Shown here: piece by piece, positions 1 to 64,000 of the stretch
How the letters are laid out: the number at the start of each line of letters is the position of its first letter
Position numbering within the stretch: position 1 is the first letter of the stretch
NCBI GenBank assembly: GCA_000091205.1
Contig: AP006489.2
Reading direction: 5' to 3' (one strand)
Length of the DNA: 64,000 nucleotides
Source: Cyanidioschyzon merolae
Taxonomy: Eukaryota
Position numbers and translations under genes: made by a program
Notes under the pieces: model-generated
What the model saw: the letters and a program-made list of their open reading frames with translations, nothing else
Databases searched by the model: none
Told to the model about the DNA's origin: nothing

Positions 1-700
1 GGAGTATACAAAGCCGGGTGGGCTCTTCTGCGAATGAACTTGTATTGCCGGAAGCAGCGCGCATTCGCGAACTTTTTCAATGAGTTGAGCGCCCTGAAAG
101 AGGATGAAAGTCAGAGGCTTGTAATAGCGTACGGAGCAGGGCGCTGGATGACCCAAAAAGGTACTACACCAGCTCCAACGACAAGAACGTACAAAGAGTG
201 TGCACGGCGTTTTGTCACAGTACCTGTAGATGAGTTCCGAATATCGTATACACACCATGAACTGGGACGTACACTTCAAAGGGTCGAGATGGAAAAGTGC
301 CAGGGGAGTCCTGAAGACATAGCAAAGTACGGACCGCTGCCGGAGGTGCAAATGGAGAGGAGGACAAAAGTGCGAGGGCTACTCGCATTCGTAAGTACAA
401 CCAACGACGGCAAGAAACGTATGGAGTTTGTGAACCGAGACTTTAACGCCGGCATCAATATCAGGAGATGCGCGGTGATGGAGAAAAGGCCTCCACAGTA
501 GACAAGAGAGAATTTTAAAGGACAACTGCTCAAAGTGGAACTATATGAGAAACAATTGGAACCAGTCGTAAGTGGCCGATCCAAGAAGACGGGGAGGCGT
601 CTGCACGTCAGTTCGAGACTGCTTGTCTAGGGCGGGTTTATCGCCACCACTGTGCACCGCTGGCGGCGGTCGACTTTTGGAAGGTATTCGCTAGAGGTGC
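1..700 (+). mobile_element. TnpB/Fanzor-like element, copy A (3' portion; truncated by window start)
   Basis: ORF 34-501 is ~85% aa-identical to ORF 55723-56451. C-terminal motif KRMEFVNRDFNAGINIRRC matches the TnpB/Fanzor RuvC-III consensus (RDxNAAxNI). Nucleotide homology to copy C continues past the TAG at 502-504, through an in-frame tail ending ...RRLHV..LV near 633, into ~60-100 bp of conserved non-coding sequence. Confidence 0.55.
34..501 (+). CDS. TnpB/Fanzor-like nuclease C-terminal domain ORF (copy A); premature TAG relative to copies B/C
   Basis: Homologous ORF; degenerate zinc-finger region (TRTYKECARRF, second Cys of the CxxC lost) followed by the RuvC-III-like NRDFNAGINI. The stop at 502 replaces GAA TGG of copy C. 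Confidence 0.5.
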   Translation: MNLYCRKQRAFANFFNELSALKEDESQRLVIAYGAGRWMTQKGTTPAPTTRTYKECARRFVTVPVDEFRISYTHHELGRTLQRVEMEKCQGSPEDIAKYGPLPEVQMERRTKVRGLLAFVSTTNDGKKRMEFVNRDFNAGINIRRCAVMEKRPPQ

Positions 701-802
701 TGTTTATAGGGATCAAGTCTCTGAAGCGAGATGCTTTCACGACCTCTGCCGCTCCAGACGAGAGAAAAACAACGATAACTTCGGGGCCGGAGAAGTGTTG
801 AC

Positions 803-3157
803 ATGAAGGCGCTGCACGTGGCGGAGAAGCCTTCAGTTGCACGTCAAGCCGCAGCTGTGCTTGGACATGGTCGCGCGGAGCGAAAATGCAGCTGTTCTCC
901 ATATCACCCCAACTGGTTCTGGTCTGGTGTGTTCGAGTTCAGCGCCAAAGACGGGACGCGCTTCGTGGTCGACGAGCAGGTCTTTACATCTGTGAGCGGT
1001 CACGTCGAGGAGCTAGACTTCGTCACACCTTATCACAAGTGGAGTGCCTGCGAACCAGTGGACATATTTCGGCGGGACCTGGTGCAAACTCGCCGCTTTG
1101 TGCCGGAGAGGAACGCAAAGGTGGCGCAGAATCTGGGGCAACTGGCCCGTACGTGCCAGTACCTTGTGCTCTGGCTTGATGGCGACTCTGAAGGCGAGGC
1201 CATATCAGATGAGGTGCAGCGAATTTGTAAGCTGCCTCCTAGCATGGTGTTCCGTGCCCGTTTTTCGGCAGTAACGCCCAGGGACCTTTTCCGAGCCTGC
1301 GCTACGCTTGACCGGGTGAATGCGAAAGTTGTCGAGGCCGTATGGATTCGTCAGGAAATCGACTTGCGTGCTGGGGCCGCATTCACCAGGTGGCTAACGC
1401 GGCACATACAGCGCCATTACCCACAAGCGCTCATTTGCACATCTGCAATTGTCGCCTCGCGGCGTAAGGGTGCCTCTGGAACTTCCAACTTAGGGCGGAA
1501 CGAACGCCTGCAGGGGAGCGGTGTTTCTTCTGCTGACGCTGCTGTGGTGAGCTACGGACCCTGTCAGTTTCCGACACTCGGCCTTGTCGTGGATCGCTAC
1601 CGCGAGCGGCGCGAATTTCAAACGAAGCCCTTCTGGACGATTCGCATGCGTATTCAGACGACTGGCGATCGAGCCAGCGGGAATCAAGTCGAGCTTTGCT
1701 GGGACCGGGCACGCATCTTCGACCGCTTTATTGCATATGTCCTTTTTCAGAGGCTCCACGATGCGGTACGGTTGCCAGGCGCCTTACGCATGATCGCTTG
1801 TGAGAAGCAACCAGCTCACCGAAGTAGACCGTTGCCGTTATCGACGGTAGAGCTCCAGAAAGAAGCCTCCAGAAAACTCAAGCTATCTTCAGCGCAGACT
1901 ATGGAAATAGCCGAGCAACTCTATCAACAGGGCTATATATCTTACCCCCGAACGGAGACGGATCGATTCCCAACAGACGATCGTGGTATATCGAACCTCA
2001 AAGCACTCATTACCCTGCAATCTGAAGACCAGAGATGGTCATTGCTAGCAAAGCGGCTGCTCGAAACCGACGACGTATCACGTGGTGGGTTCAAAGCACC
2101 GCGCGCGGGCAGCCATGATGACCACGCGCATCCGCCTATTCATCCTACCAGCGCTGCACCGCCCGGCACCCTGAGCGGCGATGCCGCCCGACTCTATGAG
2201 TATATCGCTCGCAGATTCCTGGCTTCATGCTCTGCGGATGCCAGTGGCGAACGCACCATCTGGCGTTTCGCCGTCTTTTCGGGTGCATCGGAGGCGCGTA
2301 CTGAAGCACCACAGGAGACGTGCATGTTTCCCGCGAACACGGTCTTAGAGACATTCACGAGCAAGGGTCTTCGTATCACGAATCTGGGCTATTTGGAAGT
2401 TTTTTCTCCATATGAGAAGTGGTTGGAAAGCACTTTGCCAGGCGATTTGGAATGCGGTGCTGCGGCTCCAGAGCATTTTTGGCTGACGGAGCTGCGTCTT
2501 GAGGAATCGATAACAGAGCCCCCCGCGCTGCTCTCTGAGGCGGATCTCATCGCTGCTATGGATCGCCACGGCATCGGCACCGACGCGACGATTGCAGAGC
2601 ACATTAAGAAAATCCAGGAACGTCATTATGTGGTGAAACAAATCATAGCGGAGGAGCGGCGCCGCCAGTCTCATCGAGCCGGAACACAGGTGCACGATGC
2701 CGCCGCGAACAGCAGCGACGAGTGCGATGCCTCACAAGTGACGTCTCGGGCACACTCTGCGACGAGAACGCGGGAACGTTGTGGGCTCGTCTCAAGGAGC
2801 AGCGTACAGCGTTTCGTGCCTATGAAACTGGGCCAAGCTCTCGTCGAAGCATTTGAAAGCTGTCACGTGCATTTAGCGCGCCCCAACCTTCGTGCTGAGC
2901 AGGAAAGGCGCCAAAAACTTGTCGCCAAAGGAGAAGCCTCTGGGTCAGAGGCACTGGATGAACTCCTAACGTCTTTTGCGGAAGCGTTCCGACGCCTCGT
3001 GCTCGAACGCAGCAAGTTTGATGCGACGTTCTGCAAGTTCTTTCCGAAAGCAGAGCCTCCTTCGCTTTTGCGTGCTCCTGCCGCTCTAGAACTCACTCAG
3101 AGCAGCGTAAGACGTTCTTGTGTTGTGCCCACGGACGAATCGAATGCGAACGAATAA
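803..3157 (+). CDS. TOP3: DNA topoisomerase III (type IA)
   Basis: 784-aa ORF, ATG at 803. N-terminal TOPRIM-like MKALHVAEKPSVARQAA..GH, then the type-IA active-site motif QQGYISYPRTETDRF. Confidence 0.85.
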   Translation: MKALHVAEKPSVARQAAAVLGHGRAERKCSCSPYHPNWFWSGVFEFSAKDGTRFVVDEQVFTSVSGHVEELDFVTPYHKWSACEPVDIFRRDLVQTRRFVPERNAKVAQNLGQLARTCQYLVLWLDGDSEGEAISDEVQRICKLPPSMVFRARFSAVTPRDLFRACATLDRVNAKVVEAVWIRQEIDLRAGAAFTRWLTRHIQRHYPQALICTSAIVASRRKGASGTSNLGRNERLQGSGVSSADAAVVSYGPCQFPTLGLVVDRYRERREFQTKPFWTIRMRIQTTGDRASGNQVELCWDRARIFDRFIAYVLFQRLHDAVRLPGALRMIACEKQPAHRSRPLPLSTVELQKEASRKLKLSSAQTMEIAEQLYQQGYISYPRTETDRFPTDDRGISNLKALITLQSEDQRWSLLAKRLLETDDVSRGGFKAPRAGSHDDHAHPPIHPTSAAPPGTLSGDAARLYEYIARRFLASCSADASGERTIWRFAVFSGASEARTEAPQETCMFPANTVLETFTSKGLRITNLGYLEVFSPYEKWLESTLPGDLECGAAAPEHFWLTELRLEESITEPPALLSEADLIAAMDRHGIGTDATIAEHIKKIQERHYVVKQIIAEERRRQSHRAGTQVHDAAANSSDECDASQVTSRAHSATRTRERCGLVSRSSVQRFVPMKLGQALVEAFESCHVHLARPNLRAEQERRQKLVAKGEASGSEALDELLTSFAEAFRRLVLERSKFDATFCKFFPKAEPPSLLRAPAALELTQSSVRRSCVVPTDESNANE

Positions 3158-3908
3158 GACATATTTGAGCGCAACATGATGCACAGGCATCGCTGGATTC
3201 AACAGTACCGCGACTCTGGTTCCTGTGGGCATGTGTCGCTCAGGTTGGTGCCGCCCATGCGAACGATCTGCTGAGACACTTCAGCACTGATTCTCACTCT
3301 TGCATCCATCGCTCGCTGCAGCGTCGCCTTTTGCGAAGCTTCAAGTCGCCCAAGGCGACGCATTCTGAGCAATGCTTCCGAGTCGTTTTCGGCATCTGCG
3401 CTAATCATACTTGCGACGGTCTTTACGAAGGCTGTAAAGGTCATATACCGCAGCTAAAACATGATCTCTGGAGTTTCGGTCATGTACTCGAAGGGAACAA
3501 TTTAATGCCGGCCCCGCGAGGGATTCACTGCGACGTACGAGGATTCTATCGTGCTCTCAACTGAAAAAATCTTTCGAATGTGAGAAATCGCATCCTCCGT
3601 TCTCACAAAAGCACCAGCGATATTCATGTCGAGCCAGAGTATCACTGTTCCAGGCTTGATCGCAAGAGAGAGGCGTAGTTGGGTACCAGTCAGGTCAGTT
3701 CAACGCCAACCGATGCCGTCGTAGCCTTCCAACGTCACCTCCACTTCTCAAGAACTTCAGAGAAAACTCTCATTCATAACCGACTCAGAACGGGATGCCC
3801 GAAATGCGACGACGCAAGTGTCTCCGTCGACACACGCACTCGATGACAGCTGCCTTAAGTTTCGAGGACCGGCGTTCGCAGTCCCACCGCGATGCGCCCA
3901 GCGACTCC

Positions 3909-4376
3909 TTACTCCTGTATGGTAACCTCAACTTCCACACCGGGCTCGATAGAAACAGCAGTAATACTTTTCACTACGTCAGTGGGCGCTTCAAGGTCAA
4001 TAATACGTTTGTGAATGCGCATCTCGAAACGATCCCAGGTGTTGGTTCCCTCTCCACACGGTGACTTGCGCGTCGTGATGCGCAGACGACGTGTCGGCAG
4101 CGGCACTGGACCTTTTACTCGCATGAGCCGCCCCTTCTCAGACGACGCACCTGATGACGCTCCCAGCAGCGCGCCATCGACTCGCATCTGCGAGCGTTCC
4201 GCGCGAGAAACTGCTCCCTTGCTTTTCGCGCCCTGAACAAGATCAAAACAGACCTTTTCCAGCGCTCGCACGTTTCTCGAAGCTAAGGTGATCCGTATTT
4301 TATGAAAAGGCTCCGATGAAGTCTCATAGCCAGGCTTCTTTGCCGGTCCAAACCCCACTCCAGGAGTCGCCATGGT
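3909..4376 (-). CDS. RPS20: 40S ribosomal protein S20 (uS10)
   Basis: [87 protein letters not shown] closely matches eukaryotic RPS20. Start placed at the internal ATG (MATPGVGF...). Contains an in-frame 93-nt GT..AG segment at 4119-4211. Confidence 0.8.
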
Positions 4377-5146
4377 TTCCGAAACAACGTTTGTGTCCGC
4401 GCAGCCTAGTCGCCAGCACAGGTTGCAATGCACATTTCTCTACGTACCTGCGGCAGGTGGCGCTCGGACGACGGCGGGACGAGGCGGCGAGAATAGAGAC
4501 AAAGATGTCATCGCGATCTGCGTGGACATGAGCCGGCCCGCTCGCACTGGAGCAGTGAACTCTGCGGCAGCACTGGTGATGCCCACGAGGACGACCTGCC
4601 GGTGAAACGAACGATGTGAATGGCAGTACGCTGAATGCCTGCCAAACACATGGACGGCTTCGTGCGTATGTAAGCGCATATGCTGAGCAAACGTCGCTTC
4701 CTGTCCGGATATCGTCTTTTCGGACCCGTTTGAACATCCGGCTGTTCGGTGGACACAGGTTGCGGCGCGCTGTACCGCCGCTCAGACAGCCACGAACATC
4801 GCATCGTGCGTCATTGCAACGCTCGGGAGCAGCGTATCATAGCCGGTGCAGCACATGAGAGGATTCCCGCTCGATAATACCGCGCTTCGATACAGGAGCG
4901 CCTGCATCCGAACGCCAATCGATTCGGGGACGCTGCATTCACCGGCTTTGCCAGCATAGCAAAATGCTGTAATTCGCGAACATCCCCTACAGCGCCCGCT
5001 CTTACAACGCTTTTAGAGATTGCCACGCTGACGACATCGCCGGACAATGACGAACCTCGTTCAACGCGCCTGCCAGCATGGGGCGGCGGCGAGCGCGCAC
5101 GCCCCAACACGTTTCGCTAAGGGGGGGGTGCCTTAGGCAGGTCTTC

Positions 5147-5186
5147 GAGCGGCGGCGGCGGCGGCGGCGGCGGCGGCACACGTCTA
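5147..5186. repeat. (GGC)n microsatellite
   Basis: cggcggcggcggcggcggcggcggcggc read directly from the sequence. Confidence 0.9.
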
Positions 5187-5666
5187 TATCCATGGTGCGG
5201 TGCATCGCGGATAGCTGAGCTTCAACTGCAGACTTTCGGTGCCATGTTCGTGTACGCAGTACCGAGGAGCAAGCGGCGAGCTGCTGATGATATCAATTGC
5301 CTGGGGAGCACAAGCTCTAGGCTTTGGAGACTCAATGCTGGTGTCGAGGGAGTACCGGAATGGCGAGTTTCTCGCTTTGCGCAGCATACCCGCCCACGCA
5401 CGACGCTTCTTTGGTCGCATTCATGTGAACGACAAAGTCAGCGTTTGAAGCCCGTCACGAAACTTTCACTGGAGGGTGCTAAAGCGACGTGCAATTTGCA
5501 AATAAATGAGGCGAAAACGCGGCAAAAGAAGCAGCATTTGGGTGCTTTCGCGGGGAGGCTGAGCTCCAGCCTCGCCGTTATCATCCGTTTGTGGAAGGTA
5601 TTGCGACGGACTGTTGGCCTCGAGCGTTGTTGCGCGGCGCTTCGTCTTAGCGGGGTGTCTCTTTCC

Positions 5667-6407
5667 ATGGCGTGCGCAGCGGCGCCGCAAGGTGCTCTGA
5701 TAGGATCAGTCGTAGCAGCTGCACGGACGGTACCAATTCTAGGGCCTGCGTTTGAGGCGTTTGCCCTCGTGTTTTTCAGTGAGTTTGGTGATAAATCCAT
5801 GTTTAGTACTGCGTTGCTATCGATGCGGTATGGAACACGTTCTATGCAAATGGTTGTCCTATTGGGCTCAATGGCGGCGCTGACGACAATGACGTTCATT
5901 TCCTGCTTTCTCGGCAGATTGATGTCGTTTCTGCCGGCGCGGATTACGCTCATACTCTCTGTACTGTTGCTAGCTATTTTTGGTGTTCGCTTCCTGCAAC
6001 AAGCAATTGTAGCATGGCGAAGAGATCGAATACGCAGTGCTACAGCAAAACCAGGCGAAGACGAGGGCGATGAGGAGGCAGCAGCTGCCCGGGATCTCGA
6101 GCGCTACAGGATTTCCGTCGATGATACAGCACCTGCTGTTTTCGCGAAAAGTTTTACGATCATCGCCTTATCTGAATGGTGCGACCGAAGCATGTTCGCT
6201 ACGATGGCGTTGGCGGCCAGCACGAACGCGTATGCAGTGATTATTGGAGCCAGCTTGGCGAATTTCGTCTGCACTGGCATGGCCGTAGCTGGTGGCTCAC
6301 TCTTTCACAAACTACCGGAACGCATCGTCAACTTGGCTGCAGGCGTCCTGTTCCTAGCGACAGCCGCGTATACGTGGCTCTTTGAGTTGCCAGAAGCGGA
6401 TTCGTAA
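5667..6407 (+). CDS. GDT1/TMEM165 (UPF0016) family cation transporter
   Basis: Two E-x-G-D-(K/R)-(S/T) motifs (FSEFGDKSMF and LSEWCDRSMF) separated by an acidic loop, in a multi-TM hydrophobic protein. The ORF is open from 5244; the start is placed at ATG 5667, which gives ~247 aa, typical for the family. Confidence 0.7.
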   Translation: MACAAAPQGALIGSVVAAARTVPILGPAFEAFALVFFSEFGDKSMFSTALLSMRYGTRSMQMVVLLGSMAALTTMTFISCFLGRLMSFLPARITLILSVLLLAIFGVRFLQQAIVAWRRDRIRSATAKPGEDEGDEEAAAARDLERYRISVDDTAPAVFAKSFTIIALSEWCDRSMFATMALAASTNAYAVIIGASLANFVCTGMAVAGGSLFHKLPERIVNLAAGVLFLATAAYTWLFELPEADS

Positions 6408-9400
6408 CGCGCAATCTAGACGGAGCATTGTCCTTGGCTGAGCGCTGCAGACGCGGATTTGCGCTGCCTTCGGACCACACTTCCTGGTGCACGCGGAATG
6501 TGCGTCGCAGATGCATCCGAACAGCGGTCGGTTCGACCTCGTTTTGGTACAGCTGACGCTGCACAAGCCATAGGCGACAGCCGCATGCAGCTGGAGCCTT
6601 ATTACTGTGTAGCATGCAATACGGGAACGAGCATGCTGGTGAAACATCGTCCTCTCAAGAAAAGCAACAACTCCCATGCAAGCGGAACTCCATAAAGCTA
6701 GGTATGGATAGACGCACATGGAAATGGACAGGAATCGCTTTTCGACTGTTGTGGCCGAGCTAACGCTATTATTCAGTCCAATGTGCGTGGCCTGCATACA
6801 AACTCGTTCAACCTGGAGTGACGCAACGAAGTAGGCTGTCATCCGAAACAGGATTTTGGATGTGGAAGCTGCGCGGATGAAAATACACGCCCCAGTGCGC
6901 CGAGAGCCCGTGGATGTACGGCGTCCTGAACGATGCCAGTTTTGCATATCACGGGCGCATTCTGGAATACAAGCGATTTCGTTCAGATGCTGTTGCGGTG
7001 TATTCGCAAATTATCTATCGGAGTTGTCGACCGCAGGATGACGACTTTAAGGCATTGCAATGTGTGCACCTTAGCCTAGCTCGAGCGCGGTTTTCGGTAT
7101 CACGTAGGGAACTGTACTTAGTAAAACCTTGAAACCCTTGTCGACAGAAAGTTTCCGTTCATTTTGTCGTAGTTGAACAGCTTGCACAGTAGCGGAGGCT
7201 CTCCACTGTGCCGCTCTACCAAGCACCGAAAGGGGCAGGTCGCGCGAAAAGGACACGAAGAGCGCCCGCCGCCCGCTATAGAGATAGCCCTGCCTGTTTC
7301 ATGCGAGCTTCATTTGTTAATACCCTACTATACTCGTACCATATTAAAATGAAAAACTGAACTGTTCGCTCCGCCCTTGCTTCAATTTTTCCGAACTTTT
7401 TTCCTTGTAAAGTCTCGATATCCAAAGTGCAGCATTTCGGATTTACGGATTCATGCTTCATTTTACGATTCTCTGTCGTTTTTACCAGGGTAGCTTCTTC
7501 GACTCTTTGATGCCGAAGTTCATGACGTCATCGTCACCAAGATGGTACGGAACGTCCTCGTATACGGGTTTCTAAGTTACCGACCTCATTATCCGGTTTA
7601 CAGACACAGGCCTCTACTCTTCATTTTCTTTACATGTAGCATGATGAAAAACACGCATACATCACGTTTTCGATCATTCTGTTGCATATGAACTCGTGGG
7701 CGCAGCTGTCTGTGCCGCTGAATTGATGAGGAAAAATCTCGACTCCATCCTTAGATACATTCTTCACATGCTCGTGCCGAAAGTTTATCGTCCTTGTCAG
7801 GCCATATCATCCATTCCGCTAGAAAGAAGAATACTCCTCTCTTTCAAGGCATCCGGGAAACCAGATTCTACAGCAGCAAGAAGTGTCGCATAGAATGTGC
7901 TCCCAGAGGCTCCCGCCTCCTCAGCTCGCATGGAAATTGGCCTCGGGCTCAGTATTTAGTCATCGCAGCGATCGTTTCCGGAGGAGTGTGTGCCACCGCT
8001 CTGCACGACGGGAGCATAGCCTTATGGAAATCACTCGATTTTTCCTCAAACCTTGATTTTCCTTTTGTACTTATTCTATCTTGTCCAACATTGCAGAACA
8101 CAGTTCTCGTTCTATCAGAGCAGCCTGCCCTTCTGCGCCCAGCTGACAGAGTACACGCCGAGGAAATCACCCAGAAGAATCACGTGATCTTGGAGTACTA
8201 CTCCGGGCCCCGAAACAGAGGTAGCATCGAGCGGAGCCGTCAGTACGCGTCAAGGGCATGAACCGAGCGAAGAAACATTCCTTCATGCGCCGCGTACCAG
8301 CGCTCAGAGAAGCAGGTATGGTAGACCTGTGCGGACACCTCACTGTACTCAAGTATCGCAGCTGCGAATGGCGCACCGAGGATACCTAAAAAAGAAGATG
8401 AAAATGTCGAGCGAAGCGTACATCGCAACTTGCGCCCGTGAATCTCATGCGTCTATAACGGCATAGAGGTGCGAAATCCGGAATTTAACGCTGCTAACAA
8501 TGCACCTCAATTATTGACAACGTAGAGGCATGGACAGGCGATGCCATCGTCTTCGAAACCAGAGATAAGCAAAAGGAGGGGAAAGCAGTCGCAAACCAGC
8601 GCACATAGGGTTCGTGTTGATGACAGTTTGAAGAGCCCCATACGTTAGTCTACACGCCCCTGCTGAATGATTCGTTCGAACCATTCTGACATTAGTGTGA
8701 ATTGTAGTACAAATGACTACAGCAAGGATCCTGGGGGCATAACAAGGCTGCTGGAACCAGGGAATCGACTTGCGCTGAACCGCAGTGAATGGAAACAATC
8801 AGAAAGCAGGAATCGGAAGTTAACGGTAATCGAAGCTCCAGTTCGATGGTCGATACGCGCACAGCTGCGCGGTGCGCCGTCGAGGCGCCTCAGGGCGTCG
8901 TTCGCGTCTCGCCACCAGCAGCGGCGGCGCATTGGACGACACACACGACGGCTGCGATGCTACCAGAGCGCAATCGACCAATTCGCGCTTCTAGCTCTTG
9001 CCTGTTTGGCTACGAGCCTGTTCACACCGAACTTTGTGTCTATATTGGTCGTCTTTTCTGAGCACGAGCCCGAGGAAAAAAAGGCATATTCTCATACTTT
9101 TAAGTAATGTTTGTTCAAACTTTTGGTGGAGCTGACTTTCTGCAGAGCGTAAAATCTGGGCGCTCCCGCCTGCAGACGTGCACTTCTCGCTGGCACTTAC
9201 GAATGCTGCGGCGGGGTCGTTTAACGTTTGCGATCCAGCTTCAAGAGCAGCAACCTGGGCGTGGGACAGATGCTGTTGAGTCAGAGGCAAAAGTGGCTTG
9301 GGGTGAAGTAGGCGCTGGCGAAGACGCAGACAACGGAGCTTCTCAGGCAACGGATGTCGACATGCCGATGCCATCGCGTCCGCGGCGCACGGGTGCGACC

Positions 9401-10167
9401 GTGGACGCGGACGGCAAAAGCAACGTTTGGGCTATTGAACCGCGCGTGTATACTGAGTCTAGCGGGGAGTCTGTGACAAAAAAGTATCTGGCCTTAGCGA
9501 TTGCCGGTTTTGTCGGCCTCGCAATAATTGTGCTTCGCTTTCTGCCACTTACAAACGCTGACCAGATGTAGTGAATGGGAATCTATCAGTCTGCTTATCG
9601 TTGATGGGCATGCAGAAGAAGGGCATCGCGCTCGGCTGTTGATGTTGGCTCACCTGGCAGCAGTTGTCGCTCGTCCAAGCCCGAAGAAAATGGAGGTAAA
9701 TGTCGCTGCAGCGTGACATCCACATGCAGTTTTCGTGCTGCTCGATTCTCTATCTATCGAGCAAGCGCTGTATGCTTAATTTTAAATGGACTTGCACCCG
9801 TGCTCACATGCATATCTTTGCGAATCTGGAGCTAGACGTGCAGGGCGTAAGTTCCTTTACTCGGATCCTGGGTCTGTCGGCACGATAACTGGCCCTGTTT
9901 ACGAATAAGGATCATGCTCTGTTTAATTGTTTGCCTGCATGCTGTCCTGCACACTGCACATAGAGAGCTAGCATCGAGGCTTAGCATCCCGGTGCAAACA
10001 GGAAGCTAGCTGAGGAACTGGTTCCACTTCAGCGTCCCGCATACGAACTTGCGATACTGGCCGCGAGCCGCCAACAAACAGCGCACCTTCCGTTCAGACA
10101 CCGGCATCTATTTGCCTGATCGGCCGCAATTCCGCCTGCAACCGAGGATCCTGTTCAACATGCGCTA

Positions 10168-11724
10168 CTAGCCACGATAGCCAGAGTTCAGCACCGCTAT
10201 GGATGAACGTGCTGCCCGGCCGCGGCGCGTCGCTGCGTTCCGTTCAGCCAGTGCGAGCTGGTCGCGTCGCCAGCGCTCAAGCACTCGACGTGGTGGAATA
10301 CTGGGATACGGCTGCGACGCTGCGGGTCCAGTGAAGCCCATTGCAGCTGCGTGGGCGAGCTCCTGATAAGCCAGCACCATCTGCTGGCGCTCTTGTCGAG
10401 CAATGCAGACAGGTAGCTGCGTGCGGTGATGATCATGCACACGCTGGCGATAGTATCGCCAGAGAGACCGGTGTGCAATAGTTCGTCCACTCGCACCTAG
10501 TTGAAGGCCAACAACTTCTTCATCTGGTGGGTGCGTAGATCTCGGTGCCTCGGCGACCGAGACCCACTTTTCCCATGGCGCTAGAGCGACAAACTCAGCC
10601 TCACCCGCAGCCTCATGTGGCGTGCCTGGAGAAAGCGCTTCGCTCGCATCCGCGGCAGACGACAGCAGCGCGTCTGCTCGTACTGGGGTAAAACTGTAGA
10701 ATTCCTGATACTCATCCCAAACCTCCTCCTGATCAAAATCGGGCAACCGGCAGTGCCCAGCATCTCGCATATGATTTCGACAGGCCTGTAAGCTGCTGAA
10801 TACCTCCGCACGACGCTCGAACAGCTGCTCCGCGGAGTCCGTAGTGTCTTGCGAGAGCGGTACGACCCTTCCCCCGAACACGCAACAGTAGCCAAGACCG
10901 ACCTTGACTCCCAGGTATCGTACGAGTCCGGCAAGATCATAGCAGTACTCTATATAGGGCACAAAGAATGAGTGCTCTTTGGCCATGTGGCGGAGATTTG
11001 CAAGGAGAGCGCCGCTGCGCTCCTGTTCTGAAACATTCTCGTCAACGGCAACCTTGTGGTTACAGAAAAGACATTCGTGGATATCAAGGGGACGCGCTTC
11101 TTGCATGCGCTCAGCGAGCCAAGCGTCCAGGTCTGCAGTTTCGAGACTCGTTTCCTTTGATGCACCGGAGATGAGCTGCTGGTGCTGCTCATCAGATTCT
11201 GGGATGCCAAGTTCTCGCAGCTTCTCTCGATGCCTCGCGGTGCGCTCGTGTTGTTGCAGAACTTGCTCACTGGAAAACTCTTTCAGACACCAGATGCATG
11301 CCACACGGCGGCTGCTGGGTTGACGCTCGCCGTTCACGGCTGACGACCTCGCAAATCGAGCGGCGGAGAACAGGGCGTCCTCAGGTATCGCAGACCCCAC
11401 CGATACTCTCACGCTGTAGCTGCTCCAGGGTTCCTGGCTGCTTGGAGTGCTCTCGTCCTCGAGCACGCCGAGATCCATCTGAATAGTTTCGTCGCCGCTT
11501 TCCCAGTTCCTGCAGTGTTCCGTGAAATCAGCCTCCGATAGAGGTGGTAGTTGAGCGGTGCGACGCTTCAGGTTGACGCGGTGCCAGTCAGAGCGGTAGT
11601 GCTGCCGTCTCTTTTCGAGCAGTGCCTCGGGCGAATGCGCTTTACTGGGAGCAGAGTGGCCGTTGTTGGCGTCTGAAGCAGCGACCGCGTCCGCCGGAGA
11701 CCACTGGCAGGCTACGCAGTACAC
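10168..11724 (-). CDS. REI1/ZNF622-like C2H2 zinc-finger protein (cytoplasmic pre-60S factor)
   Basis: N-terminal C2H2 with HYRSDWHRVNLKRR (the ZNF622/REI1 signature) plus additional C2H2 fingers (CIWCLKEF..H..H; CLFCNHK...H..H). Confidence 0.75.
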   Translation of the reverse strand: MYCVACQWSPADAVAASDANNGHSAPSKAHSPEALLEKRRQHYRSDWHRVNLKRRTAQLPPLSEADFTEHCRNWESGDETIQMDLGVLEDESTPSSQEPWSSYSVRVSVGSAIPEDALFSAARFARSSAVNGERQPSSRRVACIWCLKEFSSEQVLQQHERTARHREKLRELGIPESDEQHQQLISGASKETSLETADLDAWLAERMQEARPLDIHECLFCNHKVAVDENVSEQERSGALLANLRHMAKEHSFFVPYIEYCYDLAGLVRYLGVKVGLGYCCVFGGRVVPLSQDTTDSAEQLFERRAEVFSSLQACRNHMRDAGHCRLPDFDQEEVWDEYQEFYSFTPVRADALLSSAADASEALSPGTPHEAAGEAEFVALAPWEKWVSVAEAPRSTHPPDEEVVGLQLGASGRTIAHRSLWRYYRQRVHDHHRTQLPVCIARQERQQMVLAYQELAHAAAMGFTGPAASQPYPSIPPRRVLERWRRDQLALAERNAATRRGRAARSSIAVLNSGYRG

Positions 11725-12292
11725 GTGCTATGCTGCTGGTGTCGCAACGTGCACCAGCGACGTCGCAATCGAACCATTGTCAAGTTGCATCTGCTCGGAC
11801 ACGTCAAAAGTCGCCTCGTTCGTCGAGCGGCCTAGAAAGAGCCGCAGCTTCGCGTGTCAGCGAGGCGCTTCTAAGCTTGATTCGGTACAGTGGCAGCCGC
11901 CAAAGCACCCAACGGAGTCTTTTTCACAGTCGCCCGATAGTTTGCACTCAAGTAACAATTTCAGGTAAATCGAAACGACTCTTGTTCAAAAAGTCAAGTG
12001 GCTCGCGCTCATTCGACAGCAGTTACCTGTTGCAGCCCCGTGAAAACGTATCGCCCCGTTGCAACAGCAAGACAGAACGGAGAATCCTAACATTTCTATT
12101 CATCACAACCACTCTCATAGTCGTCTCGGAGGTGCCTCTTACGCTAGAGATCGCTCAGGTTTACTTCTGCACTCGTCGAGGGCTTGTCGAGTCACCTTGG
12201 CGGGTGACTATACGCTCCTTGCTAGCATTTTGTGGCGTGTAGAGCGCTCGGTAGTCCAGAACGTTGCAGCGACTGCACAAGAACAAGCACTG

Positions 12293-12586
12293 ATGCTCCC
12301 GGTCGGACTTGTCCGCGGTGCCGTTGGTCAGCAAGTCACTGTGGAGCTGAAAAATGGAAAGCACTGCACTGGCGTTTTAACTGGTGTTGATCCGTGGATG
12401 AACTTGAACTTGGAGAGCGCACGAGTAACTGGGGCTTCACGGGCCGCGACAACGGACTCGGTCGAGCAAGCGGCTTCCTATGCTGCGCTCCATATCCGTG
12501 GAACAATGATCAAGCTCGTGCAACTTCCGAGCAAAAGCTGGGAGTATGCACAGGATGAGCGCAAGCCACGGCAGCTCCGCGAGTAG
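12293..12586 (+). CDS. LSM4: LSm4-like Sm-fold protein
   Basis: MLPVGLVRGAVGQQVTVELKNGKHCTGVLTGVDPWMNLNLESARV...IRGTMIKLVQLP matches the LSm4 Sm1/Sm2 motifs. Start placed at the internal ATG 12293 of ORF 12059-12586. Confidence 0.65.
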   Translation: MLPVGLVRGAVGQQVTVELKNGKHCTGVLTGVDPWMNLNLESARVTGASRAATTDSVEQAASYAALHIRGTMIKLVQLPSKSWEYAQDERKPRQLRE

Positions 12587-13562
12587 CCGCTCGAGAGCGT
12601 CCTGGTCAGAGCCGTCTGCTAAAATTCGTAGTGTACCTCTGGAAGCGAATTTGATACGGTTTATGTTCGAGGAGAAGCTGCTCCAAACCGTACAAGAACA
12701 CGGTGTGGTAGCTGTGGTGTCCACAGAAGCGAAGGTTGCTACGACTTGAGATGTTTTAGGTGGAATAGCCTACCATCATATCTACAGGTAGCATTTTTAT
12801 GGGGTACAGCGCAAGCCTTGCGCATATGTATGTGGTAAACTGACGCGAGGTCTGGAATTGTGCCATGGCATTGCCTGGGAATACGAAGACGCTCATTCGA
12901 CTCCATTTAAATTTCAGAGGCAACAAGTAATGTATGCGCGCTTCTTCCATACCACGGGGGCCCTAGAGGCAGATCCATCTATGCTTCCTGCCTGCCTGCC
13001 TGGCTGCCTGCCATTTTCTCTACCTACGTGCAGTTTTCGCGTTCCACAGGAATGAGGTGCGTGTATCTCTGACCTCCTCTGGAGGAGATTGCAATATGCT
13101 TGCCAGCCAGTGCTCCAAATATCCGAACGAAGACGCGCTGACTCGAGAAGCAAGTAGAGCGCTTTTAGGTTATCGGGTATCTGCGTCTCAGCTTCGCGAT
13201 CGTGAAGTTCATTCACCAGGTTCCCCATTTCCTATGTACATTCTCTCGTTCATGTGCGTAGCCACGACATGACCAGGAGATATCGCCTGCAGCGGCCCTT
13301 CAAGTGCAGTTCACAAACCACATGCTATTTGGCGCTCGAAGCATGCCGCTGCAAAACAACAGTTGCAAATGCAGAATCCAAACTTCTATCTCGACATGCC
13401 ATGTGCTTTGTTCGATGCATTCCATAGCGCCTATTGAGGAATATTGCAAGGTACTCTGCCATTTGCGAGCTGTCGCACCAGCAACATTCCGAACTGTACA
13501 GCTCCGGTGCGCTTCTCACAACCGCGTCATTTTCCTCCCGCTCTGATGGGCTGCGTACGCGA

Positions 13563-13931
13563 CTAAAATTCTCTTGACACCGCGAAAGTCGGAACCAGAG
13601 ATTCGAGACCTCGAACAGCGCCCAAGTTTTGCGGTGCCGCTGCAGACGGTGCTGCCGTGCGACCTCGCACTGGGGCCGGAGGCAGCACGCCCGCCAAACC
13701 CAGCAGCTTAGCGACGCGCTCAGACGGCTGGGCGCCCACGGACAGCCAGTACTGAGTTCTTTTCACGTCGAACTGAACGAGCTTCGCCCCTCGAATTACC
13801 CGCGGGTTGTAGGTTCCGACGTGCTCGAGGAAGCGGCCGTCGCGTGGTGCTCGCGAGTCCGCCACCACGATACGGAACACCGCCGCGTGTCGACGCCCAT
13901 GCCTCGCAAGACGTATGCGGACTGGACTCAT
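13563..13931 (-). CDS. mitochondrial ribosomal protein bS16
   Basis: MSPVRIRLARHGRRHAAVFRIVVADSRAPRDGRFLEHVGTYNP is the bacterial-type ribosomal S16 signature. Confidence 0.75.
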   Translation of the reverse strand: MSPVRIRLARHGRRHAAVFRIVVADSRAPRDGRFLEHVGTYNPRVIRGAKLVQFDVKRTQYWLSVGAQPSERVAKLLGLAGVLPPAPVRGRTAAPSAAAPQNLGAVRGLESLVPTFAVSREF

Positions 13932-15386
13932 GCGCTCCACAGCGTTCAGTTCTGGCGATAAGCTACGTAGGAGCGTCTATAGCACGGCTGCTCTGAAGCT
14001 GCGGCTGATTCGGGCAATACGCATCCAGGATGCTTCGAGGGCGCGCGTGCTATGTTCTGCCCCGTATCCCTTTATTTCTGTACCTAAATGTACAAGAGGG
14101 ACACAGTGCCAAGGTGACACTTTCCGCTCGACCATTGCCGACACTTGTCCCGATGCTCCTGAACAGTAGATTCGTGCAACTTCCACGGATCAACGTGTCC
14201 CCTGCAGTTGCACTTCAACGAGCCGCTGTGTATTTTGTGGTCACGCTCTCGGAAATCCGTGATTTTTGCGCTACTTCGCGAGTGCCAGGTACTCCTGGTG
14301 CAAACGCGAATGCGAACAGCACCAGCAGGGAATAGCAACCGACACTTATTCATGCAGCGGCAATGAACAGTGCAGCCTGGTGTAGAATCCTGCATGGCCG
14401 CCCTGCATGCAACGGGTGGAATGCCGTGTCGGAGGCCAGCCATGACCTTTGCCTGTTTCGTGCCCACATTTCAGGTTCGGACAGTCTAGGCAGACGAGTT
14501 CGAGGCCTTGCGAGCCATGGACCAAAAGGTGAAGGTACTGCAGCATGCCCTTCTCAGTGGTGGTTACGCTGGGAACATGATGCAAGCGGCATCGGCGGCG
14601 GCCACTTTTATCGGCCCTGGACGCACGAGCAATGAGCGATGCGATGCTTCAGTACGCAAAATTCATCATGAAACAGCATCTTTAGAGGATCCCTGCAGCG
14701 CCCGTGGATTCCTCGAACTTTTGACGCTGGCTGCGGGCTTCGAAAAGAAGAATGGATGCAGCAGCAGCGGCGTTCAAGGATTCTGTGCTAGATTCCAGAG
14801 CAACTGAAACTGTATGTGTAGGGCTTGAGCTCTCGTGCGAAGCATGTGGAGCGAGTAACCACGAGAAGCGTGTGCAAGACCTGATTGCTTTGCTCACAAA
14901 TGGAACGGAATCCCTCCGCAGTACAGAAGCCGCACATGGACAAGCCGAACTGGTCTGTCGGCTCACGCAAAGACAGGATAGACACGATGTATTGAGGCGA
15001 ATTTCAGGGCTCCTGCGAAATACACAAAGGCCGTAGTTCGAAAATACAATAAATTGCTGCGTTCATCCAGAACGACTCTCCCGAAGATCCTCTTCCGGAA
15101 CCCTCTCGAACCGTTTCTAGATGTTAGTAACCTGAACCCTTGAGATGCATCCAACGATGTGGCCATGTGCGAGTAGAGCAAAGTTCGCAGAGCCTGATGT
15201 GTCGTTGACCAGCGGACTACCGTAGTCTACGAGGTGGAAATCGAAGCAGCGCCTCACCAATGTTAAGTCATAAATGATCGCTCAGGTATACGCCCATTCA
15301 AATCAGAGAAGATAGCTCATCCATGAAACGCGTGCACAAAAGAAAAGATTCTTCCAAATATTTGCTGCCAGAACGCGATGTCTATA

Positions 15387-17789
15387 TTAATCACAAAGAT
15401 CAACAACGATCGTGTCCGCCAGACAACCGGAGTTCTCAGTACGATCATGCCAGCTGCTGTTATTTTGAAGCGTTTGTGACTTTCGCTCAGAGAACGGCTC
15501 GAACGAAATGGCCCGCTCGCATTTCATGCTGGCTCGCAAGGCAGACGGCTCCGACTCAGCCGCCATTGTATGCATAAACGTCCCATCTGGAAGGACGTCA
15601 ATGAACTCCTCTTCTGGATGCGCGAATTCTAGGGCCTTTCGAAAGAACTCGCAGACCTGTAGCATGTGCAGCGGGGCCGGCTTGTTCGTCACTGGGCAGA
15701 TGAATCGCTTCGTTAAGCGACTCATTTCAATATAACTGATCGCGTCGAAGCACTGAAGCTGCGTACTGCCCCGGACTCGAACTGGTATTTTGATCCGTGT
15801 TCGACTGAGCGGACATAATAGCGAAATCCGCACCGATTCAATGTCAAGATCATCATCGCCGGCCTGGACGGCTGGGCACAAAATTGCTCTCGCCTTTTCA
15901 GCTGAAGGTCGCTTCCGGGCAAGGACGCGTTCTAGTTCGAATTCTACGGAGAATAAGTGCGCAGATTGTACAACGAAAACGTAGAACTTCTCTGCCGGCC
16001 ACGGACAGACGTGCTCTTCTAAACTTTGGTTAATATCGAGCCGTAGTAAAAGCGTTCGACCCCCTGTCCCCAACTGAACTTCTTTCCGGTATGCTTTTTG
16101 AATGGGAAGTGTAAGATCCACATATTGTGCTGCTTTCTTGATATCCACACTATGTAGCTGTGACGAACTCGAGGACTGCAAACTAAGCCACGCACGGCAA
16201 GAGGCTGGAAAAGCGCAGTCCCATGATGAAATTCGCCTATTAGAGACTTCAAAGCAACGCAAAACAATCGCCGTTCGGAGACTCGGCATTTTGGGGAGCA
16301 TTTTGTCCAGTGGTACCGGAACAGAAAATTCCAGAGATGTTGGGAGCCCTCGTGTCAGCTTCTTGCAGAACGTACGGTCCGTGGTGAAATCATTCTGCCT
16401 GGTATCAAATGATATGTTGTCCACAAGAGACAGAAATGACTGAATGCTCTCATCGCAACCAGATCGAGCGTTTTGTGCTTCCAAGGCAAGTGCCATGACA
16501 TCATCCGTCCATAATCTGCTGAAGGAATCTGCTTGATTTGCAGTGCCTCTTGGATTCCTCATAACCCCGGGAGCTTGCGAATTCGCCAGGGTGCGTTCCA
16601 GAGGATTCATAGGCATCTCCTGCGTGATGCCGGTGCTCTGCACATGCTGCACGGCAGCCATGGTTTCGTGGATACGGTGCAAATGGGCACCGTTCAACTG
16701 CGATGTCTCCGAGCGGCCTTCCTCGACTTCGCCAGAAGTGCCGTATCGATCGATCGGAACAAGCACACCGTTTCGAATGCAAAATCTCGAAGAACGCAGC
16801 CGCCTCGGTGTCCATCGAGGTGGTAATTCGGATGGATGCGGATGCGGAGCCAGCCAACTGATCGCCGTGAACGGCGGACGGATGAAGGCATCCTCGGTAA
16901 ACCCTCGACGTTCCTCACTCGCACCTCTGTGTAGAATCTGGACTCGCTCAGCGTTGGCTGTGAGCAGTGCATCTTCTGTCACGCAAAGACGTCCGACAGT
17001 GGACGAATCTGCACCGTCAGCGACTTTCAGAACGAGGCTCAGCAAAGTAGCCGCATTTGTGCCTCGACGATGCTGCACATTCAGCATGATCCCGATATCC
17101 ACGACACGCTCTTTGGTGAACTTACCAAAAACCTCCATCCGCCCACGAAGCGAAACGTCTGGGCTCCATCCCTGGTGGGTTAAAATTGCCCTAACTGCCT
17201 CCGAGGGATTCGTTCCTCCGTAACCCACCATTTTGGCGAGGAGCCAAAAGCTTGTGAACACAGGAGGCCTTGACCAGAGCTGCAAGATTCGAGTCAAGTT
17301 CTCGGCACCAAAGCATCTCTCGGCCAAAAACCCTCCAGAAGGTGTTGCTCGCGAGAACGGCCTACCAAGTAGGCGTTCTGAACCTGCTGGGCTTTGCGTC
17401 TCGCAAGCGAACCCACTGGGCACAGAAAGAGAACTAAAGGAACCCCTGATTCCATCAGGTGCCTCCTGTGAATGGTCAGCTGAGCAGTCCTGGAAAGACT
17501 CCCGCTCCAGACCGAAACTCGACAGCGCGCTCATAGGATAGTGGTCACCTCCTGGGGTACCGTTTCCTGACTGCCCCGCCATGGCATCAGCGAGCAAGTT
17601 ATTGTTCGCCGTGAGCACGAGGAGCTCCTCTGCACTGAGGTCAGCTTGAAGGTCCAGTTCTCCGATATCAACGTCCATCAGCACGGCGTTTACGACTATA
17701 GCTGCGAAGCTAGAAGCCTTTTTTTGACGTGCACCAATTTTAGGCTGTGACAGTGACCGGCCAGTGATGCTTGCCGGAATCGGTAGCAC
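15387..17789 (-). CDS. SP-RING (MIZ) zinc-finger protein, PIAS/Siz-type SUMO E3 ligase-like
   Basis: LLCPLSRTRIKIPVRVRGSTQLQCFDAISYIEMSRLTKRFICPVTNK matches the SP-RING consensus. One canonical Cys is replaced by Thr. Confidence 0.7.
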   Translation of the reverse strand: MLPIPASITGRSLSQPKIGARQKKASSFAAIVVNAVLMDVDIGELDLQADLSAEELLVLTANNNLLADAMAGQSGNGTPGGDHYPMSALSSFGLERESFQDCSADHSQEAPDGIRGSFSSLSVPSGFACETQSPAGSERLLGRPFSRATPSGGFLAERCFGAENLTRILQLWSRPPVFTSFWLLAKMVGYGGTNPSEAVRAILTHQGWSPDVSLRGRMEVFGKFTKERVVDIGIMLNVQHRRGTNAATLLSLVLKVADGADSSTVGRLCVTEDALLTANAERVQILHRGASEERRGFTEDAFIRPPFTAISWLAPHPHPSELPPRWTPRRLRSSRFCIRNGVLVPIDRYGTSGEVEEGRSETSQLNGAHLHRIHETMAAVQHVQSTGITQEMPMNPLERTLANSQAPGVMRNPRGTANQADSFSRLWTDDVMALALEAQNARSGCDESIQSFLSLVDNISFDTRQNDFTTDRTFCKKLTRGLPTSLEFSVPVPLDKMLPKMPSLRTAIVLRCFEVSNRRISSWDCAFPASCRAWLSLQSSSSSQLHSVDIKKAAQYVDLTLPIQKAYRKEVQLGTGGRTLLLRLDINQSLEEHVCPWPAEKFYVFVVQSAHLFSVEFELERVLARKRPSAEKARAILCPAVQAGDDDLDIESVRISLLCPLSRTRIKIPVRVRGSTQLQCFDAISYIEMSRLTKRFICPVTNKPAPLHMLQVCEFFRKALEFAHPEEEFIDVLPDGTFMHTMAAESEPSALRASMKCERAISFEPFSERKSQTLQNNSSWHDRTENSGCLADTIVVDLCD

Positions 17790-17974
17790 TACATCGTGTT
17801 ATCAGAACTGTAAACGCCGGTTGTTCCGGGTAGAGTACTGGAACGATCCCGAGGACTGCTGAAGTTTGATCATTGACCAGAAGCTTGCGCTTTCGAGTTC
17901 ATACGCTAGGCGCTCTCGTAGTGGTGTGAGTTAAGGCGATTCTGGAAGAAGGTATCTTTGTACTTCCGTTCACT
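17790..17974. promoter_or_regulatory. compact divergent intergenic region between the SP-RING gene (-) and COX11 (+)
   Basis: 185 bp between two head-to-head start codons. Inferred bidirectional promoter. Confidence 0.3.
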
Positions 17975-19036
17975 ATGCGAGTCGTAAGTTTTCCACGTTC
18001 GAGTGGCTCTGCCTTGCGGAAACGCACGGAAGCTTTCGCTGGCTTGCTGAGCTACCCATGGTGCCAGCACTCAGCTCTGGAACTATACAGTCGGCAAAAA
18101 GTTTTGAACACCAGGCGATTGAGCTTCCTCGACTCTGGGATGTGCTTATTTGCTGGCGTCCGGACGTTTCGTTCCAATTTCTTAGCGTCTGAGTTGCGCT
18201 TGGCGCGAGCAACACACTTAAATTTGGATTTATGGAGGCGCAACTCTAGTTTACTGCGAAAAACGCACGTTCAATACCGACAAGCTAGCGGTCGCGGTCG
18301 GGGGCCAAGCACGGCCGACTCGTCTGATGTGCGGAAACGGAACTTGAATTTTCTTGCGTGGAGCCTCTCTGCCGCGATATGTACAGTTGGACTCTCATAC
18401 GCATCCGTGCCTTTGTATAGAATGTTTTGTCAAGTTACTGGATACGGAGGCACTGTACAGACGGAAACTGAAGAGTATGAGAATCGATGGAGCGCGCTCC
18501 AATCATCACCAAGCGCTGAAGGGGATACTCGTTCCGAATCCTCAGCGCCGGAGCCGAGCGCGAGTAGTCGCACAAAATCCTCACATCGCCGGGAACGAAT
18601 GCGTATTCGACAAGACGCAAGACCTATTACGATCCGCTTCAATGCGGACGTGAATGCTGCCATGCCGATCACTTTCGTGCCACGTCAGTCGATAGTGCAC
18701 GTTGTACCCGGGGAGGCTGCGCTAGCCTTTTATACCGCACAAAATCAGGCTAATGAAGATGTTGTCGGAATCGCCACCTACAACGTAGTGCCCGCGAAGG
18801 CGGGAGTCTACTTCAACAAGATTCAGTGCTTCTGCTTCGAGGAACAGCGTTTTAAGGCAGGCGAAAAAATCGATATGCCTGTCCTTTTTTTCATTGACCG
18901 CGAATTCAGTGATGATCCTCGCATGGTAGACGTAGATACGATTATCCTCTCGTACACATTCTTCCGAGCGCAGGATGTTTCTCCTGAATTTCTGGCGGAA
19001 CAACAGCGTCAAGCAATCGGGCTCGCAACGAGTTGA
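17975..19036 (+). CDS. COX11: cytochrome c oxidase assembly protein COX11
   Basis: TM helix, then VPLYRMFCQVTGYGGT, then CFCFEEQRFKAGEKIDMPVLFFID (CtaG/Cox11 copper-binding domain). N-terminal presequence-like region. Confidence 0.85.
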   Translation: MRVVSFPRSSGSALRKRTEAFAGLLSYPWCQHSALELYSRQKVLNTRRLSFLDSGMCLFAGVRTFRSNFLASELRLARATHLNLDLWRRNSSLLRKTHVQYRQASGRGRGPSTADSSDVRKRNLNFLAWSLSAAICTVGLSYASVPLYRMFCQVTGYGGTVQTETEEYENRWSALQSSPSAEGDTRSESSAPEPSASSRTKSSHRRERMRIRQDARPITIRFNADVNAAMPITFVPRQSIVHVVPGEAALAFYTAQNQANEDVVGIATYNVVPAKAGVYFNKIQCFCFEEQRFKAGEKIDMPVLFFIDREFSDDPRMVDVDTIILSYTFFRAQDVSPEFLAEQQRQAIGLATS

Positions 19037-19563
19037 GATCTGTGGAGAATGACGCTAGGATGGGAACTTGCTTGATAACCTCTTGACCCTCGAGAAACCC
19101 CAACAGTCTATGTGTAGTGCATGCATGAAGGCAGCTACGAGTTAACGATCAGATGCATCCGTCTGAACCACGACAATCTCTGTTGTGCATTAATGGGAAG
19201 GGCATATGTCGCGAGAAAGACTACCAGTCGCGCTGTAAACCAAGAATTCGCCAGAAGAGGTTTCCCGCGGGATCATTTTCTACGAGTTGACTGTTAGGAT
19301 GTTCCAGATAATCTAGTTGGACCCCATATGCAGACTGGTGGGTAAGCGGTGTCAGTGGAATATTGTCCATGCGAGTCTGCAGCGGTGCTAGATAGGAATC
19401 CAACGGTGGAAACAGGAATTTCAAGAAGCCCAGAACGACAGCGTGCACAGGCGTATTTTCATAAAAGGTGCATCAATCCATGCCCGAGGGCACGAATAGT
19501 GAAGTGCGACGAGAGATCCCAAGCTTGCAGAGAAGTTGCTTGCGCGAAGGGTGTGGATGTTCT

Positions 19564-20163
19564 CTACATTTTTCGGATGCGTCGTTTCTTCTGATCGACT
19601 ACCCGCCTTGGGGCAACTGCAGAAGTGCGTTGCATGTCGGGCCGTGCTGTTGCGTTCGCAATAAATGGTAGAAACGATCCCACTCCAAACGTAGTCTGCA
19701 AGGGAGCAATTTGTCTGGCCTGAGGCGAGGTGGGAAGAGTCTCTGTTGCAGCGGCCGCCGCTGAAACACTTGCGCTCACTACTTCCCCAGATTCGGGATC
19801 GTTTATGTCCGGACGACCAGAAAACCCTTCAGAGCTTTCGCGGCTAGGGAGTAGCAAATCTTCGGGAAGGTCGTCCTCCGTCGAAAGGTGCAAAACTATG
19901 TCTTCCAACTCGGAGAGGTAACGGACGAAATTAAACGAGTCTCCATCTGCTGTCTCGAGTGACTTGCCCTCATCGTCCAAAACAGCGCTCGCATCGAGCT
20001 CCAACGCTCCTGACGGAAGACGAAGAGCTGCAAAAAGTGCGTCCAAGCACTCCTCTTCGTAGGCAGCTGCACCACCGCGTTGTCCGGAACTCATACAGAG
20101 CACCAGTGGAAAGCAAGACTTTCTCTCAATTGAAGACGATTTCAACCAATACGCGCATATCAA
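19564..20163 (-). CDS. hypothetical acidic protein
   Basis: 199-aa ORF rich in D/E/S, no recognisable domain. May be spurious. Confidence 0.25.
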   Translation of the reverse strand: MICAYWLKSSSIERKSCFPLVLCMSSGQRGGAAAYEEECLDALFAALRLPSGALELDASAVLDDEGKSLETADGDSFNFVRYLSELEDIVLHLSTEDDLPEDLLLPSRESSEGFSGRPDINDPESGEVVSASVSAAAAATETLPTSPQARQIAPLQTTFGVGSFLPFIANATARPDMQRTSAVAPRRVVDQKKRRIRKM

Positions 20164-20261
20164 AGACCTTCCAGTTATATTTCTACGTGTACTCGGGTAA
20201 CCACAACGTCACCGTGACGAATGACGTACCACTCCGGCAATAGAGAATAGATTTAGCGTTC

Positions 20262-21716
20262 TTGCATCTCAACACCAGACGCTGCGACAAAACACGTGGT
20301 GATTCTGGGACTGTCTTCCGTGGCGGTATGTTTCTGGCAGAGGCCGTGTTTCGGATACGACAACAGTCAAAAACGATCTCGTACTCAGCACGTCACGAAA
20401 ACAGTTGCGTACAAGGCTTGAAGCTAACTTCAGAGAAACCTGAGGCACGGTCAACTGTGGCGGCACTCTCAAGAAGGGTTTGGAGCCTCCGCGACGAGGG
20501 CGCATACTCAATTCTCGAGCGAGCAAACCATTTAGACAGGCATGCAACAAGCACCGCAGACAAGATTATCCACTTGGAAATAGGTCAGCCTTCAGCTGCG
20601 CCTCCGCAACACGTCGTTGACGCACTTATCAACGCTGTCCAAAGTGGAGAAACGAAGTACACAGACCCGGCTGGCACGCTGAAGCTTCGCGAAGCCATAT
20701 GTGCCTACATTGAAAGAACGCACCAGCTAAAACACGGCACCCTGAGTCCTAATATGGTCGTCGTTGGCCCAGGAGCGAAACCGGGAATAGCTCTCTCGTG
20801 TCTGGCGCTTTTGGAACCTGGTGACGAGGTTCTCGTTCCAGACCCGGGGTTTCCAGCGTATCGAGCACTGATTGAGGTATGTGGAGCTCGCGCTGTAACC
20901 TATACTGTGTCATCAGAGTTTGGATTGCTCGATCCAGCGGAAATCTCTGCTAAAATCACGCAGAAAACGAAGCTTTTGATCCTGAACTCTCCGAGCAATC
21001 CGACCGGTGGTGTTTTATCCCCAAAGACTTTAAAGGAACTGGAACATGTTCTAAAGAGTTGCGGCAGCGATATATGGATTTTATCTGATGAGATATATGC
21101 GCGATGGTTCTACGAAGACAGACAGATCGATGATGAGGCTGCAGGACACGTATCAATCTTTTGTGACGATGAACTTCGATCTCGAACTATCCTCATCGAT
21201 GGCCTTTCCAAGTCATTCTCAATGACCGGGTTTCGCATCGGGTACGCAGTCGCTCCGGCGTTCCTTGCGGAGCGGCTCCGGCTCCTTGCAGTGCATATCT
21301 ATGGATGCGTCGCGAACTTCACCCAAAGCGCGGCTACGACGGCTTTTGTTGAACAGGAAAAGAGTGATGCATATATTCGGAGTCTGATCGAAATGTATCG
21401 AAGGAACAGAGATCTAACTTACGAAACGCTCTCCATCATGAAGGGGTGCTATCTGGCGAAACCTCAGGGTGCTTTCTACGCATGGCTAGATGTATCCGCG
21501 TACGGGATACCGACACCAGATTTGGCGCGGTACTTGTTGGAACACGGCAGAGTAGCTGTTCTCCCGGGAACGGATTTCGGATCTCAGGGAGAGGGATTTT
21601 TGCGGATCAGTTTTGTATGCGATCAGGCCGAGCTACGCGAAGGCCTTGGAAGGTTGGATATTGCCCTGCGAAAAATCGCTCCATCAGGAATACAGCAGAA
21701 ACTCAAACAAAATTAG
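20262..21716 (+). CDS. class I (Ib, prokaryotic-type) aspartate aminotransferase; possible aspartate/prephenate aminotransferase
   Basis: NSPSNPTGGV and the PLP-lysine motif SKSFSMTGFRIGY. N-terminal extension may be a transit peptide; the true start may be internal. Confidence 0.8.
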   Translation: MHLNTRRCDKTRGDSGTVFRGGMFLAEAVFRIRQQSKTISYSARHENSCVQGLKLTSEKPEARSTVAALSRRVWSLRDEGAYSILERANHLDRHATSTADKIIHLEIGQPSAAPPQHVVDALINAVQSGETKYTDPAGTLKLREAICAYIERTHQLKHGTLSPNMVVVGPGAKPGIALSCLALLEPGDEVLVPDPGFPAYRALIEVCGARAVTYTVSSEFGLLDPAEISAKITQKTKLLILNSPSNPTGGVLSPKTLKELEHVLKSCGSDIWILSDEIYARWFYEDRQIDDEAAGHVSIFCDDELRSRTILIDGLSKSFSMTGFRIGYAVAPAFLAERLRLLAVHIYGCVANFTQSAATTAFVEQEKSDAYIRSLIEMYRRNRDLTYETLSIMKGCYLAKPQGAFYAWLDVSAYGIPTPDLARYLLEHGRVAVLPGTDFGSQGEGFLRISFVCDQAELREGLGRLDIALRKIAPSGIQQKLKQN

Positions 21717-21869
21717 ATTTGCAGCAAGAAAATGATATTGGGATCTGCTCGACCTTTCGATTAAGTCGCTTTCTGCAACAGAACGACTTCAGCTAGTGAG
21801 GAACGTGCCAAGCTCGTGTATGCGCCAGATGGCACGACACGGTAACGGTTTAGGAAGCCAGCGGTTCCG

Positions 21870-22799
21870 TTAAAGTGTAAGTTTTTGGAAGAATTCGAGC
21901 AAAAATTCGTAGCTGATTAATGCCAAAGCCGTGTTTGGCACGGTGCGCAACATGCTCGGGCCTAGTCCTCGATAGAAGCTGGATATGCCCTCTCTGTAAA
22001 TCATATTCCGAACTAGATGAAACAGACGGATTCGAGGACCCTCAAGTCCGCTTTGCACTCGAGTTCGCAGGACCTCCAATGGAAAACACACAAGCTGGCT
22101 CAATATCGCACTCGTCAGAGAAGCGATGCCCATGTAATAAACTCGCTGTGCCCCTTCACAATCTATCAGACGTCTTAGGTTTTCATACAGAGCGAACTGA
22201 ACGGAAGCAGCGGGGAATCCAGCCATTGATACCAAGGTACCTCGGTAAAGGCCGCCGAGGCCACCTTCCCCGACAATCTCCTGAAGCAGGTTCCGCATGG
22301 TTGGTCGATGGGCCTCCTTAGTTAGTAAATGTATACATTTTGTTTCATCAAGCATCCTGGTAATTGCCCGAGTCCGCATCAGCCACAAAGGATTCGTCAG
22401 CACTGAGGTTAGAGACCATGCTATCCCAGCTGAAGTTGCACACTTCAATGTAAAAAATGTTGTATCATCCGTCTCCGCCGGGTCCATCCAGGCCTTGACG
22501 CTGGAATATATCGTGAAAAAGGAACCTAAAGCGGGTACCAAAGCAAGCGTTGATGGCACGAGGCCTACAAATAAACCGCGAGGCCCTTCGTCATTTAGTA
22601 TCGTGCGCACTGAACTATACAAGCCAGCGTAACGCGTTCGACGATGTGCTTCACGGCGTTCAGCCTGCATTCTCGTCTTTATGACTTCCAGCGGCTGCGT
22701 TAAAGAGGCAGCAATTGCACCGGAGAGGGCACCTGCCAGAGTGTGCAGAGGAGGGGCAGGCGTGGCCTCACTTCGCTCAGCAACAGTGTCAGCTTCCAT
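21870..22799 (-). CDS. mitochondrial carrier family (SLC25) protein
   Basis: Tripartite repeats with PLEVIKTRMQ and PLEVLRTRVQ signature motifs; 309 aa. Confidence 0.8.
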   Translation of the reverse strand: MEADTVAERSEATPAPPLHTLAGALSGAIAASLTQPLEVIKTRMQAERREAHRRTRYAGLYSSVRTILNDEGPRGLFVGLVPSTLALVPALGSFFTIYSSVKAWMDPAETDDTTFFTLKCATSAGIAWSLTSVLTNPLWLMRTRAITRMLDETKCIHLLTKEAHRPTMRNLLQEIVGEGGLGGLYRGTLVSMAGFPAASVQFALYENLRRLIDCEGAQRVYYMGIASLTSAILSQLVCFPLEVLRTRVQSGLEGPRIRLFHLVRNMIYREGISSFYRGLGPSMLRTVPNTALALISYEFLLEFFQKLTL

Positions 22800-23720
22800 T
22801 CAAAAGGCGAGCTCGAAACTCATGACCAACTACCTCCGCACTACGGTGAGGATGCTCTTCCGATGCAAATCAGCAGCAGTTTCTTATTCGAAGAGTTTTA
22901 GTCTAGGCTGCAGATTTGAACGGAACAGCCAGTGACCTGTTAGCGCTCTCAGCAGCACCCTGTATTCAACGCTACAACGCCGCTATGATTGCGCGATGCA
23001 AAGAACGAACCAAAGCACTTCAATGTGATCGTGCTCATGAAAAAATGCTTTGGCAGGGCGCCCTGCATCGGAACAGAAATCATTCTTTCTCTTTAATATA
23101 TAAAAGCGAGGCATGAAGAGGGCAACTACCAAGGTTTCACATGACGACATTGATGCTTTGTAACATTGAATACATTATAGAAAAACTTCTGCGCTTTTCA
23201 CACCGTTTGACTGATGATAAAAACATAATACGAGATATCTTTCACCGAAGAAGCCTTTGCAGATAGAAAACTCGCAGATAAACAAAATCGGAAGCCGGGT
23301 AACGATACAGCAAGCAGTAATATTCACTGTGCAATAACCGAGATTTTAAAATCACTAGTCCTTCGACACAGATCCCGACGGACTAGGCGTGACGGACTCA
23401 CACATCTCTGAATTTGAGTGGAAATTCGATCTGAGCGACAATTCTACATCAGCGACAATGCCGTCAGGACTACCAAAACCCCTCGTAGGCAAACTCAACC
23501 GCAAGTTTGAATTCGACAAGGTCCGCGCAATTTACCACAGCATGCAAGCCATTAAGGAAAGCTGGGCATTTACAAAGCAGGTCGCTTGTGATTTAATGAT
23601 ATAGGATTAAAACAGACCATCAAAAAACTTTTGTTACGAAAGCGGTAGCCCACTGAAGAAGTGAGTTACATCAGGGTGCATCCCGCTCCTCAGCTCGCGC
23701 GCTCTCGACGCAGAACACAC

Positions 23721-26700
23721 TCAGAAATATCACAAAAAATAGAACACGATTACCCTTCACCAACGACCCAGGAAAACCATTCCTAGTGTATCCATATGCC
23801 TCTCCAGCTTTCCCGGACTCTGAACCATGCCATGCAAGTGCCCTGCTCCAGGCGGGATTTCAGCGCCGCCCCTCTTGGCCACTGAATTGGGTCTATCGCA
23901 AGTCCTCGCCATTTCAGCACGATGCCCACAACGGGCACTGCAATACTCCCACCAAAGCTCGCTCGACACAAGCTCGCTGTACGCTCCAGGACCAGCAAAC
24001 ATTTCGGGTTGTTGATTGGCCCGTCCGGCTCGGCGGAGAACGTGCTTCCGTGCACTGTTGCTGGCGATATCACACTATGACGAGCTTCTCACTTTCGATT
24101 GCCTCGCAATGCGACGTTCGGTCAGCTTGCCGCCCAAGATCTCGTGGCATCCGACTCTGTTTCAATCTCGCCTTCTCCAGATGCTGCAGCCTACGCCTTC
24201 GCACGTGATGGATCTATGCCGTCCAAAGCGCATCGATGTAAATCGTACTAATCGGTTCCTGCACGCGTTGTACGCTCCCGTCGAAGGAGAGGGAGAGCAG
24301 CCCGCACGCGCCCCAGCACCTCCAGCGCCATAGACTAACACAAAACCACGCGACTTGTCGGCCATTTACTTTTCTAACTCACTGAACTAGTATATTCTCA
24401 CGATTCCTGCATATACAAATCGGTAGATGTTGGCGACCCCAGCGCTGTTTCAAGTACCCGGCCAATGTTCGTTCGTATACGACATTTGGACACTCAGGCA
24501 CTCTCTGAATCAAGCGCACGGGGGATCCGTTTCTGGTCAATCCGGCGCGCAGAACGTCGGGATGGGCCCTGAAGCCGTCATTCCGCGTGCCGGTACGCCT
24601 CGTTGAGTCGACCATGCCCGGCTCGCGATAATGCCGAGCCCCGGAGAAGCTGAGTTGCTCCATCTGATTGCCGCACAGCTGTTTGCATGCGTCCTTTCAA
24701 TTTAGGGGCACGGCGGAAGCTACGGCGTTCTTCATACAGGGATCCACGCCCGCCACAAAGACTGTCCCGTAAGCTACCATGCACGATTGAGAACGAGTCT
24801 TGTTGCTCGGCTCAGCTCAGGGTTTCACAACGTGCATGCAGCCTGGTATCCCGTAGGTCTCCGTCGCCCCTGTAAAATTCTTTCCATTTCCTCCCCGTAA
24901 CGAAGCAACCCTGAGGGAGCTCCGGCAATGCTCCATACGAAGCTGATCGAAAGCTTCGTAATTACCGGAAGAGAGGAGGCATAGCTCGCCGCGGAAACTA
25001 TCTAGTATGAAACGAATATGCCTACGGTAACATGGCAGGCCTTGATATGAAATATGGGAGTACTTCGAACGGACGCTTGAGGAGTCTTAGGCGCTCGCAC
25101 ACAGTGAGGGAGTTTGCGTTGCTATGGAGGGCTTCCTCGAAGAAAGCGCAGTAGCTCGTATGCAAGGAAGCTAGGCATCACATTTCAACCATCCCCTCTA
25201 TGGGTCGTGCGTCGGTCCGACCCCGCGAGCAATACGATGAGCCTGCGCCCCCACAGTCGGCTCTCGCGATCGTTGCGTTTTCCCTTCTGCGCTTGCTACG
25301 AACTCCATCTCGTCCGCCCAGAGCAGCTCGCCTTTTAACTATAAAGATACCGCTAGAAACTCATCCATCAGTCCCCTCTTTCCTGGGTCAGTGAATTGAG
25401 GGTACATCGCCCACAGGGTGCGGTTCATGAAGCGCTCGAGAGTGGCCGCATATTTTCTTCGGTTTTTGACGATAGTTTGATACTTTTTGGCACAGCGCGG
25501 TAGCTTTCTTTCGTTGCCCACATACAGCGACGACGCGTCAAAGCATTCTGCGATTCATGTGTGTAGCCGCTCGTCCTACAATCAGGCCGTGCTGCATATT
25601 GCGTTCAGAGCATCAGTTGCGCGTCGTCGCGCGAAGTCTTCATCGAGGAACTCCAGAAGAACGTGGACACCATGGAGTCCTATGTCGGAACTTCCGCAGA
25701 CCGTTGCTTGACCAGGCGGCTCAAGACGAGAGAGGCTAGGCGCGCATTATTCGGGTAAGGAGCTTCTCGAGCCTTCACGACGTCCCGGATTTCGCGTTTT
25801 GGAAGAGCCTCCCCGTTGAAGTGTGTTTGTCGGGAGACCTTGGCAACGGTTTCAGACTGATATTTCCGCTCCGACAGCTTTCCTTCCTGTACCACTTCGT
25901 CCCGTTTTCTGAAGGCTCTTCCGCTTCCTTGTCTGGTGGTCCCTCGCCCTTCTCCTTGACTTGGCGCGGCGGCAGAACTGTTGCCGCTATATTCCATATC
26001 CAGGTTTTTCGTCGGGATTCAGACAAACTAGGTGGATTCTAGCACTGCCATTCGCCCGCTCGATGGATCTATGTATCTAATTCGCTCCGAGTACACTTTC
26101 GTCAGTGCTTCCGTGGCAAGCACAAGCATGAGCCGAGGCGCACCTCCTCGCTCGCTCACACGAACCGCAAGAGATGCAACAAAGCAGTTCATGGCGAAGA
26201 AAACAAAGAGGGACTTGTCGAACAACGATCTCATGGGCGCGAGCCACTTCTCTATTGATCCGTGAGCGTAAGAATGGAATTTGGCACCGGAGAAGAAACA
26301 GTCGACTGGATTAAACCATGGAGAATGGGCTAGTGCGAAGAGCAGCTCCACGAAAATCACAGATGCGTACCCCTTGACCACCTTTGGGTTATGGAAATCG
26401 AGATCGTCTCAGAACAGGACAGAAAAATGTGGAAAGAAGGCACCACAAGTGCTTCGACGAAGAAAGAGCTTTTGAGTGATCCAGTCCATTTGGGGATATG
26501 TGGGCGATCGCACGACTGCATTTCCGCATGGGTTGGTGTTGTCGCCATTCTCGCTTGTCTCATTACTAGGAAGATGGTCCTCGCTGGGGGCGCGCTTTTT
26601 CGCTCGTCTATCCGAGTCTCTTCATAACCAACCGTATCAACGGCGCGTAAATTTCCCGTCCTGTGGCTTCATTGAAAGTTCTGCTCTGAACACATATGCA

Positions 26701-26981
26701 GCGGAAGGAATTGAGGAGAAAGTCGAGCAGATTAATTTCTATATCATCTGACTCGGGTGCACGGCGTTCAGGATAGGGGCTACGAGAAGGGTGGTTCATC
26801 CACCAGCTGACGGCAGGGCGACTTGCAGTATACATGTAGAGACATTTTGGCCAGCTTCCAGTACCACCACAAAGGCTATCCGCGAATTTTTTGCTCAGTT
26901 TAAGGGATACATCTTTGTGTTGAATTTCTGCGAAAAAATCAAAAAAATACAAAATGACGCGCTGGTGTAGGGGTGCAGGAT
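23721..26981. repeat. left arm of a 3261-bp inverted repeat (x maps to 56833-x)
   Basis: Every ORF in this arm has an identical-sequence partner on the opposite strand in 29852-33112. Nucleotide spot checks at 24301-24360 and at both boundaries are identical. Confidence 0.85.
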
Positions 26982-27335
26982 ATCAGTCCCTATTGAACAA
27001 TATGGTTTGCATCGGAATTGAACACGTTCATCAGAAAATCTGCGCGCTGCGCGCGGAAATATCGGCGCCGTTTTGGAATTTTTTGTCTGCATACCACTTT
27101 ATCACTCCATTCTGCTGTCGAGGAATTCTGGTTCGTCAGCTTGGCAGACTTTTCCCTTTATGCTTAGATCTGAAGCCGTTTTGCAAATTTTTGCTATTTT
27201 TAATTAATTTCGTTTCTTCTGTTTTGTGAAAGAGGGATAAAGGAGTGATTCTTCTGAACAAAGAGCTTGGGTAAACTATTTGGGACTGACGCAGGTTCGA
27301 AAAGTAGAAGTACGATCTCATCTGCGCGGCTCTGG

Positions 27336-27538
27336 GCACCCGAGTCAGATGATATAGAAATTAATCTGCTCGACTTTCTCCTCAATTCCTTCCGCTGCAT
27401 ATGTGTTCGGAGCAGAACTTTCAATGAAGCCACAGGACGGGAAATTTACGCGCCGTTGATACGGATGGTTATGAAGAGACTCGGATAGACGATCGAAAAA
27501 GCGCGCCCTCAGCGAGGACCATCTTCCTAGTACTGAGA
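27336..27538 (+). repeat. third copy (~97.5% identical) of a 203-bp segment of the inverted-repeat arms (matches 30073-30277 directly and 26556-26760 inverted)
   Basis: Nucleotide alignment shows 5 mismatches in 203 nt. ORF 27267-27488 repeats the peptide of ORFs 26608-26952 and 29821-30225. Confidence 0.7.
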
Positions 27539-27949
27539 CAAGCGAGAACGATCACAAAATCAGCCTTAGTGTTCTGAAAATACAGATACTAACCATCAAA
27601 TAGAAATTCGATATCAATTTTCTTCCTACTTTACGGTAACCATTGAAAGGGGAAAGCATTTGCTTATTCTCAAAAGTTCGGTTTCCAGGCTGAAAGTCGC
27701 ACGAGCCTTCCGAGCCTGCCAAGCTTTCGCTCCACATGCCTCTTTATAGCCTGGTGCTCTAGCAAGGCTTGAACAGCTCGTCCGCTGTGCGGGATAGTCT
27801 GGGACTTCGCGTGCTCAGGCTGTGTCTGGGACTCGCTCTCGTCGCGATGCTACTCTGACACATTGCTTCGCGCTTTTGCTTGCAGTGCGCCTGTCTGCGC
27901 GGATTGCAGGCTCTCAGCAATATAATGAATCCCGATCCCGAGTCGGCGA

Positions 27950-28120
27950 AAAACGCAGCGAGCTTACGTCTTCGGTGGTACGGCAAAGCCGTCCTGTCTG
28001 CGTGCTGCATTCGCACCTGCGGGATAGGCGCTAATGCTGGTGCCCACGATAGACTCGGCGCAAGATAGAACGTTCGAAACGACCAGTATGTCCGAGGGGA
28101 AGGATGGGTAATAGAACTTG
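27950..28120. repeat. left arm of a diverged (~80%) inverted repeat inside the spacer
   Basis: Reverse complement aligns with 28383-28553 (for example ctggtcgtttcgaacg / ctggtcgtttcgtacg). Symmetry centre 28251.5, distinct from the large repeat's centre at 28416.5. Confidence 0.6.
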
Positions 28121-28382
28121 AAGATAAGATTACGCATGACTGACGCTTTCCCGAATGCCAATATCGACCCCGCAGTCTGGGATCCATGGTCTACACAAAC
28201 GCTCTCTCTGACAAAAATGCACATTTTCCGCGCTCACGGGTCGCGTGCGATACTCTTTCGAATTTTTTTCATTGACAAAACGTTTACTTAGGCCAGCGTT
28301 CTCCGATTATGCGCATTTTTCTTTTCTTACTTTTTGTGTCTTTTTCAGTGCGCGGTGAAGTATCCATCAAACGCCCTACCTC

Positions 28383-28553
28383 CAAGATACATTACCTATG
28401 CTTCATCTCGGATATTCTGGTCGTTTCGTACGCCCTATCGTGTGCCGAGCGTGCCGAAAGCGACAGCAGTAGCGCCTATAGCGCCAGTGCGGTCGCTGCA
28501 CGGAGACAGAACGGCGTTGCCGTACCGCAGAGGGCGTCGGCTCGAGGGATACT
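28383..28553. repeat. right arm of the diverged spacer inverted repeat
   Basis: See left arm. Overlapping ORFs 27759-28187 (-) and 28334-28684 (+) share WSFRT...DRTALPY peptides. Confidence 0.6.
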
Positions 28554-28598
28554 CTTTCGATGTGACACGCTTTCGACGCGGCTACAGCGCTGCCGCAA

Positions 28599-29660
28599 GT
28601 GATGTCGCTGACCTTGTTTCCAGAGGGTATACACCCACGGATTCCTGTGGAACCTCAGGACCTTGTATGCTTGCAGTGTCCTGAAGCTAACCTTGGCCGG
28701 TCGCTGCTTTATTCTCTTGCTGAACGGGCAGCCCTTTTCAGCTCGAACGGGTTGACGTACCACGTGTTCCTCATTGACGGCGACTGTCTCAGCGGCGTTG
28801 TCGGACAAGGCGAGTGTGCCAGAGAGGTACTATGGAAGACTTTGCTAGAAGCCAGAACAGAGGCGACTGTGGAGGAGCCTTTGGCCATAGATCGTGTTTC
28901 TATTGCAGTGTGCCACTCGTTTAAGGAAAGCCTTGCTTGTCTTCGAGGCATTCTGCATACTGTCGAGCAGTTGTCACGGGAATTTCCCGAAAACACGCGA
29001 ACGGTTCCTGAACGAAAGCTTTCACTTCGGACTACTGTATCGCCATTTCCGCATCATGTAAAAGCGAGTCAGAACTTCTCGCTTTTGTCGCTTCCGCATG
29101 AACGGCAAATTTCTCAGAACTTGGAAAGCTTTAATGAACCAAGCTCAACCTCTTTCAAAAGCTTTTCAGAGAGCGTTGCACTTACCGACAATTGCATAGT
29201 GAAAACACCGAGCACGCTGCCAGTATCGAATGTTCCTAGCCATGAATACGTGTTGATTCTTGTTGATGGTATCGGGAATTCTTCGGGTATGCTTGGAAGC
29301 GAATATTACAACACCTGCATCATTGATCTCAGAGAAGAGCTTCGTGATATTTTACGTCAGCTGCTCGCCAGTGCGTACGTTTCAATTGTTTTTCGCGATT
29401 CTCTTATGGGTACGAAAACTGAGAGCATTGCACGCGAGATTCCAATCGAGACAAGCGGGGCTGATGGAACGATAGAAAAAATGCTGCGCAATCTCCTGAC
29501 GAAATCAGTGTTGGTCGAACATTCTTCGATGCCGAACGAAACGTATAGATTATGCTTTCGACAATTCCATCCGTCTGGATCACTCCAGCTTGAGTGGGAA
29601 AGTTTTTTAGGCGAGCCTCTCCATCCCGCTTTTAAATGGCTTCGAAGCAAAGCAGCGTAA
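28599..29660 (+). CDS. hypothetical protein (353 aa) unique to the spacer between the large inverted-repeat arms
   Basis: Long ATG-initiated ORF with no recognisable domain. Confidence 0.35.
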   Translation: MMSLTLFPEGIHPRIPVEPQDLVCLQCPEANLGRSLLYSLAERAALFSSNGLTYHVFLIDGDCLSGVVGQGECAREVLWKTLLEARTEATVEEPLAIDRVSIAVCHSFKESLACLRGILHTVEQLSREFPENTRTVPERKLSLRTTVSPFPHHVKASQNFSLLSLPHERQISQNLESFNEPSSTSFKSFSESVALTDNCIVKTPSTLPVSNVPSHEYVLILVDGIGNSSGMLGSEYYNTCIIDLREELRDILRQLLASAYVSIVFRDSLMGTKTESIAREIPIETSGADGTIEKMLRNLLTKSVLVEHSSMPNETYRLCFRQFHPSGSLQLEWESFLGEPLHPAFKWLRSKAA

Positions 29661-29851
29661 GGAGCTGCGATTCCATGTGTGCGTGCTGATGCATGAATGA
29701 ATAGAGTTCCCTTTTTCCGATTTCTTCGGATATCACCTTCCGGATAGTGATGAAGCAATTTTTCGGCGAAAATGTTCGCTCATTTATAGCGCTGGTCTCA
29801 ACTGGATTAGTACCTACGGCTTGTCTGACTTTTCTTACGAAGTGCATTCAC

Positions 29852-32800
29852 ATCCTGCACCCCTACACCAGCGCGTCATTTTGTATTTTTTTGATTTTTT
29901 CGCAGAAATTCAACACAAAGATGTATCCCTTAAACTGAGCAAAAAATTCGCGGATAGCCTTTGTGGTGGTACTGGAAGCTGGCCAAAATGTCTCTACATG
30001 TATACTGCAAGTCGCCCTGCCGTCAGCTGGTGGATGAACCACCCTTCTCGTAGCCCCTATCCTGAACGCCGTGCACCCGAGTCAGATGATATAGAAATTA
30101 ATCTGCTCGACTTTCTCCTCAATTCCTTCCGCTGCATATGTGTTCAGAGCAGAACTTTCAATGAAGCCACAGGACGGGAAATTTACGCGCCGTTGATACG
30201 GTTGGTTATGAAGAGACTCGGATAGACGAGCGAAAAAGCGCGCCCCCAGCGAGGACCATCTTCCTAGTAATGAGACAAGCGAGAATGGCGACAACACCAA
30301 CCCATGCGGAAATGCAGTCGTGCGATCGCCCACATATCCCCAAATGGACTGGATCACTCAAAAGCTCTTTCTTCGTCGAAGCACTTGTGGTGCCTTCTTT
30401 CCACATTTTTCTGTCCTGTTCTGAGACGATCTCGATTTCCATAACCCAAAGGTGGTCAAGGGGTACGCATCTGTGATTTTCGTGGAGCTGCTCTTCGCAC
30501 TAGCCCATTCTCCATGGTTTAATCCAGTCGACTGTTTCTTCTCCGGTGCCAAATTCCATTCTTACGCTCACGGATCAATAGAGAAGTGGCTCGCGCCCAT
30601 GAGATCGTTGTTCGACAAGTCCCTCTTTGTTTTCTTCGCCATGAACTGCTTTGTTGCATCTCTTGCGGTTCGTGTGAGCGAGCGAGGAGGTGCGCCTCGG
30701 CTCATGCTTGTGCTTGCCACGGAAGCACTGACGAAAGTGTACTCGGAGCGAATTAGATACATAGATCCATCGAGCGGGCGAATGGCAGTGCTAGAATCCA
30801 CCTAGTTTGTCTGAATCCCGACGAAAAACCTGGATATGGAATATAGCGGCAACAGTTCTGCCGCCGCGCCAAGTCAAGGAGAAGGGCGAGGGACCACCAG
30901 ACAAGGAAGCGGAAGAGCCTTCAGAAAACGGGACGAAGTGGTACAGGAAGGAAAGCTGTCGGAGCGGAAATATCAGTCTGAAACCGTTGCCAAGGTCTCC
31001 CGACAAACACACTTCAACGGGGAGGCTCTTCCAAAACGCGAAATCCGGGACGTCGTGAAGGCTCGAGAAGCTCCTTACCCGAATAATGCGCGCCTAGCCT
31101 CTCTCGTCTTGAGCCGCCTGGTCAAGCAACGGTCTGCGGAAGTTCCGACATAGGACTCCATGGTGTCCACGTTCTTCTGGAGTTCCTCGATGAAGACTTC
31201 GCGCGACGACGCGCAACTGATGCTCTGAACGCAATATGCAGCACGGCCTGATTGTAGGACGAGCGGCTACACACATGAATCGCAGAATGCTTTGACGCGT
31301 CGTCGCTGTATGTGGGCAACGAAAGAAAGCTACCGCGCTGTGCCAAAAAGTATCAAACTATCGTCAAAAACCGAAGAAAATATGCGGCCACTCTCGAGCG
31401 CTTCATGAACCGCACCCTGTGGGCGATGTACCCTCAATTCACTGACCCAGGAAAGAGGGGACTGATGGATGAGTTTCTAGCGGTATCTTTATAGTTAAAA
31501 GGCGAGCTGCTCTGGGCGGACGAGATGGAGTTCGTAGCAAGCGCAGAAGGGAAAACGCAACGATCGCGAGAGCCGACTGTGGGGGCGCAGGCTCATCGTA
31601 TTGCTCGCGGGGTCGGACCGACGCACGACCCATAGAGGGGATGGTTGAAATGTGATGCCTAGCTTCCTTGCATACGAGCTACTGCGCTTTCTTCGAGGAA
31701 GCCCTCCATAGCAACGCAAACTCCCTCACTGTGTGCGAGCGCCTAAGACTCCTCAAGCGTCCGTTCGAAGTACTCCCATATTTCATATCAAGGCCTGCCA
31801 TGTTACCGTAGGCATATTCGTTTCATACTAGATAGTTTCCGCGGCGAGCTATGCCTCCTCTCTTCCGGTAATTACGAAGCTTTCGATCAGCTTCGTATGG
31901 AGCATTGCCGGAGCTCCCTCAGGGTTGCTTCGTTACGGGGAGGAAATGGAAAGAATTTTACAGGGGCGACGGAGACCTACGGGATACCAGGCTGCATGCA
32001 CGTTGTGAAACCCTGAGCTGAGCCGAGCAACAAGACTCGTTCTCAATCGTGCATGGTAGCTTACGGGACAGTCTTTGTGGCGGGCGTGGATCCCTGTATG
32101 AAGAACGCCGTAGCTTCCGCCGTGCCCCTAAATTGAAAGGACGCATGCAAACAGCTGTGCGGCAATCAGATGGAGCAACTCAGCTTCTCCGGGGCTCGGC
32201 ATTATCGCGAGCCGGGCATGGTCGACTCAACGAGGCGTACCGGCACGCGGAATGACGGCTTCAGGGCCCATCCCGACGTTCTGCGCGCCGGATTGACCAG
32301 AAACGGATCCCCCGTGCGCTTGATTCAGAGAGTGCCTGAGTGTCCAAATGTCGTATACGAACGAACATTGGCCGGGTACTTGAAACAGCGCTGGGGTCGC
32401 CAACATCTACCGATTTGTATATGCAGGAATCGTGAGAATATACTAGTTCAGTGAGTTAGAAAAGTAAATGGCCGACAAGTCGCGTGGTTTTGTGTTAGTC
32501 TATGGCGCTGGAGGTGCTGGGGCGCGTGCGGGCTGCTCTCCCTCTCCTTCGACGGGAGCGTACAACGCGTGCAGGAACCGATTAGTACGATTTACATCGA
32601 TGCGCTTTGGACGGCATAGATCCATCACGTGCGAAGGCGTAGGCTGCAGCATCTGGAGAAGGCGAGATTGAAACAGAGTCGGATGCCACGAGATCTTGGG
32701 CGGCAAGCTGACCGAACGTCGCATTGCGAGGCAATCGAAAGTGAGAAGCTCGTCATAGTGTGATATCGCCAGCAACAGTGCACGGAAGCACGTTCTCCGC

Positions 32801-33112
32801 CGAGCCGGACGGGCCAATCAACAACCCGAAATGTTTGCTGGTCCTGGAGCGTACAGCGAGCTTGTGTCGAGCGAGCTTTGGTGGGAGTATTGCAGTGCCC
32901 GTTGTGGGCATCGTGCTGAAATGGCGAGGACTTGCGATAGACCCAATTCAGTGGCCAAGAGGGGCGGCGCTGAAATCCCGCCTGGAGCAGGGCACTTGCA
33001 TGGCATGGTTCAGAGTCCGGGAAAGCTGGAGAGGCATATGGATACACTAGGAATGGTTTTCCTGGGTCGTTGGTGAAGGGTAATCGTGTTCTATTTTTTG
33101 TGATATTTCTGA
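29852..33112. repeat. right arm of the 3261-bp inverted repeat
   Basis: Reverse complement of 23721-26981. Outer boundary tcagaaatatcac; inner boundary gggtgcaggat. Confidence 0.85.
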
Positions 33113-34618
33113 TTGTATTATATTTCAACCAGGCGCTTGCGACTCGACAACTTACATAATCCTTTCGGTTCCCTGATAATGATTTAGAAAAAAATTTTTT
33201 GAGCCTTTTTGCAGCCCAGAAGATCGAAAAAGTGCTGCGTGCTCCAATCCACGGGATTCGTCCGAGCCTGGCAGAAGCATTGAACGGTATGAAACTTGCT
33301 CGCTTATCAGTAAAAACTTCTATACGGTCTCTCTGGGTGTGAGGAATTTTTTCTTTTGTTCGTTAGTGTGATGCTTTGCATGGTGTTTCGCCTTCAGCAC
33401 TTGGGAAGTGAGCTATGGTCGGGAACAGCGTTCGCAGCATCAGAATGAAACCGCGAATTCATTTAGTAATATTCTCTGCCACGTAGCTGTTCGTCAGGCG
33501 TTGCGAAAATAGGTCACCGGTGGAATTTGTGAATGTTGCATTTTCCGAGATGATTTTAGTCGCCGAATACAGCAGCCACTTGAAGACCTCATGACCCAAG
33601 GGTGTTAGAATCGATATCTTCAAGCAAGAAATTTACGCGCATGGTTTTTGCAGCGACTCTGTCTGCGTTTACCTTCCTGGTCGGATATTCCCGCTGGGAC
33701 TCTATCTATCATGAAGTGGTGCCTCTTGCATATTCTCAAGCCAAAGGGAAGGGGAGCATGTGAATAGTGGTGGTGCTTGGAATATGTTCAAGATTTCATC
33801 AGGTATTTTCCAGTGAACCCAGGTCACAGGGCCCACTATCTCATTTGCATACGGCCAGTTATCCTGGAAACACTCCGCCGCAGTTTCAATTTACAGGGTC
33901 CATGATTTGATCTATAGACTGCGAAAGCTCTGTGGCAACTTAAGCGAAGCACAACAAAACTCGGGAACCTAGTTATCGCTTATCTAATGAATTGACCACG
34001 ACGCGTCGCATGGACATCAAAGTTTGTTGCCTTCTGCAAAATGGAGCACTTGCTAAAGAGCTCCTGCAGCAATTGATACTCGGAAAGGTGAACAAAAACG
34101 CTGTGCGCTCCGCGCATCATAACTCGAGTTGCTAGGAAATGCGCATCTCAGCTGTTTACAATAGCATCACCGTATAGTTCGCTGAATCTATATTTCACTC
34201 ATCTTGGGATGAGAACAGCAGCCCCTTTCCTCAATTGTCGAGAGGCTAGGTCGGCAGATGTCGCCTGACAATTTCAAAATTACATGGTCTCAGAAATGAA
34301 CTGATATACCTTCCAGCAGTGCAACAGAGCCTTATCGGAGACTTCAAATCAAAGCGCACGCACAAGTGTGAGCACCTCTGCTTGGGTGCTCAGCTCGACA
34401 GGGCACCTTTGCGGTAGAGAGAGACTCAGCGCTGGCTGCAGTAAGAGCGAAAGCGTTCGGGATATATTACAGAACAAGACCTTCGCCCGGGCCTTCCGAT
34501 TTATTGCAAAGAAGATGGTCATGTTTTCGGGCTTACAACCATGTGCTGATTTCATTTGCAATTCAAAATCGTTGCACATGAAGAAGAGAGGTAAATGCGT
34601 TCATAAAGTTGATATCCA

Positions 34619-35902
34619 ATGGATACTAAGCGCGTTAGCGATCAAAAGACAATGTCGTTCGAATTTTGCACTCAACTTACGATGTATGTTTCGAACCGCA
34701 GTACAGCGCCGCGCCCCTTTAGATTGCACACCGTTTCAGATCATATGCCGCTTTCTTTAAAGGCAACGGACTTGGCCACCCGGGCGTGGACTCATCTCAG
34801 CAGAAATAAACTGCGAAGATCAGTAATTAAAGCGACTTCGGACCAGCCTTCACGCCCGCCTTGGAAACACCTGCAACGGATCTTGCTCAGCACTCAACTC
34901 GCTTCCTTCGGAGCAGACTCCTTCGTGTGCGTGCCTGAGGTTTATGAGTACTTGTTCCAAAGACTATCGATTAGTGATTCCTGGATGGTCGTCTGCAAGA
35001 CGCTTTTCGTTATCCACTACATCCTGAGGGAGGGAAACCAACGGCTAGCAGAGTTACTGCTTAGCGACTCGGCCACTTGTTTTACGTCTGCTGAACGACT
35101 TATCGGGCCTGACTTCGTGTATGCACAGTTCGTACGAAAATATGCCATTTATCTGAGGGAAAAGGTAATCGCCTACCAAGCGATGCGAGTCGTTTTTGAA
35201 CATCCAGGGACTCGCAAGGCAGTGAGCTCTGGAGCCCCAGTGCGAGTCGTGACACCGAGAGAGTGCGCCTCAGGACCCATAATACTGGGCTCGGCGAGTG
35301 GTGAACTCAGGAGGGCTCCACCCCAACAAGCAACAAATTATTCTACCCAGCCGGCTGAGAGTGCTCAAATGGCGGCAGTTGCCTCTATTCCAGGTGCAAG
35401 TATTGAGAGCCTTGCTCTCGTCGACGCCATTAGAGTCCTGCCGATTCTTCTCGATCAGCTGGACGCTCTTGTTGCTGTGCGCCTTGCAGACGGCTCGCGA
35501 CTCAACGATCTAACTTGCGCTGTTTCAGAACTCTTACTAGAAGAATTGGGCGGGCTCATTCCAGAAGTTAATCGAGGCATGAATCGAGTTCTAGAAAGTT
35601 TTCATGCTCTGGGGACTCATCACGCCATATTTTGCCTGCATATCTACGATCGTTACTGTAGCTGCGTACGAAGTACTGAAGATTTTCTTTCGATGCAGTT
35701 TGGGACGCACGTTTTCCTACCCAGAGGTCGGACGCCGCTGCTTGATCACGTGCCTCTGGATTTGAGTGCAAGTCTCCGAGAGCATATCCTTCGTAAGGGT
35801 CTAGAAAGAACCTCTGGAATATCCTCTGATAAAGAACGAGCAAAAGAAGAGGAGCTGATTCGAAAGGCCATCGAGGAATCCATACGGGCAACCATGCGTT
35901 AA
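34619..35902 (+). CDS. ANTH/ENTH-domain clathrin assembly protein (AP180/CALM-like)
   Basis: VIKATSDQPSRPPWKHLQRIL...SWMVVCKTLFVIHYILREGNQRL...YAQFVRKYAIYLREKVIAYQAM matches the ANTH domain. The true start may be one of several internal ATGs. Confidence 0.7.
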   Translation: MDTKRVSDQKTMSFEFCTQLTMYVSNRSTAPRPFRLHTVSDHMPLSLKATDLATRAWTHLSRNKLRRSVIKATSDQPSRPPWKHLQRILLSTQLASFGADSFVCVPEVYEYLFQRLSISDSWMVVCKTLFVIHYILREGNQRLAELLLSDSATCFTSAERLIGPDFVYAQFVRKYAIYLREKVIAYQAMRVVFEHPGTRKAVSSGAPVRVVTPRECASGPIILGSASGELRRAPPQQATNYSTQPAESAQMAAVASIPGASIESLALVDAIRVLPILLDQLDALVAVRLADGSRLNDLTCAVSELLLEELGGLIPEVNRGMNRVLESFHALGTHHAIFCLHIYDRYCSCVRSTEDFLSMQFGTHVFLPRGRTPLLDHVPLDLSASLREHILRKGLERTSGISSDKERAKEEELIRKAIEESIRATMR

Positions 35903-38480
35903 ATTACGAAGTACTCGGTGCGAGTTCGATTTCGCGCCCGCTCTGATGCGATTTTGCGGATGTTGTTCAGAGGCATCATTTCCGACCCGATTCTGCACAA
36001 GTCGCTTTACGAAATTCCCGGCAGAAAACTCGCATACGTCCCATCCAAAATGACAGATTATGTCGAGTTTGATCATGCAGACTCGTCGGTAAGCTGTTCC
36101 TACGTTTACGAGAAGGCACTTCAATCCGTGTCGCCAAACCTCTGCTGGCATGCCTGACCGCTTTAGACGAGAGATCGAACCAACTCTAGTGCTAGCTTAT
36201 ATGTATACTTGCCGATTCAACTGCTTCTTCTGCAGTTTCTGCTTCCGCTTTATTGACTCGCTGTTTAGATAGGCACCATATCTAGGCCGAAGCGAACATA
36301 CTCCTCCGAACAGCGTTCAGTAAACTTTTGATACCCTGTACAGCATGTTTCCGGCCTGGGCGTATGCAATTGCTCGTTGTTTTGCGATTTCGGCACCGGA
36401 ACAAGAACGACCCTGAAGTTGTCACTTCATCTAGGTTCTACTCGTGCGGGTTCGTTACAGAGCCAAACAGGCCATTCCCCAATATTCATAAGCACGAAAG
36501 CTGCATCAATCAAGCAACTGTTCCATCAGAATGGTCCCAGATTACCACACGCACGGAGCATGCGGAAACGCTGCACTCTCGGAAGTGACATGCGCTCAAA
36601 CCATGGCCAGAGCACTAAGCGGAGTGCCGCGCCTCAGATACGGGAGCACAGGACACTTCGGGCGTTTTACAGCAATCAAGGCCTGCGCCTATCGGGCAAC
36701 CCTAATAGCCTCGAGAGCATAAAGCAATATATAGCGAATACAAACACATGGTTCGCCTCTTCAACGTGCGAGTACGGAGACTTTCTGAATAGGTACTGCG
36801 TTCAAGGGAACCTAGATATGGTGAGCGCCGTGCGAGGTGACATGTTTCGCTGCGGTTTCCAGTGTTGCCCGCTGGAGACCTCGTCCCGTGTTCACAGTAT
36901 GCACGTCGTCTAACTCAACAGTTCGTTTCGCACACAAGTCATTGCAAGGCCGCTGAAGAAGGTCTCTGTCCGCCGGCGAACCACCTGTTCACAATTACTT
37001 CTCGGCACCTACGTGGGACTCAACGTTGCGGGTTCTTTCGCTTTCCAGATGCAAGCCATTAGTTCTTGCCTCTTGCCCGTAAACGGGTTGCAGACTGTCA
37101 GGACGCTCTGCCGATAGCTCGCCCACTGACACTCACGTCAGACTCAAAAGTGGTCCCCTAACTCGAGCTTCCACAAAAAAGTTTGAGTCTCTTCAAACTG
37201 ACAACAGCAGATTTGCGGACTTTTCCTGTTACTGATTCCTTTCGATCTCTTGTATCCGAATTTCGATACCTCAGTCTCTCCTTTCTCTCCACAACCATTG
37301 CCATCAGTCGCAGGTTGTTGGTGGTAGCAATAAGTCCCTATTTCGTTATGTGTGGCTGCAGGTGATACGCTTTTGAGCACAAGCGACAAGTGCTATCAAC
37401 ACTGCGCTTTCGATTCGCATCTGATCTATGCACAGCCTCATTGTCGCCTCTTGCAACAATGGCACCCGACTGCAGTCAGGCGTTCCCATGTGCGATCACA
37501 CTTCCTCCGGACGCCGCTCTATCGCCCGTGAAAACTAGCTTCATCGCTCGGACTAAACCGTTGGTGGATATCGAGGTTCCCCTCGATGCCGTCCATCATT
37601 TTCGCGTCCAGTGCCGTACCCTACGACCATGGGCTTCTTTGCGATCTTCTCGTCGAATACTCTGTCGGCTCCAGAAACATGAGCACGCTGTTTTATTGGA
37701 TGGAGGATTTTGGAACGCGACGTTTTACATGATGAAAGGAGTACTCGAAGGGATGTACAGACTCAAGAACACGTCGAGAAATTTCGATCCGTCCATGCTC
37801 CCGTCTTGCAAATGGTGATGAACTTTCCACTGGACATGATCTCCAAGATCACTGAAGTCCGAGTTCAAAAAACTTTTTGAATTAAACAATAGAGAAGGGA
37901 ACTCTGGGAGCGTACCCAGTGAAAGCTACTACGTTCCTGTCGAACGCCATTACGTAGCTGGCCACAAAGACACGTGTGTTGAGATTTCGAGGGGAGGCGG
38001 TAATTTTTCGTTACAATTTCAGAGCGCTTTCGGCAGGAGCCCATGAAGAAGTCGCCAAGGGAATACGTCCAGTTATTTTCCTCGTCAATCAAATAGCACG
38101 AATTGCAGTGCGCACGAGTTGAAATGATTCTGAAAGATCGAAAACTTGAAGAACTCTTGAGATGAGCGCAACCCATTTATGCAAACAAGAAGAATGGAGG
38201 CTCTCGTATATAAATTCGATAATGGTATCGGTTATTCTAAGAAGCCGTATTCGAGGAAGTCGAGAATCATCTTGATTCCGGCGATCTGGCGAATTCCTGC
38301 GGCAAAGGCTGGAAGGAAGCACCCCACAAAGACTCCCGAGAATCTTTGACTGCATATATATCCATACGCTCTTAGGGCTGCACATCAGACGCTGATGTCG
38401 TCCAACTAAAAAATTGGAAAAATCTACGGGCCGGGACACACAGAGCGATTCAGTGTTCCACTGAAATCTGAGACGGAGCT

Positions 38481-40955
38481 ATGAACGCCAGTTCGGATTT
38501 CCGCTCGGGATGCTATGACAAATCACCACTGGCGACGCGTCTCGGCCCGAAACGTGATTACGCGCTTTGCTTCGCGATTCACAATATTTCCGCTCTACCA
38601 ATGGAGAACGGTGTCTTTTTTGTGTCGCCGAACTTCCTTGGTAAATATCCAGGGGGATTCCGAAAATGCTGTAGCAGCTCTGCAAAACGTAAGGAATGCA
38701 CTTCTTCAATAAAGCTAAAGCGCCGGGTTTGGTGTTTATCGTTGCAGTTTGATGAGAGCAGTCCAACTGTTGGTCCGCTACAGGACAGGCGCTTCGATGC
38801 GCGTACAGCAAGCCGCACGCTTAAGGTAACGCGAAAAATAGCAGAGCTTGTGCGTGAACAGAGACGTACAGTGGAGTCTGCATCGAATCCTGAGCTTGTG
38901 GAAGATGCAGCCGACACAGAGATCAATCTTTCTCTGCTGTTTGAAAGCGATCGTGAGAGGGGTTCAGATCCTGCGCGCGTGCTGGAAGCATTCCGAATGC
39001 TTTCCAAGCAGCCTAGCCGGCTTGCGAGACTGAATGGTTCGCAGCCGGCTTCTGTAGATAGCACTTTTCCGAAGTTCGACCAGCGCACTGAAGTGCCTGC
39101 AGCACAGCACGGACCAACTGTCGATGCCAGAGGTTATTTGTTGCTGCAACGCAGCCTTCCAGTTGAATATGAGTCGCCGATGGGTTTTCAGAAAAAGCGT
39201 GGACTCTCTACAAGGCCGCTTGAATGGACGCCGCAGCCTTTCCTTCGCTCGCTCGACATTTGGGACTTTGCTGCTCAGTTTTGGTTGACAACACAGCTTG
39301 CGAAATGGCGTTGGACCTACGGAATAGTTGGATCCCGAGAGGAACTCGAGGCGAAGCGAAAAGAGCGACGCCGAGCGATCGCCGCCTGGGTGCGCGAGGA
39401 GCTGATTCGGTTAGGACCGACTTTTATTAAGGCAGGCCAGTTATTCAGTGCACGCTCAGATCTCTTCCCAGCGGAGGTGGTTGATGAGCTCTCAAAATTG
39501 CAGGATAGCGTTCCACCATTCCCGGCGGAAGTCGCGAAGAAAATTATCCTTACAGAGCTCGGGATCAAGTCTGGAAACATTGGAGAAATATTCTCCTACT
39601 TCGAGGACGAGCCAATAGCAGCAGCTTCCCTGGGTCAGGTTCATCTTGCTCGCTTGCGGTCGACTGGAGAATACGTCGTTGTGAAAGTTCAGCGACGCCA
39701 GCTGCGAGAACTGTTTGATATTGATCTGCGCTTGCTCAAGTCACTCGCGGATTTTGCGCAACGATCGTCTCAGCTCGGAGGTCCTACGAGAGATTGGCCG
39801 GGAATATTTGAAGAGTGCAAAAATGTATTGTTACGCGAAATCGACTACATTGAAGAAGGTCGCTCTGCGGACCGTTTCAGAGAAAATTTCAGAAATATTG
39901 AATGGGTACGTGTTCCAAAAGTTTTTTGGGAGTACACAACGCAGCGCGTGCTCGTGCAGCAGTATCTGCCCGGAATCAAAATTAGCAATGTAGCGGAGTT
40001 CCAGGCCATGGGCTATAACCTCCCTCGAATCGCAAAAAGGGTCGCAGAAGCATATCTCTTTCAAATTCTCGGTAGCGGATTCTTCCATGCAGATCCTCAT
40101 CCCGGAAATTTGGCCGTTGCGCCCGGCGAGGTGCTGATTTACTATGATTTCGGCATGATGGGTACATTGCCCTCGAATATCAAGGAGCGCATTGTCATGC
40201 TCCTGGCGGCGGTTGTGGATAAGGATGCGGACACTGTGATGAAGCTTCTGATCGAACTGGGGGCGCTTGTTCCGCCCCGAGATCCGACACCAGTTCGAAG
40301 AACTATCCAGTTCTTTTTGAACTCCCTCGGGAGTCGCCCTGTGCGCAGCCAGACAGTGCAAGCGATTGGTGAGGATCTGTATTCACTCGCATACGACCGG
40401 CCGTTTCGTTTGCCGGCAACTTTCACTTTCGTGCTGCGAGCTTTCACAACGCTCGAGGGCCTTTGCAAAGCACTTGATCCGGGCTTTGCTTTTGGACAAA
40501 TCGCCCAGCCATATGGTTTCGCTCTTCTGCGACGTCGCAGTCAGGCTCAGAGCCTCCGGCGCTGGCTGAATGACAAGACAATTCGCAACATTGTGAGCCT
40601 CCCAAATCGACTGGAGCAACTGGAAAATTCGATGCAAAGAATTCAGAATGGAGATATCGTCGTTCGCTCGCGAAACACAGAACTGGAGAGATTATTAAGA
40701 AGGCAGAGTGCCGCGATGGAGACGAACCGGACGACAATCATTGCAGCAGCTCTGGCAGTCGGAGCTGCCACAGTGGATACCAACATAGCTCTGCCATATC
40801 TTGGAGATATCAACGTATCCTTGATTCTCGGCGCGCTAGCTGCCCTCTTTGCAGTGAACGCAACGCGATCCTACATAAGTCGGGTTCGACAGGAAGAGCG
40901 CTGGGATCGCTTCTTGAGCGGTGATTCTGGGTCGGATAACAATGCGCCCCAGTAA
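38481..40955 (+). CDS. ABC1/ADCK (UbiB) family atypical kinase
   Basis: FDxxPIAAASLGQVHLARL..GEYVVVKVQRRQL, HADPHPGN and the rest of the ABC1 domain, plus C-terminal TM segments. Confidence 0.85.
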   Translation: MNASSDFRSGCYDKSPLATRLGPKRDYALCFAIHNISALPMENGVFFVSPNFLGKYPGGFRKCCSSSAKRKECTSSIKLKRRVWCLSLQFDESSPTVGPLQDRRFDARTASRTLKVTRKIAELVREQRRTVESASNPELVEDAADTEINLSLLFESDRERGSDPARVLEAFRMLSKQPSRLARLNGSQPASVDSTFPKFDQRTEVPAAQHGPTVDARGYLLLQRSLPVEYESPMGFQKKRGLSTRPLEWTPQPFLRSLDIWDFAAQFWLTTQLAKWRWTYGIVGSREELEAKRKERRRAIAAWVREELIRLGPTFIKAGQLFSARSDLFPAEVVDELSKLQDSVPPFPAEVAKKIILTELGIKSGNIGEIFSYFEDEPIAAASLGQVHLARLRSTGEYVVVKVQRRQLRELFDIDLRLLKSLADFAQRSSQLGGPTRDWPGIFEECKNVLLREIDYIEEGRSADRFRENFRNIEWVRVPKVFWEYTTQRVLVQQYLPGIKISNVAEFQAMGYNLPRIAKRVAEAYLFQILGSGFFHADPHPGNLAVAPGEVLIYYDFGMMGTLPSNIKERIVMLLAAVVDKDADTVMKLLIELGALVPPRDPTPVRRTIQFFLNSLGSRPVRSQTVQAIGEDLYSLAYDRPFRLPATFTFVLRAFTTLEGLCKALDPGFAFGQIAQPYGFALLRRRSQAQSLRRWLNDKTIRNIVSLPNRLEQLENSMQRIQNGDIVVRSRNTELERLLRRQSAAMETNRTTIIAAALAVGAATVDTNIALPYLGDINVSLILGALAALFAVNATRSYISRVRQEERWDRFLSGDSGSDNNAPQ

Positions 40956-41020
40956 AATAATGGAATAGTATCTTTACTATGAAAAGGTACATCCGCGAGC
41001 GGGATGCATCGAGCTAGGAA

Positions 41021-42553
41021 CTACGCAGCTTCCTCTTCACCGACGCGTACAGCGCAGGACTGCTGGACTTGCAAGAGTGTCTCGATCCCCCGAATCCGAT
41101 AGCCAACAGCGAGGGCCCACAGGATAAGGTGCGCCAGATACTCCCGGCTACTGACGATAGTCACAGAGACGCCCTTGTAGTGGGGAATGCCGCTGGACTC
41201 TTTGTCGGATGTTTCGTTACTCTTTCCAAAGAGAGTTGTAAGAATGCGGTTCCGTACAATATTCTCGCCTCCGGAAAACAGACCTCCCACCACATCCCCG
41301 CCGAGCTTTCCAACTACGGACCGTACAAGTTCATGCATTGTTTCCGTGACTTCACCCCGCAGATCAGATTGGAGCGCAACTAGTCGCTCCACTCCGATCT
41401 GACGCATATAATCGAGGAGCATGATGCGATCCGTCAGATATAGGCCGAGGCGGCTCTCCAGCATCTCGATATACTCTTCCGCAGACATTTCGCGGCCGTG
41501 GATGAGCACCTTCCCGCCGACTACCTTGCGCTCTTTTTCAATCCGATCTTTCGAGCCATTATCGGCTTTCTTTTCCGACCGTTCGGATGAGGAGTTTTCG
41601 GCAGGCTTTAAGCCCATCGTCCACGAGAAAATGTCAAATTTCTCATCCATGCGCATTCGGACTTCTGCGGCATGGTACATGTAACCAGTCATCATGCTGG
41701 AGAGGAGAAGCTTCGAAAAGGCTTCCCGATTCGTCGTAATTTGGATTTCGAACCCTTCCTGAGGTAGCGTGCCCAATATGCCGAGAGCTGTTCGCTTGAA
41801 GGCTTCCTTCGTATCTTCAGGGACGTCCTTTGAGATACCATCAACGTCATTCAAATTCTCCAAGTCCTCGTAAACGCGCACGTACTCCAGGAGGCTCGTT
41901 ATTTTGCGACCTGCCGCAGCCTCAGTCCGGACCAGTCGTTTCGCGTTGTCCACAATCTGACGAAGTGCCCACTTGAGCGTTTCCTCGTCACCATCAAAGA
42001 CAAAATTGTTATCATCATTGTCGTCCTCATCGTCCCCTTTATCCTCCGCCCGGTTTCTGTTCTCCTCGCGTTCATCGTCGTTGTCTTTAGGCCCCTGGCC
42101 GGAACTCCCCTGAGGCGGTTGCAAATTCGCCGCCAAGCGAAATCGTTCAGTTTTCGGCCCTACTGGGCAGGGCAGCGCACACCTGTTAGAGCCCCCTTCT
42201 TCTTCGAAACCATTCAAGCACTCACGCTGGTGCCTGTGTGCTTGCGCGAAAACCCGCTGACCCAGCCACGTGCTTCCCTGGTGCGGCAGTGTGTCCTGCG
42301 CCGCCGAGCAAGCAGCGCGGCTGCGAGCAGCGGCAAACGAGGACTTTCCGGTACCGTACGAGCTGGTACACGCTGAACATCGAATTCCAAAGAAGCGCGG
42401 CAAACCTGGAACTACGAAGGCGTCTCGCATTTTACTGCCTTGCGGCGTCGCTCCACAGAGTACGTAGTCCAACGCTAATCGAAGTACGCAAGAGGTGATG
42501 AGCGTAGGATGTCCACATGCGTTCTGAATCGCGCGAGCACATCCATGGGCCAT
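41021..42553 (-). CDS. conserved hypothetical protein (acidic low-complexity region plus a C-terminal globular region)
   Basis: 510-aa ORF, convergent with the ABC1 kinase gene (65-bp gap). No firm domain call possible by eye. Confidence 0.45.
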   Translation of the reverse strand: MAHGCARAIQNACGHPTLITSCVLRLALDYVLCGATPQGSKMRDAFVVPGLPRFFGIRCSACTSSYGTGKSSFAAARSRAACSAAQDTLPHQGSTWLGQRVFAQAHRHQRECLNGFEEEGGSNRCALPCPVGPKTERFRLAANLQPPQGSSGQGPKDNDDEREENRNRAEDKGDDEDDNDDNNFVFDGDEETLKWALRQIVDNAKRLVRTEAAAGRKITSLLEYVRVYEDLENLNDVDGISKDVPEDTKEAFKRTALGILGTLPQEGFEIQITTNREAFSKLLLSSMMTGYMYHAAEVRMRMDEKFDIFSWTMGLKPAENSSSERSEKKADNGSKDRIEKERKVVGGKVLIHGREMSAEEYIEMLESRLGLYLTDRIMLLDYMRQIGVERLVALQSDLRGEVTETMHELVRSVVGKLGGDVVGGLFSGGENIVRNRILTTLFGKSNETSDKESSGIPHYKGVSVTIVSSREYLAHLILWALAVGYRIRGIETLLQVQQSCAVRVGEEEAA

Positions 42554-43718
42554 ATATTTACATTTATGTATATTTCTTAGACTTCAGGACTGTCTGGCGA
42601 GCACCGTGGGGCGAAAACGCTGCACGCCCATGGGATAAATTGATATAGACGTGCAAACGCCTCCCGGCTGCCTTCGACCAGCACTCTGCAATGAGCTCCA
42701 GATTCTCCGTGTAAACCTCGAACCTGAGAGGCTGCTCTACAAAGTTAGATCGCGTCAGCTCTCATGATCTCGTCTTCAGCACTGGGCATATCCTAAAAAA
42801 GCTGGCAGCGTTAAAGTATCGGTTCAGGAACTGAAAGCGTTTGTTGCTTCTGGTGGTACGCACCAATGCATCGATTCCTCGAACTCGAGCGCTCTGTCCG
42901 AGTACAATCTCCTCTAGGCAGACTTTCGTTCTTCTTCCTCGTCTTCGTCACTTGCTCTTATTTGCTCGACGATCACCGAGAAGAGGCTTTTTTCCGTTTT
43001 TTCTATGGCACTCGGCTATAACCGCCGTCCAGGTTCCGCGATTTATAGGTCCATATCTTTCCCTTGGATTTTTCATTTCTTCAAATGAAAGAACTTCGGA
43101 GACGTCTGCTATGCACCGCGACAAAACAATTGATTAAACGCATCTCGGGGTGAAACACAATTGACGTAAAAGACTGCAAAATGCGTGAAAAACTGCCAGA
43201 GGATGCGAAATTGACGCTCGAACGCTGCCATCAGCGTCCTTTGAGAGGTGACTACAGAATTGGAAGGAAAGGGAAAACCGTCGTATTGAACGCGGGCGAT
43301 ACGCTAGCAGAAAAGGAAAGCATCAGAAAAATCCCGGAGAGGCTGATGTAGACTACAGAGGGAAGAGACCCAAACTTTAGTACTTGCCTAAGATATGTTG
43401 TTGGACCTGTTCTACATTATACTCACGTGGATGTAGAAAAGCCACGGAAATAGTGTTTATCTGTCGTGAGCAAGTGCGCCTCGGCCGTTTTGCTGTGCAG
43501 CGCAATGCTCGCAAGCTAAGAAGGTCGGGAGCACGCATTTACACGGTTGTACAAGAGTTATGTCGCATCCAGGGGCCTGAGCAGTGCACTACAACGGGCG
43601 AGTGGGCAACTTTTTCTGATGCCACAGCGCCGTAAGGTTCATAGAGCGCTTTGGTGCAAGACCTCTGCAGATGAAGCTCACAGCCGCGCATACGAGAGAT
43701 TTTCTTCAGTGCTGATCA

Positions 43719-45821
43719 TTAAACCATCAGCTGGTTCGGAGGAACGTTCTCGTCAAATTGATGTTCCGGCTCGCGTTGCTGTTGAATACGGATATCCGAC
43801 GATTCTGCCTTTTTCTGGAGGCGCAGAGACTGGAACGCCGGCTCAAGCAACGAGGGCGACGCGTCACAGGATGTTTCGTCTGTACCGGCTCTTGTAACCG
43901 TACCGTCGATCTCATTTTCCGAGACGGCGGCCAATATGCTACTATATTTGCGATGAAGCGTGGCAAGATTGTTCTGAATAAAGACCTTGTGATCCGTTAA
44001 TCGCTCAACTACCAGAAGAAGGGAATCATTTGCCGAATCGTATTCAGCCTGTGTGCTCGCAGCAAGCGTTCGCCATTCTGTTCTTGCATGCTCTATGGCT
44101 TTCTGGCTGTTCGCTACGGTTTCCTGGATATTGTTTCGAAGATCGCAAATTTCCTCTTGGATTCGAGCATTCTTCTCCGAAGCGTCTGCGAGTCTCTTAG
44201 CGAGAGACTCGCGCTCGGCATTGTAGGTATTTTCGAGCCGTTGGAGCTTAGCTGTAAGGACGCGATTGTTTTCGCGCTGTAGTAATATTTTCTCCTCCAC
44301 CATGCGGATCGCGTCTTGCAACTCCAGTACTTCGCTATTCAATCTCTCCAGGTTCTCAGTTACCTGTTGCATATGCTCACGCAAGGCATCCTGTATAGTA
44401 GAATGAATTTTTTGAGCGTCGGCACTGCTAATGTTCTTGTCGATCGTAGAGGGCAGAACACCGTTGAGTGTGCGTGTTTCCTGGACTCCAACGCGTTCCA
44501 CAAGCGCGTGAATCCGGCGCAAAAGCTCATCTATCTTGCCTTGCAATGTCTCCTTGTCGCACAAAAGTTCTTTTCGACGTGCTTCTTCTTCTTCGCGCTT
44601 TTGCTGGGCGCGGTCGAGCGCCGCTCGCAGTTCGCGACGGCGACGCGATATACGCTCTACGTCGATGGATAAGTTTTGCTGCGCTTCCATTTTGTCTTTG
44701 AGTCCTTTCAGTTGCTCTATAAGACTGGTGACCTCTCTGGCTTTTTCCTGGACTTCCTCTTCGCGCTCGGCTAATTTTTTCTCCAGCATACTCTTGTGGG
44801 CCGTCAACTGTGCAATGAGTTTCCGAAATTTCTCGATATCCGAAAGGTAATCTTCCCTTCGTTGGCTCAGGTCAGAGATCCGGGACTCATTCTCTGAAAC
44901 CGCCAACTGTGCTCGCTGTAGCTGATTTTCGAGGTTTTGCATCTGAAGTTCAAGGTCGCGCGAGCGAGAAGTTGCAGCCGAATTGCGGGAGCTAAATACT
45001 CCTTCGAGCTCATTGTCAAACTCTTCAAAATCGTCCGAGCCTGCGAGGAATGAAGAATATGTGGCAGAGACGTATTCGAAGAAAACCTCCTCATCTGCTC
45101 GCGCTTTTAATTCGATGGATGCCTCGTCGTCAGCAGTTGTCTCTGCCTCGGGATCGGCCGCTCCATCGAGAATACCGACAGAAAACATGATGCGCTTCAT
45201 CTGCCGAGTTTTGATAGCGCTGTGTTCCACATCGAAAATCAGCAGCTCCACGAGCCAGGCCAAGCACCCGAGCAGCGTTGGCCAAGTGTGTGGGGACCCT
45301 ACCGCATAGAGCGCAGACTTGCTCACGTTAAAAGGGTATTTCAAGCGCTTCAGCAAGACCGGAACTTCGTCCTCGAACTTGGACGTCCACTGAAAATGCG
45401 GGTCAAGCCGTCGAATCAGAAAAGTAAAAATGGACTGAAAATCCTTTGCCGAAGGGCTCGACAGAGTCTTCAGAGAAACCGGATGGTCATAGTGGTGCTC
45501 TGTCAAATAGCAAATTAAACTCTTCATGCAAGCTTGCATATACTGTCGATCGGAGAGAGGTCTCGGATCGGTGCGCATGCCAGTGACCCCATATGAAACA
45601 GACTTAACGCTTTTCATCGTGCTTGCTGGCGTTCGCGGAACTGTGTTCTCGCAGTCGAAAGCCGTCGTCTGCAGACGCGCCCCCGGGCCCAAGGACATCC
45701 TCCTTGGGTTCGGCTGCCACTTCGTCGCAGACAAAGTGGTCGCAGACATTGGACCGGGGGCCTCAAGTTGCCGAAGCTGCTCTGCGAACATAAGCGGCGT
45801 GCTCCCACCAAAGCAGCACAA
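43719..45821 (-). CDS. NDC80: kinetochore protein NDC80/HEC1
   Basis: N-terminal calponin-homology/HEC region (RPLSDRQYMQACMKSLICYLTEHHY...PSAKDFQSIFTFLIRRLDP) followed by a long coiled coil. Confidence 0.8.
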   Translation of the reverse strand: MCCFGGSTPLMFAEQLRQLEAPGPMSATTLSATKWQPNPRRMSLGPGARLQTTAFDCENTVPRTPASTMKSVKSVSYGVTGMRTDPRPLSDRQYMQACMKSLICYLTEHHYDHPVSLKTLSSPSAKDFQSIFTFLIRRLDPHFQWTSKFEDEVPVLLKRLKYPFNVSKSALYAVGSPHTWPTLLGCLAWLVELLIFDVEHSAIKTRQMKRIMFSVGILDGAADPEAETTADDEASIELKARADEEVFFEYVSATYSSFLAGSDDFEEFDNELEGVFSSRNSAATSRSRDLELQMQNLENQLQRAQLAVSENESRISDLSQRREDYLSDIEKFRKLIAQLTAHKSMLEKKLAEREEEVQEKAREVTSLIEQLKGLKDKMEAQQNLSIDVERISRRRRELRAALDRAQQKREEEEARRKELLCDKETLQGKIDELLRRIHALVERVGVQETRTLNGVLPSTIDKNISSADAQKIHSTIQDALREHMQQVTENLERLNSEVLELQDAIRMVEEKILLQRENNRVLTAKLQRLENTYNAERESLAKRLADASEKNARIQEEICDLRNNIQETVANSQKAIEHARTEWRTLAASTQAEYDSANDSLLLVVERLTDHKVFIQNNLATLHRKYSSILAAVSENEIDGTVTRAGTDETSCDASPSLLEPAFQSLRLQKKAESSDIRIQQQREPEHQFDENVPPNQLMV

Positions 45822-46871
45822 CGGGAATCCATCCCTGGGGACTGTGCGTTTTTGAATTTTTGAACGGCTCGATCAGCCGCGGCGCCGGTACCCTGGGTCG
45901 CTTCTGCGACAGCGCCATTGAAACGCACGCCATGCTCATGGTGCTGAGACGCTTTGTTCTGGGTTCTACCAAGCAGAACACGCTACAATGTTTGTGTCCC
46001 ATGTATGGGGAATAACAATAGGCGACAAGCAAGGAAACAAAGTGGGATTTATCTGCCCGAAACCGATGATAAACAGGAGAACCCGACGGACAGAGAAAGA
46101 CCGTTTCTTCCAGCGCAACGGCTTCAACGGTGTGCCTCTGGGCTCGGCACCGTGCTCTAAACGAAAGCAAAGGAGGAATAAATTCCGTTCCGCACCATTT
46201 TATCTGCAGAATGTTGTGATGATTGTACGCTTTCGGCCAGAATCTTTTGTTGAATCTGCACGGCGTGCGCGAGACTCGGAGGAGATAGAGTTCGTGCGGA
46301 AGCACGGCGTATCCCTTGTCAAGCGAGCTACTGGGTACTTAGCGAGAGGCGTGCGAGATAAGGCCAGCCATGATATGGCCTGTGTTGTTTTTCTTTTCGG
46401 CACGGGGTCCATTGTATTTCTTCTCCAACTCATCAACTCGATACCATGTGCCTCTACAGCGTTTGAGCTCTTTGGCGTCATATCCGCATCGCTCATTGCT
46501 TGGAAGTCTCTAATGCGACTGAGCAGCGTAAATGGTAAGAATTCGAGCAAGGGGACCCAGCCTTGGGCCGAATTTTTCAGAATCCGCAACCGGCCATAGA
46601 CTCTTTCGTCGTAGCGGATCAGGATGCAGCGAAAGTCGTGGGATTCGGTTTCTTAGGGTGCGTGAGCGACGAGTCCACCCATGTCCCCTGGAGCGCGCCA
46701 TTTCCTCTTGCGGCTAGGGAGAAGCGTCTGATTCGTCAGCTTGCGGCAGCAGAAAAGCACAAGACTCTGTACATATTGGTTTTTGCCTGATGTCCTTATC
46801 AGAAACACAGCCCATGCACCAACAAAAACATAAAGCAAGCGTTTCCCAAATCAGCCCTCATCCGCCGGTTT

Positions 46872-47981
46872 CTAAATAGCATCTTTCACTAGAGGCTCGT
46901 GAAAGGTTTTGTGCAGCCTTGCAGATTTAAGCGGGCCAATACCAGGAACAGATGCGAGCTCTTCTGCGCTAGCCGTAAGCACCCTGCGTAGGCTGCCAAA
47001 ATGTCGCAGAAGAATTGCGGCATCCGCCCGATTCACCGCGCGAGAGTTTGTAAGGAACGCTGCTGCCCGATGGAAAAGCAGATCTCCTCGCTGTACCGAG
47101 TCACCGGAGCCTTCGATGCGCGTCTCAGAGCCTCGGGGCCCCAGCAACGGACCTTGTAAACTGTCCGATGCCTTACCTTCTTGGACTTTGTAGCTCTCGA
47201 GTATTCGTGCTGCCTCGTCCAGATTCCATGCCACCATTAGAGTCAGCTCTTGAATGAGGCACATTTTCTCTAGCTTGGCGAGTGGCGATCCCTCCGGGAT
47301 TCCATCCTCACTCGCTCCGGAACCGAAGAAGACGCCGCCCTCGCTGTCCATCAGAAGCAAAAGTATTCGCAAGCGGAAGGATCTTCGTCCAAGCTTCCGA
47401 ACTCTATCGTATATATAGTCCGGTCGCAGAAGGTGAAACTTCATTGAAAGGAAGAAGGCGCAGGTATAGCTACCCAGAAGAAAGTCTGCGAAACGGAACT
47501 CCCCAAACTTCCACGGAACGTCCCGAAAGTGTTTCAAGAGCGGGTTACCTCTTTGAGTAAGGCTTACAAGTATATGCGATTTCGACTGCGCCTGTAGAAC
47601 CTCAAGCTGGCGAAGAAAATCAACGCTTCCACTAAAAGCCGCAAACTCAACTGACTTCGGCGAGCTTGACGCGTTGAGATCCAGGGCGCCTGGCAGTTCT
47701 TTGGCTCTAGTGGGTGCGTAACCATGATTTGCACTCCTTTCTCTTATGGTTTCAATCAAGTCGACACTCTTTGCGGAGCGTCTCGCCCGTTTGGCGCCTG
47801 GAGAAGTGACTGCGTGCAAGCTCGACTGCGTGCCGCTGCGTGCTGGACTTGAACCGGCAGCGGCAGAGGAGTCTGCACACGTTTCCGTTCGGCTGCATTT
47901 TGTTTGCTTCATCGTTGATGTACCGTTTCTTCCGCACAGTTGCGCCTTCCGTGTGCTCGTCTTGCCGCAAGTTCGCTGCAA
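46872..47981 (-). CDS. ERCC1: DNA excision repair protein ERCC1 (Rad10)
   Basis: Central domain ILVSLTQRGNPLLKHFRDVPWKFGEFRFADFLLG..CAFFLSMKFHLLRPDYIYDRVRKLG, then a C-terminal HhH2 (GSLRRVLTASAEELASVPGIGPLKSARLHKTF). Confidence 0.8.
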   Translation of the reverse strand: MQRTCGKTSTRKAQLCGRNGTSTMKQTKCSRTETCADSSAAAGSSPARSGTQSSLHAVTSPGAKRARRSAKSVDLIETIRERSANHGYAPTRAKELPGALDLNASSSPKSVEFAAFSGSVDFLRQLEVLQAQSKSHILVSLTQRGNPLLKHFRDVPWKFGEFRFADFLLGSYTCAFFLSMKFHLLRPDYIYDRVRKLGRRSFRLRILLLLMDSEGGVFFGSGASEDGIPEGSPLAKLEKMCLIQELTLMVAWNLDEAARILESYKVQEGKASDSLQGPLLGPRGSETRIEGSGDSVQRGDLLFHRAAAFLTNSRAVNRADAAILLRHFGSLRRVLTASAEELASVPGIGPLKSARLHKTFHEPLVKDAI

Positions 47982-48478
47982 ACATCCGCTTACATGCGTG
48001 GTGCGTAGCTGCTAGTGTTCGGGTAGCCTTTCAACTCCACTCTGTACCCCTTCCGCTGCGACGGGCATGAGTCGAGCGAAATCAGTGTGCAATCTACCTC
48101 ATAGATCGTAGATGAGTTGCCTGCAGAATTTATTTTCTCTTCTGAATAGTACAAGTTTGACTGCATTCCTCATTCATACAAGTCATATCACAGTATTCAG
48201 ATGGTTGAGAAACACTGAAAGAAACAAGAACTCGCGCTTCCCGCCAAGAAGCGATATTCTCATAGCGTGTTTGCGGTCCATTGTAGAGAACGACCCGTGG
48301 ATCACCTAACGGGAACCGAACGCAACGATGGTTGCCAACACGGGTGTCCTTGCTTTCCAACACATTGTTCTTGTGGTCCTAAAAGCTCCGGAATACAGTC
48401 GGAAATGATGGCCAATATCATCACCGTGATTTTGCACCCAAATCGCGACGAAAGAGTCTCTGAAATGCTGCGGTCGTT

Positions 48479-48978
48479 ATGAAGCGCGCAGGACGTCATT
48501 TTCCTTCAGTCGATGAGACTTCCTTCGTACGAAACGGTCGATGCCTATATGGGTATTCGTGGAGAGGGAGCTCGATTTACGTACGATCGAGCTCGAAGAG
48601 AAAGAACTCAGCATCTGCTCAAGCTGCAGTGGACTATTCGGCGGCCTCCTTTTTGCTCGTAGGTATTGGCATGTAAGTCGAGGATCCTGGAGGCTCGTCA
48701 TCACCGGCTGAAGAAATAAAACGAAAAAATCCTCTTCTTGCCCACCGTCGCGCGAAGAAGTGCAAGCGGAGAAGAAGAAGAGTGGATATAGGCCGGAAAA
48801 TGCTTTTGCCTGTCAAGACGATGACGAGACTGTTTTGTTAGAGAGGGTGCGAGTTCTGAGAATCTTTGCACAGATGAGTTCATCCAGCGGCAATAAATGC
48901 AAGGTGTTCATGAACCGAGACCTAAACGCCGCCATCAATATCAGACAATGTGTGCTGCTGAAGACGAGACTCGAGTAG
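48479..48978 (+). pseudogene. diverged TnpB/Fanzor-like copy D (3' part). Exon-like blocks at 48479-48673 and ~48712-48978, with a putative intron starting at GTAAGT (48674).
   Basis: Frame 48712-48978 encodes ...REEVQAEKKKSGYRPE...RVRVLRIFAQMSSSSGNKCKVFMNRDLNAAINIRQC, which aligns with copy A (EMEKCQGSPE...KVRGLLAFVSTTNDGKKRMEFVNRDFNAGINIRRC). Upstream block MKRAGRHFPSVDETSF aligns with CARRFATIPVDEFRTSY of copy C. ORF 48760 starts with GTG, not ATG. Confidence 0.45.
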
Positions 48979-51900
48979 CTGGTGGAATCTAACTTTGTGC
49001 TCAAGCCTTTCAGGCTCGAAGAATTTAGGGAAAAACTAATGCTGGCAGAAAGCGTCCTGTCAAAAAAGCTGGGAAGCGCCAGTGGGTGAGTGTATATTCA
49101 CCCTACATGATCAGGGACATTTTCTGCATCACAAACAACGTATGTTGAAGCGGTCGGTATACTCAGAGCCATGATTTCTGGAACACCTTAACACACATGC
49201 TATGTTAGTTTTGCTTGTTTTCTCACGGCCGGTCGGCTCCAGGAATGTAGTCTTTCCATTAGAGAAAACCTGCGGAGAGAATTCGTGCTGTCTCTGCTAA
49301 CTTGGGCAAAATGGCTTACATCTACAAGTGAGTCACTCTACAGCCTCCAGACGAATTAACCACCCATATAGCAGTCCTTATCCTAAACAACGCTCGCCCA
49401 AAACAGATTGCATGAAACTCCTTCTGCACGACTCTCTCATAATCATTCCACCCCATCCCATATGATCTCCTAGCAATGCTACAAAAGCAGCCAAAAATGT
49501 GGAAGGTTTCAGTATCGTTGGTTCTATCGGAGTTGAACAGATTCGGAATGATAAACGGAAAGACGCGCTCAAAACGGAGAGCTTCGAGCTCCGAATAACA
49601 AGCACTACCGACTTTGTATTTAAACGCAAACAACAACTATAGTTGCCACGAATGTTCGTCTCCCTCGAAGAGAATTCATTCGCGAGAATAGTAATACTTC
49701 TATTTGGGTGCTCAGAGAGGGCAAACCTCTGTCTTTAACGCATCGACACGGGAGCATGACGAATATATCAACCAAAGCCGCAATGTGGTCGTGTGGTCAC
49801 CTACAGATCGCCAAACGGACATGATCGTTCAGTCCCTAGCCCTTCCTCGAGACACATTTCATGGCTTCTCTTTCGCACATTCTTGTCGTCTGCTCCGAGC
49901 CAATGTCGCTTTTCCTCATGTAACAGCTGTAAAGGAGTACCCAGCTCAGATCGACTTTGAGCTGCGTTTTATACGGACCTATTCTCCCCGGTCCGATCCA
50001 GACCATGCCGTCTTCTCTACTCTTAAATGCCATATCCATGCTCAAAAATGACAAGCGGACTCATTTGCATCCATGGAACCGATATATGAAGGACGCCGTC
50101 ATGCATCGTATGGCACCTCTTCGGTGGAAAGCTCGCTCAGCATCTGCTGCATTTACGCTCCGCGCCAGTCCTTCTTCGTCGGGGTTCTGGACGCAAAGCG
50201 TTTACGTGTCCACATTCGCCTGAAAATTTTTAATCAAAACTTCGATCGACAAATGATGCTCTAGACATAAGAGACAACACAACGAAGTAGTAGGATAAGG
50301 GCTTTGGATACATGCATCTTAGGATACTTAACACGTCGCCGCGCCAGGTCTGCGATCGGAATATCTACAGCGATGGTATCAAAACGTGGCAAACCACTCT
50401 CACATACCGAGACCGTATCCGCGTCGGTCTCGAGCTGTTCATGAAGCGCACCGTGTAGCCGTTCTAGCCTCACCTAGCAGGCCGAGACACGGAGGGATCA
50501 GCGGAAGGGATCCTTGTGTGTCGATAAAGGCAATCGACGTGCTGGTCCTGGCAGTGGAGGTCGAGATGGCAAGGTGTCGGAAGAGGATGTTGCACAGAGT
50601 GCGACAGTCGCATCCGATCGTCCGAGCTCACCGTGTTGTTCTCCACCACAGAAATATGCACGTCGTATTCAAAGAGTTTTCAGCACCTTGATGCACCCCC
50701 CTTTGCAACTTCCGGCCCGACGTTTTCCCCGAACAGAGCCTTCCGGAGCAGATCAGGTTCTCTTTCCGAATGCGAGCTATATCGCGTATCCAAGCTTCTA
50801 TTAGATAAGCCTCTCGTGTGTCAAATCAAGACTCGCCTTATCAGCGTAGACGCTTCCGCCCCGAGCGACATTCTCAGCGAAGTGTGGCTGGTTTCTGCGG
50901 GCAAGTGTGGAGAATACGAACACTTTCGCTAAGAGAATAGAGGGTTCGCTCATGTTTTCTGGTTTCCAGACGGGAATGGAGACAATACTAACACAAACAA
51001 TGTATACTTTCGGAATATCAAACTGCACGTACTTCGTGGGACCTATGTCTGAAACAGTCTGCGAGAATCTTTCTGACCCGTTCAGGATAATTGATGAGAA
51101 GAGTGGACAGTGTGTTTGCATCTCAGGCATAAGAGCACGAACGGCCTCACAGTACCTCTGAAGGAAGATAGCGAAGCCAAAGTTCTGAACGGATAGCAGA
51201 TAAAAGTTTCTGGCTGTTCCTGGGCTCGGGATCATAGAGTCTGTGGTGTTTCGGAGCGGAGGAGCCATACAACCAAAAGTAATGACAGCGTCAGGACCCA
51301 GCTCGACGCTCAAGAACACTGTATTGACCTGTGGAAGCCTTGCACGATTTATTCAGAGAGTAAACGATCGCTCAAGTTCCTAATGCGTACGATCCTTGAC
51401 AGAAATAAATAAAACAATGTTGGGGTCAACGTCCGCTTCCATTGCACCGACGGAGGAAGCGTCCATATACCCATTAGTTCAGTCAGTTTGAAAACGGAAA
51501 GAACCGAGAAGTCGCTTCATCTGGTGGTAGGCGATGGCGCTGAATATGCTCTGGTGCGCAAAGCCTGCATTCTGGCTCCTGAAACTAGAGCATTCAGTAA
51601 GTGCAGGAACCAAGTCTGTGCGATTCCCGTCGATTATAGAAGGATGACAAACACGCCTTACGAGCGAGATTGCATGCCGAAACTGGAAGGCGAGTTCAAC
51701 ATGAAACAGAGGCGTTTGTATACGATGGTCTACAGGAGGCTGATCGAACATCAGACTGCGAGGAAATCGAGAATGAGGAACCTGCTTTTTGATGATTCCA
51801 GCAGCAACAATGCGTACCAGCACATTCTGCAGCGAGCATTGATCGCCTAGATCATTTTCCGGAAATTTCTCCTGCTTCCCGGGCGTTCAGTGGCCTTGTA

Positions 51901-53498
51901 TCGAGCGAACTTTCGAACGATTCGATTAGTACTCAGAGTGAGCATTCCGCTGGAATGTGGAAGACATTAGATCAAGAAGTTCAATAGCAAGGAGAGTGGA
52001 AATTTGATGCTCGCCCATGTGAAGGCACAGGTATGGTACGGTACAACAATCTAGCCAGGCTTGGGCGCCAAGCACGAGCGACGGAAACGGCTTTTCCTAG
52101 CAATTGATAGAATATAATGGTGTTCTGTTCTTAAATAATACTGAATATTGCATAAACAAGTGCAAAAATATCGAACGCATGCATCTATGCAGCCATGGCA
52201 CACGATTCGCTGCGAGGCCGGCTGCGGTGCCTCTCGTGAATGGTAAAGGGTCGCTGAATGTAAACCAGGATCTGCAAGTCTTTTTGGTGCGCTTGATCGT
52301 CTAAACCACCGGGGGATCAGCAATTTCGAGAGCGATATCGGCTTCCGAGAAGGCGTCCATTTTTCTGTATCAAAACTCCAAAGTCTACCAGCTACCGCCT
52401 TAGCTTCTCATTCGAGACATTAGTCTGTTCGCGGCATCATCCGAGTACAAAGTCCTCCAAGAGCGTCCACTGTTACCGTCTACATGGCCGCGCTACCGAT
52501 CACGCCCGAAGAGAGGACTGCTTTGCCATACGCTTGTCGGCCTGGGGCTTAAGCTCTCGAATACGTCGTAATATTTTCCAGCAAGCTCACGTTGCAGTGC
52601 ACAGAGACCGCCTCGCATGAACCACTTTTGTACGTTGAATCGAGGGTCTTGACTAGTGTCGACCGTATTACAGCTGTTTGCGGATCATGGAATGTTACCT
52701 ATTTTGACCTCGAGGTGACTATTTGTGGCAACACCGGTGTCTAGGCATGCGGTAGCGCTCCTCGGGCCGTAGGACGCTTTTACCCTATCTTGTGTTTCGC
52801 TTCCATGTCCCATAATGTATAGGCAGAAGCGTTGAACGTTTCACACAGAATACGCAGCCATGCAACGTGTGAAAATTGGAGTCGACTCCTAAGCGTATTG
52901 CAGTAGCATGAAGAAACAACAGAAGCTCATGTTAGTTATCTCATTCGAGATAAAGACGGGTTACTGGATTTTGCAGTCATGTAGTTCGCGAAGAGGCTTC
53001 AGGATCCTTTTTAAAAGGGACAAGGCACATGCCTCGTCTTGAAATACTGGTTCATGTCCACAACGCGTTTGTCGGCCAACGACCATTTATTATGTGTTTG
53101 ATCCTCGAAGCGAAACCAATACTGGACTCTGCATAGTCAATGGCAAAGCATTCGCTCTAGTGTCAGATTTCGGTATGAGTAAATCTTTTGCTCCAGGGAC
53201 CGAAGATACGGTTCCGCACCACATCCCGATACGCTGGTGTAGTGGCCACCTTAAGGGACCACGTGCAATGGTGTGTCCATTGCAGACGTAAAACCTAGAA
53301 TCTCAGGGACTCGCTCGCGGAGCCGTGCTCCCGCAGTGCATCGTGCAATGTCATGTTGGTCGAAGACAGTATTTTCTGTCTCTCCAATGCTGCTCGAGAA
53401 ATGAAACCCATCCCTTCTTCGCATGAAGTGCATGTGTGTTGGGTTCTCAGTGAGGTAGGCATTCATCAAGAACCCCCAGCTGATCTAATAAGGAACAC

Positions 53499-54323
53499 TC
53501 AGGTGCGCTCTTGGGCCAAGCATGAAGCTATATCGTCCGTTGAAAACTCCCGGCGGTCGTTCGATTCGCAAGCACCTTCCCTTATTCTATAATACGCAGT
53601 TGTTGTGTCCTCGTCCACGAATCCAAAAATTACGCTGGATTTTCGTGACCCGGCCTGGCGGTCTGTAGAATGTGTACTCGCGCTGGAGTCTGCGACGTGT
53701 CTGTTTTTAACAATACCTTCGATATGGGAGCTCATGCGCAAAGCTTGATCAAGATTGCTCAACTTGAGCATCGCATGCATAGGGACGGCAATCACGACTT
53801 CAGGCTCTCTACGAGACGTAATTATCCGTTCTTCAGTGCGAGTCTCCGACTGAGGTGACAGGGCGTTGATCGCTCGGCCAGAAGGCGGCGACCCGACAAT
53901 GCAGCAACGCACGTGAAAGCAGGCACGTTCACTCCCCAGAATGCACTGCGCAGAGTGTAGCTCCTGGACCATGGAGTCCTCCTCGAACAGAGGCCCTAAC
54001 AAGCCCGTGGGAAAGGTTGCCGAATCCGAATAAACCACTTCGACATTGGACCAACACCGAAGTTTTGTTAAATCTGCATATACTTGGTAAAGCGCAGCGT
54101 ACCAGCGCTCTGGAGGCGAGTCCACACAGCTCTTCGCAAGACGAATCGCATCGTGCCCAGCCAGGAAACTGCTCCGGTCTCGTTCCGCAACACTGTCGCT
54201 TTCCACCTCTACCATAAAGAAAAGCGCGCTCTCGCAGGTTCGAAATGCCGGACTTTCCAGCCCCAACGATTGACTCGGAAAACGTCCGATTCGATGAACC
54301 TGACTGCTTGGAGCCGCACGCAC
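53499..54323 (-). CDS. hypothetical protein
   Basis: 274-aa ORF immediately flanking the palindrome, no recognisable domain. Confidence 0.25.
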   Translation of the reverse strand: MRAAPSSQVHRIGRFPSQSLGLESPAFRTCESALFFMVEVESDSVAERDRSSFLAGHDAIRLAKSCVDSPPERWYAALYQVYADLTKLRCWSNVEVVYSDSATFPTGLLGPLFEEDSMVQELHSAQCILGSERACFHVRCCIVGSPPSGRAINALSPQSETRTEERIITSRREPEVVIAVPMHAMLKLSNLDQALRMSSHIEGIVKNRHVADSSASTHSTDRQAGSRKSSVIFGFVDEDTTTAYYRIREGACESNDRREFSTDDIASCLAQERT

Positions 54324-54332
54324 GCACGGACA

Positions 54333-55310
54333 AAACGCCTTTCAAAAGAAAAATGCTGTCGCCGGCCGTGTACAGGAGTGGCGAATGGTGCGCCCTAGAC
54401 TAGACATCTCCAACCGACGTGCAGACGCCTCCCAGTGCTTTTGGAGCGGCCACCTACTACTGCTTCCAATTGTTTCTCATATAGTTCGACTTTGAGAGGT
54501 TCTCTTACAAAGTTCTCTCTTGTCCATTCTGGAGGACTTTTCTCTAGTACCGCACATCTACTTTTATTGATAGGGGCGTTAAAGTCTCGATTCACAAACT
54601 TCATTCGTTTCTTGCCATCACTGGTTGTACTTACTAATGGAAGTAGTCCACGAACTTTCGCCCTCCTTTCCATTTGCTCTTCCGTTAGCGGTCCGTACTT
54701 TTTTATATCCTCAGGGCTCTGCTGACACTTTTCCATCTCGACCCTCTGAAGTGCACACCCCAGTTCATGGAGTGTATAGGACGTTCGGAACTCATCTACA
54801 GGTATCGTAGCGAAACGCCTTGCGCACTCCTTGTACGTTCTTGTTGACGGAGCTGGCGTAGTCCCTTTTTTGGACGCCCAGCGCCCTGCTCCGTTTGCTA
54901 CAACGAGCCTCTCACTCTCGTCCTTCTTGAGGGCGCTCAACTCATTGAAAAAGTTCGCGAACGCCCGCTGCTTTTCACAATACAAATTCATTCGCAAACG
55001 AGCCCACCGGGGCTTTGTGCATTCTTTCCAAAGGCTCTCGTCATGAGCAGCGTGAATTTTCATAACCTCTCGAAAAGCTTCAATGTCGGCTCCCCGGCTC
55101 GTCACATGGCTGATCGCTTCCAAATTCCCTTAACACCTGAATTCGATGTCTCACTTTTCTTCCTTGCATTCATTATACGGGATTCTCGATGGTATCTCGC
55201 TCATGAGAGCATCAACAGACTTATGTCTTTCTGACGTAAGTTACCATCAGTACCATCTTCCGCACGCTTGGGTGCTGCGACAGTTATGATATTTGTGTTC
55301 CAAGGGTCCA
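54333..55310 (-). mobile_element. TnpB/Fanzor-like element, copy B (left arm of the palindrome)
   Basis: Reverse complement of 55536-56513 at ~99.9% (one aa difference, T vs I, in RSKS[T/I]GRR). Confidence 0.6.
54395..55123 (-). CDS. TnpB/Fanzor-like nuclease C-terminal-domain protein (242 aa), copy B
   Basis: ...TRTYKECARRF...KKRMKFVNRDFNAPINKSRC. The RuvC-III-like motif carries A>P and I>K substitutions relative to the consensus. Confidence 0.55.
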   Translation of the reverse strand: MEAISHVTSRGADIEAFREVMKIHAAHDESLWKECTKPRWARLRMNLYCEKQRAFANFFNELSALKKDESERLVVANGAGRWASKKGTTPAPSTRTYKECARRFATIPVDEFRTSYTLHELGCALQRVEMEKCQQSPEDIKKYGPLTEEQMERRAKVRGLLPLVSTTSDGKKRMKFVNRDFNAPINKSRCAVLEKSPPEWTRENFVREPLKVELYEKQLEAVVGGRSKSTGRRLHVGWRCLV

Positions 55311-55356
55311 CACCAACGACAAAGTCCTTACCCTGCACCTCCTGCATCGCAGGATC

Positions 55357-55477
55357 CGCACTCTTCTCATCTACATGTTTCGCCTAGCCGTCTACAAGGT
55401 TGTACTTCTCCAACTCCTGCGTCGCAGGATCCGCATCCTTCTCATCTACATCCTTCGCCACGGGCGAAGCCGAGGAC
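55357..55477 (+). repeat. two 46-bp near-identical direct repeats (period 75 bp) at the centre of the palindrome loop
   Basis: ctcctgcatcgcaggatccgcactcttctcatctacatgtttcgcc (55357-55402) and ctcctgcgtcgcaggatccgcatccttctcatctacatccttcgcc (55432-55477). Confidence 0.8.
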
Positions 55478-55535
55478 GGACCAGGAGGCGGGCCCGACAG
55501 CGCTGGAGGTGCAGAAGAACGATTTCTCGTTGGCG

Positions 55536-56513
55536 TGGACTCTGGGAACACAAATATCATAACTGTCGCAGCACCCAAGCGTGCGGAAGATGGTACTGAT
55601 GGTAACTTACGTCAGAAAGACATAAGTCTGTTGATGCTCTCATGAGCGAGATACCATCGAGAATCCCGTATAATGAATGCAAGGAAGAAAAGTGAGACAT
55701 CGAATTCAGGTGTTAAGGGAATTTGGAAGCGATCAGCCATGTGACGAGCCGGGGAGCCGACATTGAAGCTTTTCGAGAGGTTATGAAAATTCACGCTGCT
55801 CATGACGAGAGCCTTTGGAAAGAATGCACAAAGCCCCGGTGGGCTCGTTTGCGAATGAATTTGTATTGTGAAAAGCAGCGGGCGTTCGCGAACTTTTTCA
55901 ATGAGTTGAGCGCCCTCAAGAAGGACGAGAGTGAGAGGCTCGTTGTAGCAAACGGAGCAGGGCGCTGGGCGTCCAAAAAAGGGACTACGCCAGCTCCGTC
56001 AACAAGAACGTACAAGGAGTGCGCAAGGCGTTTCGCTACGATACCTGTAGATGAGTTCCGAACGTCCTATACACTCCATGAACTGGGGTGTGCACTTCAG
56101 AGGGTCGAGATGGAAAAGTGTCAGCAGAGCCCTGAGGATATAAAAAAGTACGGACCGCTAACGGAAGAGCAAATGGAAAGGAGGGCGAAAGTTCGTGGAC
56201 TACTTCCATTAGTAAGTACAACCAGTGATGGCAAGAAACGAATGAAGTTTGTGAATCGAGACTTTAACGCCCCTATCAATAAAAGTAGATGTGCGGTACT
56301 AGAGAAAAGTCCTCCAGAATGGACAAGAGAGAACTTTGTAAGAGAACCTCTCAAAGTCGAACTATATGAGAAACAATTGGAAGCAGTAGTAGGTGGCCGC
56401 TCCAAAAGCATTGGGAGGCGTCTGCACGTCGGTTGGAGATGTCTAGTCTAGGGCGCACCATTCGCCACTCCTGTACACGGCCGGCGACAGCATTTTTCTT
56501 TTGAAAGGCGTTT
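55536..56513 (+). mobile_element. TnpB/Fanzor-like element, copy C (right arm of the palindrome)
   Basis: Inverted copy of 54333-55310. ORF 55723-56451, then a conserved ~60-bp 3' tail ending 55 bp upstream of the ATG of the LRR gene. Confidence 0.6.
55723..56451 (+). CDS. TnpB/Fanzor-like nuclease C-terminal-domain protein (242 aa), copy C
   Basis: ATG-initiated, and ~85% aa-identical to copy A with many synonymous nucleotide differences. Confidence 0.55.
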   Translation: MEAISHVTSRGADIEAFREVMKIHAAHDESLWKECTKPRWARLRMNLYCEKQRAFANFFNELSALKKDESERLVVANGAGRWASKKGTTPAPSTRTYKECARRFATIPVDEFRTSYTLHELGCALQRVEMEKCQQSPEDIKKYGPLTEEQMERRAKVRGLLPLVSTTSDGKKRMKFVNRDFNAPINKSRCAVLEKSPPEWTRENFVREPLKVELYEKQLEAVVGGRSKSIGRRLHVGWRCLV

Positions 56514-56566
56514 GTTTTCGGGGTGTTTCCGGGCTCAACAAGAAACGCTCGTTCCCATTTAGATGC

Positions 56567-59500
56567 ATGTCGTTGCATAAATCGGACTCGAACCAGTTGC
56601 TGGTCAGTCTGGTAGTGGAGCACGCGAAACGGGCGACACCACCTCCCGAGGAGAGTGGAATTCTCTTCGACGAGAAGGGTTCGCAAATAAGCGAGCACCA
56701 TGCTGCACCCGCATTGGAAGGAAGCTCTGCAACGTGGCCTTTTGTGCCCGCAAGGCCTAGAGAAGTTTCGTCGGGAAGCGATAATGCTTGTGAAAACGGC
56801 CGCGCTCTCAGAAGATTGCACCGGACGCCTTCACCGGAAGTAACTGGCTCTGGTTCACCGACTAGTCACGCCAACGTAGTCGGAACCTGTTTCGTCACCG
56901 GGTTTGTGGTGGAAAAAGACGACTCTGGAACGGACGTAACCGGATGCGGAGAGTCACGTGCGTCCGAGAAAACATCAGGTCGTCCTTTTCGTCGTGAGGT
57001 TACAGCTGCAGACTCCAGGCTGAACCTGAGCGGGGAGCACTTGGCCTGTGTGTCGCTTGAGCAGCTTCGCTCTCTACCTTCGCTAGCCGCGCTGAATGAA
57101 ATATCTCTTGCATCGAATAGTTTACGAAGTGTCGACTTGCGTCCACTTGCTTCCTGCCGCTCGCTGCAGGTCCTGTTACTGAACGATAACTTACTGGAAC
57201 GCATTGACTTGACGCCATTGGCAAGTTGCTCGCAGCTTGAACGACTCTGGCTGCATAGGAACAAGCTGAAACATATCGATCTGAGTCCGCTGGCCATAAG
57301 CGGAAGTGCGTTGAGGTCGCTGTACCTCAGCCGCAACGAACTGCAGGAGATCAGTCTTGCTCCTCTTGAAAAGTGCTCGAAGCTTCGCGCTTTGCAGTTA
57401 GAGGGCAACCCAAACCTCAAAGAAATAGACGTCACCCCACTGTTTGCGTGTAGAGAGTTGAGCAGTTTCGAAGCCCCCCCTCAGGCTCGGCTTATAGTTC
57501 GTGAACTGGCCGCACTGGAAGTGCAGCGCCGCAGTTATCAACAAGATTGCAACTCACTGGCCAATGTAGAGTCCAGTGAGAGCGCTCGCACCGCTGCGAT
57601 CATGCCGAGCAAACTTGTGTTACCAAAGGTATTCCGCCGCAGAGGTATTGTCTTACACTGGATCAGAGAGGCATTGCCTGACGCGAACTTGAGGGATTTA
57701 ACTGGGCAACGATCTTTGAAAGAGAACAGTGTGAATGCGGAGCTGCAGGATGCCGAACGCGGCGAGGGAATTCAGACGAACGCTTCTATGAATATAATTG
57801 CACCTGCATCCGAGGAAGCACTCTCGTCCGTGGCCGAGTTGCAAACGGGCCCCACGGCATCGAGGAACTTGGAGTCAGTGCAAGAGGACAAAACGCCTCT
57901 TTGCGCTCTGATTGTCGGGATGACCACGCATCGCCGAATATCAACTTGTCGGTTACTTGAGCAGTCGGGGACGTTGAGGGTCCTCCAATCTCCTTCAGCC
58001 GCAGCTGCACTGGATGCTTACATCAGCGCACCAGACGGGATTGACTTGATTCTGATGGAACCTGCTGAATATGAGGTCTTTTCCGAACAAGCGCAGGCAG
58101 CCTCCATTGAGATCAGCGTGCCGGTGGTGGCGGTTGGTCCTCCGGAGTTTGAACGCTCTGGCGTTTTTCGGCGGTGTATTGCCATAGGTGCAAGGGGTTT
58201 CATATCTTTTCCGTTGGATAATCGTGATGCACAGGCCTTGACGGAGGTTGCCCGCAGCTTTCGCGCATCTCGCCAAACTTCTGCTTCGCAGGTTTTGAAG
58301 GAATCCAGTGTATCCGAGTTGCTTTTGCCTACACAAGAGGTTCGAGCGGATTCGACAAGTGTTAGCCGCGATCTCTCGCCGATGAGCATGACGAACGGAA
58401 GCGATGCATCCAAGTATGGGGCAGGTATAGAGCCTGACTCCAAATGGGTCCCGTCCTGGTGGCAAAACTCCGATTCCATTCGCAAGGAAGGAAACTCCAG
58501 TCCGGCAGCCGTTTCCGACCGGATGGACACGTTTCTTTCGAAATCGGAAGGTGTCGAGGATATAGCAGAGGAGTCTTCTACGTACCGTTTTATCCAGCGC
58601 GCTGGAATTGGACACCTCCGCTCGGGGAGTCCTATATGCCGCAGTGGTTCCGAGAGCTCGCAATTTGCTTGTGAAAGAGCTGAATGGGCCAGAGTTGAGG
58701 CTATTTTCGCGCATCGAGATAAGCGACCGAGTCGAGAGCCTTGCTTCCAACTGCAGTTCATGCAACATTGCTCGAATCCTGCCACGCTTTTGATACCGAC
58801 CGATGGTTACCATTCTGCTGGCCTGGAGAGATTTGCTGATATCGCAGCAGTCTGTCGACTACCAAAAACCAGTGCTACTGTGCTGTTTCTACGTGTGCTT
58901 TCCCACCAGGATAAGCTCGCTAACAGCGGTACAAGCTCGATATCCAATGCTTTAACGCGATCAGCGAGCGAGTCGGTGTCTTCGAATTGCTGGTTGCGAA
59001 ACATCCATGTAGATGCCTTTTATCACTTTTACCGTTGCAAGCTCGCACCGATCCGATCACCGCTTGAGCGCTTCTATAATGTAATTGCATCTTCATGGCC
59101 TGGAAGTGACATACACGATTCATCTTCGTCCCTGTATGCGGAAGGAAAAATACGCAGACTGAAAGAATCCAGGGCAAGGTACGTTTCGAGATACACAATA
59201 ACCCTTTTGATTCAGGAGCTGGTTTATCGGAAGCTTTGTGTCGGGAGAAACGCTTCTGGCGTTGCAGTCCCGTATCATGCAGCGAAAGCAAATCAGGGAC
59301 AGATGAGATCTGCCCGGTATTCGTATCAGGGGAAGAGCTTTCTGTCTTCGTCAATCAATCAGAGCGGAAGCGCATCAGCGATGGAGTCCGCACACTTCTC
59401 CAGCAAGAACGGAGAAGCTGCGAGGAATGCTTTCCTTGCCTTTCGGGATGAGGTTTGTGAGGTTCTCCTTACCGCCTCCGTCGCAAGTGCATGTGTCTGG

Positions 59501-60556
59501 TTTCATCTAGGTGGCGGAAATCGAAACTATGTTCCGCTATCGATTCTGCGAAAGGTGCGCTTTGCTGAGGCAATCTTCGCGGCTGAACGCGGCATCATTG
59601 TGGATAGTTTGATGGAAATGCTTACCGGGAATGGCATCGCGCTGGTTGCCCAGAAGGAGCTCGAGACCGTCTGGAACTATAACGCACGCACTGGGACTGC
59701 AACATCGGAGCAACTAGCGTCGCGAGATGCTCCGAGCTTTGAATGCTCGATTCCTTCTGTCTCTGGATTGTCTTCCTCGTTCCCAGAACAGCAAAGCGAC
59801 GGCGCTGTCACGCAGGCGCCTTCAGGGGCTACCGAGTCCAGGGAGCAGATAGCGGGTGCAATACGTTCTTCATTTCTTCCGGACACATTTGAGTTTTCGA
59901 AATGGTGCAGAAAATTCTGTATTTCGCGAGAGGCTGCCGTATCCTACTTCCTGGATCGGGGTTCGCTCGTTCCCAAGGCAGTAGAGCAAGTGTTGAATCG
60001 TTTCCGTGGATTATCGCTCGTACAGAAACCCGCGTCCAGTGAGCACAGCGCTGCAACGCCTCAGCTCCAGGACGAGAAGACGGTTCCCGAGGATCAGAAT
60101 CTGGCACCGTTCAGCAAGTTAGGAAACGCTTCCGTAGGTGACTCTCTCAGTCCGTCGGCTTTCGTGCACCTCTTCCTGGCGTTGTGTGATCCTGGCAACG
60201 AGAAAGCACTGCACATCTTTTTTGATATTATGGATCTCGACATGGATGGGTTTATCTCAGCGGCAGATGTTGCGTACTTTTATCGAGAAAAATGCGAGAT
60301 CGCGTTTCGAGAGGGCCTAGTGCTCGCGTCTGCAAATAATCTATGGGCGCAGTTGGTAGATATGTGCAGAACGTCGGCAAATGATCCCAAACTTGAATCC
60401 AAGGGCATTACACTGAAAATGCTTCGGGATATCGGAGAGAGGCGTCGCTCCAGTTTCATTCGCAATGTGCTTTTCAAGGACGATGGCATGGCACTGGTAG
60501 ATATTCAACAGACTTTGCGGTTGGAAAACAGTCTCGCGCTCCTGAGCCAACCGTAG
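56567..60556 (+). CDS. large leucine-rich-repeat protein with a C-terminal EF-hand-like motif
   Basis: Tandem LRRs (LxxLxLxxNxL: LRSVDLRPLASCRSLQVLLLNDNLLERIDLTPL...). EF-hand-like loop DIMDLDMDGFISAADVAYFY near the C-terminus. The ORF is open from 56501, so the start at ATG 56567 (MSLHKSD) is inferred. Confidence 0.65.
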   Translation: MSLHKSDSNQLLVSLVVEHAKRATPPPEESGILFDEKGSQISEHHAAPALEGSSATWPFVPARPREVSSGSDNACENGRALRRLHRTPSPEVTGSGSPTSHANVVGTCFVTGFVVEKDDSGTDVTGCGESRASEKTSGRPFRREVTAADSRLNLSGEHLACVSLEQLRSLPSLAALNEISLASNSLRSVDLRPLASCRSLQVLLLNDNLLERIDLTPLASCSQLERLWLHRNKLKHIDLSPLAISGSALRSLYLSRNELQEISLAPLEKCSKLRALQLEGNPNLKEIDVTPLFACRELSSFEAPPQARLIVRELAALEVQRRSYQQDCNSLANVESSESARTAAIMPSKLVLPKVFRRRGIVLHWIREALPDANLRDLTGQRSLKENSVNAELQDAERGEGIQTNASMNIIAPASEEALSSVAELQTGPTASRNLESVQEDKTPLCALIVGMTTHRRISTCRLLEQSGTLRVLQSPSAAAALDAYISAPDGIDLILMEPAEYEVFSEQAQAASIEISVPVVAVGPPEFERSGVFRRCIAIGARGFISFPLDNRDAQALTEVARSFRASRQTSASQVLKESSVSELLLPTQEVRADSTSVSRDLSPMSMTNGSDASKYGAGIEPDSKWVPSWWQNSDSIRKEGNSSPAAVSDRMDTFLSKSEGVEDIAEESSTYRFIQRAGIGHLRSGSPICRSGSESSQFACERAEWARVEAIFAHRDKRPSREPCFQLQFMQHCSNPATLLIPTDGYHSAGLERFADIAAVCRLPKTSATVLFLRVLSHQDKLANSGTSSISNALTRSASESVSSNCWLRNIHVDAFYHFYRCKLAPIRSPLERFYNVIASSWPGSDIHDSSSSLYAEGKIRRLKESRARYVSRYTITLLIQELVYRKLCVGRNASGVAVPYHAAKANQGQMRSARYSYQGKSFLSSSINQSGSASAMESAHFSSKNGEAARNAFLAFRDEVCEVLLTASVASACVWFHLGGGNRNYVPLSILRKVRFAEAIFAAERGIIVDSLMEMLTGNGIALVAQKELETVWNYNARTGTATSEQLASRDAPSFECSIPSVSGLSSSFPEQQSDGAVTQAPSGATESREQIAGAIRSSFLPDTFEFSKWCRKFCISREAAVSYFLDRGSLVPKAVEQVLNRFRGLSLVQKPASSEHSAATPQLQDEKTVPEDQNLAPFSKLGNASVGDSLSPSAFVHLFLALCDPGNEKALHIFFDIMDLDMDGFISAADVAYFYREKCEIAFREGLVLASANNLWAQLVDMCRTSANDPKLESKGITLKMLRDIGERRRSSFIRNVLFKDDGMALVDIQQTLRLENSLALLSQP

Positions 60557-63500
60557 GTAGATGAACGACGAGTGCGTCAGGTTGACTTCAGGGTTTGACA
60601 ATCTTGTACTGTCGCATTGGAACGACTGCGTTCTCCTGGTGCTGGACAATGGAACTCAGCTGTACATGAAGGACACCGCATATTTCGTAATCGCGCTCGC
60701 ATCGAGCTCGCTGCAGTTGCATGCTCTTTTCGGACGATTAACGGCCATGCACGGCTGCGAACATGATTATGCAGTTCGCGTCGGCGTCGCTTCTAGAGGT
60801 GTACGCCCAAAGATCCGTTCCAGTGCGCAGAAATCTCTTATGTCTGCTCTGAGCGAAGCTCGCATCGGCACTTACGGAGCTGCTTCTGTTCCCAAAGAGA
60901 CCAAATGGAAGTCTCAAGCATTTCCGCAGGCGGACACCAATAGTGCTTCCGTAGCTGAACGAGCTATCGCCCGCGCAAGTGCACCTTGCAAATGGATGGC
61001 GCGCTCCTGTGAACGCACTGGAGCCGGCTTGACACCCATGCCAGAATAGCGTGGAATGTGTCCACTTTGCAAAACTCGGACGTACACGCTGCACCCATGT
61101 CAGAATAACATGGAGCAGCTCCTCCAATACGGGCGCACGCGCCTCAAGTGGGTCCATTCCCATTGTCATGAACACCAGCCTCGCGTCCTTGTTCTCCAAC
61201 TGTTTCTTTTTCTCTCTCTTATCTCGGGCTGTAAATATGCTAGTCTCACGTTCATTCAAGCTACATTGTGACCTTGCTAAGGATTATGATGGGTGCATAA
61301 ATGCTCCGATTTCGTGATTGCCGTCTGATTTCAACGCATTTCATGCATCGATGGAAGTTGAGATCTAGGCATCGCTTGCAATATTCATCTCCTCTGTATA
61401 CAGCCTAGGTGCGCATTTCGCAACAATGACAGTTGGATGAGATGAGGTGTCCCCATATGTCCATCACGCCTGCCTCTTCTCCGCAGGCCGATCCAAGCCG
61501 TATGAACACGTGCTTGATCACTGAATACATGCTCTTGACGAACACAGAAGGCTTCCCACGAGCTCACCTCCATGTCGACGCCCCGTGCCGTAAAATATGA
61601 ATATGGGCTTCTTCTGGGCGGTCACCCCAGCGAGTACTCTGGATGCTGCATATGCAACGGTAAGCAATTCGATTTGATGAATGATTTGGAGAACGCGATG
61701 CGGTCCATGATGAAACACGCAGTCTACGAAAAATCTGGACTGGAGATCAACTCGAGGAATCTGGAGCCGGCTACGCTCCCTACTTGGAAGCTGGGGACAC
61801 ACTCTCTACTGGCAGCAATCGCTGCATTGGCTAAAGTCTGAAACCAAGGCCTCTTGCTTACGAAATAAACCGGACGGGAGCCCCTGGGCACATGTCGTGT
61901 AAGCGGTGCCATGCTGTTGCCGAATGCCGTATCGTCGAGAGCCACAAATGTGAGAAGATTCATCCTTCGACCGGAACTGGTTCTTTGACGTGGAAAGTTC
62001 AGTGATCATTCGGCATGAGCCTGTGATCAGATCTTTAGGAGACGGCGTCGAGTTTTTCCCCAGCACTCCAGCGGACGAATCACCGCGCCTACGAGTTCGC
62101 GTGAAACAGAAAGATCGAAAACTTGAGGAATTCGTGATTGGAACACGTTGCACGTTGGAAAACGAGAAGATTGGAGGCTTGTACGTGTGAACTGGATGTC
62201 GGTATCGCGTATTTTTTGGAACTCTAGTTTGAGGACGTCGCAAATCTCCCTTACGATGAATACGTCAGGAATTACAGGAGCAGAGCGTCGAAGGAGCCAC
62301 GTCCAAAACGCAACCGAGACTCGTACAACTGCGCATGAATCCATAAGCTCTCATTGCTGCACTTCGGATGCCTAGGCTGTCTAGCCAAAAAGCTTTCGAA
62401 AAAATTCGCAACGCGGGAACAGAGCGAGCAACTTAGTGTTCATTTTACTCTAAGACGTGTCTAGGCAGCAACATGGGGCATCGAGTGATGCGGTACACAG
62501 TACTGGCGCTCGCCTCAACGCACTCGAGTATAATCGATGCTCACTAGGAATTGCCAGTCCCCAGTTACAGGGACGGGATTGCTGAACCACCAACGCATTC
62601 GCATTTGCTGTGTCCAGGCTGGCAACGAGTTCAGAGCCGCGCCCCTCATGAGCAGCCGCCTCTGGGGCTCGTGTCAGACATTGACGGGCCGCTGCTGACA
62701 TAGGAAACCGTTCTGGAGCCCGACGCTGTCGTGCGCGAGCACCTAGCCACCCTGGCGGCTGTGATGCGCAACTGCTAACTCCTGCAAGAAAGATTCCACG
62801 AACTGGACGTGTCAGATGAGCCAATGAGCCGAGCGCCCCCGCTGTTGCAGGTGTCGAGCGAAGACCTGCGTTGGAAGGCGGCAGCGCTTTTCTAAACGAC
62901 CACAAAGGAGGCGCTCGAAGCTGAGGCTATGTCCTAGTCGCCGAGTTCCGCCAGCGCTGCGTTCATCGCAGTGTGGTAACCTATGCCACAAGCCAGGGCA
63001 GAAAGCGGTAGTGGAAGCCTTTACGCTTACTGTGCGACTTCTGGAAGTCGCTTGACCCCTTGACTTCGACATCTCCAAGTTACACAGGCTTAGAGCTGGC
63101 GAAAAGTGGAGCTGTTTGCGAAGGAACTAGTGTATATTTCCTGGGTTTCTATAACAATCGCACATTAAAAGGAGTCTGCTGCGATTAATCGATCGTGTAC
63201 AAGACAGAGCCACAACGCTGCCTTTCGAGAAACAGCACCTCATCCGTTTCGCACTCGGGAGGCTCGTCCAAATTTTTGCTCCAAATTTTTTCTTGGTTCC
63301 CTGTGAGACGCTTTGGACGAGTCGTGGTCTGTTTCCTTCTAAATGTCGCGTTTAGGGCCACTATATTATGCACTTGTATTTTTCATGGTCTTAGCTTACT
63401 TGAGCTTGCCTCTTGGAAAGGTCAGCTGTTCGGGGCTGGGCACTGATCCACAGGCAAACGACCCGGAGCAGCAACCCTGGCACGTGCACCCTACCTCTTT

Positions 63501-63589
63501 GGCGGATGTCGGCCAGTTGCAGTACTCGAGAAGTCTGCACAAACGTCGTTCTATTTCAGAGCCCGAGGCAAATGGTGATTCCAGAAATA

Positions 63590-64000
63590 TGAGTGACTTT
63601 GTGCGGACTGCCACAGAACCCCCCCGTAACCGCTCGTTGCCGCTTTTCGTCTTCGTGGCCGGGGTCGAGGGCTCTGGACACCATGCCTTGGGCATCGCTC
63701 TGGAGCGGTGCTTTGACGTTTCGTTCTCGTTTGCTCCTGAAGTGTGGGTTGCTCAGTATTACAGCTTCACGCCGTACGTGTGGACGAGGGCGAGCGATTT
63801 TTACGAGCGGCTAGCTGCGAATAGCTATGGAGCGTCCGTTATTGGAGCACGAGCCGTGTTGGACTATCAACACTCATTTCCGTTCGGTTGGTTCCGATCG
63901 ACACTTTTTCATCCGGATCTTAACATTCTCAGGGAGCTTGATGGCGAATACTTAGATCTTCGTGTCATATTTTTGCATCGGGATCCAACAGATACGGTCA
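63590..64000 (+). CDS. hypothetical protein, 5' partial at window end (possible nucleotide-binding or sulfotransferase-like fold)
   Basis: ATG at 63590, frame open to the window end. Motifs FVFVAGVEGSGHHALG and FLHRDPTDTV. The assignment is weak. Confidence 0.3.

Follow-up and report, generated by a model that had tools for sequence, protein, structure and literature searches.

Repeated coding sequence at a Cyanidioschyzon merolae locus

Fanzor1 proteins are eukaryotic offspring of the TnpB nuclease from IS200/IS605 and IS607 elements. Several short open reading frames (ORFs) ending in an NRD-containing motif of the TnpB/Fanzor type are found in a 64-kb stretch of C. merolae DNA (the window, i.e. 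the whole stretch analysed). This raises the question of whether they are relics of a resident Fanzor element, members of an unrelated host gene family or bacterial sequence, and whether any of them could still be of use to the cell.

A preliminary description of this DNA had recognised four homologous loci. All four exist, with motif ORFs at 34-501 (copy A), 54395-55123 on the minus strand (copy B), 55723-56451 on the plus strand (copy C) and 48760-48978 on the plus strand (copy D), and tblastn with the protein CMe-1 as query returned E-values of 3e-110, 9e-152, 8e-144 and 7e-11, respectively. The loci had been placed correctly, though their real spans are wider (Table 1), and the proposed consensus KRMxFVNRD[F/L]NA[A/G/P]INI[R/K] is approximate, as B and C have INK at its end and D has KCKV rather than KRMx at its start. 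The four copies are not the full set, since at least four further relics are present, among them copy E and the decayed sequences at 24087-25566, 31267-32746 and 51500-51913.

Relationship to the CMe-1A family

The repeated coding fragments are almost certainly broken copies of CMe-1A, a C. merolae repeat of ~3.2 kb that encodes the 734-aa Fanzor1 protein CMe-1. The family is not new, having been published as Fanzor1 in 2013. In that paper (Bao & Jurka, Mob DNA 2013), CMe-1A is a 3169-bp element that lacks terminal inverted repeats (TIRs), has a single Fanzor1 ORF and is present in ~150 copies ~80% identical to the consensus, and CMe-1 is among the founding Fanzor1 proteins. The 3.2-kb interspersed repeat for which Nozaki 2007 gave 253 copies making up ~5% of the genome is likewise CMe-1A, so the element was known, though without a name, no later than that genome paper; it was described there as transcribed, with credit to earlier work.

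Copies A, B and C share 86–87% DNA identity with the published CMe-1A consensus by blastn, 3' UTR and terminal sequence included, and 82–85% identity with the CMe-1 protein by tblastn. The blastn matches run over consensus 2480-3147 in A, 2120-3169 in B and 2140-3169 in C. Copies D and E gave partial blastn matches to the consensus. Thus, the window copies belong to CMe-1A at the nucleotide level, as judged against the 3169-bp consensus with its non-coding ends. They are essentially like the family as described by Bao & Jurka, both in identity to the consensus (~80–87%) and in having no TIRs, except that the window members are truncated or deleted.

The preliminary description had taken the element to be eukaryotic and not bacterial contamination, and this is borne out by its surroundings: four window ORFs are exact C. 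merolae 10D proteins (e.g. the TOP3 ORF at 803-3157 is BAM79581.1). A bacterial TnpB acquired by contamination or recent horizontal transfer is extremely improbable. TnpB is bacterial in origin and C. merolae shares its habitat with hot-spring prokaryotes, but the copies lie between nuclear genes of C. merolae on a chromosome of 584 kb, and the best matches in both sequence and structure are to eukaryotic Fanzor1 proteins, those to TnpB being far weaker (see below). Moreover, the presence of 150–253 copies ~80% identical to the consensus indicates that the family is old in the C. merolae genome.

Organisation and decay of the window copies

Table 1. CMe-1A-related features of the window. Consensus positions refer to CMe-1A and aa or codon numbers to CMe-1.
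Feature	Position	Strand	Description
Copy A	1..688	+	3' part of CMe-1A, consensus 2480-3167; 87% (blastn); cut by window start
Canonical RuvC-II strand LVIAYGAG, copy A	118..141	+	Gly in place of the usual Glu (rearranged active site)
Alternative RuvC-II Glu stretch, copy A	220..267	+	VPVDEFRISYTHHELG; E603 equivalent, from alignment and Jiang 2023
RuvC-III motif FVNRDFNAG, copy A	427..453	+	FVNRDFNAGINIRR; Asp equivalent to D672, aligned to NRD of PpFz1 and SpuFz1
Premature TAG, copy A	499..501	+	Codon 692; splits ORF 34-501 from recognisable tail up to 627
Old decayed CMe-1-like relic	24087..25566	-	aa ~142-650, many stops (tblastn)
TE-N2_CMe-like piece	27582..28191	-	TE-N2_CMe consensus 22-631, 74% (blastn)
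Second TE-N2_CMe-like piece	28375..28550	+	blastn
Mirror copy of decayed relic	31267..32746	+	Right arm of 3268-nt inverted repeat
Copy E	42648..43175	-	Consensus 789-972 joined to 2849-3012
Copy D	48675..49074	+	Derived by internal deletion; consensus 916-969 runs directly into ~2850-3090
Decayed relic	51500..51913	+	aa 558-697, 30% identity, tblastn E 1e-7
Inverted-repeat left arm	54333..55323		991 nt, 99%; formed by B and C
Copy B	54336..55486	-	5'-truncated, consensus 2093-3169; 86% (blastn)
RuvC-III motif FVNRDFNAP, copy B	54572..54598	-	FVNRDFNAPINKSR
RuvC-I motif GVDPWNTN, copy B	55291..55314	-	Upstream of ORF B, other frame
Copy C	55483..56510	+	5'-truncated, consensus 2140-3169; 86% (blastn); head to head with B
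Inverted-repeat right arm	55523..56513		Partner of the 54333..55323 arm
RuvC-I motif GVDSGNTN, copy C	55532..55555	+	Asp equivalent to D431; frame differs from ORF 55723-56451
RuvC-III motif FVNRDFNAP, copy C	56248..56274	+	Same sequence as in copy B

All window copies are dead, each being affected by truncation, a frameshift, a stop codon or an internal deletion, and no intact full-length Fanzor1 ORF occurs among the CMe-1A copies of the 64-kb window. Copy A, which lies upstream of the TOP3 start at 803, holds Fanzor1 codons ~529-734 (85% identity over aa 529-734 by tblastn) and the 3' UTR with a terminal hairpin. In addition to the premature TAG, pairwise alignment revealed the loss of 1 nt close to window position 14 and gave a dN/dS of 0.14. 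Copy B, which includes two units of a 75-nt acidic repeat, lacks 1 nt at consensus 2377 and has a stop (TGA) at codon 466; copy C has the same frameshift and stop and, in addition, its own 1-nt deletion at consensus 2180. The earlier statement that no RuvC-I region is visible does not hold, as RuvC-I motifs are found upstream of ORFs B and C in another frame. An intron between RuvC-I and ORF C was considered and rejected; the consensus is collinear, and the copies simply lack the nucleotide at 2377 and carry the TGA.

Copies D and E share an internal-deletion architecture. Copy D retains the RuvC-III motif FMNRDLNAA at 48907-48933 (FMNRDLNAAINIRQ), while in copy E the RuvC-III Asp is mutated (FLNRYFNAA at 42804-42830). 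Of the older relics, that at 24087..25566 sits in the left arm of a perfect inverted repeat of 3268 nt. TE-N2_CMe, to which two further pieces are related, corresponds to the 5' 635 bp of CMe-1A according to Bao & Jurka 2013.

The dN/dS values of the window copies range from 0.14 to 0.30. This mostly synonymous divergence from the consensus indicates that the source lineages were under selection for the protein. Longer donors had been expected elsewhere for the truncated 3' fragments of the window, and near-full-length elements were indeed found in related strains, with ORFs of 722–747 aa that include the N-terminal half; one 722-aa ORF carries all three motifs. A search of 1.84 billion representative proteins from public genomes and metagenomes yielded 1265 relatives at E<=1e-3, and a scan of JGI metagenome contigs confirmed at least 503 stretches encoding a relative.

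Sequence and structural assignment to Fanzor1

Profile searches, which had been proposed as a check, gave a divided result. The Pfam gathering threshold was not reached: PF07282 (Cas12f1-like TNB, formerly OrfB_Zn_ribbon) scored at best 18.8 bits for copy D (E 0.0018) and 18.5 bits for the relative P0192 versus 26.3 bits required, and PF01385 (OrfB_IS605) had no match in the window ORFs or the longer relatives. Likewise, a PDB sequence search with a single copy or a narrow family profile returned no match, whereas a broader family profile reached the chains of PpFz1 (3.8e-17), SpuFz1 (5.1e-10) and GtFz1 (8.6e-5) in alignments that pair TDGV, DPG, DEFRTS and NRD.

An AlphaFold2 model was built for the C-terminal 358 aa only of a family member (P0005) that is 75% identical to copy C. 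With an alignment of 86 sequences the model reached a pLDDT of 84.8, as compared with 36 for an earlier alignment of 22 sequences. As in Fanzor1, the predicted structure shows a RuvC fold, into which a helical region is inserted, and ends in a NUC/TNB domain. In Foldseek the top seven matches were Fanzor1 structures, followed by Cas12 enzymes and ISDra2 TnpB, with E-values of 8e-11 for SpuFz1, 1e-9 for PpFz1, 2e-6 for GtFz1, 1e-5 for Cas12o and 6e-5 for ISDra2 TnpB.

The solved Fanzor1 structures SpuFz1 (8GKH), PpFz1 (9CF0) and GtFz1 (9CER) have the same domain order as CMe-1, namely the end of the WED domain (TDGV), RuvC-I (DPG), a helical insertion, DEFRTS and NRD. CMe-1 also resembles them in its rearranged RuvC-II glutamate and in its fold (Foldseek E-values between 8e-11 and 2e-6, query TM-score 0.43–0.56), although sequence identity is only 10–20%. 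TnpB of IS200/IS605 (ISDra2, 8H1J) shares the RuvC fold and D/E/D chemistry but is much more distant than Fanzor1 (TM-score 0.28).

The catalytic set in the CMe-1 sequence consists of the RuvC-I Asp (GADPG), an alternative Glu in DEFRTS and the RuvC-III Asp (NRD), with Gly at the canonical RuvC-II position. Replacement of the canonical RuvC-II Glu by Gly or Pro together with a conserved downstream Glu is a hallmark of Fanzor and TnpB2 (Jiang 2023). Copies A, B and C have this rearranged glutamate, with AYGAG (G570) and DEFRTS (E603), at a spacing of 33 aa versus the ~45 aa quoted in Jiang 2023. Among 46 relatives, D431, G570 and E603 are invariant and D672 is nearly so.

Loss of the zinc finger

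The zinc finger had been placed at T-x-T-x-K-E-C-A-R-R-F (TYKECARRF). Alignment with PpFz1 moves it to the region after DEFRTS, where DEFRTSSFCPKC of PpFz1 aligns with DEFRTSYTHHEL of CMe-1, and shows that its cysteines are lost: TSYTHHELGC... replaces TSSFCPKC, and GLLALVST replaces GLLRCKNMSC. In copy A, the position of the first CxxC of other Fanzor1 proteins follows the E603 equivalent and is lost. All four cysteines are missing from CMe-1 and the wider clade retains at most one, whereas the NUC/TNB domain of SpuFz1 and PpFz1 contains a CCCC zinc finger. Bao & Jurka 2013 give the TnpB/Fanzor motif as D-X(125-275)-[TS][TS]-X-X-[C4 zinc finger]-X(5-50)-RD, with the zinc finger 'strictly conserved'. 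In CMe-1 the spacing of D431, T605 S606 and R671 D672 fits this motif, but the C4 zinc finger is absent, which lowers strict motif membership and not homology.

The missing cysteines, together with the lack of an above-threshold Pfam match, are what would be expected if an NRDxNAAxNI-like motif had arisen by coincidence in an unrelated host gene family. Such a coincidence is scarcely credible given homology to solved Fanzor1 over >600 residues in both sequence and fold. Furthermore, the copies are dispersed and, like transposon relics, carry stops, frameshifts, 5' truncations or internal deletions, and they match a published transposable element consensus with its non-coding ends. Identity to CMe-1, profile matches to solved Fanzor1 and the Fanzor1 fold all agree with the original proposal of a multi-copy eukaryotic TnpB/Fanzor family.

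Head-to-head copies B and C

The outer end of the left arm of the inverted repeat formed by B and C lies <=3 nt from the 3' terminus of the element. The possibility that the palindrome is an assembly artefact was rejected, as an independent metagenome contig (L002) reads through the B/C junction and across the centre of the palindrome. The pair probably arose in one event, in which synthesis would have begun at the 3' end and switched strands in the acidic-repeat region. The switch may have occurred at or near a short palindrome of the consensus repeat, CCTGCGACGCAGG, the copy B version of which is CCTGCGATGCAGG. The two junction points (consensus ~2093 and ~2140) are located on either side of this palindrome and not inside it.

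Element ends and mobility

A T-rich flank, which is a candidate TAM, lies 5' of the element. At the other end, a terminal hairpin whose stem runs for at least 6 bp without interruption is present in 53% of 51 distinct 3' ends versus 16% of shuffles, and the hairpins recur in two sequence variants. When these 51 ends were aligned, RNAalifold returned 3 pairs without covariation, the two tail variants being out of register, and no consensus omega-RNA structure was obtained. Rfam had no match at gathering scores over the whole window or at E<=1 in the B/C region.

CMe-1A has no transposase associated with it. The absence of TIRs, the T-rich 5' site, the hairpin at the 3' terminus and the many 5'-truncated copies whose 3' end is intact suggest that movement is probably one-ended and rolling-circle-like (Helitron2-like). 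An anatomical parallel is offered by the Chlamydomonas Fanzor1 elements CRe-1/2/3, carried on Helitron2, which, as described by Bao & Jurka 2013, have no TIRs, are frequently 5'-truncated with intact 3' ends, form end hairpins and insert after a T-rich site (TTTT) with no target duplication. CMe-1A, too, shows a T-rich 5' flank, a 3' hairpin and 5' truncation. However, no Helitron termini are recognised in CMe-1A and no partner Rep/helicase element is known for it, and the CRe proteins, in the same source, keep the CxxC...CxxC zinc finger. The SpuFz1 element differs in having 33-bp TIRs and TA duplications. IS200/IS605 elements resemble CMe-1A in being mobile without TIRs. Their omega-RNA comes from the element's 3' end, and their TnpB is smaller, with a canonical RuvC-II glutamate and a zinc finger, and is partnered by the TnpA transposase.

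In bacterial TnpB systems, cutting of double-stranded DNA helps the element to be retained and to spread. Omega-RNA binding and cleavage have been shown for the solved Fanzor1 proteins, and by analogy with these and with TnpB, the 3' end of intact CMe-1A members may be transcribed into an omega-RNA that the protein binds. The guide would be supplied by the DNA immediately past this end, and the enzyme would cut double-stranded DNA beside a short TAM. No nuclease activity is reported for CMe-1 in the literature, and the Chlamydomonas Fanzor CrFNuc-1 formed an RNP but gave no cleavage in vitro (Jiang 2023).

Position upstream of genes and possible retained function

Copies A, B and C each retain a full 3' end with the terminal hairpin, and this end faces the start of a co-oriented host gene 13–115 nt downstream. 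Of 49 distinct insertion sites in metagenomes, 29 are followed by a co-oriented ORF and 13 by one in the opposite orientation (p 0.02), and in 21 of the 29 co-oriented cases the ORF begins <=130 nt away. The elements are reported to be transcribed in C. merolae (Nozaki 2007), and omega-RNA-only 'ghost' loci are mentioned for the Fanzor of S. punctatus. These data would suit window copies that function without a nuclease, either as promoter or 5'-UTR modules or as ghost loci guiding Fanzor1 from intact copies. We consider this unlikely, as the 51 3' ends have no conserved RNA structure or covariation, and the orientation bias is equally explicable by a preference for T-rich targets in promoters and counter-selection elsewhere in a compact genome. 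A broader proposal is similarly doubtful: that CMe-1 represents a zinc-finger-less Fanzor1 clade of red and green algae under purifying selection, the elements of which lie almost exclusively just upstream of co-oriented genes, and that the 5'-truncated 3' ends (A, B and C) are working parts, be it promoter/5'-UTR modules or omega-RNA-only loci guiding the Fanzor1 of a few intact copies.

Implications

For a reader without tools, the RuvC-III motif alone was enough to recognise a Fanzor/TnpB relic. The accessible part of Bao & Jurka 2013 does not mention the joining of B and C head to head, the deletion subfamily of D and E, the absence of the zinc-finger cysteines or the position just upstream of genes. 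If confirmed, the loss of the zinc finger in the clade and the placement just upstream of host genes would be new details on life in a very compact genome. C. merolae is genetically tractable and lives at ~45 °C and pH 1.5, the conditions that Nozaki 2007 gives for algae of acidic hot springs, and an intact CMe-1 would therefore be a candidate heat-tolerant Fanzor1, albeit of modest practical value.

Identity of the loci

The four homologous loci of the preliminary description (copies A to D) are all present, and their ORF ends are closely related around NRDxNA. The motif consensus proposed there is approximate only: B and C have NAPINKSR, not NA[A/G/P]INI[R/K], and D has KCKVFMNRD, not KRMxFVNRD. 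Copy A shares 82–83% DNA identity with B and C. Four ORFs of the window match C. merolae 10D proteins exactly, among them TOP3, whose record (BAM79581.1) belongs to a sequence of 584,452 bp. The consensus DNA of the C. merolae repeat CMe-1A and its Fanzor1 protein CMe-1, both from the supplementary files of Bao & Jurka 2013, were mapped onto the window, and copy E is an additional copy that had been overlooked. The loci are real and were rightly read in the main point, but they re-identify an already published family.

Features of the window related to CMe-1A, and a neighbouring host gene
Feature	Window position	Strand	Consensus position	Remark
ORF A	34-501	+		NRDxNA motif near end
ORF B	54395-55123	-		NRDxNA motif near end
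ORF C	55723-56451	+		NRDxNA motif near end
ORF D	48760-48978	+		NRDxNA motif near end
Copy A	1-667	+	2480-3147	DNA 87%, protein 85%
Copy B	54336-55384, extra repeat unit 55394-55486	-	2120-3169	DNA 86%, protein 82%
Copy C	55483-56510	+	2140-3169	DNA 86%, protein 82%
Copy D	48675-48728 + 48875-48970	+	916-969 + 2872-2970	partial match
Copy E	42987-43175 + 42725-42885	-	789-972 + 2849-3012	partial match
Older CMe-1-like relic	24087-25566	-
Older CMe-1-like relic	31267-32746	+
Older CMe-1-like relic	51500-51913	+
TE-N2_CMe-like piece	27582-28191	-
TE-N2_CMe-like piece	28375-28550	+
B/C inverted repeat arms	54333-55323 and 55523-56513			991 nt, 99% identical, 199 nt between
75-nt tandem repeat units	55333-55384, 55408-55459		2117-2196	acidic stretch just before RuvC-I
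RuvC-I GVDSGNTN	55532-55555	+		upstream of ORF C
RuvC-I GVDPWNTN	55291-55314	-		upstream of ORF B
TOP3 ORF	803-3157			BAM79581.1, C. merolae 10D

Bao & Jurka 2013 (PMC3627910), the paper defining Fanzor1 and Fanzor2, gives C. merolae one Fanzor1 family. This is CMe-1A, with a 3169-bp consensus, ~150 copies each ~80% identical to it, no TIRs, target duplications that could not be determined, and a 734-aa product, CMe-1. According to the same paper, the first 635 bp are common to a second repeat, TE-N2_CMe, and white spot syndrome virus is among the Fanzor1 carriers. A transcribed 3.2-kb interspersed repeat had been described earlier by Nozaki et al. 2007 (PMC1955436); its 253 copies occupy ~5% of the genome, and its ORF shows weak similarity to white spot syndrome virus WSV486.

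Copies D (48675-49074, +) and E (42648-43175, -) carry the same internal deletion, by which the start of the ORF is fused to its final ~90 codons, and are alignable across the deletion point. They thus seem to belong to a short, non-autonomous subfamily whose spread followed the deletion.

Longer copies were found elsewhere. A scan of JGI metagenome contigs gave at least 503 confirmed stretches encoding a relative, and 80 loci were retrieved, many of which cover consensus 1-3169 with one to five 75-nt repeats. In locus L079, a 722-aa ORF can be aligned with residues 53-699 of CMe-1 and has GADPG, DEFRT and NRDFN. About half of the metagenome copies (loci L006-L085) start near consensus 640-690 instead of position 1 and hence are missing the TE-N2_CMe part; CMe-1A in its published form may thus combine TE-N2_CMe with a Fanzor1 unit of lesser length.

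Homology to Fanzor1 and active site

The best Pfam match was PF07282 (Cas12f1-like TNB, formerly OrfB_Zn_ribbon) at 18.8 bits (cut-off 26.3), which is insufficient alone, and no PDB sequence was matched with one copy or a close-relative profile as the query. A family profile searched against 1.84 billion representative proteins revealed 1265 relatives (E≤1e-3), and many of them are 600-700 aa long. A broader profile of CMe-1 and 45 relatives (46 sequences) matched the PDB chains of the Fanzor1 proteins PpFz1 (E 3.8e-17), SpuFz1 (5.1e-10) and GtFz1 (8.6e-5), in alignments that pass through TDGV, DPG, DEFRTS and NRD. An AlphaFold model (pLDDT 84.8) was built from an 86-sequence alignment for P0005, a 358-aa member of the family that shares 75% identity with copy C. 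Its top Foldseek matches were SpuFz1 (8e-11), PpFz1 (1e-9) and GtFz1 (2e-6), followed by Cas12o, ISDra2 TnpB (6e-5) and other Cas12 enzymes. The Fanzor/TnpB interpretation is favoured by all of the proposed checks reported on, except the bare Pfam test.

D431 (GADPG, RuvC-I), G570 (AYGAG) and E603 (DEFRTS) are invariant in the 46 relatives, and D672 (NRD, RuvC-III) is nearly so. Fanzors have a rearranged active site, with Gly/Pro at the canonical RuvC-II glutamate and an alternative glutamate downstream (Jiang 2023), and CMe-1 has the same arrangement (G570 and downstream E603). RuvC-I, previously described as not visible, is encoded in copies B and C, upstream of the respective ORF and in a frame different from it. 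The product of the 75-nt repeat is K-D/H-E-E-K-K-E-A-D-P-A-T-Q-E-V-Q, present in one to ~five units depending on the element; in the model it falls in an N-terminal part of low confidence (pLDDT 51-55 in 10-residue blocks).

A degenerate zinc finger had been placed at T-x-T-x-K-E-C-A-R-R-F. The PpFz1 alignment positions the first CxxC immediately past DEFRTS, where PpFz1 'DEFRTSSFCPKC' is aligned with CMe-1 'DEFRTSYTHHEL', and pairs 'GLLRCKNMSC', with the second cysteine pair, with 'GLLALVST'. Unlike PpFz1, SpuFz1 and TnpB (the CCCC finger is common to SpuFz1 and ISDra2 TnpB; Saito 2023), CMe-1 retains 0 of the 4 cysteines (residues 605-670; window 220-267, 54758-54805, 56041-56088) and hence lacks the C4 element of the Bao & Jurka motif. 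At most one of the four is kept in the wider clade of 600-700-aa relatives, in which the D/E/D residues are conserved throughout, and apparently in the partial Volvox VCa-2 sequence as well.

Decay and rearrangement of the copies

In copy A, 1 nt is missing near window position 14, and codon 692 is a TAG (499-501). Two defects are common to B and C, the loss of 1 nt at consensus 2377 and a stop at codon 466; both copies are also truncated inside the 75-nt acidic repeat, and C has one additional 1-nt deletion as compared with B. In E, the RuvC-III aspartate is gone (FLNRYFNAA). No window copy can produce a nuclease. Divergence from the consensus is mostly synonymous (dN/dS 0.14 for A, 0.29-0.30 for B and C), which is consistent with a remark of Bao & Jurka (PMC3627910) on the family's long-retained coding capacity.

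Both outer ends of the B/C dimer lie ≤3 nt from the element's 3' terminus, and its arms are 99% alike, each being only 86% like the consensus. The centre falls among the repeats, close to a short palindrome of the consensus repeat, CCTGCGACGCAGG, of which copy B has an imperfect version, CCTGCGATGCAGG; the palindrome lies between the two junction points (consensus ~2093 and ~2140), neither of which is within it. A single copying event from the 3' end, with a strand switch in its course, would account for the outer ends, the arm identity and the position of the centre. An assembly artefact was ruled out, as the centre is covered by an independent metagenome contig.

A second inverted repeat (23714-26981 / 29852-33119), also head to head, is larger than the B/C pair, with 3268-nt arms that are 100% identical and a 2870-nt spacer; the perfect identity indicates that it is either recent or homogenised. 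Each arm contains a heavily decayed CMe-1-like relic facing outward, and the spacer contains TE-N2_CMe-like pieces pointing both ways, together with an ORF (28599-29660) that matches nothing in Pfam.

Element ends, insertion sites and probable mode of movement

The 3' end occurs in two sequence variants, each folding into a terminal hairpin: CGTTTTTC-TTTT-GAAAGGCG and CGTCGTTCGA-CTT-TCGAACGGCG. There is one clear compensatory variant (CGTTCTA...TAGAACG), and an uninterrupted stem of ≥6 bp is present in 53% of 51 distinct 3' ends, as compared with 16% of shuffles. Because RNAalifold gave no consensus RNA structure for the last 280 nt of the 3' ends and an Rfam search gave no match, a putative omega-RNA at the CMe-1A 3' end is only expected, by homology.

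In the window copies and metagenome loci L001-L085, the 3' end is usually followed closely by a host gene in the same orientation. Among 49 distinct insertion sites in the metagenomes, 29 have a co-oriented ORF (≥250 aa) as the next one and 13 have one in the opposite orientation (binomial p 0.02); 21 of the 29 co-oriented ORFs start ≤130 nt away. The same arrangement is seen in the window for A and TOP3 (688-803), B and a Sen15-like ORF (54323-54336), and C and an LRR protein (56510-56567).

Directly 5' of consensus position 1, the DNA is T-rich, as seen in the 40-nt flanks of full-length elements (L012, L014, L017, L025, L039, L046, L063, L074 and others), with TTTTC, TTCTTT or TTTTT, for example, abutting CGATGAC. 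Such a flank may reflect a preferred target site or be a candidate TAM. Helitron2-borne Chlamydomonas Fanzor1 families are described by Bao & Jurka 2013 as inserted after TTTT and often 5'-truncated. CMe-1A resembles them in its T-rich 5' flank, lack of TIRs, and 5' truncation with an intact 3' end, and by analogy its movement is likely Helitron2-like.

Follow-up and report, generated by a model that had tools for sequence, protein, structure and literature searches.

Purifying selection on the Fanzor1 gene of CMe-1A, an old mobile element family of Cyanidioschyzon merolae, traced in its decayed copies

CMe-1A and its closest relatives

The closest described system is CMe-1A itself, reported from Cyanidioschyzon merolae by Bao and Jurka (2013, Mob DNA 4:12, PMC3627910) as a family of about 150 copies with a Repbase consensus of 3169 bp and no terminal inverted repeats (TIRs). 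Its single-exon gene encodes a Fanzor1 protein of 734 aa, its target-site duplication (TSD) was given as not determinable, no transposase is listed for it, and its 5' 635 bp are common to the non-autonomous element TE-N2_CMe (PMC3627910). In the same paper the copies are described as "approximately 80% identical" and the family as having a "long lasting coding capability", so that the conclusion of selection was already drawn qualitatively in 2013 (PMC3627910). The analogy offered there was with HAL1-type families, which are likewise old and high-copy, with a lone accessory ORF under purifying selection and no transposase; HAL1, a LINE-derived retrotransposon, differs from CMe-1A in belonging to an unrelated element class, and its protein is unrelated too.

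RNA-guided cleavage of double-strand DNA adjoining a TAM has been demonstrated for other Fanzor1 proteins only (PMC10432273). To the solved proteins SpuFz1 (8GKH), PpFz1 (9CF0) and GtFz1 (9CER) the CMe-1 protein shows profile-level homology that spans REC and RuvC and brings the three catalytic motifs into register. It resembles them also in size, which is likewise 600-750 aa, and in a basic, NLS-like N-terminus (KKRK), but it is distant from them, reached only by a profile of diverse relatives, and, unlike in the solved proteins, its Cys-rich zinc-finger insertion between RuvC-II and RuvC-III is apparently degenerate (HHELGC...C..). CMe-1A has no inverted repeats, whereas SpuFz1 loci have them. 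With the bacterial TnpB of the IS200/IS605 and IS607 elements CMe-1 shares, by remote homology, the same RuvC-type D-E-D nuclease core, and like those elements CMe-1A is mobile without TIRs or TSDs and carries sub-terminal hairpins. Unlike them it lacks TnpA, its protein is almost twice as long as TnpB, and its host is eukaryotic. A search for an adjacent TnpA, either a Y1 HUH transposase or a serine recombinase, found none: the consensus comprises one ORF, with no long ORF in its 5' 915 nt.

The stretch analysed here, called the window below, consists of 64,000 nt of C. merolae contig AP006489.2 (assembly GCA_000091205.1), and the repeat found in it is CMe-1A, a Fanzor1 family of this alga. 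An independent consensus built from 22 full-length loci is 3211 nt long, with some 915 nt of non-coding sequence at the 5' end followed by a 734-aa ORF; its single frame break lies in a variable acidic repeat region and is an artefact of consensus building. Published and independent consensus have the same 5' start (CGATGACAAAACGTTTACATTGACC...) and the same protein length. The published family and the element described here come from the same genome, and both are about 3.2 kb long with one intron-less ORF, no TIRs and no clear TSD; they are the same family, and nothing sets them apart. As a repeated unit of some 3.2 kb with a sharp 3' boundary, it is a mobile element in a eukaryotic genome. 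What is added to the published account is a formal dN/dS test, the constraint by domain, a count of disabled copies and the description of hairpins in the 3' UTR.

The ORF of copy C (see below) has 204 close relatives, all from metagenomes and without names. An exhaustive profile search yielded 1428 relatives, the full-length ones being 600-700 aa long; the family aligns with their C-terminal two thirds. Haematococcus lacustris supplies one named relative, a hypothetical protein. Profiles of the close family (A1, A5) gave no Fanzor or TnpB match among PDB sequences, and in Pfam scans neither long family members nor ten full-length, distant relatives reached the threshold, so the link to the solved Fanzor1 structures runs via distant relatives. 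A profile of 68 diverse relatives matches the Fanzor1 proteins of Parasitella parasitica (9cf0, E=2.2e-21), Spizellomyces punctatus (8gkh, 5e-15) and Guillardia theta (9cer, 1e-7), with the DPG(R), DEFRT and NRD.NAA motifs aligned; the corresponding RuvC motifs of the CMe-1A consensus are GADPGN, VDEFRT and NRDFNA (catalytic triad Asp-Glu-Asp). The Pfam family OrfB_IS605 was not matched, and OrfB_Zn_ribbon (Cas12f1-like_TNB) stayed below its gathering score, with best matches of E=0.24 for a family member (P0005) and E=0.0023 for a distant relative (P0138). The first-pass annotation had called the protein TnpB-like, a name which holds in the sense of remote homology, the exact one being Fanzor1, family CMe-1A. 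Judged by its motifs and profile matches, the CMe-1 protein is likely to be an RNA-guided RuvC nuclease of the Fanzor1 type. The longest and best protein of the family (P0318, 752 aa) lacks about 35 C-terminal residues; an AlphaFold2 model of it, computed from a shallow alignment of 45 rows, was dropped as a basis for fold searches at a mean pLDDT of 43.7 and a pTM of 0.29.

CMe-1A copies in the window

The window contains long, intron-less eukaryotic genes, among them those of topoisomerase III, ERCC1, an LRR protein and uS10. Two of the encoded proteins exactly match entries of C. merolae 10D, which identifies the window as DNA of this strain. Rfam and tRNA scans of the window gave no matches, and a Pfam scan of its ORFs found no family above threshold. 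Positions 1-665 recur twice, in the same orientation at 55835-56513 and inverted at 54333-55011, and these three sequences are referred to as copies A, C and B, respectively. The features are as follows.

1..690, plus strand: copy A, the 3' portion of CMe-1A, incomplete because the window starts inside it (consensus element coordinates about 2494-3161)
1-498, frame 1: coding part of copy A
232..234, plus strand: RuvC-II catalytic Glu codon GAG of copy A (PVDEFRI), aligned with the DEFRT motif of solved Fanzor1
439..441, plus strand: RuvC-III catalytic Asp codon GAC of copy A (VNRDFNA), aligned with solved Fanzor1 proteins
499..501, plus strand: premature stop TAG of copy A (TGG in copy C, Leu in the family consensus)
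502-627, frame 1: alignable tail of copy A
628-630: native stop of copy A, followed by 3' UTR to about 690
803-3157: topoisomerase III-alpha, protein identical to BAM79581.1 (C. merolae 10D)
3909-4373, minus strand: uS10, protein identical to BAM79582.1 (C. merolae 10D)
27582..28191, minus strand: solo copy of the 5' non-coding part of the element (element coordinates 35-647)
42648..43164, minus strand: internally deleted, degenerate CMe-1A remnant (element coordinates 814-982 and 2863-3026)
48844..49074, plus strand: short degenerate remnant of the RuvC-III region (NRDLNAAINI), 38% aa identity
54333..55486, minus strand: copy B, 5'-truncated CMe-1A (element coordinates about 2103-3186), ORF 54395-55123
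55483..56513, plus strand: copy C, 5'-truncated CMe-1A (element coordinates about 2154-3199), ORF 55723-56451 in frame 1
56053-56055 and 56260-56262, plus strand: catalytic Glu and Asp codons of copy C
56490-56510, plus strand: 3' terminal hairpin of copy C, partly retained

Copy A is 88.8% identical to the consensus, and its ORF at 34-498 corresponds, with 88% identity, to residues 537-691 of the published CMe-1 protein. It retains the catalytic Glu and Asp, its RuvC-I segment falling outside the window. The first-pass annotation had noticed a premature TAG at 502 and an in-frame tail reaching to about 633. Both the stop codon and the tail exist, at slightly different places: the TAG occupies 499-501, and the alignment ends at the native stop of both copies, 628-630. 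Its coordinates were off by 1-3 bases. The upstream part of copy A, which the window lacks, is seen in orthologous metagenome contigs (L001-L004) and has a further frameshift there.

Copies B and C form a head-to-head palindromic dimer, of which B is the left arm. The assembly also contains a perfect inverted repeat of 3268 nt, which, like the palindrome, might be an assembly artefact. In both B and C the 5' truncation lies within the acidic repeat region, and the ORF does not continue the frame of the RuvC-I segment. Over residues 493-734 of published CMe-1, the ORF of copy C shows 82% identity. The RuvC-I segment of this copy (VGVDSGN, Asp codon 55538-55540) lies upstream in a different frame and terminates at a stop, showing that the gene is broken; all three catalytic residues are retained, though across this broken reading frame. 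An uninterrupted reading frame is absent from copies A, B and C alike, and all three are dead CMe-1A relics, that is, pseudogene fragments. Among the smaller pieces, the solo 5' copy at 27582..28191 fits the description of TE-N2_CMe given by Bao and Jurka (2013), and the remnant at 42648..43164 matches residues 638-728 at 50% aa identity. A search of the window for free-standing 3' UTR cores found only those of A, B and C, plus a weak unexplained match at 62490-62508. In an annotation of the window, 1-690 and 54333-56513 should be entered as CMe-1A pseudogene fragments, not as genes.

The same state is found throughout the family. Scanning of metagenome contigs yielded 396 stretches; 80 loci were retained, and clustering of these and the window sequences at 98% identity left 54 distinct copies, most of them from metagenome contigs of C. 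merolae-like populations and not from the 10D assembly itself. Stops or frameshifts occur within the last 454 codons in 52 of the 54 (mean 2.0 stops and 0.74 frameshifts); in the remaining two, L005 and L012, the stop codon is lost, and the latter is additionally frameshifted upstream. Many copies are 5'-truncated, at varying points, and insertion sites vary among copies while the 3' ends are sharp. The copies are 10-15% diverged from the consensus, as compared with the published figure of approximately 80% identity, yet each carries only about two to three disabling mutations. No uninterrupted full-length copy was found among the 80 loci, so that the case for present-day activity of the family comes solely from the statement of Bao and Jurka. 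All three catalytic residues, Asp, Glu and Asp, are retained in 36 of the 54 copies.

Purifying selection in the reading frame

Copies A (1-630, frame 1) and C (55822-56451) align without gaps at an offset of 55821. They differ at 119 of 630 nt (81% identity), the differences being distributed over codon positions 1, 2 and 3 as 34, 22 and 63. Over 208 codons the NG86 method gives dN 0.135, dS 0.600 and dN/dS 0.22; GY94 maximum likelihood with F3x4 frequencies and kappa free gives dN/dS 0.27, and the likelihood ratio against omega=1 is 36.7 (p=1.4e-9). Within 34-498 (155 codons) the contrast is stronger, with dN 0.108, dS 0.704 and dN/dS 0.15 (NG86; Fisher p=2e-14), and the 42 codons past the premature TAG (502-627), taken alone, have a ratio of 0.51 that is not significantly below 1 (p=0.18). 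A resampling null, in which each observed change was shifted to another site of the same base and CpG status, gives a corrected ratio of 0.37 for this pair, and the observed N/S was reached in 0 of 500 simulations.

This is the codon-aware comparison proposed in the first-pass annotation, which had read purifying selection from third-position differences between A and C. All ten synonymous codon pairs it listed are found within 34-498: TGC/TGT at 46, CGC/CGG at 58, GCA/GCG at 61, CTG/CTC at 94, AAA/AAG at 97, GAT/GAC at 103, CTT/CTC at 118, GTA/GTT at 121, TGT/TGC at 199 and CGG/AGG at 205. Amino-acid changes are indeed the fewer, with 30 codons so affected against 38 that have synonymous differences only. 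They are not, as had been supposed, mostly conservative: only about half of the 30 are, and R/E, Y/N, H/L, R/C, G/Q, A/K, V/E, G/P and I/K stand among the non-conservative ones.

For the family-wide test, the last 454 codons of 87 sequences were aligned and projected onto the majority consensus, whose reading frame is open. Pairwise dN/dS among the 54 distinct copies has a median of 0.33 (5-95% range 0.25-0.41; dN 0.147, dS 0.452), so the ratio stays below 1 when all copies are included; 99.9% of pairs lie below 1 in an alignment running 15 codons beyond the native stop. When these sequences are translated in the two wrong frames instead, the ratios are 0.96 and 1.22. In a neighbour-joining tree whose ancestors were reconstructed by Fitch parsimony, dN/dS is 0.41 on terminal and 0.33 on internal branches; against a spectrum-matched null the figures become 0.53 and 0.43, reached by no simulation. 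Nonsense changes occur at 0.53 of their expectation on terminal and 0.34 on internal branches. The tree and null figures were obtained with a coding end 15 codons beyond the native stop, and the corrected end leaves the conclusions unchanged.

Constraint differs between parts of the protein. The dN/dS ratio is 0.23 in the RuvC core, 0.48 in the N part and 0.51 in the C tail, and it rises to 1.04 in the acidic 23-residue repeats and to 0.81 in 14 pseudo-codons past the stop. Purifying selection is thus shown to be tied to the reading frame and to differ in strength between domains, with the RuvC core under the strongest constraint and the acidic repeat linker under none; this gradation by region is as expected of a real enzyme. 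The A-C comparison, the family ratios and the wrong-frame ratios all support the view, already put forward in the first-pass annotation, that the family is, or recently was, a functional protein-coding gene. It is likewise supported that the lineages of A and C remained functional through most of the time in which they diverged, which does not imply a present function of either copy.

Where two copies are at least 98% identical, as several orthologous loci across strains are, dN/dS is 0.47 by NG86 and 0.61 against the null, significantly below 1, and the nonsense changes among these near-identical copies are at the neutral rate (observed/expected 1.23). The ratios below 1 in these pairs and on terminal branches (0.41-0.53) are contrary to a simple model in which copies are dead on arrival and neutral thereafter. 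For both, such a model would need unsampled active intermediates, gene conversion between copies or recent inactivation; the low omega of near-identical pairs would be explained either by gene conversion from other copies or by very recent inactivation.

Origin of the signal and mobility of the element

It is highly probable that copies A, B and C are dead relics whose excess of synonymous differences arose in their ancestors while these were active elements. CMe-1A is a mobile family of about 3.2 kb in the 10D genome with a single 734-aa gene for Fanzor1, the eukaryotic homologue of the bacterial transposon nuclease TnpB, and daughter copies would be made only by lineages with a working protein, above all with a working RuvC nuclease core. 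Since only working lineages would have propagated, most of the divergence between copies would have passed a selection filter. After inactivation each copy would gain stops, frameshifts and truncations at a roughly neutral rate. A rough partition computed by hand, assuming a divergence from the consensus of about 0.22 synonymous and 0.07 replacement and an omega of about 0.15 while active, leaves about 4% neutral divergence per copy and predicts 2-3 stops per 1.4 kb, as observed.

The rival that retains most is that the copies are selected individually in place, as a multi-copy gene family of the host or as a domesticated Fanzor. The omega of 0.41-0.53 on terminal branches, that of 0.47-0.61 in pairs at least 98% identical, including loci orthologous across strains, and the small number of disabling mutations (about 2-3 per copy) at 10-15% divergence from the consensus are what it would predict. 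It is nevertheless quite improbable, since 52 of the 54 copies have stops or frameshifts and many are 5'-truncated at differing points, insertion sites vary while the 3' ends are sharp, and the copies in the window are a cut pseudogene and a truncated palindromic dimer. Moreover, nonsense changes in the near-identical copies proceed at the neutral rate (1.23), and gene conversion would import differences that have already been filtered, so the low omega of such pairs would need no selection on the copy itself.

That the low dN/dS is an artefact of alignment, or of mutation bias (transitions and CpG, or base composition by codon position), acting on neutral repeat DNA is hardly credible. Such a bias exists, as NG86 assumes equal rates and the correction for spectrum and CpG lifts the ratios from 0.33-0.41 to 0.43-0.53, but even so the observed N/S was reached in none of the simulations (0/100 to 0/500), and GY94 with kappa and F3x4 still rejects omega=1 (p=1.4e-9). 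Nor would a bias leave the wrong frames at 0.96 and 1.22, separate the post-stop pseudo-codons (0.81) and acidic repeats (1.04) from the RuvC core (0.23), or keep the majority consensus open over 734 codons.

The third rival concerns the 3' end of the element. In CMe-1A, 60-75 nt separate the stop codon from the sharp 3' boundary (...GAAAGGCGTTT), and this 3' UTR holds hairpins. The terminal hairpin has a mean z of -2.06 across copies, against +0.40 for the ORF control, and it occurs in two pairing variants, CGTTCGA-CTT-TCGAACG and CGTTTTTC-TTTT-GAAAGACG; it is degraded in copy A, in contrast to its partial retention in copy C. RNAalifold, applied to the last 180 nt of the ORF with 3' UTR and flank in 43 copies, found only three invariant pairs, so a conserved extended guide-RNA fold is not demonstrated. 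The 3' UTR diverges at about the rate of four-fold sites, and divergence at these sites does not fall near the 3' end of the ORF (0.16-0.20, the mean being 0.19). That part of the constraint acts not on the protein but on RNA or DNA, through an overlapping guide RNA or recognition structures at the termini, has very little probability: the hairpins with their two pairing variants speak for it, but such constraint would depress dS, not dN, and cannot yield a dN/dS below 1, and the four-fold sites, the UTR rate and the scarcity of invariant pairs speak against it. A guide RNA may be inferred at the 3' end of CMe-1A, as distinct from being a result of the analysis.

A search for TIRs between the ends of the CMe-1A consensus found an inverted match that is not significant (p ~0.07) and a marginal direct match (p ~0.02), and no target-site duplication is seen at the junctions inspected (19 left, more than 50 right). 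The outer limits of the B/C palindromic dimer lie exactly at the element 3' end. It is unlikely, if conceivable, that CMe-1A is still a working RNA-guided Fanzor1 system in this thermo-acidophilic alga, one that may also move via single-stranded or strand-switching DNA. Such an intermediate is suggested by the absence of TIRs and TSDs, by sub-terminal hairpins at both ends and by the B/C dimer, and, if true, it would amount to an IS200/IS605-like or Helitron-like lifestyle without an encoded transposase.

The family, its TnpB/Fanzor nature and the argument from maintained coding capacity were all published in 2013, and the result is the one expected for a transposon-borne nuclease. Numbers now stand behind that qualitative case: the Fanzor1 gene of an old, high-copy family without a transposase has been under purifying selection, and the concentration of this selection in the RuvC domain fits the later discovery of Fanzor proteins as RNA-guided nucleases serving their elements. 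The leads of some wider interest are how CMe-1A moves and whether this alga might yield an intact Fanzor1 adapted to heat and acid, together with its guide RNA.

Fanzor-derived sequences in the window

At least eight Fanzor-derived pieces are present in the 64-kb window: the disabled copies A, B and C of CMe-1A (the ~3.2-kb Fanzor1 element family), one stretch in each arm of a 3268-nt inverted repeat, and three degenerate fragments. Together, copies B and C make up a palindromic, head-to-head dimer. Each arm measures 991 nt, and the arms differ at five positions, four of them no more than 22 nt from the inner junction. The element 3′ end (...GAAAGGCGTTT) coincides exactly with the outer limits of the dimer, both flanks of which are unrelated host DNA. 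Strand switching at the time of insertion may have produced the dimer as a side effect, or it may reflect an inverted duplication that came later or an error of assembly.

Elements and fragments in the window
54333-55323 and 55523-56513, arms of the B/C palindromic dimer, spacer 199 nt
42648-43164 (-), degenerate Fanzor-related fragment, 50% protein identity to the consensus
48844-49074 (+), degenerate Fanzor-related fragment, 38% protein identity to the consensus
51500-51913 (+), degenerate Fanzor-related fragment, 29% protein identity to the consensus
23714-26981 and 29852-33119, arms of the perfect (100%) 3268-nt inverted repeat, spacer 2870 nt
23913-24900 (-) and 31933-32920 (+), degraded CMe-1-like stretches in these arms, matched at the protein level
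27582-28191 (-), stand-alone CMe-1A 5′ non-coding part, element coordinates 35-647
28376-28553 (+), stand-alone CMe-1A 5′ non-coding part, element coordinates 99-278

The stretches in the repeat arms share only 24% protein identity with CMe-1, the published 734-aa protein of the family, and contain no ORF of at least 120 aa; they are probably what is left of another Fanzor-like family, older than CMe-1A. The two stand-alone 5′ copies lie within the spacer of the same repeat, inverted relative to each other, and fit TE-N2_CMe, a published non-autonomous element.

Protein regions outside the nuclease core

In the family alignment, acidic units of 23 residues (about TKDEDEKEADPATQEVEDNDFVV) are repeated in tandem directly ahead of RuvC-I. 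This array, located in the C-terminal part at consensus codons 101-148 and in copy B at 55324-55522, contains the inner junction of the B/C dimer. Family copies have between one and at least five units, and evolution of the array is neutral, with a dN/dS of 1.04. The consensus Fanzor1 has a basic N-terminus, present at loci outside the window (L047, L014 and others), in which KKRK and KKQK motifs at residues 15-35 look like a nuclear localisation signal.

The 3′ UTR

The CMe-1A 3′ UTR, found in the window at 631-690 and 56452-56513, has a central CGCC that can pair with either an upstream or, alternatively, a downstream GGCG. The UTR corresponds in position to the guide-RNA scaffold of SpuFz1, the characterised Fanzor1 nuclease of Spizellomyces punctatus, and is a candidate for such a scaffold. 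Its conserved core (CGCCAGTACTGTGTACCGC) has a 19-nt match with three mismatches at 62490-62508 (-). Chance alone would be expected to give no such match, and its surroundings contain no recognisable element sequence.

Replacement changes among near-identical copies

Among pairs of copies at least 98% identical within loci L001-L084, several of these copies representing one locus across strains, replacement changes are still in deficit, at 0.47 by the Nei-Gojobori method (NG86) and 0.61 against the mutation-spectrum-matched null, a deficit reached by none of 500 simulations. Nonsense changes in these pairs are as frequent as neutrality predicts. The likeliest candidate cause of the replacement deficit is gene conversion between copies.

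Follow-up and report, generated by a model that had tools for sequence, protein, structure and literature searches.

Two related mobile elements of the red alga Cyanidioschyzon merolae are the closest described systems for the locus considered here. CMe-1A is a Fanzor1-bearing element with a 3169-bp consensus and about 150 copies, which lacks terminal inverted repeats (TIRs) and whose target-site duplications (TSDs) are given as undetermined, and TE-N2_CMe is a 635-bp non-autonomous element of about 70 copies that corresponds to the 5′ 635 bp of CMe-1A (Bao & Jurka 2013, Mob DNA 4:12). In our searches, the CMe-1 protein had no match among PDB sequences and matched Pfam PF07282 below threshold (E 0.52), on the stretch NRDFNAAINI, such that its Fanzor label rests on the literature (PMC3627910). 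This Fanzor-type family, CMe-1A/TE-N2, has thus already been described in Cyanidioschyzon, and the nested palindrome that we analyse is explained and fairly ordinary: its spacer has very probably been colonised repeatedly by this one TIR-less, unclassified superfamily, around a conserved orphan gene. Since the palindrome amounts to three insertion layers of a known superfamily around a normal gene, no special mechanism is needed.

The window, by which we mean the whole 64-kb stretch of DNA that was analysed, is nuclear DNA of a Cyanidioschyzon-like red alga. Its flanking genes are eukaryotic, and its Cox11 is 74% identical to Cyanidiococcus Cox11; a bacterial origin was ruled out by the eukaryotic neighbouring genes and by the lack of an E. 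coli match. The large inverted repeat consists of two arms of 3268 nt each (23714-26981 and 29852-33119) and a spacer at 26982-29851, with its symmetry centre at 28416.5. Between the arms there are only 2 mismatches, at 23716 and 23720, both within the outermost 7 nt. A search for tRNA genes and for Rfam families at gathering threshold found none, and relaxing the threshold to E ≤ 1 gave a single 21-bit snoRNA-like match, in the arms.

Within the spacer lies the orphan gene, a conserved, single-copy gene of 352 aa on the plus strand (28602-29660) with coding-like codon usage. Pfam and PDB searches with it gave no match, its AlphaFold model from a single sequence was unusable (pLDDT 33), and an exhaustive HMMER search of 1.84 billion representatives yielded no more than 2 clusters. 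Syntenic orthologues exist between Mito_carr and ANTH in Cyanidiococcus and in GCA_041825655.1, with 27-29% identity (E 1e-25 to 2e-27). In both relatives the order is Mito_carr on the minus strand, a 347-355-aa gene on the plus strand and ANTH on the plus strand, within 4.7-5.4 kb; the interval from Mito_carr to ANTH measures 11.8 kb in the window and 5.3 kb once the arms are subtracted. The corresponding loci of the two relatives contain no CMe-1A-like or arm-like DNA. Judged from this synteny, the spacer is in all likelihood the original chromosomal segment, that is, the conserved orphan gene and its upstream region, with the gene at its ancestral position and in its ancestral orientation.

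The arms are two whole copies, arranged head-to-head, of a dead and diverged Fanzor1-type element that flank the orphan gene. The left arm carries the element on the minus strand and the right arm carries it on the plus strand, such that both 5′ ends (26981 and 29852) face the spacer. With nhmmer, the arms match positions 1403-3001 of the CMe-1A consensus (E 1e-15). In a tblastn search with the CMe-1 protein they match aa 142-634, with 22% identity over 526 aa (E 1e-14), and a second match in a different frame covers aa 509-650; recognisable protein blocks include LERFM..YP and G.DP. The ORF remnant lies at 31267-32746 on the plus strand of the right arm and, in mirror image, at 24087-25566 on the minus strand of the left arm. 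It has 9 in-frame stops in 478 codons as well as a frameshift, and the Fanzor1/TnpB motif D-x(125,275)-[TS][TS]-x-x-C4 zinc finger-x(5,50)-RD is not intact in it: G.DP is retained, and the DEF..TS site has decayed to MRF..RS. Stops, frameshift and degraded motif together mark it as a pseudogene. The codon usage of the arms is non-coding, and a six-frame Pfam scan of them returned no domain. Furthermore, the arm shows no TE-N2-like similarity over its first ~600 nt, and the lack of a TE-N2 module at this 5′ end makes the arms a related but distinct lineage rather than CMe-1A proper. Better-preserved members of the CMe-1 family are present in the window at 2-683 and at 54336-56510, with 82-85% aa identity.

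The ends of the arm element are defined by a third, diverged copy on the plus strand at 49165-52146. It matches the arms in colinear nhmmer tiles (E down to 1e-30) and is 56.7% identical to them over 2810 aligned columns, as compared to 38% for the flanks; the mismatches show no periodicity and most indels measure 1-2 nt. Both arm ends match the ends of this paralogue, within about 11 nt each. The arms themselves show no TIR, LTR or TSD and no terminal or internal inverted or direct repeats, and the outer flanks of the large inverted repeat have nothing in common, with no TSD around the whole unit. From the match between the ends of the repeat and those of the element, transposition is the putative origin of the second arm.

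That such identical 3.27-kb arms are typical of assembly artefacts, such as those that chimeric long reads or collapsed repeats produce, is the point in favour of regarding the palindrome as one, but this is scarcely credible for an asymmetric 2.87-kb spacer that holds a real gene. More importantly, independent short-read metagenome contigs from JGI and ENA carry all four junctions, from flank to arm and from arm to spacer on both sides, which bears out the conclusion of the earlier note against a simple artefact. These contigs comprise left flank plus arm (L004, L005), spacer plus left arm (L027), spacer plus right arm plus right flank (L013, L019) and arm plus right flank (L015, L016), and further contigs break off after the first 127 nt of the repeat, as they would at a true repeat edge. 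Contig L018 has an A18 junction at 32487, a candidate polyadenylation site. The three contigs returned by one metagenome scan all came from this locus.

The same contigs bear on the identity of the arms. Relative to the window, the same 4-5 arm SNPs are found in contigs anchored in the left flank and in those anchored in the right flank or spacer, at 24339, 25071, 26030 and 26096 and in some contigs also at 26687, though De Bruijn short-read assemblies collapse identical arms, which limits how such shared SNPs can be read. In some strains, the 213-nt unit described below has spacer alleles that move towards those of the arms; conversely, one site in the arms adopts the allele of that unit. As far as contig SNPs can tell, these patterns indicate gene conversion among the arms and the 213-nt copies. 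The arms would thus be kept identical through sequence exchange, in which the 213-nt fragment may occasionally join. Such recombination could also invert either the 2.87-kb spacer or a 575-nt piece, the one that separates the left-arm copy of the 213-nt unit from the spacer copy; in one contig (L026), this 575-nt segment is seen inverted.

The 213-nt unit, which we call U, is present in the spacer at 27336-27548 on the plus strand as an isolated third copy of an arm segment. It differs at 5 positions from the arm copies (97.7% identity), U′ at 26548-26760 on the minus strand of the left arm, to which it is inverted, and U″ at 30073-30285 on the plus strand of the right arm, to which it is direct. 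An earlier note on this DNA had placed the spacer copy at 27336-27538 with 97.5% identity, which is essentially right though slightly short, and its orientation, like that of the right-arm copy, had been read correctly. The note had also suggested that this 203-bp unit is a small MITE-like element that was captured in the arms as well. The sharply bounded patch of 97.7% identity, with flanks lacking similarity, fits an autonomous small element that inserted once into the spacer and that the arm-forming sequence captured as well. Weak similarity detected by nhmmer does extend to 27329-27569. Against this reading, the flanks of U show no arm-like sequence, TIR or TSD, and the TSDs looked for around 27336-27538 were not found. 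Moreover, the paralogue at 49.2-52.1 kb contains a U-like segment (49394-49590, E 1.8e-8) at the same internal, colinear position, element positions about 222-434, where U′ lies at 222-434. U is therefore integral to the 3.27-kb element, and its spacer copy is an isolated fragment. The three near-identical copies and the diverged one are also the only copies in the window, with none in the fetched loci, and several short-read contigs pass straight through U, which a high-copy repeat would prevent. An independent MITE-like unit is hence very improbable, and the spacer U is an internal piece of the arm element, stranded on its own.

The second repeat within the spacer is a small inverted repeat of 168 nt (27959-28126 and 28377-28544), which aligns ungapped with 74.4% identity around a centre at 28251.5. 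Its alignment score of 121 compares to 19 ± 2.4 for shuffled sequences; like the U repeat, it is far above chance. The repeat of ~170-bp arms given in the earlier note is thus real and has the centre given there, but its coordinates are those above and its identity is 74% instead of ~80%. It does not extend outward, nor is there a mirrored pseudo-copy of the orphan gene. Protein coding was rejected on the basis of the mismatches, which are spread as 16/14/13 over the three codon positions, and a two-sequence alifold gave no decisive sign of a structured RNA.

Each arm of the small repeat lies within a TE-N2-like element. Copy A (27577-28221, minus strand) is a full-length TE-N2_CMe-like element that contains the left arm and matches positions 5-636 of the CMe-1A consensus over 27577-28208 (73.9% identity, nhmmer E 1.8e-97); its 5′ terminus was set by alignment with copy B and with contig L026. 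Copy B (28262-28569, plus strand) is a 5′ fragment, TE-N2/CMe-1A-like, that contains the right arm and matches consensus positions 4-274 over 28273-28569 (70% identity, nhmmer E 3e-34). Its 5′ terminus at 28262 coincides with the break in contig L017, and it ends 33 nt upstream of the ATG of the orphan gene. No TIRs were found at the ends of either copy and no TSD at copy A. Besides the two copies, the TE-N2-like unit is represented in the window by about two diverged pieces, and the TE-N2 core motif had zero matches in the prokaryotic genome contigs and viral contigs scanned. The notion of a small mobile unit thus survives in that the ~170-nt part belongs to a short non-autonomous TE-N2_CMe-like element, but at 635 bp and without TIRs this is no classical MITE.

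That three head-to-head pairs occur in one window invites the question whether the small and the large inverted repeat both derive from local inverted duplication, by fold-back or template switching, rather than from separate insertions. The arms lack TSDs, and the pair at 54336-56510 shares one common truncation point and for this reason clearly arose by local inverted duplication. For the two repeats of the spacer locus, though, such an origin is improbable. In a further comparison, copy A is 78.6% and copy B 71.4% identical to the CMe-1A consensus, whereas they are only 62.8% identical to each other and have 5′ segments of different subfamilies. Since each is nearer to the C. merolae consensus than to the other, independent insertions are called for. 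The large repeat, in turn, is bounded by the element's own termini, which is unexpected for a random segmental duplication. By comparison with the consensus, then, the ~170-nt inverted repeat represents two independent TE-N2-like insertions, head-to-head and 40 nt apart, one complete and one a 5′ fragment; the older inverted repeat postulated previously is accordingly not an old duplication. The more general claim, that nested repeats of unequal divergence reflect successive insertion events, is borne out.

A 13-mer, GATACTCTTTCGA, occurs in two exact copies only in the window, both on the plus strand: at 28249-28261, where it adjoins copy B at its 5′ end, and at 28548-28560, inside copy B at a family-variable site. 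This is the motif said earlier to recur at 28247 and 28543; it does recur, but at 28249 and 28548, and near chance level. A spacer of 2870 nt should contain about 0.06 such exact direct pairs of 13-mers by chance, which makes the pair marginal on its own. It does not sit at both ends of the copy B homology, and comparison with CMe-1A does not explain it. We considered copy B as a SINE or retroposon with an A8 'tail' and a 13-nt TSD; this was rejected, as TE-N2 family elements have the T-run for their 5′ terminus and the second 13-mer is internal to the element.

Could the inverted repeat be a functional module, either a cassette whose inversion switches the orphan gene or, as in some yeasts, a small centromere built of inverted repeats? 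Its identical arms, maintained by gene conversion, would suit such a role, and no other gene-poor stretch in the window is as large as this region, whose intergenic parts have 41-47% GC; C. merolae centromeres are 2-3 kb lower-GC stretches for which no further pattern is known (bioRxiv 10.1101/096016), which counts for the centromere version. However, the arms are dead transposon copies, the same molecule carries a third copy at a distance of 16 kb, and the conserved gene of the core has kept its ancestral orientation, with the repeat absent from relatives. A functional module is therefore very doubtful.

It is conceivable, albeit unlikely, that head-to-head pairing is itself a footprint of the movement or repair of TIR-less Fanzor1 elements. 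The window contains three such pairs, namely the arms, copies A and B, whose 5′ ends are separated by 40 nt, and a near-perfect palindrome (54336-56510). A possible route would be a nuclease-induced break at an element end followed by fold-back or template-switching repair. If this were true, identical arms would also make the gene cassette, and likewise the 575-nt sub-segment, flip-flop in natural populations.

Repeated colonisation by the CMe-1A/TE-N2_CMe superfamily, the reading that we favour, would make the repeats decaying mobile-element DNA, with copy B now directly upstream of the orphan-gene start codon. Its practical value is in annotation, where it accounts for a puzzling nested palindrome within an algal genome that is very compact. 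Beyond this, it points to a second, strongly diverged CMe-1-type (Fanzor1) lineage in this alga, whose ends are now definable, and to dead 3.27-kb copies whose identity is apparently maintained through gene conversion in hot-spring populations in the wild. Sharp termini and inverted pairings such as these could also help in classifying the family.

How does the locus compare with known systems? The arms resemble CMe-1A in length (3268 vs 3169 nt), in lacking TIRs or detectable TSDs, in the place and orientation of the ORF and in their colinear nucleotide and protein similarity, and the two hosts are close relatives; they differ in their low aa identity, in a different 5′ portion of ~600 nt, in the destroyed ORF and in being two identical copies inverted around a host gene. 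Relative to TE-N2_CMe, copy A (645 nt) corresponds to positions 5-636 and copy B to the first 274 positions, both without TIRs, but the copies belong to a different species, are ~26-30% diverged from the consensus, come in two 5′ subfamily variants and have a terminus that apparently lies ~10 nt beyond the published consensus start. Like MITEs, the TE-N2-like unit is a short, non-coding, non-autonomous derivative of a larger element; unlike them, neither it nor the 213-nt unit, an internal fragment, was found with TIRs or TSDs. A gene bracketed by two inverted copies of one element recalls a composite transposon, yet here the gene is at its ancestral syntenic site, no TSD surrounds the unit, the elements are dead and there is no sign of movement. 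With gene-converting palindromes, such as those of the human Y chromosome and plastid inverted repeats, the locus shares kilobase-scale identical arms, strain differences common to both arms and residual mismatches at the extreme edge of homology, whereas its arms are dead transposon copies rather than gene-bearing amplicons and its spacer flip-flop is putative.

The two arms of the large inverted repeat (left, 23714-26981, minus strand; right, 29852-33119, plus strand) differ at only two positions, both within the outermost 7 nt. The earlier note had placed a third, nearly identical copy of an arm segment in the spacer (26982-29851), at 27336-27538; this copy is real and slightly longer (27336-27548, 213 nt, 5 mismatches), matching 26548-26760 in the left arm and 30073-30285 in the right arm, whose orientation it shares. 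The proposed second inverted repeat likewise exists, with its centre at 28251.5, but its identity is 74.4% rather than ~80% and its arms lie at 27959-28126 and 28377-28544; the 168-nt alignment is ungapped and scores 121, as compared to 19 ± 2.4 for shuffled controls. The recurring short motif is present as two copies of a 13-mer, though at 28249 and 28548 instead of 28247 and 28543, and chance alone would give ~0.06 such pairs in a sequence as long as the spacer. The suggestion that successive insertions lie behind these nested repeats has been borne out: the 13-mer pair aside, they are copies and fragments of transposons of one superfamily, members of which inserted several times around a conserved gene.

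That the inverted-repeat structure is not a simple artefact, as the note had also argued, is seen from independent JGI and ENA short-read contigs, which carry all expected junctions. L004 and L005 contain the left flank and the entire arm and end exactly at 26981, L027 joins the spacer to the left arm, L013 and L019 each hold spacer, right arm and right flank in one contig, and L015 and L016, with arm and right flank, begin exactly at 29852. L003 and L009 break off 127 nt into the perfect repeat, and three further contigs do so 109-207 nt into it; de Bruijn assemblies break off in this manner at the edge of a true repeat. The independent contigs exclude a palindrome created by assembly, a reading to which we attach virtually no probability.

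A search of E. coli genomes with the 64-kb window gave no match and its genes are eukaryotic, such that a bacterial origin was rejected. These genes are intron-less, lie on both strands and include a mitochondrial carrier, Cox11, ANTH, ABC1 and DUF760. The Cox11 protein has 100% identity only in hot-spring metagenomes, and is 74% identical to that of its nearest named relative, the red alga Cyanidiococcus yangmingshanensis, and 53% to that of Cyanidium caldarium. Gene set and Cox11 identities together identify the organism as a Cyanidioschyzon-like cyanidiophyte with a compact genome.

The spacer holds a real, ancestral gene (28602-29660, plus strand), an ORF of 352 aa with coding-like codon usage. 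In both relatives, Cyanidiococcus and assembly GCA_041825655.1, a syntenic orthologue (347 and 355 aa, respectively) lies in identical orientation between the mitochondrial carrier (minus strand) and ANTH (plus strand). These orthologues are 27-29% identical to it, as compared to 60-74% for the neighbouring genes; its product has no relatives in Pfam or PDB, and a search of 1.84 billion representatives gave only two clusters. It is a fast-evolving orphan, restricted to Cyanidioschyzon-like algae. Carrier and ANTH stand 11.8 kb apart in the window, as against 4.7-5.4 kb in the relatives; without the two arms 5.3 kb remain, so the locus itself is ordinary and the arms around it are additions specific to this lineage. 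The orthologous intervals of the relatives contain no CMe-1A- or TE-N2-like and no arm-like elements.

CMe-1A of C. merolae has been described as a 3169-bp element with ~150 copies, one 734-aa Fanzor1 ORF and undetermined target-site duplications; TE-N2_CMe (635 bp, ~70 copies) corresponds to its first 635 bp, and both are without terminal inverted repeats and unclassified (Bao & Jurka 2013, PMC3627910). The window was compared with the consensus from Additional file 2 of that paper. Copy A aligns along consensus positions 5-636 (28208-27577, minus strand; 73.9% identity, E 1.8e-97) and is a complete TE-N2-like element; copy B aligns along positions 4-274 (28273-28569, plus strand; 70% identity, E 3e-34) and is a 5′ fragment. 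The two arms of the small inverted repeat fall inside these copies. Copy B ends 33 nt before the ATG of the spacer gene, and some of the sequence upstream of the gene thus stems from a transposon. Over ~290 shared positions, copies A and B match the C. merolae consensus at 78.6% and 71.4% identity, respectively, but each other at only 62.8%, and their first ~110 nt are different variants. This star-like pattern shows that they are two family members inserted separately, and not an old duplication; their 5′ termini (28221 and 28262) stand head-to-head, 40 nt apart.

The arms match CMe-1A consensus positions 1403-3001 (E 1e-15), and the CMe-1 protein aligns with them from aa 142 to 634 (E 1e-14, 22% identity), on a sense strand that points the 5′ ends of both arms at the spacer. 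Their Fanzor-like ORF carries nine stops and a frameshift, with the blocks LERFM..YP and G.DP still recognisable. A pair of 242-aa ORFs in a second palindrome (54.3-56.5 kb) has protein similarity to the arms, and its motifs suggest a TnpB/Fanzor-type protein, a lead with which the published account of CMe-1A agreed.

Two further JGI contigs leave the locus at the end of, or within, these elements. L017, colinear with 28262-32816, is joined at 28262 to its own positions 1-4455, so that beyond the exact 5′ terminus of copy B lies a locus with Rbx1/ANAPC11 and mitochondrial PheRS, unrelated to this one; the contig is chimeric at a T8 run, or else a rearrangement took place at the end of the element. 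L018 tracks spacer and right arm to 32487, past which (junction at L018:4540-4570) it continues into A18 and, on the other strand, a 449-aa ORF that is unrelated and rich in repeats; this junction looks like a poly(A) tail within the dead Fanzor ORF.

The arms, the 213-nt unit and the small repeat all lack terminal inverted repeats, long terminal repeats and target-site duplications; no tRNA or Rfam family was detected, a six-frame scan gave no Pfam domain, and the mismatches of the small repeat show no codon periodicity. With BLAST neither the window nor the relatives yielded additional copies; nhmmer picked up diverged versions of the 213-nt unit (49394-49590) and of the small-repeat unit (near 52300-52560). 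Tiling of the locus revealed a third copy of the entire arm at 49165-52146 (plus strand), colinear with the arm at 56.7% identity over 2810 aligned columns (flanks 38%), its ends coinciding with both arm ends to ~11 nt. It lies in a second gene-poor stretch, with a TE-N2-like 5′ fragment downstream (52302-52546, plus strand). The arm is accordingly an element in its own right, 3.27 kb long, of which the 213-nt unit makes up internal positions 222-434; apart from the stranded copy of that unit, the spacer contains no arm-like sequence. The idea that this unit is a MITE captured by the arms is contradicted by the paralogue, in which the unit is internal too, and by the lack of terminal inverted repeats and of target-site duplications, which were looked for around the spacer copy; we consider it highly improbable.

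The second arm would have arisen through transposition, because the duplicated unit is the element itself, a match that random segmental duplication does not predict. Purely local duplication does hold for the palindrome at 54336-56510, both halves of which are truncated at one and the same point. For copies A and B, however, the comparison with the consensus contradicts it, as does the agreement of repeat ends with element ends for the arms, and it is unlikely as a general origin of the inverted repeats. The halves of that palindrome (54336-55385, minus strand; 55438-56510, plus strand) are 99% identical, 5′-truncated CMe-1A copies (consensus ~2100-3169), each with an open 242-aa C-terminal Fanzor1 ORF 82% identical to CMe-1, around a central 52-nt tandem repeat (55333-55384 and 55408-55459); the shared truncation point indicates a local inverted duplication. 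Further CMe-1A pieces lie at 2-683, 42642-43184 (minus strand), 48662-49089 (plus strand) and 62775-62946 (minus strand), comprising one 3′ end that is truncated where the window stops (85% aa), two internally deleted copies (consensus ~780-1060 joined to ~2835-3095) and one weak TE-N2 fragment. An inverted pair of ~1.1-kb segments (61355-62447 and 8431-7345, ~65% identity) has no match to the CMe-1A consensus, except weakly nearby, and a ~160-nt dispersed repeat (38214-38374, 62305-62441 and L017:4135-4295, ~70% identity) is possibly another small element family.

Environmental contigs differ from the window in the arms at 24339, 25071, 26030, 26096 and sometimes 26687, and the set is identical whether a contig is anchored in the left flank or in spacer or right flank; both arms therefore changed together, with the caveat that short-read assemblies collapse identical arms. 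In some strains the spacer unit has arm alleles at 27409, 27465 and 27493, and in others the arm has the spacer-copy allele at 26687. The only mismatches between the arms are located at the extreme margin of the homology, out of reach of conversion tracts. We infer that gene conversion homogenises the arms, and the same recombination could flip the spacer. Contig L026 (OGCG01019353.1) comes from a strain that has diverged further (97% in the spacer, 99.8% in the arm part). Here the 575 nt separating the left-arm 213-nt unit from the spacer unit are inverted, and copy A is a mosaic of A and B variants, with 424 nt of unrelated sequence (62% GC) directly adjoining its 5′ end; flip and mosaic reflect genuine recombination or, alternatively, an ambiguous path through the assembly graph.

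Nothing points to a function of the repeats. That they form a functional switch or an inverted-repeat centromere is a reading that has nothing positive in its favour and seems very improbable; C. merolae centromeres are known merely as 2-3 kb stretches of lower GC (bioRxiv 10.1101/096016). The element family, its lack of terminal inverted repeats and target-site duplications and its short derivative have been published (Bao & Jurka 2013); what is new is that a related alga has a diverged lineage of arms, arranged as an apparently gene-converting inverted pair.

What the first reader, a model, noticed from the sequence alone, without database searches (positions are those of the whole stretch)
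54333..56513. 2.2-kb near-perfect palindrome made of two inverted TnpB/Fanzor-like copies around a loop with 2x46-bp tandem repeats
Copies B (-) and C (+) are reverse complements of each other at ~99.9% over 978-bp arms (symmetry x <-> 110846-x). They are separated by a 225-bp unique loop (55311-55535) that contains two 46-bp direct repeats spaced 75 bp apart. Such a structure can extrude a large hairpin/cruciform, is recombinogenic, and suggests recent inverted duplication or a foldback-type transposon end. Both ORFs carry an altered RuvC-III motif (NRDFNAPINK; A>P and I>K), so this pair may be catalytically compromised even though the ORFs are intact. This is compatible with a domesticated or RNA-binding-only derivative.
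Basis: seen in the sequence. Interest (0 to 1): 0.75.

Follow-up and report, generated by a model that had tools for sequence, protein, structure and literature searches.

The report
Head-to-head dead Fanzor transposon pair
The 2.2-kb palindrome is real, but it is two broken, 5'-truncated copies of a known red-alga transposon gene (Fanzor1, family CMe-1A) fused head to head between two diverging host genes and made almost identical by gene conversion, so it is a tidy example of a known process and not a new system.

Summary
The window is Cyanidioschyzon merolae 10D chromosome 7. The palindrome is real. Arms 54333-55301 and 55545-56513 (969 nt) differ at one base, and four independent metagenome assemblies carry the same centre or arm-flank joins. 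The arms are the 3' third of the Fanzor1 element already described in this alga (CMe-1A, Bao & Jurka 2013). A profile of full-length relatives hits solved Fanzor1 structures (E 6e-19), and a model of one relative has the Fanzor1 fold.

Neither copy is intact. About 400 N-terminal residues are missing, and each arm has an in-frame TGA and a frameshift.

The "unique loop" is element sequence. It holds copy B's two 75-bp coding repeat units and copy C's one diverged unit, and the two copies are joined directly.

Both outer arm ends fall at the family's 3' terminus (to within a few bases). Each lies 53-117 nt upstream of a co-oriented host gene, the position this family usually takes (20 of 26 loci).

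A diverged haplotype (L088) keeps the same junction with arms only 82% alike. The 10D arm is a block mosaic of those two arms (p=0.0014). The near-identity therefore looks like secondary gene conversion. A fresh fold-back duplication, a foldback transposon and a domesticated gene are not supported.

The parts
54333..55485 (-). Copy B: a 5'-truncated Fanzor1 (CMe-1A-type) element that keeps its 3' terminus. It corresponds to about residues 395-699 of the full-length relative P0122. The inner end is uncertain by about +/-10 nt.
   Evidence: tblastn of P0005 and P0122; DNA alignment with family copies; blastn to L006 and L003
55486..56513 (+). Copy C: a second 5'-truncated Fanzor1 element in the opposite orientation. 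It is fused directly to the 5' end of copy B with no recognisable host DNA between them.
54333..55301 (-). Near-perfect arm B. It is 969 nt long and matches arm C at 968 positions.
55545..56513 (+). Near-perfect arm C. Its one difference from arm B, 56411 T, is private to strain 10D; L001, L002 and L090 carry C there.
55302..55544 (.). Centre of the palindrome, where the two copies are homologous but diverged (about 73% over C 55482-55544 versus B 55302-55365). This is the boundary of the homogenised tract.
55333..55459 (-). The tool coordinates are 55333-55384 and 55408-55459. Each unit contains a short palindromic core, TCCTGCxxCGCAGGA.
   Evidence: (minus-strand ORF 55384-55578 reads PVAKDVDEKDADPATQELEKYNLVDG)
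55482..55530 (+). The single, diverged repeat unit of copy C (EAGPTALEVQKNDF), carrying a 1-nt deletion at about 55526.
55643..55645 (+). In-frame TGA in copy C at a position where the family has an Arg codon. The mirror codon in copy B is at 55201-55203. The B' arm of haplotype L088 has CGA at this position.
55716..55723 (+). Frameshift in copy C between ...NSGVKG and LEAISHVTSRGAD. The mirror position in copy B is about 55123-55130.
55384..55386 (-). TAG stop inside copy B's repeat unit. It is absent from haplotype L088.
55723..56451 (+). Open 242-codon remnant of copy C (the RuvC-II/III and TNB part). The mirror ORF in copy B is at 54395-55123 (-). The alternative RuvC-II Glu codon is at 56053-56055, and the RuvC-III motif NRDFNAPINK is at 56254-56283.
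55538..55540 (+). RuvC-I Asp codon of copy C (VGVDSGNTN). In copy B it is at 55306-55308 (VGVDPWNTN).
56491..56513 (+). Family 3' terminus of copy C: hairpin-capable CATTTTTC-TTTT-GAAAGGCG followed by the end ...GGCGT|TT. The mirror in copy B is at 54333-54355. Homology among 34 distinct family copies stops here, to within a few bases.
53499..54215 (-). Left-flank host gene (Sen15 domain). Its ATG at 54215 lies 117 nt downstream of copy B's 3' end, and the gene has the same orientation as copy B.
56567..60556 (+). Right-flank host gene CMG083C (LRR + EF-hand). Its ATG lies 53 nt downstream of copy C's 3' end, and the gene has the same orientation as copy C.
1..667 (+). Copy A: a third family copy, cut by the window edge, 81-84% identical to the arms. 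Its 3' end lies about 135 nt upstream of the co-oriented Top3 gene (ATG at 803).

Best explanation
The feature is a transposon relic with no sign of a working gene.

Proposed history:
1. Two copies of the old C. merolae Fanzor1 element CMe-1A came to lie upstream of two divergently transcribed host genes, a Sen15-like gene and CMG083C. Each copy has its 3' end pointing at its gene, which is the position and orientation this family usually takes. The copies therefore face each other head to head. (Inferred.)
2. Both copies are 5'-truncated and are now fused directly inside the family's 75-bp coding-repeat region. Together they fill 93% of the intergenic space. (Shown.)
3. They began as ordinary diverged family members, about 80% alike. 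Arm-to-arm gene conversion between the inverted copies then overwrote 969 bp. The tract runs from the RuvC-I motif out to the element's 3' end, where homology stops. (Inferred from a sharp identity boundary and from a mosaic comparison with a diverged haplotype.)
4. The result is a 99.9% palindrome in strain 10D and its close relatives. Both arms now share the same nonsense codon and frameshift, so neither can make a Fanzor protein. (Shown.)

The 'loop' is simply the unconverted, diverged 5' ends of the two copies.
For: Host identity: CMG083C matches at 100%.

Family identity:
- The arm ORF has 204 homologues at 60-80% identity.
- The arm is 47% identical to the 699-aa relative P0122 (E 5e-59).
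- A profile of full-length relatives hits solved Fanzor1 chains 9cf0 (E 6e-19) and 8gkh (E 4e-11).
- An AlphaFold model of P0122 (pLDDT 85) matches SpuFz, GtFz and PpFz at E 1e-16 to 1e-15, TM 0.55-0.73.
- The motifs fit the rearranged Fanzor active site: VVAYGAG in place of the canonical RuvC-II Glu, and Glu in VDEFRTS (PMC10530073).
- The description fits CMe-1A: C. merolae host, about 150 copies, about 80% identity, about 3 kb, no TIRs (PMC3627910).

Pseudogene status.

The outer arm ends coincide, to within a few bases, with the family 3' terminus defined from 34 distinct copies.

The loop is element sequence and the inner ends are about 73% alike, with each copy matching the consensus at different sites.

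Position rule: the element's 3' end lies 16-340 nt upstream of a co-oriented ORF in 20 of 26 distinct loci (p=0.0047), and in all three copies in the window.

Conversion:
- Haplotype L088 has the same junction and loop, but its two arms differ at 21 of 120 inner sites.
- The 10D arm matches L088's B' arm at 8 sites against 3 for C' in 55545-55603, and matches C' at 9 of 9 sites in 55604-55664 (Fisher p=0.0014).
- Divergence between L088 and 10D is mosaic: dense, then 1 mismatch in 412 nt, then dense again.
- The differences from the ENA contigs L001/L002 cluster in short patches (55752-55770 in L002 only; 56097-56151 in both), and at the latter four sites both 10D arms carry the same state.

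Context:
- The syntenic site in a distant cyanidiophyte has no element.
- Unhomogenised head-to-head pairs exist elsewhere: L036 at 73-86% and L077 at 96%.
- A second palindrome in the same window has 3268-nt arms at 99.94%.
Against: - L088 is a single 1081-nt metagenome contig and covers only 120 nt of its B' arm. Its history may include ectopic conversions of its own. At 4 of 120 sites, 10D differs from both L088 arms.
- Conversion between copies only about 80% alike is expected to be inefficient, so the first event needs explaining.
- Direct fusion of two independent insertions, with no host DNA between them and truncation points only about 100 nt apart in element coordinates, also needs an extra step. 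A central deletion would do; this is inferred, not shown.
- The other ~150 CMe-1A copies in the 10D genome could not be examined. A near-identical donor copy elsewhere is therefore not excluded.
- The Repbase CMe-1A consensus was not available for a direct comparison.
Confidence: 0.65

Rival explanations
1. A single-step inverted duplication. One 5'-truncated copy was duplicated in inverted orientation. This could have happened by fold-back priming or template switching at a break or stalled fork. Alternatively it happened during transposition, with both ends of a target break copying the same donor inward from its 3' end and the two products being joined in the middle. On this view the centre was remodelled later, and the diverged arms in L088 arose by ectopic conversion from other family copies.
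For: - The arms share every disabling lesion and are 99.9% identical, while the nearest other known copy is at most 91% identical.
- The two copies are fused with no host DNA between them.
- 5'-truncated, 3'-intact copies recur in this family and in Chlamydomonas Fanzor1 elements, where copying from the 3' end was proposed (PMC3627910).
- Both outer ends sit at the element terminus, as a transposition-coupled event would give.
Against: - The innermost ~60 nt are only ~73% alike. Copy C matches the family consensus where B deviates, and the reverse, which random decay of a duplicate would not produce.
- L088's arms are only 82% alike, and the 10D arm is a block mosaic of them. Under this model that pattern needs several independent ectopic conversions that happen to mimic a mosaic.
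- A plain fold-back duplication would not be expected to end at or within a few bases of the element's 3' terminus.
Confidence: 0.2
2. A functional element. The arms are kept identical because they do something. They might encode a truncated RuvC-only or RNA-binding Fanzor derivative. Alternatively they might serve as the bidirectional promoter and 5' UTR for the two flanking genes.
For: - The 242-codon frames remain open in both arms, and D/E/D is retained.
- The palindrome fills 93% of the space between two divergent start codons, so the promoters must lie largely inside it.
- The family shows a strong bias for sitting just upstream of co-oriented genes.
Against: - The open frame lacks RuvC-I, WED and REC. 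It starts after a frameshift and a stop, and its first ATG gives a 222-aa fragment.
- Changes at columns that are at least 90% conserved (A>P, I>K, Y>N in VVAYGAG, loss of Zn-finger cysteines) point to decay.
- L088 differs by about 16% over part of the same frame.
- No expression data were available. A promoter role does not require the arms to be identical.
Confidence: 0.08
3. An assembly artefact: a fold-back chimera or a collapsed repeat in the reference.
For: Palindromes are a classic product of chimeric reads and amplification. Short-read contigs break at the arm boundaries.
Against: - Four independent metagenome assemblies from two archives reproduce the joins from loop to both arms, and from each arm to its own flank.
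- Two of these contigs contain the inverted repeat internally (130 and 191 nt). The contig breaks fall exactly where a real palindrome with arms longer than k would break a de Bruijn graph.
- A diverged haplotype has the same junction.
Confidence: 0.02

Closest known systems
Fanzor1 element CMe-1A of Cyanidioschyzon merolae (Bao & Jurka 2013, PMC3627910)
   Same: The host is the same. The protein type is Fanzor1. Copies are about 80% identical to one another, full-length relatives are about 3 kb, and there are no TIRs. A separate module of about 620 bp sits at the 5' end of full-length relatives, matching the description of TE-N2_CMe.
   Different: The paper describes dispersed single copies. 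It does not mention a head-to-head fused pair, arm homogenisation, the 75-bp coding repeat, or the position just upstream of genes. The two copies here are truncated and dead.
Solved Fanzor1 nucleases (SpuFz1 8gkh; PpFz 9cf0; GtFz 9cer)
   Same: Full-length relatives of the arms share the fold (TM 0.55-0.73). They also share the GxDPG, DEFRTS and NRDxNA motifs, with the relocated RuvC-II glutamate.
   Different: The window copies keep only the C-terminal ~300 residues and are interrupted. The C. merolae clade has also lost the CxxC...CxxC cysteines of the TNB zinc finger. No omega-RNA has been demonstrated.
Gene-conversion-maintained palindromes (e.g. primate Y-chromosome ampliconic palindromes)
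   Same: Inverted arms are more than 99.9% identical around a non-palindromic spacer. Arm-to-arm identity exceeds the divergence seen between haplotypes. There is a sharp arm/spacer boundary and evidence of conversion tracts.
   Different: This palindrome is about a thousand times smaller. It is built from two transposon fragments, not from genes, in a haploid unicellular alga. There is no evidence that selection maintains it.
Foldback (FB-type) transposons
   Same: Long inverted arms with internal short tandem repeats near the centre.
   Different: The arms here are coding-sequence copies of a non-TIR element with its ordinary 3' ends facing outward. The tandem repeats are in-frame codons. 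There is no target-site duplication. Other family members are single, non-palindromic copies.

Membership tests
Fanzor1 (eukaryotic TnpB homologue) | Sequence homology to experimentally characterised Fanzor1 proteins | tested here: met
   The arm is linked to P0122 at 47% identity (E 5e-59). Profile A3, with P0122 as first member, hits PpFz 9cf0 at E 6e-19 and SpuFz 8gkh at E 4e-11. The arm ORF alone and the shallow profile A1 gave no Pfam or PDB hit.
Fanzor1 (eukaryotic TnpB homologue) | WED-REC-RuvC-TNB fold | tested here: met
   Met for the full-length relative P0122: pLDDT 84.9, and the top seven Foldseek PDB hits are all Fanzor1 at E 1e-16 to 1e-15. It is not met by the window copies themselves, which hold only the RuvC/TNB part.
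Fanzor1 (eukaryotic TnpB homologue) | RuvC D-E-D with the canonical RuvC-II Glu replaced by Gly/Pro and an alternative Glu about 45 residues downstream (PMC10530073) | tested here: met
   The family has GADPGNTN, then VVAYGAG (Gly at the canonical site), then VDEFRTS 37 residues on, then NRDFNAAIN. The arms keep D, E and D but carry N for Y, P for A and K for I.
Fanzor1 (eukaryotic TnpB homologue) | Intact full-length ORF | tested here: not met
   Both copies lack about 400 N-terminal residues and carry a TGA plus a frameshift. Copy B also has a TAG, and copy C a 1-nt deletion.
Fanzor1 (eukaryotic TnpB homologue) | Conserved structured non-coding RNA (omega/fRNA) at the 3' end, reading into the flank | tested here: inconclusive
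   The last ~90 nt are conserved, and three hairpins pair in 88% of cells against 36-57% when the partners are slid. Only 3 compensatory cells were found, and the RNAalifold consensus is weak at -3.2 kcal/mol. No Rfam match. No RNA data were available.
CMe-1A (Repbase family of C. merolae) | Host, copy divergence of about 80%, about 3 kb, no TIRs, 5' module shared with TE-N2_CMe | tested here: met
   The host is confirmed. Copies are 78-84% alike. The Fanzor part plus the 5' module spans about 3.1 kb in L006. A 620-bp module lies 5' of most full-length copies.
CMe-1A (Repbase family of C. merolae) | Direct match to the Repbase consensus sequence | not testable with these tools
Foldback transposon | Long terminal inverted repeats as the element's own ends, with a target-site duplication, found across family members | tested here: not met
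   Other family members are single and asymmetric. The arms end at the ordinary 3' terminus. The flanks CACGGACAAA (left) and GTTTTCGGGG (right) are not a duplication.
Gene-conversion-maintained palindrome | Arm-to-arm identity above that of orthologous or haplotype comparisons, with mosaic conversion tracts | tested here: met
   The arms differ at 1 of 969 sites. Flank divergence from the ENA strain is 0.41%. The L088 haplotype has arms 82% alike, and the 10D arm is a block mosaic of them (p=0.0014). This rests on one short contig.

The most novel reading that the evidence does not exclude
CMe-1A Fanzor1 elements may not be scattered at random. Their 3' end, where a Fanzor guide RNA would read into the flanking DNA, sits a few tens of bases upstream of a co-oriented host start codon in about three quarters of loci. 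This would mean one of two things. The element may home to promoter-proximal sites. Alternatively, only copies that supply promoter or 5'-UTR function may survive. On this reading the palindrome is a transposon-built bidirectional promoter for the Sen15-like gene and CMG083C, whose two halves are kept in step by gene conversion.
Probability: 0.15. Interest if true: 0.55.

Novelty: new member of a known kind. Interest (0 to 1): 0.3.

Why it matters
The transposon family and the process (gene conversion between inverted repeats) are both known, so the main value is a clean explanation that removes the more exciting readings of foldback element and domesticated nuclease.

Three smaller points may interest specialists:
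- The locus gives a compact natural case in which an unhomogenised haplotype and a homogenised haplotype of the same palindrome can be compared, in a haploid alga that is tractable by homologous recombination.
- The family's 3' ends sit just upstream of co-oriented genes, which bears on how Fanzor1 elements choose or survive at their sites.
- The same 64-kb window holds a second, larger near-perfect palindrome. Inverted-repeat homogenisation may therefore be a general feature of this very compact genome.

Tried and rejected
- Pfam on the arm ORFs and on six longer homologues gave no significant hit. The precomputed PF26935/DUF8286 tag on P0025 was not reproduced.
- A profile of close homologues (A1) against PDB sequences gave nothing.
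- AlphaFold on that shallow alignment failed (pLDDT 38). The model was not used for any search.
- Rfam and tRNA scans of the window were empty.
- RNAalifold on 25 element 3' ends gave only a weak consensus. I therefore make no omega-RNA claim.
- Exact-sequence look-ups of two window proteins (the 824-aa ABC1 kinase and CMG083C) found no record.
- A literature search for C. merolae palindromes found nothing relevant.
- I looked for the outer part of the L088 lineage's B' arm among the 78-81% homologues and could not identify it.
- I considered whether copy C's inner repeat unit could be copy B's unit 1 brought next to RuvC-I by unit loss. It is about 65-70% alike to both B units, so I rejected this.
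- I considered a nested insertion of C into B. No 5' remainder of B lies beyond C, so I rejected this.
Full report
**1. Observation**

The inverted repeat is real and sits at the stated coordinates. The repeat finder gives arms 54333-55323 and 55523-56513, 991 nt, with 199 nt between them. A base-by-base comparison finds five mismatches. Four lie in the innermost 22 nt (55302, 55305, 55312, 55320) and one is at 54435/56411. The near-perfect palindrome is therefore 969 nt per arm (54333-55301 and 55545-56513) with a single difference. No similarity continues beyond the outer ends.

The loop holds a 52-nt direct repeat (55333-55384 and 55408-55459), 87% identical, with a period of 75. A 999-nt single strand centred on the symmetry point folds into one long hairpin at -569.5 kcal/mol, against -137 +/- 8 for shuffles.

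**2. Not an artefact**

The right-flank ORF is 100% identical to CMG083C of Cyanidioschyzon merolae 10D. The window is therefore from chromosome 7 of that reference genome. Four independent short-read metagenome contigs reproduce the structure:
- L002 (ENA) equals window 55172-56513. It contains 130 nt of arm B, the whole loop and all of arm C, and it stops at the outer arm end.
- L089 (JGI) equals window 55735-50395 at 99.9%. It contains 213 nt of arm C, the loop, all of arm B and the left flank.
- L001 (ENA) and L090 (JGI) start at 55545, where the perfect repeat begins, and run into CMG083C.

These are exactly the breaks a true palindrome with arms longer than the k-mer would cause. L090's arm is identical to 10D's arm B, so the single arm difference (56411 T) is private to 10D's arm C.

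**3. What the arms are**

The 242-codon ORF has 204 homologues, mostly in hot-spring metagenomes, at 60-80% identity. Longer homologues show four motifs:
- GADPGNTNIITIA
- VVAYGAGRW
- IPVDEFRTSYTHHELGC
- VNRDFNAAINIRRC

They also carry one to several 25-residue acidic repeats just upstream of the first motif.

Pfam and a shallow profile found nothing. An exhaustive profile search recovered 1319 relatives, many of them 580-740 aa long. Several results then place the family:
- A profile of 35 full-length relatives hits the solved Fanzor1 proteins of Parasitella (9cf0, E 6e-19) and Spizellomyces (8gkh, E 4e-11).
- Seven of the 35 relatives hit the Cas12f1-like TNB domain.
- An AlphaFold model of the closest full-length relative, P0122 (pLDDT 84.9), has Fanzor1 structures as its top seven PDB matches (E 1e-16 to 1e-15, TM 0.55-0.73). 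Cas12f and Fanzor2 score far behind.
- The arm is 47% identical to P0122.

The motif pattern also fits. Gly stands at the canonical RuvC-II position and Glu is in DEFRTS, which is the rearranged Fanzor active site described by Jiang et al. (PMC10530073).

Bao & Jurka (PMC3627910) described this family in this alga. They reported CMe-1A as about 150 copies, about 80% identical to consensus, about 3 kb long, with no TIRs, no determinable TSDs, and a 5' 635-bp part shared with TE-N2_CMe. Everything I see matches that description. I could not compare directly with the Repbase consensus.

**4. The copies are dead fragments**

Each arm covers only about residues 400-699 of a roughly 700-aa protein. 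In both arms an Arg codon has become TGA (55643-55645 and its mirror 55201-55203). A frameshift at about 55716-55723 separates the RuvC-I piece from the open 242 codons. Copy B also has a TAG in a repeat unit (55384-55386), and copy C has a 1-nt deletion at about 55526.

The catalytic Asp, Glu and Asp codons survive.

**5. The loop is element sequence, not unique DNA**

Read on the minus strand, 55485-55302 encodes ...PGPSSASPV-AKDVDEKDADPATQELEKYNLVDG*-AKHVDEKSADPAMQEVQGKDFVVGVDPWNTN. This is copy B's pre-repeat segment plus two 75-bp repeat units. Read on the plus strand, 55482-55544 encodes EAGPTALEVQKNDF(-1)LVGVDSGNTN, which is copy C's single unit.

The two copies abut at about 55485 with no recognisable host DNA between them. 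Over the innermost ~60 nt they are only about 73% alike. Copy C matches the family consensus where B deviates, and the reverse. Identity then jumps to 968 of 969.

**6. The outer ends are the element's own 3' ends**

I aligned 34 distinct family copies with their flanks. Homology stops after ...CGTTTTTCTTTTGAAAGGCGT, and a loosely conserved TTGYTG motif often follows. Both arms stop there, to within a few bases. This rules out an arbitrary segmental inverted duplication. No target-site duplication flanks the 2.2-kb unit.

The last ~90 nt can form three small hairpins that are well conserved as pairings, but they have almost no compensatory changes. I therefore make no RNA claim.

**7. Why head to head**

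Copy B's 3' end lies 117 nt upstream of the ATG of a co-oriented Sen15-domain gene (the start as called in L089). Copy C's 3' end lies 53 nt upstream of the ATG of co-oriented CMG083C. Copy A's 3' end, at the window edge, lies about 135 nt upstream of co-oriented Top3.

Across 26 distinct loci with enough flank, the nearest downstream ORF of at least 150 aa is co-oriented in 20, usually starting 16-340 nt away (binomial p=0.0047). Two such insertions upstream of two diverging genes are necessarily head to head.

The syntenic intergenic region in a distant cyanidiophyte has the same gene order (DUF760, Ndc80, ERCC1, Sen15, LRR, TRAPP). It is 1128 nt long and has no element.

**8. Why nearly identical**

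Family copies are normally about 80% alike, and the nearest other known copy is at most 91%. The decisive comparison is L088, a 1081-nt ENA contig colinear with window 55182-56261. It has the same B-loop-C junction but is only 90.9% identical overall.
- Its mismatches are mosaic. They are dense in 55182-55603, there is one in 55604-56015, and they are dense again in 56016-56257.
- Its own two arms differ at 21 of the 120 inner positions.
- At the 20 sites where they differ and 10D matches one of them, the 10D arm follows B' at 8 sites against 3 for C' in 55545-55603. It follows C' at 9 of 9 sites in 55604-55664 (Fisher p=0.0014).
- L088's B' arm lacks both the TGA and the TAG.

So a haplotype exists in which this head-to-head pair is still two diverged copies, and the 10D arm is a block mosaic of them. 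That is the signature of gene conversion.

Other observations agree:
- The differences between 10D and the ENA contigs L001/L002 cluster in short patches (55752-55770 in L002 only; 56097-56151 in both). At the latter four sites both 10D arms carry the same state.
- Unhomogenised or partly homogenised head-to-head pairs occur in related genomes: L036 at 73-86%, and L077 at 96% with its arm cut by the contig end.

The caveats are that L088 is one short contig, that it covers only 120 nt of B', and that 4 of 120 sites differ from both L088 arms.

**9. Verdict**

This is a known transposon family in its known host, arranged as a fused head-to-head pair of pseudogene fragments and homogenised by gene conversion. 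The foldback-transposon, fresh fold-back duplication and domesticated-nuclease readings are not supported.

What is new is modest:
- the palindromic pair itself;
- the evidence for its secondary homogenisation;
- the family's habit of sitting just upstream of co-oriented genes;
- a second, larger near-perfect palindrome in the same window (arms 23714-26981 and 29852-33119, 3268 nt, 99.94%).

Noticed in passing
window 23714-33119: There is a second, larger palindrome. Its arms are 23714-26981 and 29852-33119 (3268 nt, 99.94% identical), with the only two mismatches at the outer end. The 2870-nt spacer holds TE-N2-like modules and a 353-codon ORF (28599-29660, no Pfam hit). The arms contain no ORF longer than 140 codons.
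   Followed up: partly
window 27610-28547: There are solo copies of the ~620-bp module that lies 5' of full-length Fanzor elements in related genomes (probably TE-N2_CMe). The module appears as 27859-28191 (+) and 28547-28375 (-), about 70-74% alike, and these too form an inverted pair.
   Followed up: partly
loci L006-L086 (e.g. L006 9136, L049 6068, L077 5280); window 667, 54333, 56513: The 3' end of the Fanzor1 element lies 16-340 nt upstream of a co-oriented ORF of at least 150 aa in 20 of 26 distinct loci (p=0.0047), and in all three copies in the window. This suggests insertion or survival just upstream of host start codons in sense orientation.
   Followed up: partly
L006 5980-6603 versus L015 22-653, L017 187-814, L046 4174-4769 and many others: The ~620-bp module immediately 5' of the Fanzor part has one orientation in L006, L036 and L038, and the opposite orientation in most other loci. 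It is either an invertible segment or a separate element that repeatedly lands next to the Fanzor 5' end.
   Followed up: no
window 55302-55485; family proteins P0013, P0034, P0037, P0089: A 75-bp (25-codon) acidic coding minisatellite (consensus VTKDEDEKEADPATQEVEDNDFVV) lies just before RuvC-I. Its copy number varies from 1 to at least 5. It falls in a low-confidence linker of the P0122 model (residues 394-407).
   Followed up: partly
family alignment A1/A3; window 56056-56110: The C. merolae-type clade has lost the CxxC...CxxC cysteines of the TNB zinc finger. It reads TSYTHHELGCTLQ...VRGLLALVSTT where other Fanzor1 proteins have TSxxCPxC...C..C.
   Followed up: no
34 element 3' flanks, e.g. 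window 56512-56520: The first six or so bases after the conserved terminus ...GAAAGGCGT are often TTGYTG. Several unrelated loci share a longer TTGTTTYCAGGGGT. This could be the true end of a subfamily or a target-site preference.
   Followed up: no
L077 1-272 and 3062-3333 (also L076): This is another head-to-head Fanzor pair in a related genome. Its arms are 96% identical, far above the family norm of about 80%, and one arm is cut by the contig end. This suggests that homogenised inverted pairs recur.
   Followed up: partly
window 26531-26760, 27336-27565, 30073-30302: A 230-nt repeat occurs in three copies (95-98% identical), two of them inside the arms of the large palindrome and one in its spacer. 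Its identity is unknown.
   Followed up: no
window 55752-55770 and 56097-56151: The differences between 10D and the near-identical ENA contigs cluster in two short patches: 3 sites within 19 nt (L002 only) and 4 sites within 55 nt (L001 and L002). These look like short conversion tracts from other family copies.
   Followed up: partly

Follow-up and report, generated by a model that had tools for sequence, protein, structure and literature searches.

Decayed CMe-1A Fanzor1 transposons of Cyanidioschyzon merolae end in a conserved, hairpin-bearing tail that may encode a guide-RNA scaffold

Among the closest known counterparts of the system considered here is SpuFz1, the Fanzor1 nuclease of the Spu-1 element of Spizellomyces punctatus (Saito et al. 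2023, PMC10432273; PDB 8GKH). Two stems plus a short linker make up its omega-RNA of ~75 nt, stem 2 ending next to a guide of 14-15 nt that is taken from the flank of the element; the distal part of stem 2 makes no contacts with the protein (PMC10432273). Loci that have lost the ORF and retain the omega-RNA region are known for Spu-1, and in GtFz1 of Guillardia theta (PDB 9CER) the omega-RNA overlaps 17 codons of the ORF (PMC10432273). Likewise, the Fanzor RNAs studied by Jiang et al. come from the 3' non-coding region that abuts the right end of the transposon (PMC10530073). From the red alga C. merolae a single Fanzor1 family, CMe-1A, was described by Bao and Jurka in 2013: it has ~150 copies, which are ~80% identical to the consensus and ~3 kb in length, it lacks terminal inverted repeats, its target-site duplications were given as undetermined, and its 5' 635 bp equal a separate short element, TE-N2_CMe (PMC3627910). 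That account is older than the discovery of omega-RNAs, and the 3' tail of CMe-1A, its hairpins, the sharp right end, ghost tails and shared flank tags do not figure in it. C. merolae is absent from the main text and the searched supplements of PMC10432273 and from the main text of PMC10530073, and in the literature searched we found no description of a conserved 3' tail of CMe-1A. Here we describe this tail, which is the right end of the decayed CMe-1A Fanzor1 transposon, and weigh what it might do.

The window, by which we mean the whole 64,000-nt stretch of C. merolae DNA that was analyzed, contains three copies of a Fanzor1-encoding element (A, B and C) and a further remnant, D (Table 1). 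Three of its ORFs exactly match the C. merolae 10D proteins BAM79581, BAM79595 and BAM79583. Copy C keeps the motifs VGVDSGN, VDEFRTS and NRDFNAPIN, and its reading frame is broken: three-frame translation requires a frameshift and encounters internal stops. The ORF remnant of this copy closes with a TAG at 56449-56451, and its tail occupies 56452-56512/13, with the sequence quoted in the first-pass annotation. In copy A translation runs into an in-frame stop near 498, and the stop codon of the ORF is a TAG at 628-630. Copies B and C form an inverted repeat with arms of 991 nt (54333-55323 and 55523-56513; 99% complementary), and the 199-nt spacer of this palindrome is further copy B sequence, by which B extends beyond C on the 5' side into a KHEEKKEA... 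repeat region. The tails that follow the ORF fragments of A, B and C are 58-62 nt long each, and fragment D shows no recognizable CMe-1A tail, the covariance model described below having no match there. All three copies A, B and C are dead pseudogenes, and any RNA made from the window tails could therefore act only in trans; the tails are relics here, and could work only with protein supplied by intact copies elsewhere. For the window taken alone the result is thus an ordinary one, namely three decayed copies of a known transposon with their right ends.

Table 1. Positions of Fanzor1 remnants, tail elements and putative guide sources in the 64-kb window
Feature	Position	Strand	Description	Basis
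Copy A	1..630	+	Partial Fanzor1 pseudogene; 5' side cut by window start	Translation, alignment to C
Copy A tail	631..688	+	H1 and H2 intact; terminal hairpin decayed to 5 bp	Model match, hairpin survey
Fragment D	48860..49100 (about)	+	More divergent Fanzor C-terminal remnant NRDLNAAINIRQC	Direct repeat, sequence
Copy B putative guide-source flank	54319-54333	-	Position just past tail	
Copy B tail	54334..54394 (outer end 54333/4)	-	Identical to C tail, reverse-complemented	
Copy B	54395..55522	-	Same pseudogene as C, inverse orientation	Inverted repeat, direct repeat, sequence
Copy C	55523..56451	+	5'-truncated, frameshifted Fanzor1 (CMe-1A) pseudogene, RuvC half	3-frame translations, 205 homologues, profile match
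H1 hairpin (copy C)	56437..56449	+	AGAU-N5-GUCU; ends at first base of stop codon	Model alignment
H2 stem (copy C)	56452..56466	+	GGCG...CGCC (also written GGGCG...CGCC); hypervariable 5-11 nt loop	
Single-stranded linker (copy C)	56467..56477	+	ACUCCUGUACA; family consensus ACUACUGUACA	
H3 terminal hairpin (copy C)	56489..56512	+	AGCAUUUUUC-UUUU-GAAAGGCGUU	Hairpin survey, folds
Candidate guide segment (copy C)	56513..56527	+	TGTTTTCGGGGTGTT; first 15 nt of C flank	SpuFz1 guide of 14-15 nt (PMC10432273), by analogy

A search of a large protein database recovered 205 relatives of the window protein at 60-80% identity, and an exhaustive profile search added 1463 more distant ones, many of which are 600-700 aa in length. 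When PDB was searched with a single sequence or a shallow family profile only chance matches were obtained, whereas a diverse profile succeeded: profile A5, made from 41 sequences (one family member, P0009, and 40 relatives at 29-44% identity), recovered PpFz1 (9CF0; E = 9e-18), SpuFz1 (8GKH; E = 1.1e-11) and GtFz1 (9CER; E = 1.5e-6), with alignments to these Fanzor1 structures that span the WED strand and the three RuvC motifs (D, E, D). The RuvC motifs of the family consensus read GADPGNTN, VDEFRTS and NRDFNAAIN and align respectively with IDPN, DEYKTS and NRD of SpuFz1, and the consensus carries the D...E...D catalytic motif in the form D-x-[TS][TS]...RD given by Bao and Jurka. Judged from these profile matches and motifs, the protein encoded by the family is a true Fanzor1. 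Where a C4 zinc finger would be expected, between the E and RD motifs, the sequence of the CMe copies reads HHELGC...KC and lacks CxxC pairs. Pfam holds no family for the window ORF or for six family proteins (a match to PF07282 in one relative was weak, at an e-value of 0.002, and fell short of the cut-off), and AlphaFold2 run on a shallow alignment gave an unusable model (pLDDT 32). In the loci that we collected the repeat unit is ~3.3 kb long, its 5' ~650 nt are also found alone, and copies show a pairwise identity of ~77%. The window element is the already known CMe-1A, matched by its published description: organism, length of ~3 kb, old copies of ~80% identity, Fanzor1 ORF, absence of terminal inverted repeats and the 5' ~635 bp shared with TE-N2_CMe all agree (PMC3627910).

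The first-pass annotation of the window had pointed to about 60 bp conserved past the stop codons of A, B and C, and had read the abrupt end of this conservation at 54333/56513 as the boundary of an element; both observations hold up. Between A and C the identity is 513/627 (82%) in the ORF, 42/65 (65%) in the tail and 22/67 (33%) over the next 67 columns. A metagenome scan supplied 80 related loci, which together with the window yield 72 distinct 3' ends, or 65 after removal of near-duplicates. A covariance model trained solely on copies from other contigs, and then run over the 64-kb window, found exactly three tails, namely at 613-688 (55 bits; E = 8e-13) and at 54334-54412 on the minus strand and 56434-56512 (52 bits; E = 5e-12), with the next match at an e-value of 0.14. 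Across the family conservation runs 58-72 nt beyond the stop codon and then collapses immediately after ...GGCGTT: among 57 distinct copies the mean pairwise identity ranges between 0.68 and 0.84 in the six terminal bases of the element, is 0.39 at +1, and is down to the baseline of 0.25 by about +15. In the window this places the boundary between 56512 and 56513, between 54334 and 54333, and between 688 and 689, to within 1-2 nt. Homology is lost at the same base in ~65 independent copies, and the presence of the element boundary at the end of the tail is well supported.

The annotation had itself allowed that recent duplication might explain the likeness of the tails. This applies fully to B versus C, the identity of whose tails is trivial since these copies are the arms of a palindrome that is 99% identical over 991 nt; it fails for A and for the family at large. 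Copy A differs from C at 18% of the ORF positions and yet keeps the tail and its end point, ~65 distinct copies with ~77% mutual identity share both, and the covariance-model e-values lie at 1e-11 to 1e-12. The notion that tail similarity reflects recent duplication or chance and nothing else, true only of B versus C, is thus refuted for the family, and the probability left to it is negligible.

In the family consensus the tail and the sequence leading into it comprise, in order, ...GGAGACGUCUUGUCUAG, the stem-loop GGCGGG-UUU-CUCGCC, the linker ACUACUGUACA, a segment C(C/G)Gnn(GGCG), and a hairpin that closes with GGCGUU at the end of the element. The first hairpin, H1 (family consensus AGAC-N5-GUCU; 86.5% paired), lies within the last ~45 nt of the ORF, a stretch that is also kept by the ORF-less ghost copies described below. 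In H2 the two strands of the stem have a pairwise identity of 0.83-0.88, as against 0.50 for the loop, which varies in both sequence and length, and the four outer pairs are standard in 65-72 of 74 copies (about 88-97%). The 11-nt linker that follows has a pairwise identity of 0.83, equal to that of codon positions 1-2 and above that of third positions (0.74). The terminal hairpin, H3, ends with its 3' strand (GAAMGGCGUU) at the element boundary; that of copy C carries one A.C mismatch relative to the family. Of the 65 copies 71% have an H3 with 9 bp or more, as opposed to 8% of shuffled sequences and 2-5% of windows of equal length from the ORF or flank, and on the antisense strand a comparable hairpin of at least 9 bp is found in 26%. 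Two subfamilies of H3 can be distinguished, AACGUUUUUC-UUUU-GAAAGGCGUU, to which the B/C type of the window belongs, and GGCGUCGUUCGA-CUU-UCGAACGGCGUU; they differ at eight positions and in a 3-nt shift of the 5' strand, while both form stems of at least 10 bp and stop at the same base. Additional variants that keep the stem are CGUUCUA...UAGAACG and CAUCGUC...GGCGGUG, and at four stem positions G.U pairs are very frequent, alternating with A-U and G-C.

The sense strand folds with a mean energy of -24.2 kcal/mol, versus -20.1 for the antisense strand. In a model-guided alignment of 85 matches, which is an alignment fitted to the structure, 83% of the cells are paired, compared with 36-52% when the partners are slid by 1-3 columns. 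Covariation across copies, which the first-pass annotation had put forward as a check, gave a divided answer: double changes occur in 15 of 22 pairs, versus 9.0 +/- 1.8 in shuffles (15 was reached in 0 of 500), and the covariation score is 0.129 versus 0.110 in shuffles (the observed value was reached in 1 of 500), whereas RNAalifold returned no consensus pairs, and hence no structure, for a plain alignment of 65 tails. The latter outcome is due to indels and to the 3-nt register shift between the hairpin subfamilies. Many or most of the conserved pairs are invariant, and these are consequently uninformative with respect to structure. Fold z-scores are weak, with a family mean of -0.92 and values of about -2 to -3 in the best copies, and the window tails fold no better than shuffled sequences (z = +0.64 and +0.09). 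In short, the hairpins are maintained across the family, covariation is moderate, and the thermodynamic stability of the tail is unremarkable. Neither strand of 54200-56700 matched an Rfam family at E <= 1. This absence from Rfam, the empty RNAalifold result, the weak z-scores and the hypervariable loop of H2 are observations that count against a guide RNA.

In four of the collected loci a solitary "ghost" unit lies ~780 nt upstream of the region of the Fanzor ORF; it comprises the final ~45 nt of the ORF and a well-preserved tail, starts with GGAAGCGTCTGCACG, and scores 41-80 bits against the model. These units sit inside otherwise unrelated conserved sequence, and their extent suggests that the functional unit begins ~15 codons ahead of the stop. 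In 742 kb of related contigs searched with the model, every tail either follows a Fanzor ORF or belongs to one of the four ghost units. A tail that is merely the 3' UTR of the Fanzor mRNA, serving for example as a signal for the formation of the transcript 3' end, would lie directly after the stop codon and contain hairpins and U-runs, as is indeed the case. However, such a signal need not match a transposon boundary to the base, and the ghosts retain the tail without any ORF; we give this explanation only a very slight chance of being correct.

The conserved non-coding region at the 3' end of the ORF ends at the right end of the transposon, and it passes directly into a variable segment at the position of a guide, with the identity falling from 0.84 to 0.39 at the boundary. 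The best explanation, and one that we hold to be reasonably probable, is that the tail encodes the scaffold of a Fanzor guide RNA (omega-RNA or fRNA), a reading that draws its support from position, size, architecture, the pattern of conservation, the better pairing of the sense strand and the ghost copies. Under such a scheme the region would be transcribed, the RNA would be bound by the Fanzor protein, and the flank would serve as guide. The scaffold would comprise the tail and the last ~45 nt of the ORF, with, in order, the small hairpin at the stop codon, the conserved stem-loop, the conserved 11-nt linker, a variable linker and the terminal hairpin abutting the boundary, and transcription into the flanking DNA just past ...GGCGUU would supply a guide of roughly 14-15 nt. 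The first-pass annotation had proposed an omega-RNA here, and the proposal fits in position, size and architecture; it gains less from the moderate covariation, the empty RNAalifold result and the z-scores of the window tails (+0.64/+0.09).

When placed beside SpuFz1, which is likewise a Fanzor1 nuclease, the CMe-1A tail matches the omega-RNA in place, size and layout. Spu-1 and CMe-1A further resemble each other in having ORF-less ghost copies of the RNA region and in the absence of a transposase inside the element, CMe-1A being without a transposase gene of its own. In contrast, terminal inverted repeats of 30 nt and a target-adjacent motif, CATA, characterize Spu-1, whereas CMe-1A has neither inverted repeats nor a defined motif. 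The Spu-1 omega-RNA and the putative CMe-1A RNA have no detectable sequence similarity, stem-loop 1 of SpuFz1 touches the protein through its loop, which in CMe-1A is hypervariable, and RNA expression has been shown for Spu-1 while the CMe-1A RNA is predicted from sequence. With GtFz1 the point of likeness is the overlap of the omega-RNA with the end of the ORF, by 17 aa: the CMe-1A ghosts keep the last ~15 codons, and this extent of conservation suggests that the putative CMe-1A scaffold overlaps the ORF end in much the same manner. In the TnpB systems of IS200/IS605 elements (e.g. ISDra2) the omega-RNA scaffold also overlaps both the 3' end of the nuclease gene and the right end of the transposon, the guide is read from the flank, and terminal inverted repeats and target-site duplications are lacking. 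IS200/IS605 elements insert beside a short motif that doubles as target-adjacent motif, to which the TGA at the left flank of CMe-1A (6/10 copies) is only a suggestive counterpart; moreover, they are prokaryotic, have a longer scaffold (about 130-150 nt) and use the TnpA Y1 transposase, and none is known in CMe-1A. By analogy with these systems the tail is likely to be a further omega-RNA, as would be expected of a known Fanzor system. If so, a thermo-acidophilic red alga would provide a Fanzor1 whose scaffold is compact (about 75-110 nt) and whose guide has a defined position. C. merolae is genetically tractable and has a tiny genome, and it would then allow direct tests of the in vivo role of Fanzor and of how transposase-less elements multiply.

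The left end of CMe-1A is T-rich and starts with TTTTTTCGATGAC, and the 5' region is a mosaic with at least three variants; many copies have lost 5' sequence and kept their 3' ends intact. The hint of a target-adjacent motif is limited to the TGA that precedes the left end in 6/10 copies, an observation that counts against a guide RNA. No target-site duplications were seen at the CMe-1A ends compared, and the element contains no terminal inverted repeats, second long ORF, reverse-transcriptase ORF or poly(A). Helitron termini have the form 5'-TC ... CTRR-3', and a hairpin precedes the 3' terminus at a distance of about 10-12 nt. A Helitron was ruled out from the right end of CMe-1A, ...GGCGTT with a hairpin that abuts the end, and from the left end given above. 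The empty site of the B/C insertion was sought by way of the neighboring Sen15 gene, which led to one related contig, L083, and to no empty site: this contig is identical up to a point inside the B tail and then continues into AT-rich unrelated sequence, a junction that is probably an assembly chimera.

In IS200/IS605 elements a subterminal hairpin at the right end serves as a DNA signal. The tail of CMe-1A might similarly be a DNA-level transposition end and nothing more, whose hairpin is a one-strand cis signal for a transposase acting in trans (HUH, IS200/IS605 or rolling-circle) and which has no role as RNA. The one-strand terminal hairpin suits a signal for single-stranded-DNA transposition equally well, which itself counts against a guide RNA, and its end coincides exactly with the boundary; the absence of terminal inverted repeats, target-site duplications and a second long ORF (PMC3627910 and the loci studied here), as well as the many 5'-truncated copies with intact 3' ends, point in the same direction. 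However, the many G.U (G.T) pairs at four stem positions are what one expects of an RNA helix, the conserved H2 stem and the 11-nt linker are set back from the end by 25-60 nt, farther than an end signal alone requires, and every Fanzor tested so far has an omega-RNA at this place (PMC10432273, PMC10530073). We consider it doubtful that the tail is a DNA end alone; a DNA-end role and an RNA role do not exclude each other.

The 5' truncations, intact 3' ends and lack of terminal inverted repeats would also be accommodated if the tail were a 3' stem-loop of the retroposition type, one that a partner non-LTR element recognizes through its reverse transcriptase, in the manner of stringent LINE/SINE pairs, with copies arising through 5'-truncated reverse transcription. 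The first bases of the flank, which are often short G/T-rich repeats such as TGTTGTTG, GGTGGTGG, (TGC)n or (TG)n, are in keeping with this. Nevertheless, neither poly(A), target-site duplications nor a reverse-transcriptase ORF is seen in the element, and in the 742 kb of related contigs the tail never stands behind any other element, making retroposition of this kind highly improbable.

The flanks are not uniformly unrelated. Over the first 14 flank bases 20 pairs of copies share at least 11/14 bases, compared with 0 pairs in three windows further out and with 1.1 expected from shuffled columns (maximum of 5 in 500). The shared tags are 13-15 nt long, and the flanks are unrelated beyond +13 to +16. 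The most widespread one, TGTTTCCAGGGGTG, is found in at least 7 copies, in both hairpin subfamilies, and additionally in the ghosts of L021 and L026, while TGTTGTCGCTGCCGT is found in 3 copies. Tag-bearing copies are dispersed and mostly 5'-truncated, and two copies with a common tag show no greater internal identity than other pairs (78.4% vs 76.9%). As an unoccupied target TGTTTCCAGGGGTG was not encountered in 806 kb, all 8 of its 8 occurrences lying directly after a tail. The tags may be longer variants of the right end, remnants of right-end/left-end junctions, the product of short read-through, or guide-length segments copied together with the element. The last possibility, that they are guide segments which travelled with the element, we regard as rather improbable. 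Two routes to it can be envisaged: insertions might be copied from a transcript that bears the omega-RNA and ends ~14 nt past the right end, or a site cut by Fanzor that matches the guide of the parent might undergo one-sided repair. Either route, if true, would explain how a Fanzor element spreads without a transposase, why terminal inverted repeats and target-site duplications are lacking, and why copies are truncated on the 5' side. The window copies have their own place among these tags: the flank of copy A, which starts with CGCTAGAGGTG at 689, shares CGCTAG.GGTG with L068 and L034, and the flank of copy C, TGTTTTCGGGGTGTT, resembles TGTTTCCAGGGGTG as a diverged form.

Just beyond the right end of the CMe-1A Fanzor1 element, where the conserved tail of about 60 nt that follows the Fanzor ORF stops, groups of copies at unrelated sites have in common a tag of 13-15 nt. 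Comparison of the first 14 nt of the flank revealed at least 11 of the 14 bases in common in 20 pairs of copies, as against about one pair expected. One such tag, TGTTTCCAGGGGTG, occurs exclusively in this position: each of its occurrences lies directly behind a tail.

Tails were also recovered as solo "ghosts", ORF-less copies that retain only the end of the Fanzor ORF and the tail, on four related metagenome contigs. The roughly 20 nt immediately 3' of each ghost tail are far more variable than the sequence on both sides. These ghosts lie about 780 nt upstream of the full Fanzor ORF region, within a conserved composite. Two of these contigs, L019 (2790-7405) and L029 (3-4935), share a homologous stretch of at least 4.6 kb that stops exactly at the right end. 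On the opposite strand, this stretch takes in a portion of a gene for a short-chain dehydrogenase (L019 2407-3486). A long variant of the element may be carrying this portion as a gene fragment.

In the window, the decayed copies B (minus strand) and C (plus strand) constitute a head-to-head palindrome of Fanzor remnants (54333-56513), with arms of 991 nt that are 99% identical and outer edges that coincide exactly with the right ends of the element. B extends 199 nt further than C at the 5' side, and the palindrome takes up the interval between the Sen15 gene and an LRR gene, which are divergently oriented. It could have originated through two insertions or as a fold-back copy. Positions 1-540 of another metagenome contig, L083, match the window, being identical from the Sen15 gene into the B tail, of which only the last ~32 nt are present before unrelated AT-rich sequence begins; this contig is probably an assembly chimera. 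Elsewhere in the window there is a perfect inverted repeat of 3268 nt (23714-26981 and 29852-33119; spacer of 2870 nt), and the ORFs inside and around it showed no match in Pfam.

Coordinates of features in the window and on related metagenome contigs (L-numbers)
Feature	Position	Strand	Remarks
25-aa repeat region before RuvC-I motif	window 55333-55459	minus	
Sen15 gene	window 53499-54323	minus	
LRR gene	window, ATG 56567 to 60556		
Solo ghost tails	L019 4036-4111; L021 390-465; L026 441-516; L029 1254-1321		last ~45 nt of ORF + tail
First 14 nt after right end	window copy C 56513-56527; window copy A 689-702; many loci, e.g. L070 3227-3241, L077 7427-7441, L041 3710-3724		

A further window segment (48860-49105) contains a divergent C-terminal Fanzor remnant (NRDLNAAINIRQC) without the CMe-1A tail; the hairpin after its ORF end is a different one, GGGTGA-N8-TCACCC, and the remnant may belong to a second, older subfamily.

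At the opposite extremity of the element, where the sequence is T-rich (TTTTTTCGATGACAAAACGTTTCC...; left ends at L018, L030, L057, L062 and L073), 6 of 10 copies have a preceding TGA, which may represent a target or target-adjacent motif. In the proteins of the family, the region that separates the WED strand from the first catalytic aspartate, ahead of the RuvC-I motif, holds imperfect repeats of 25 aa (KHEEKKEAGPAMQEVEDNDLVVG...), the number of which varies from copy to copy.
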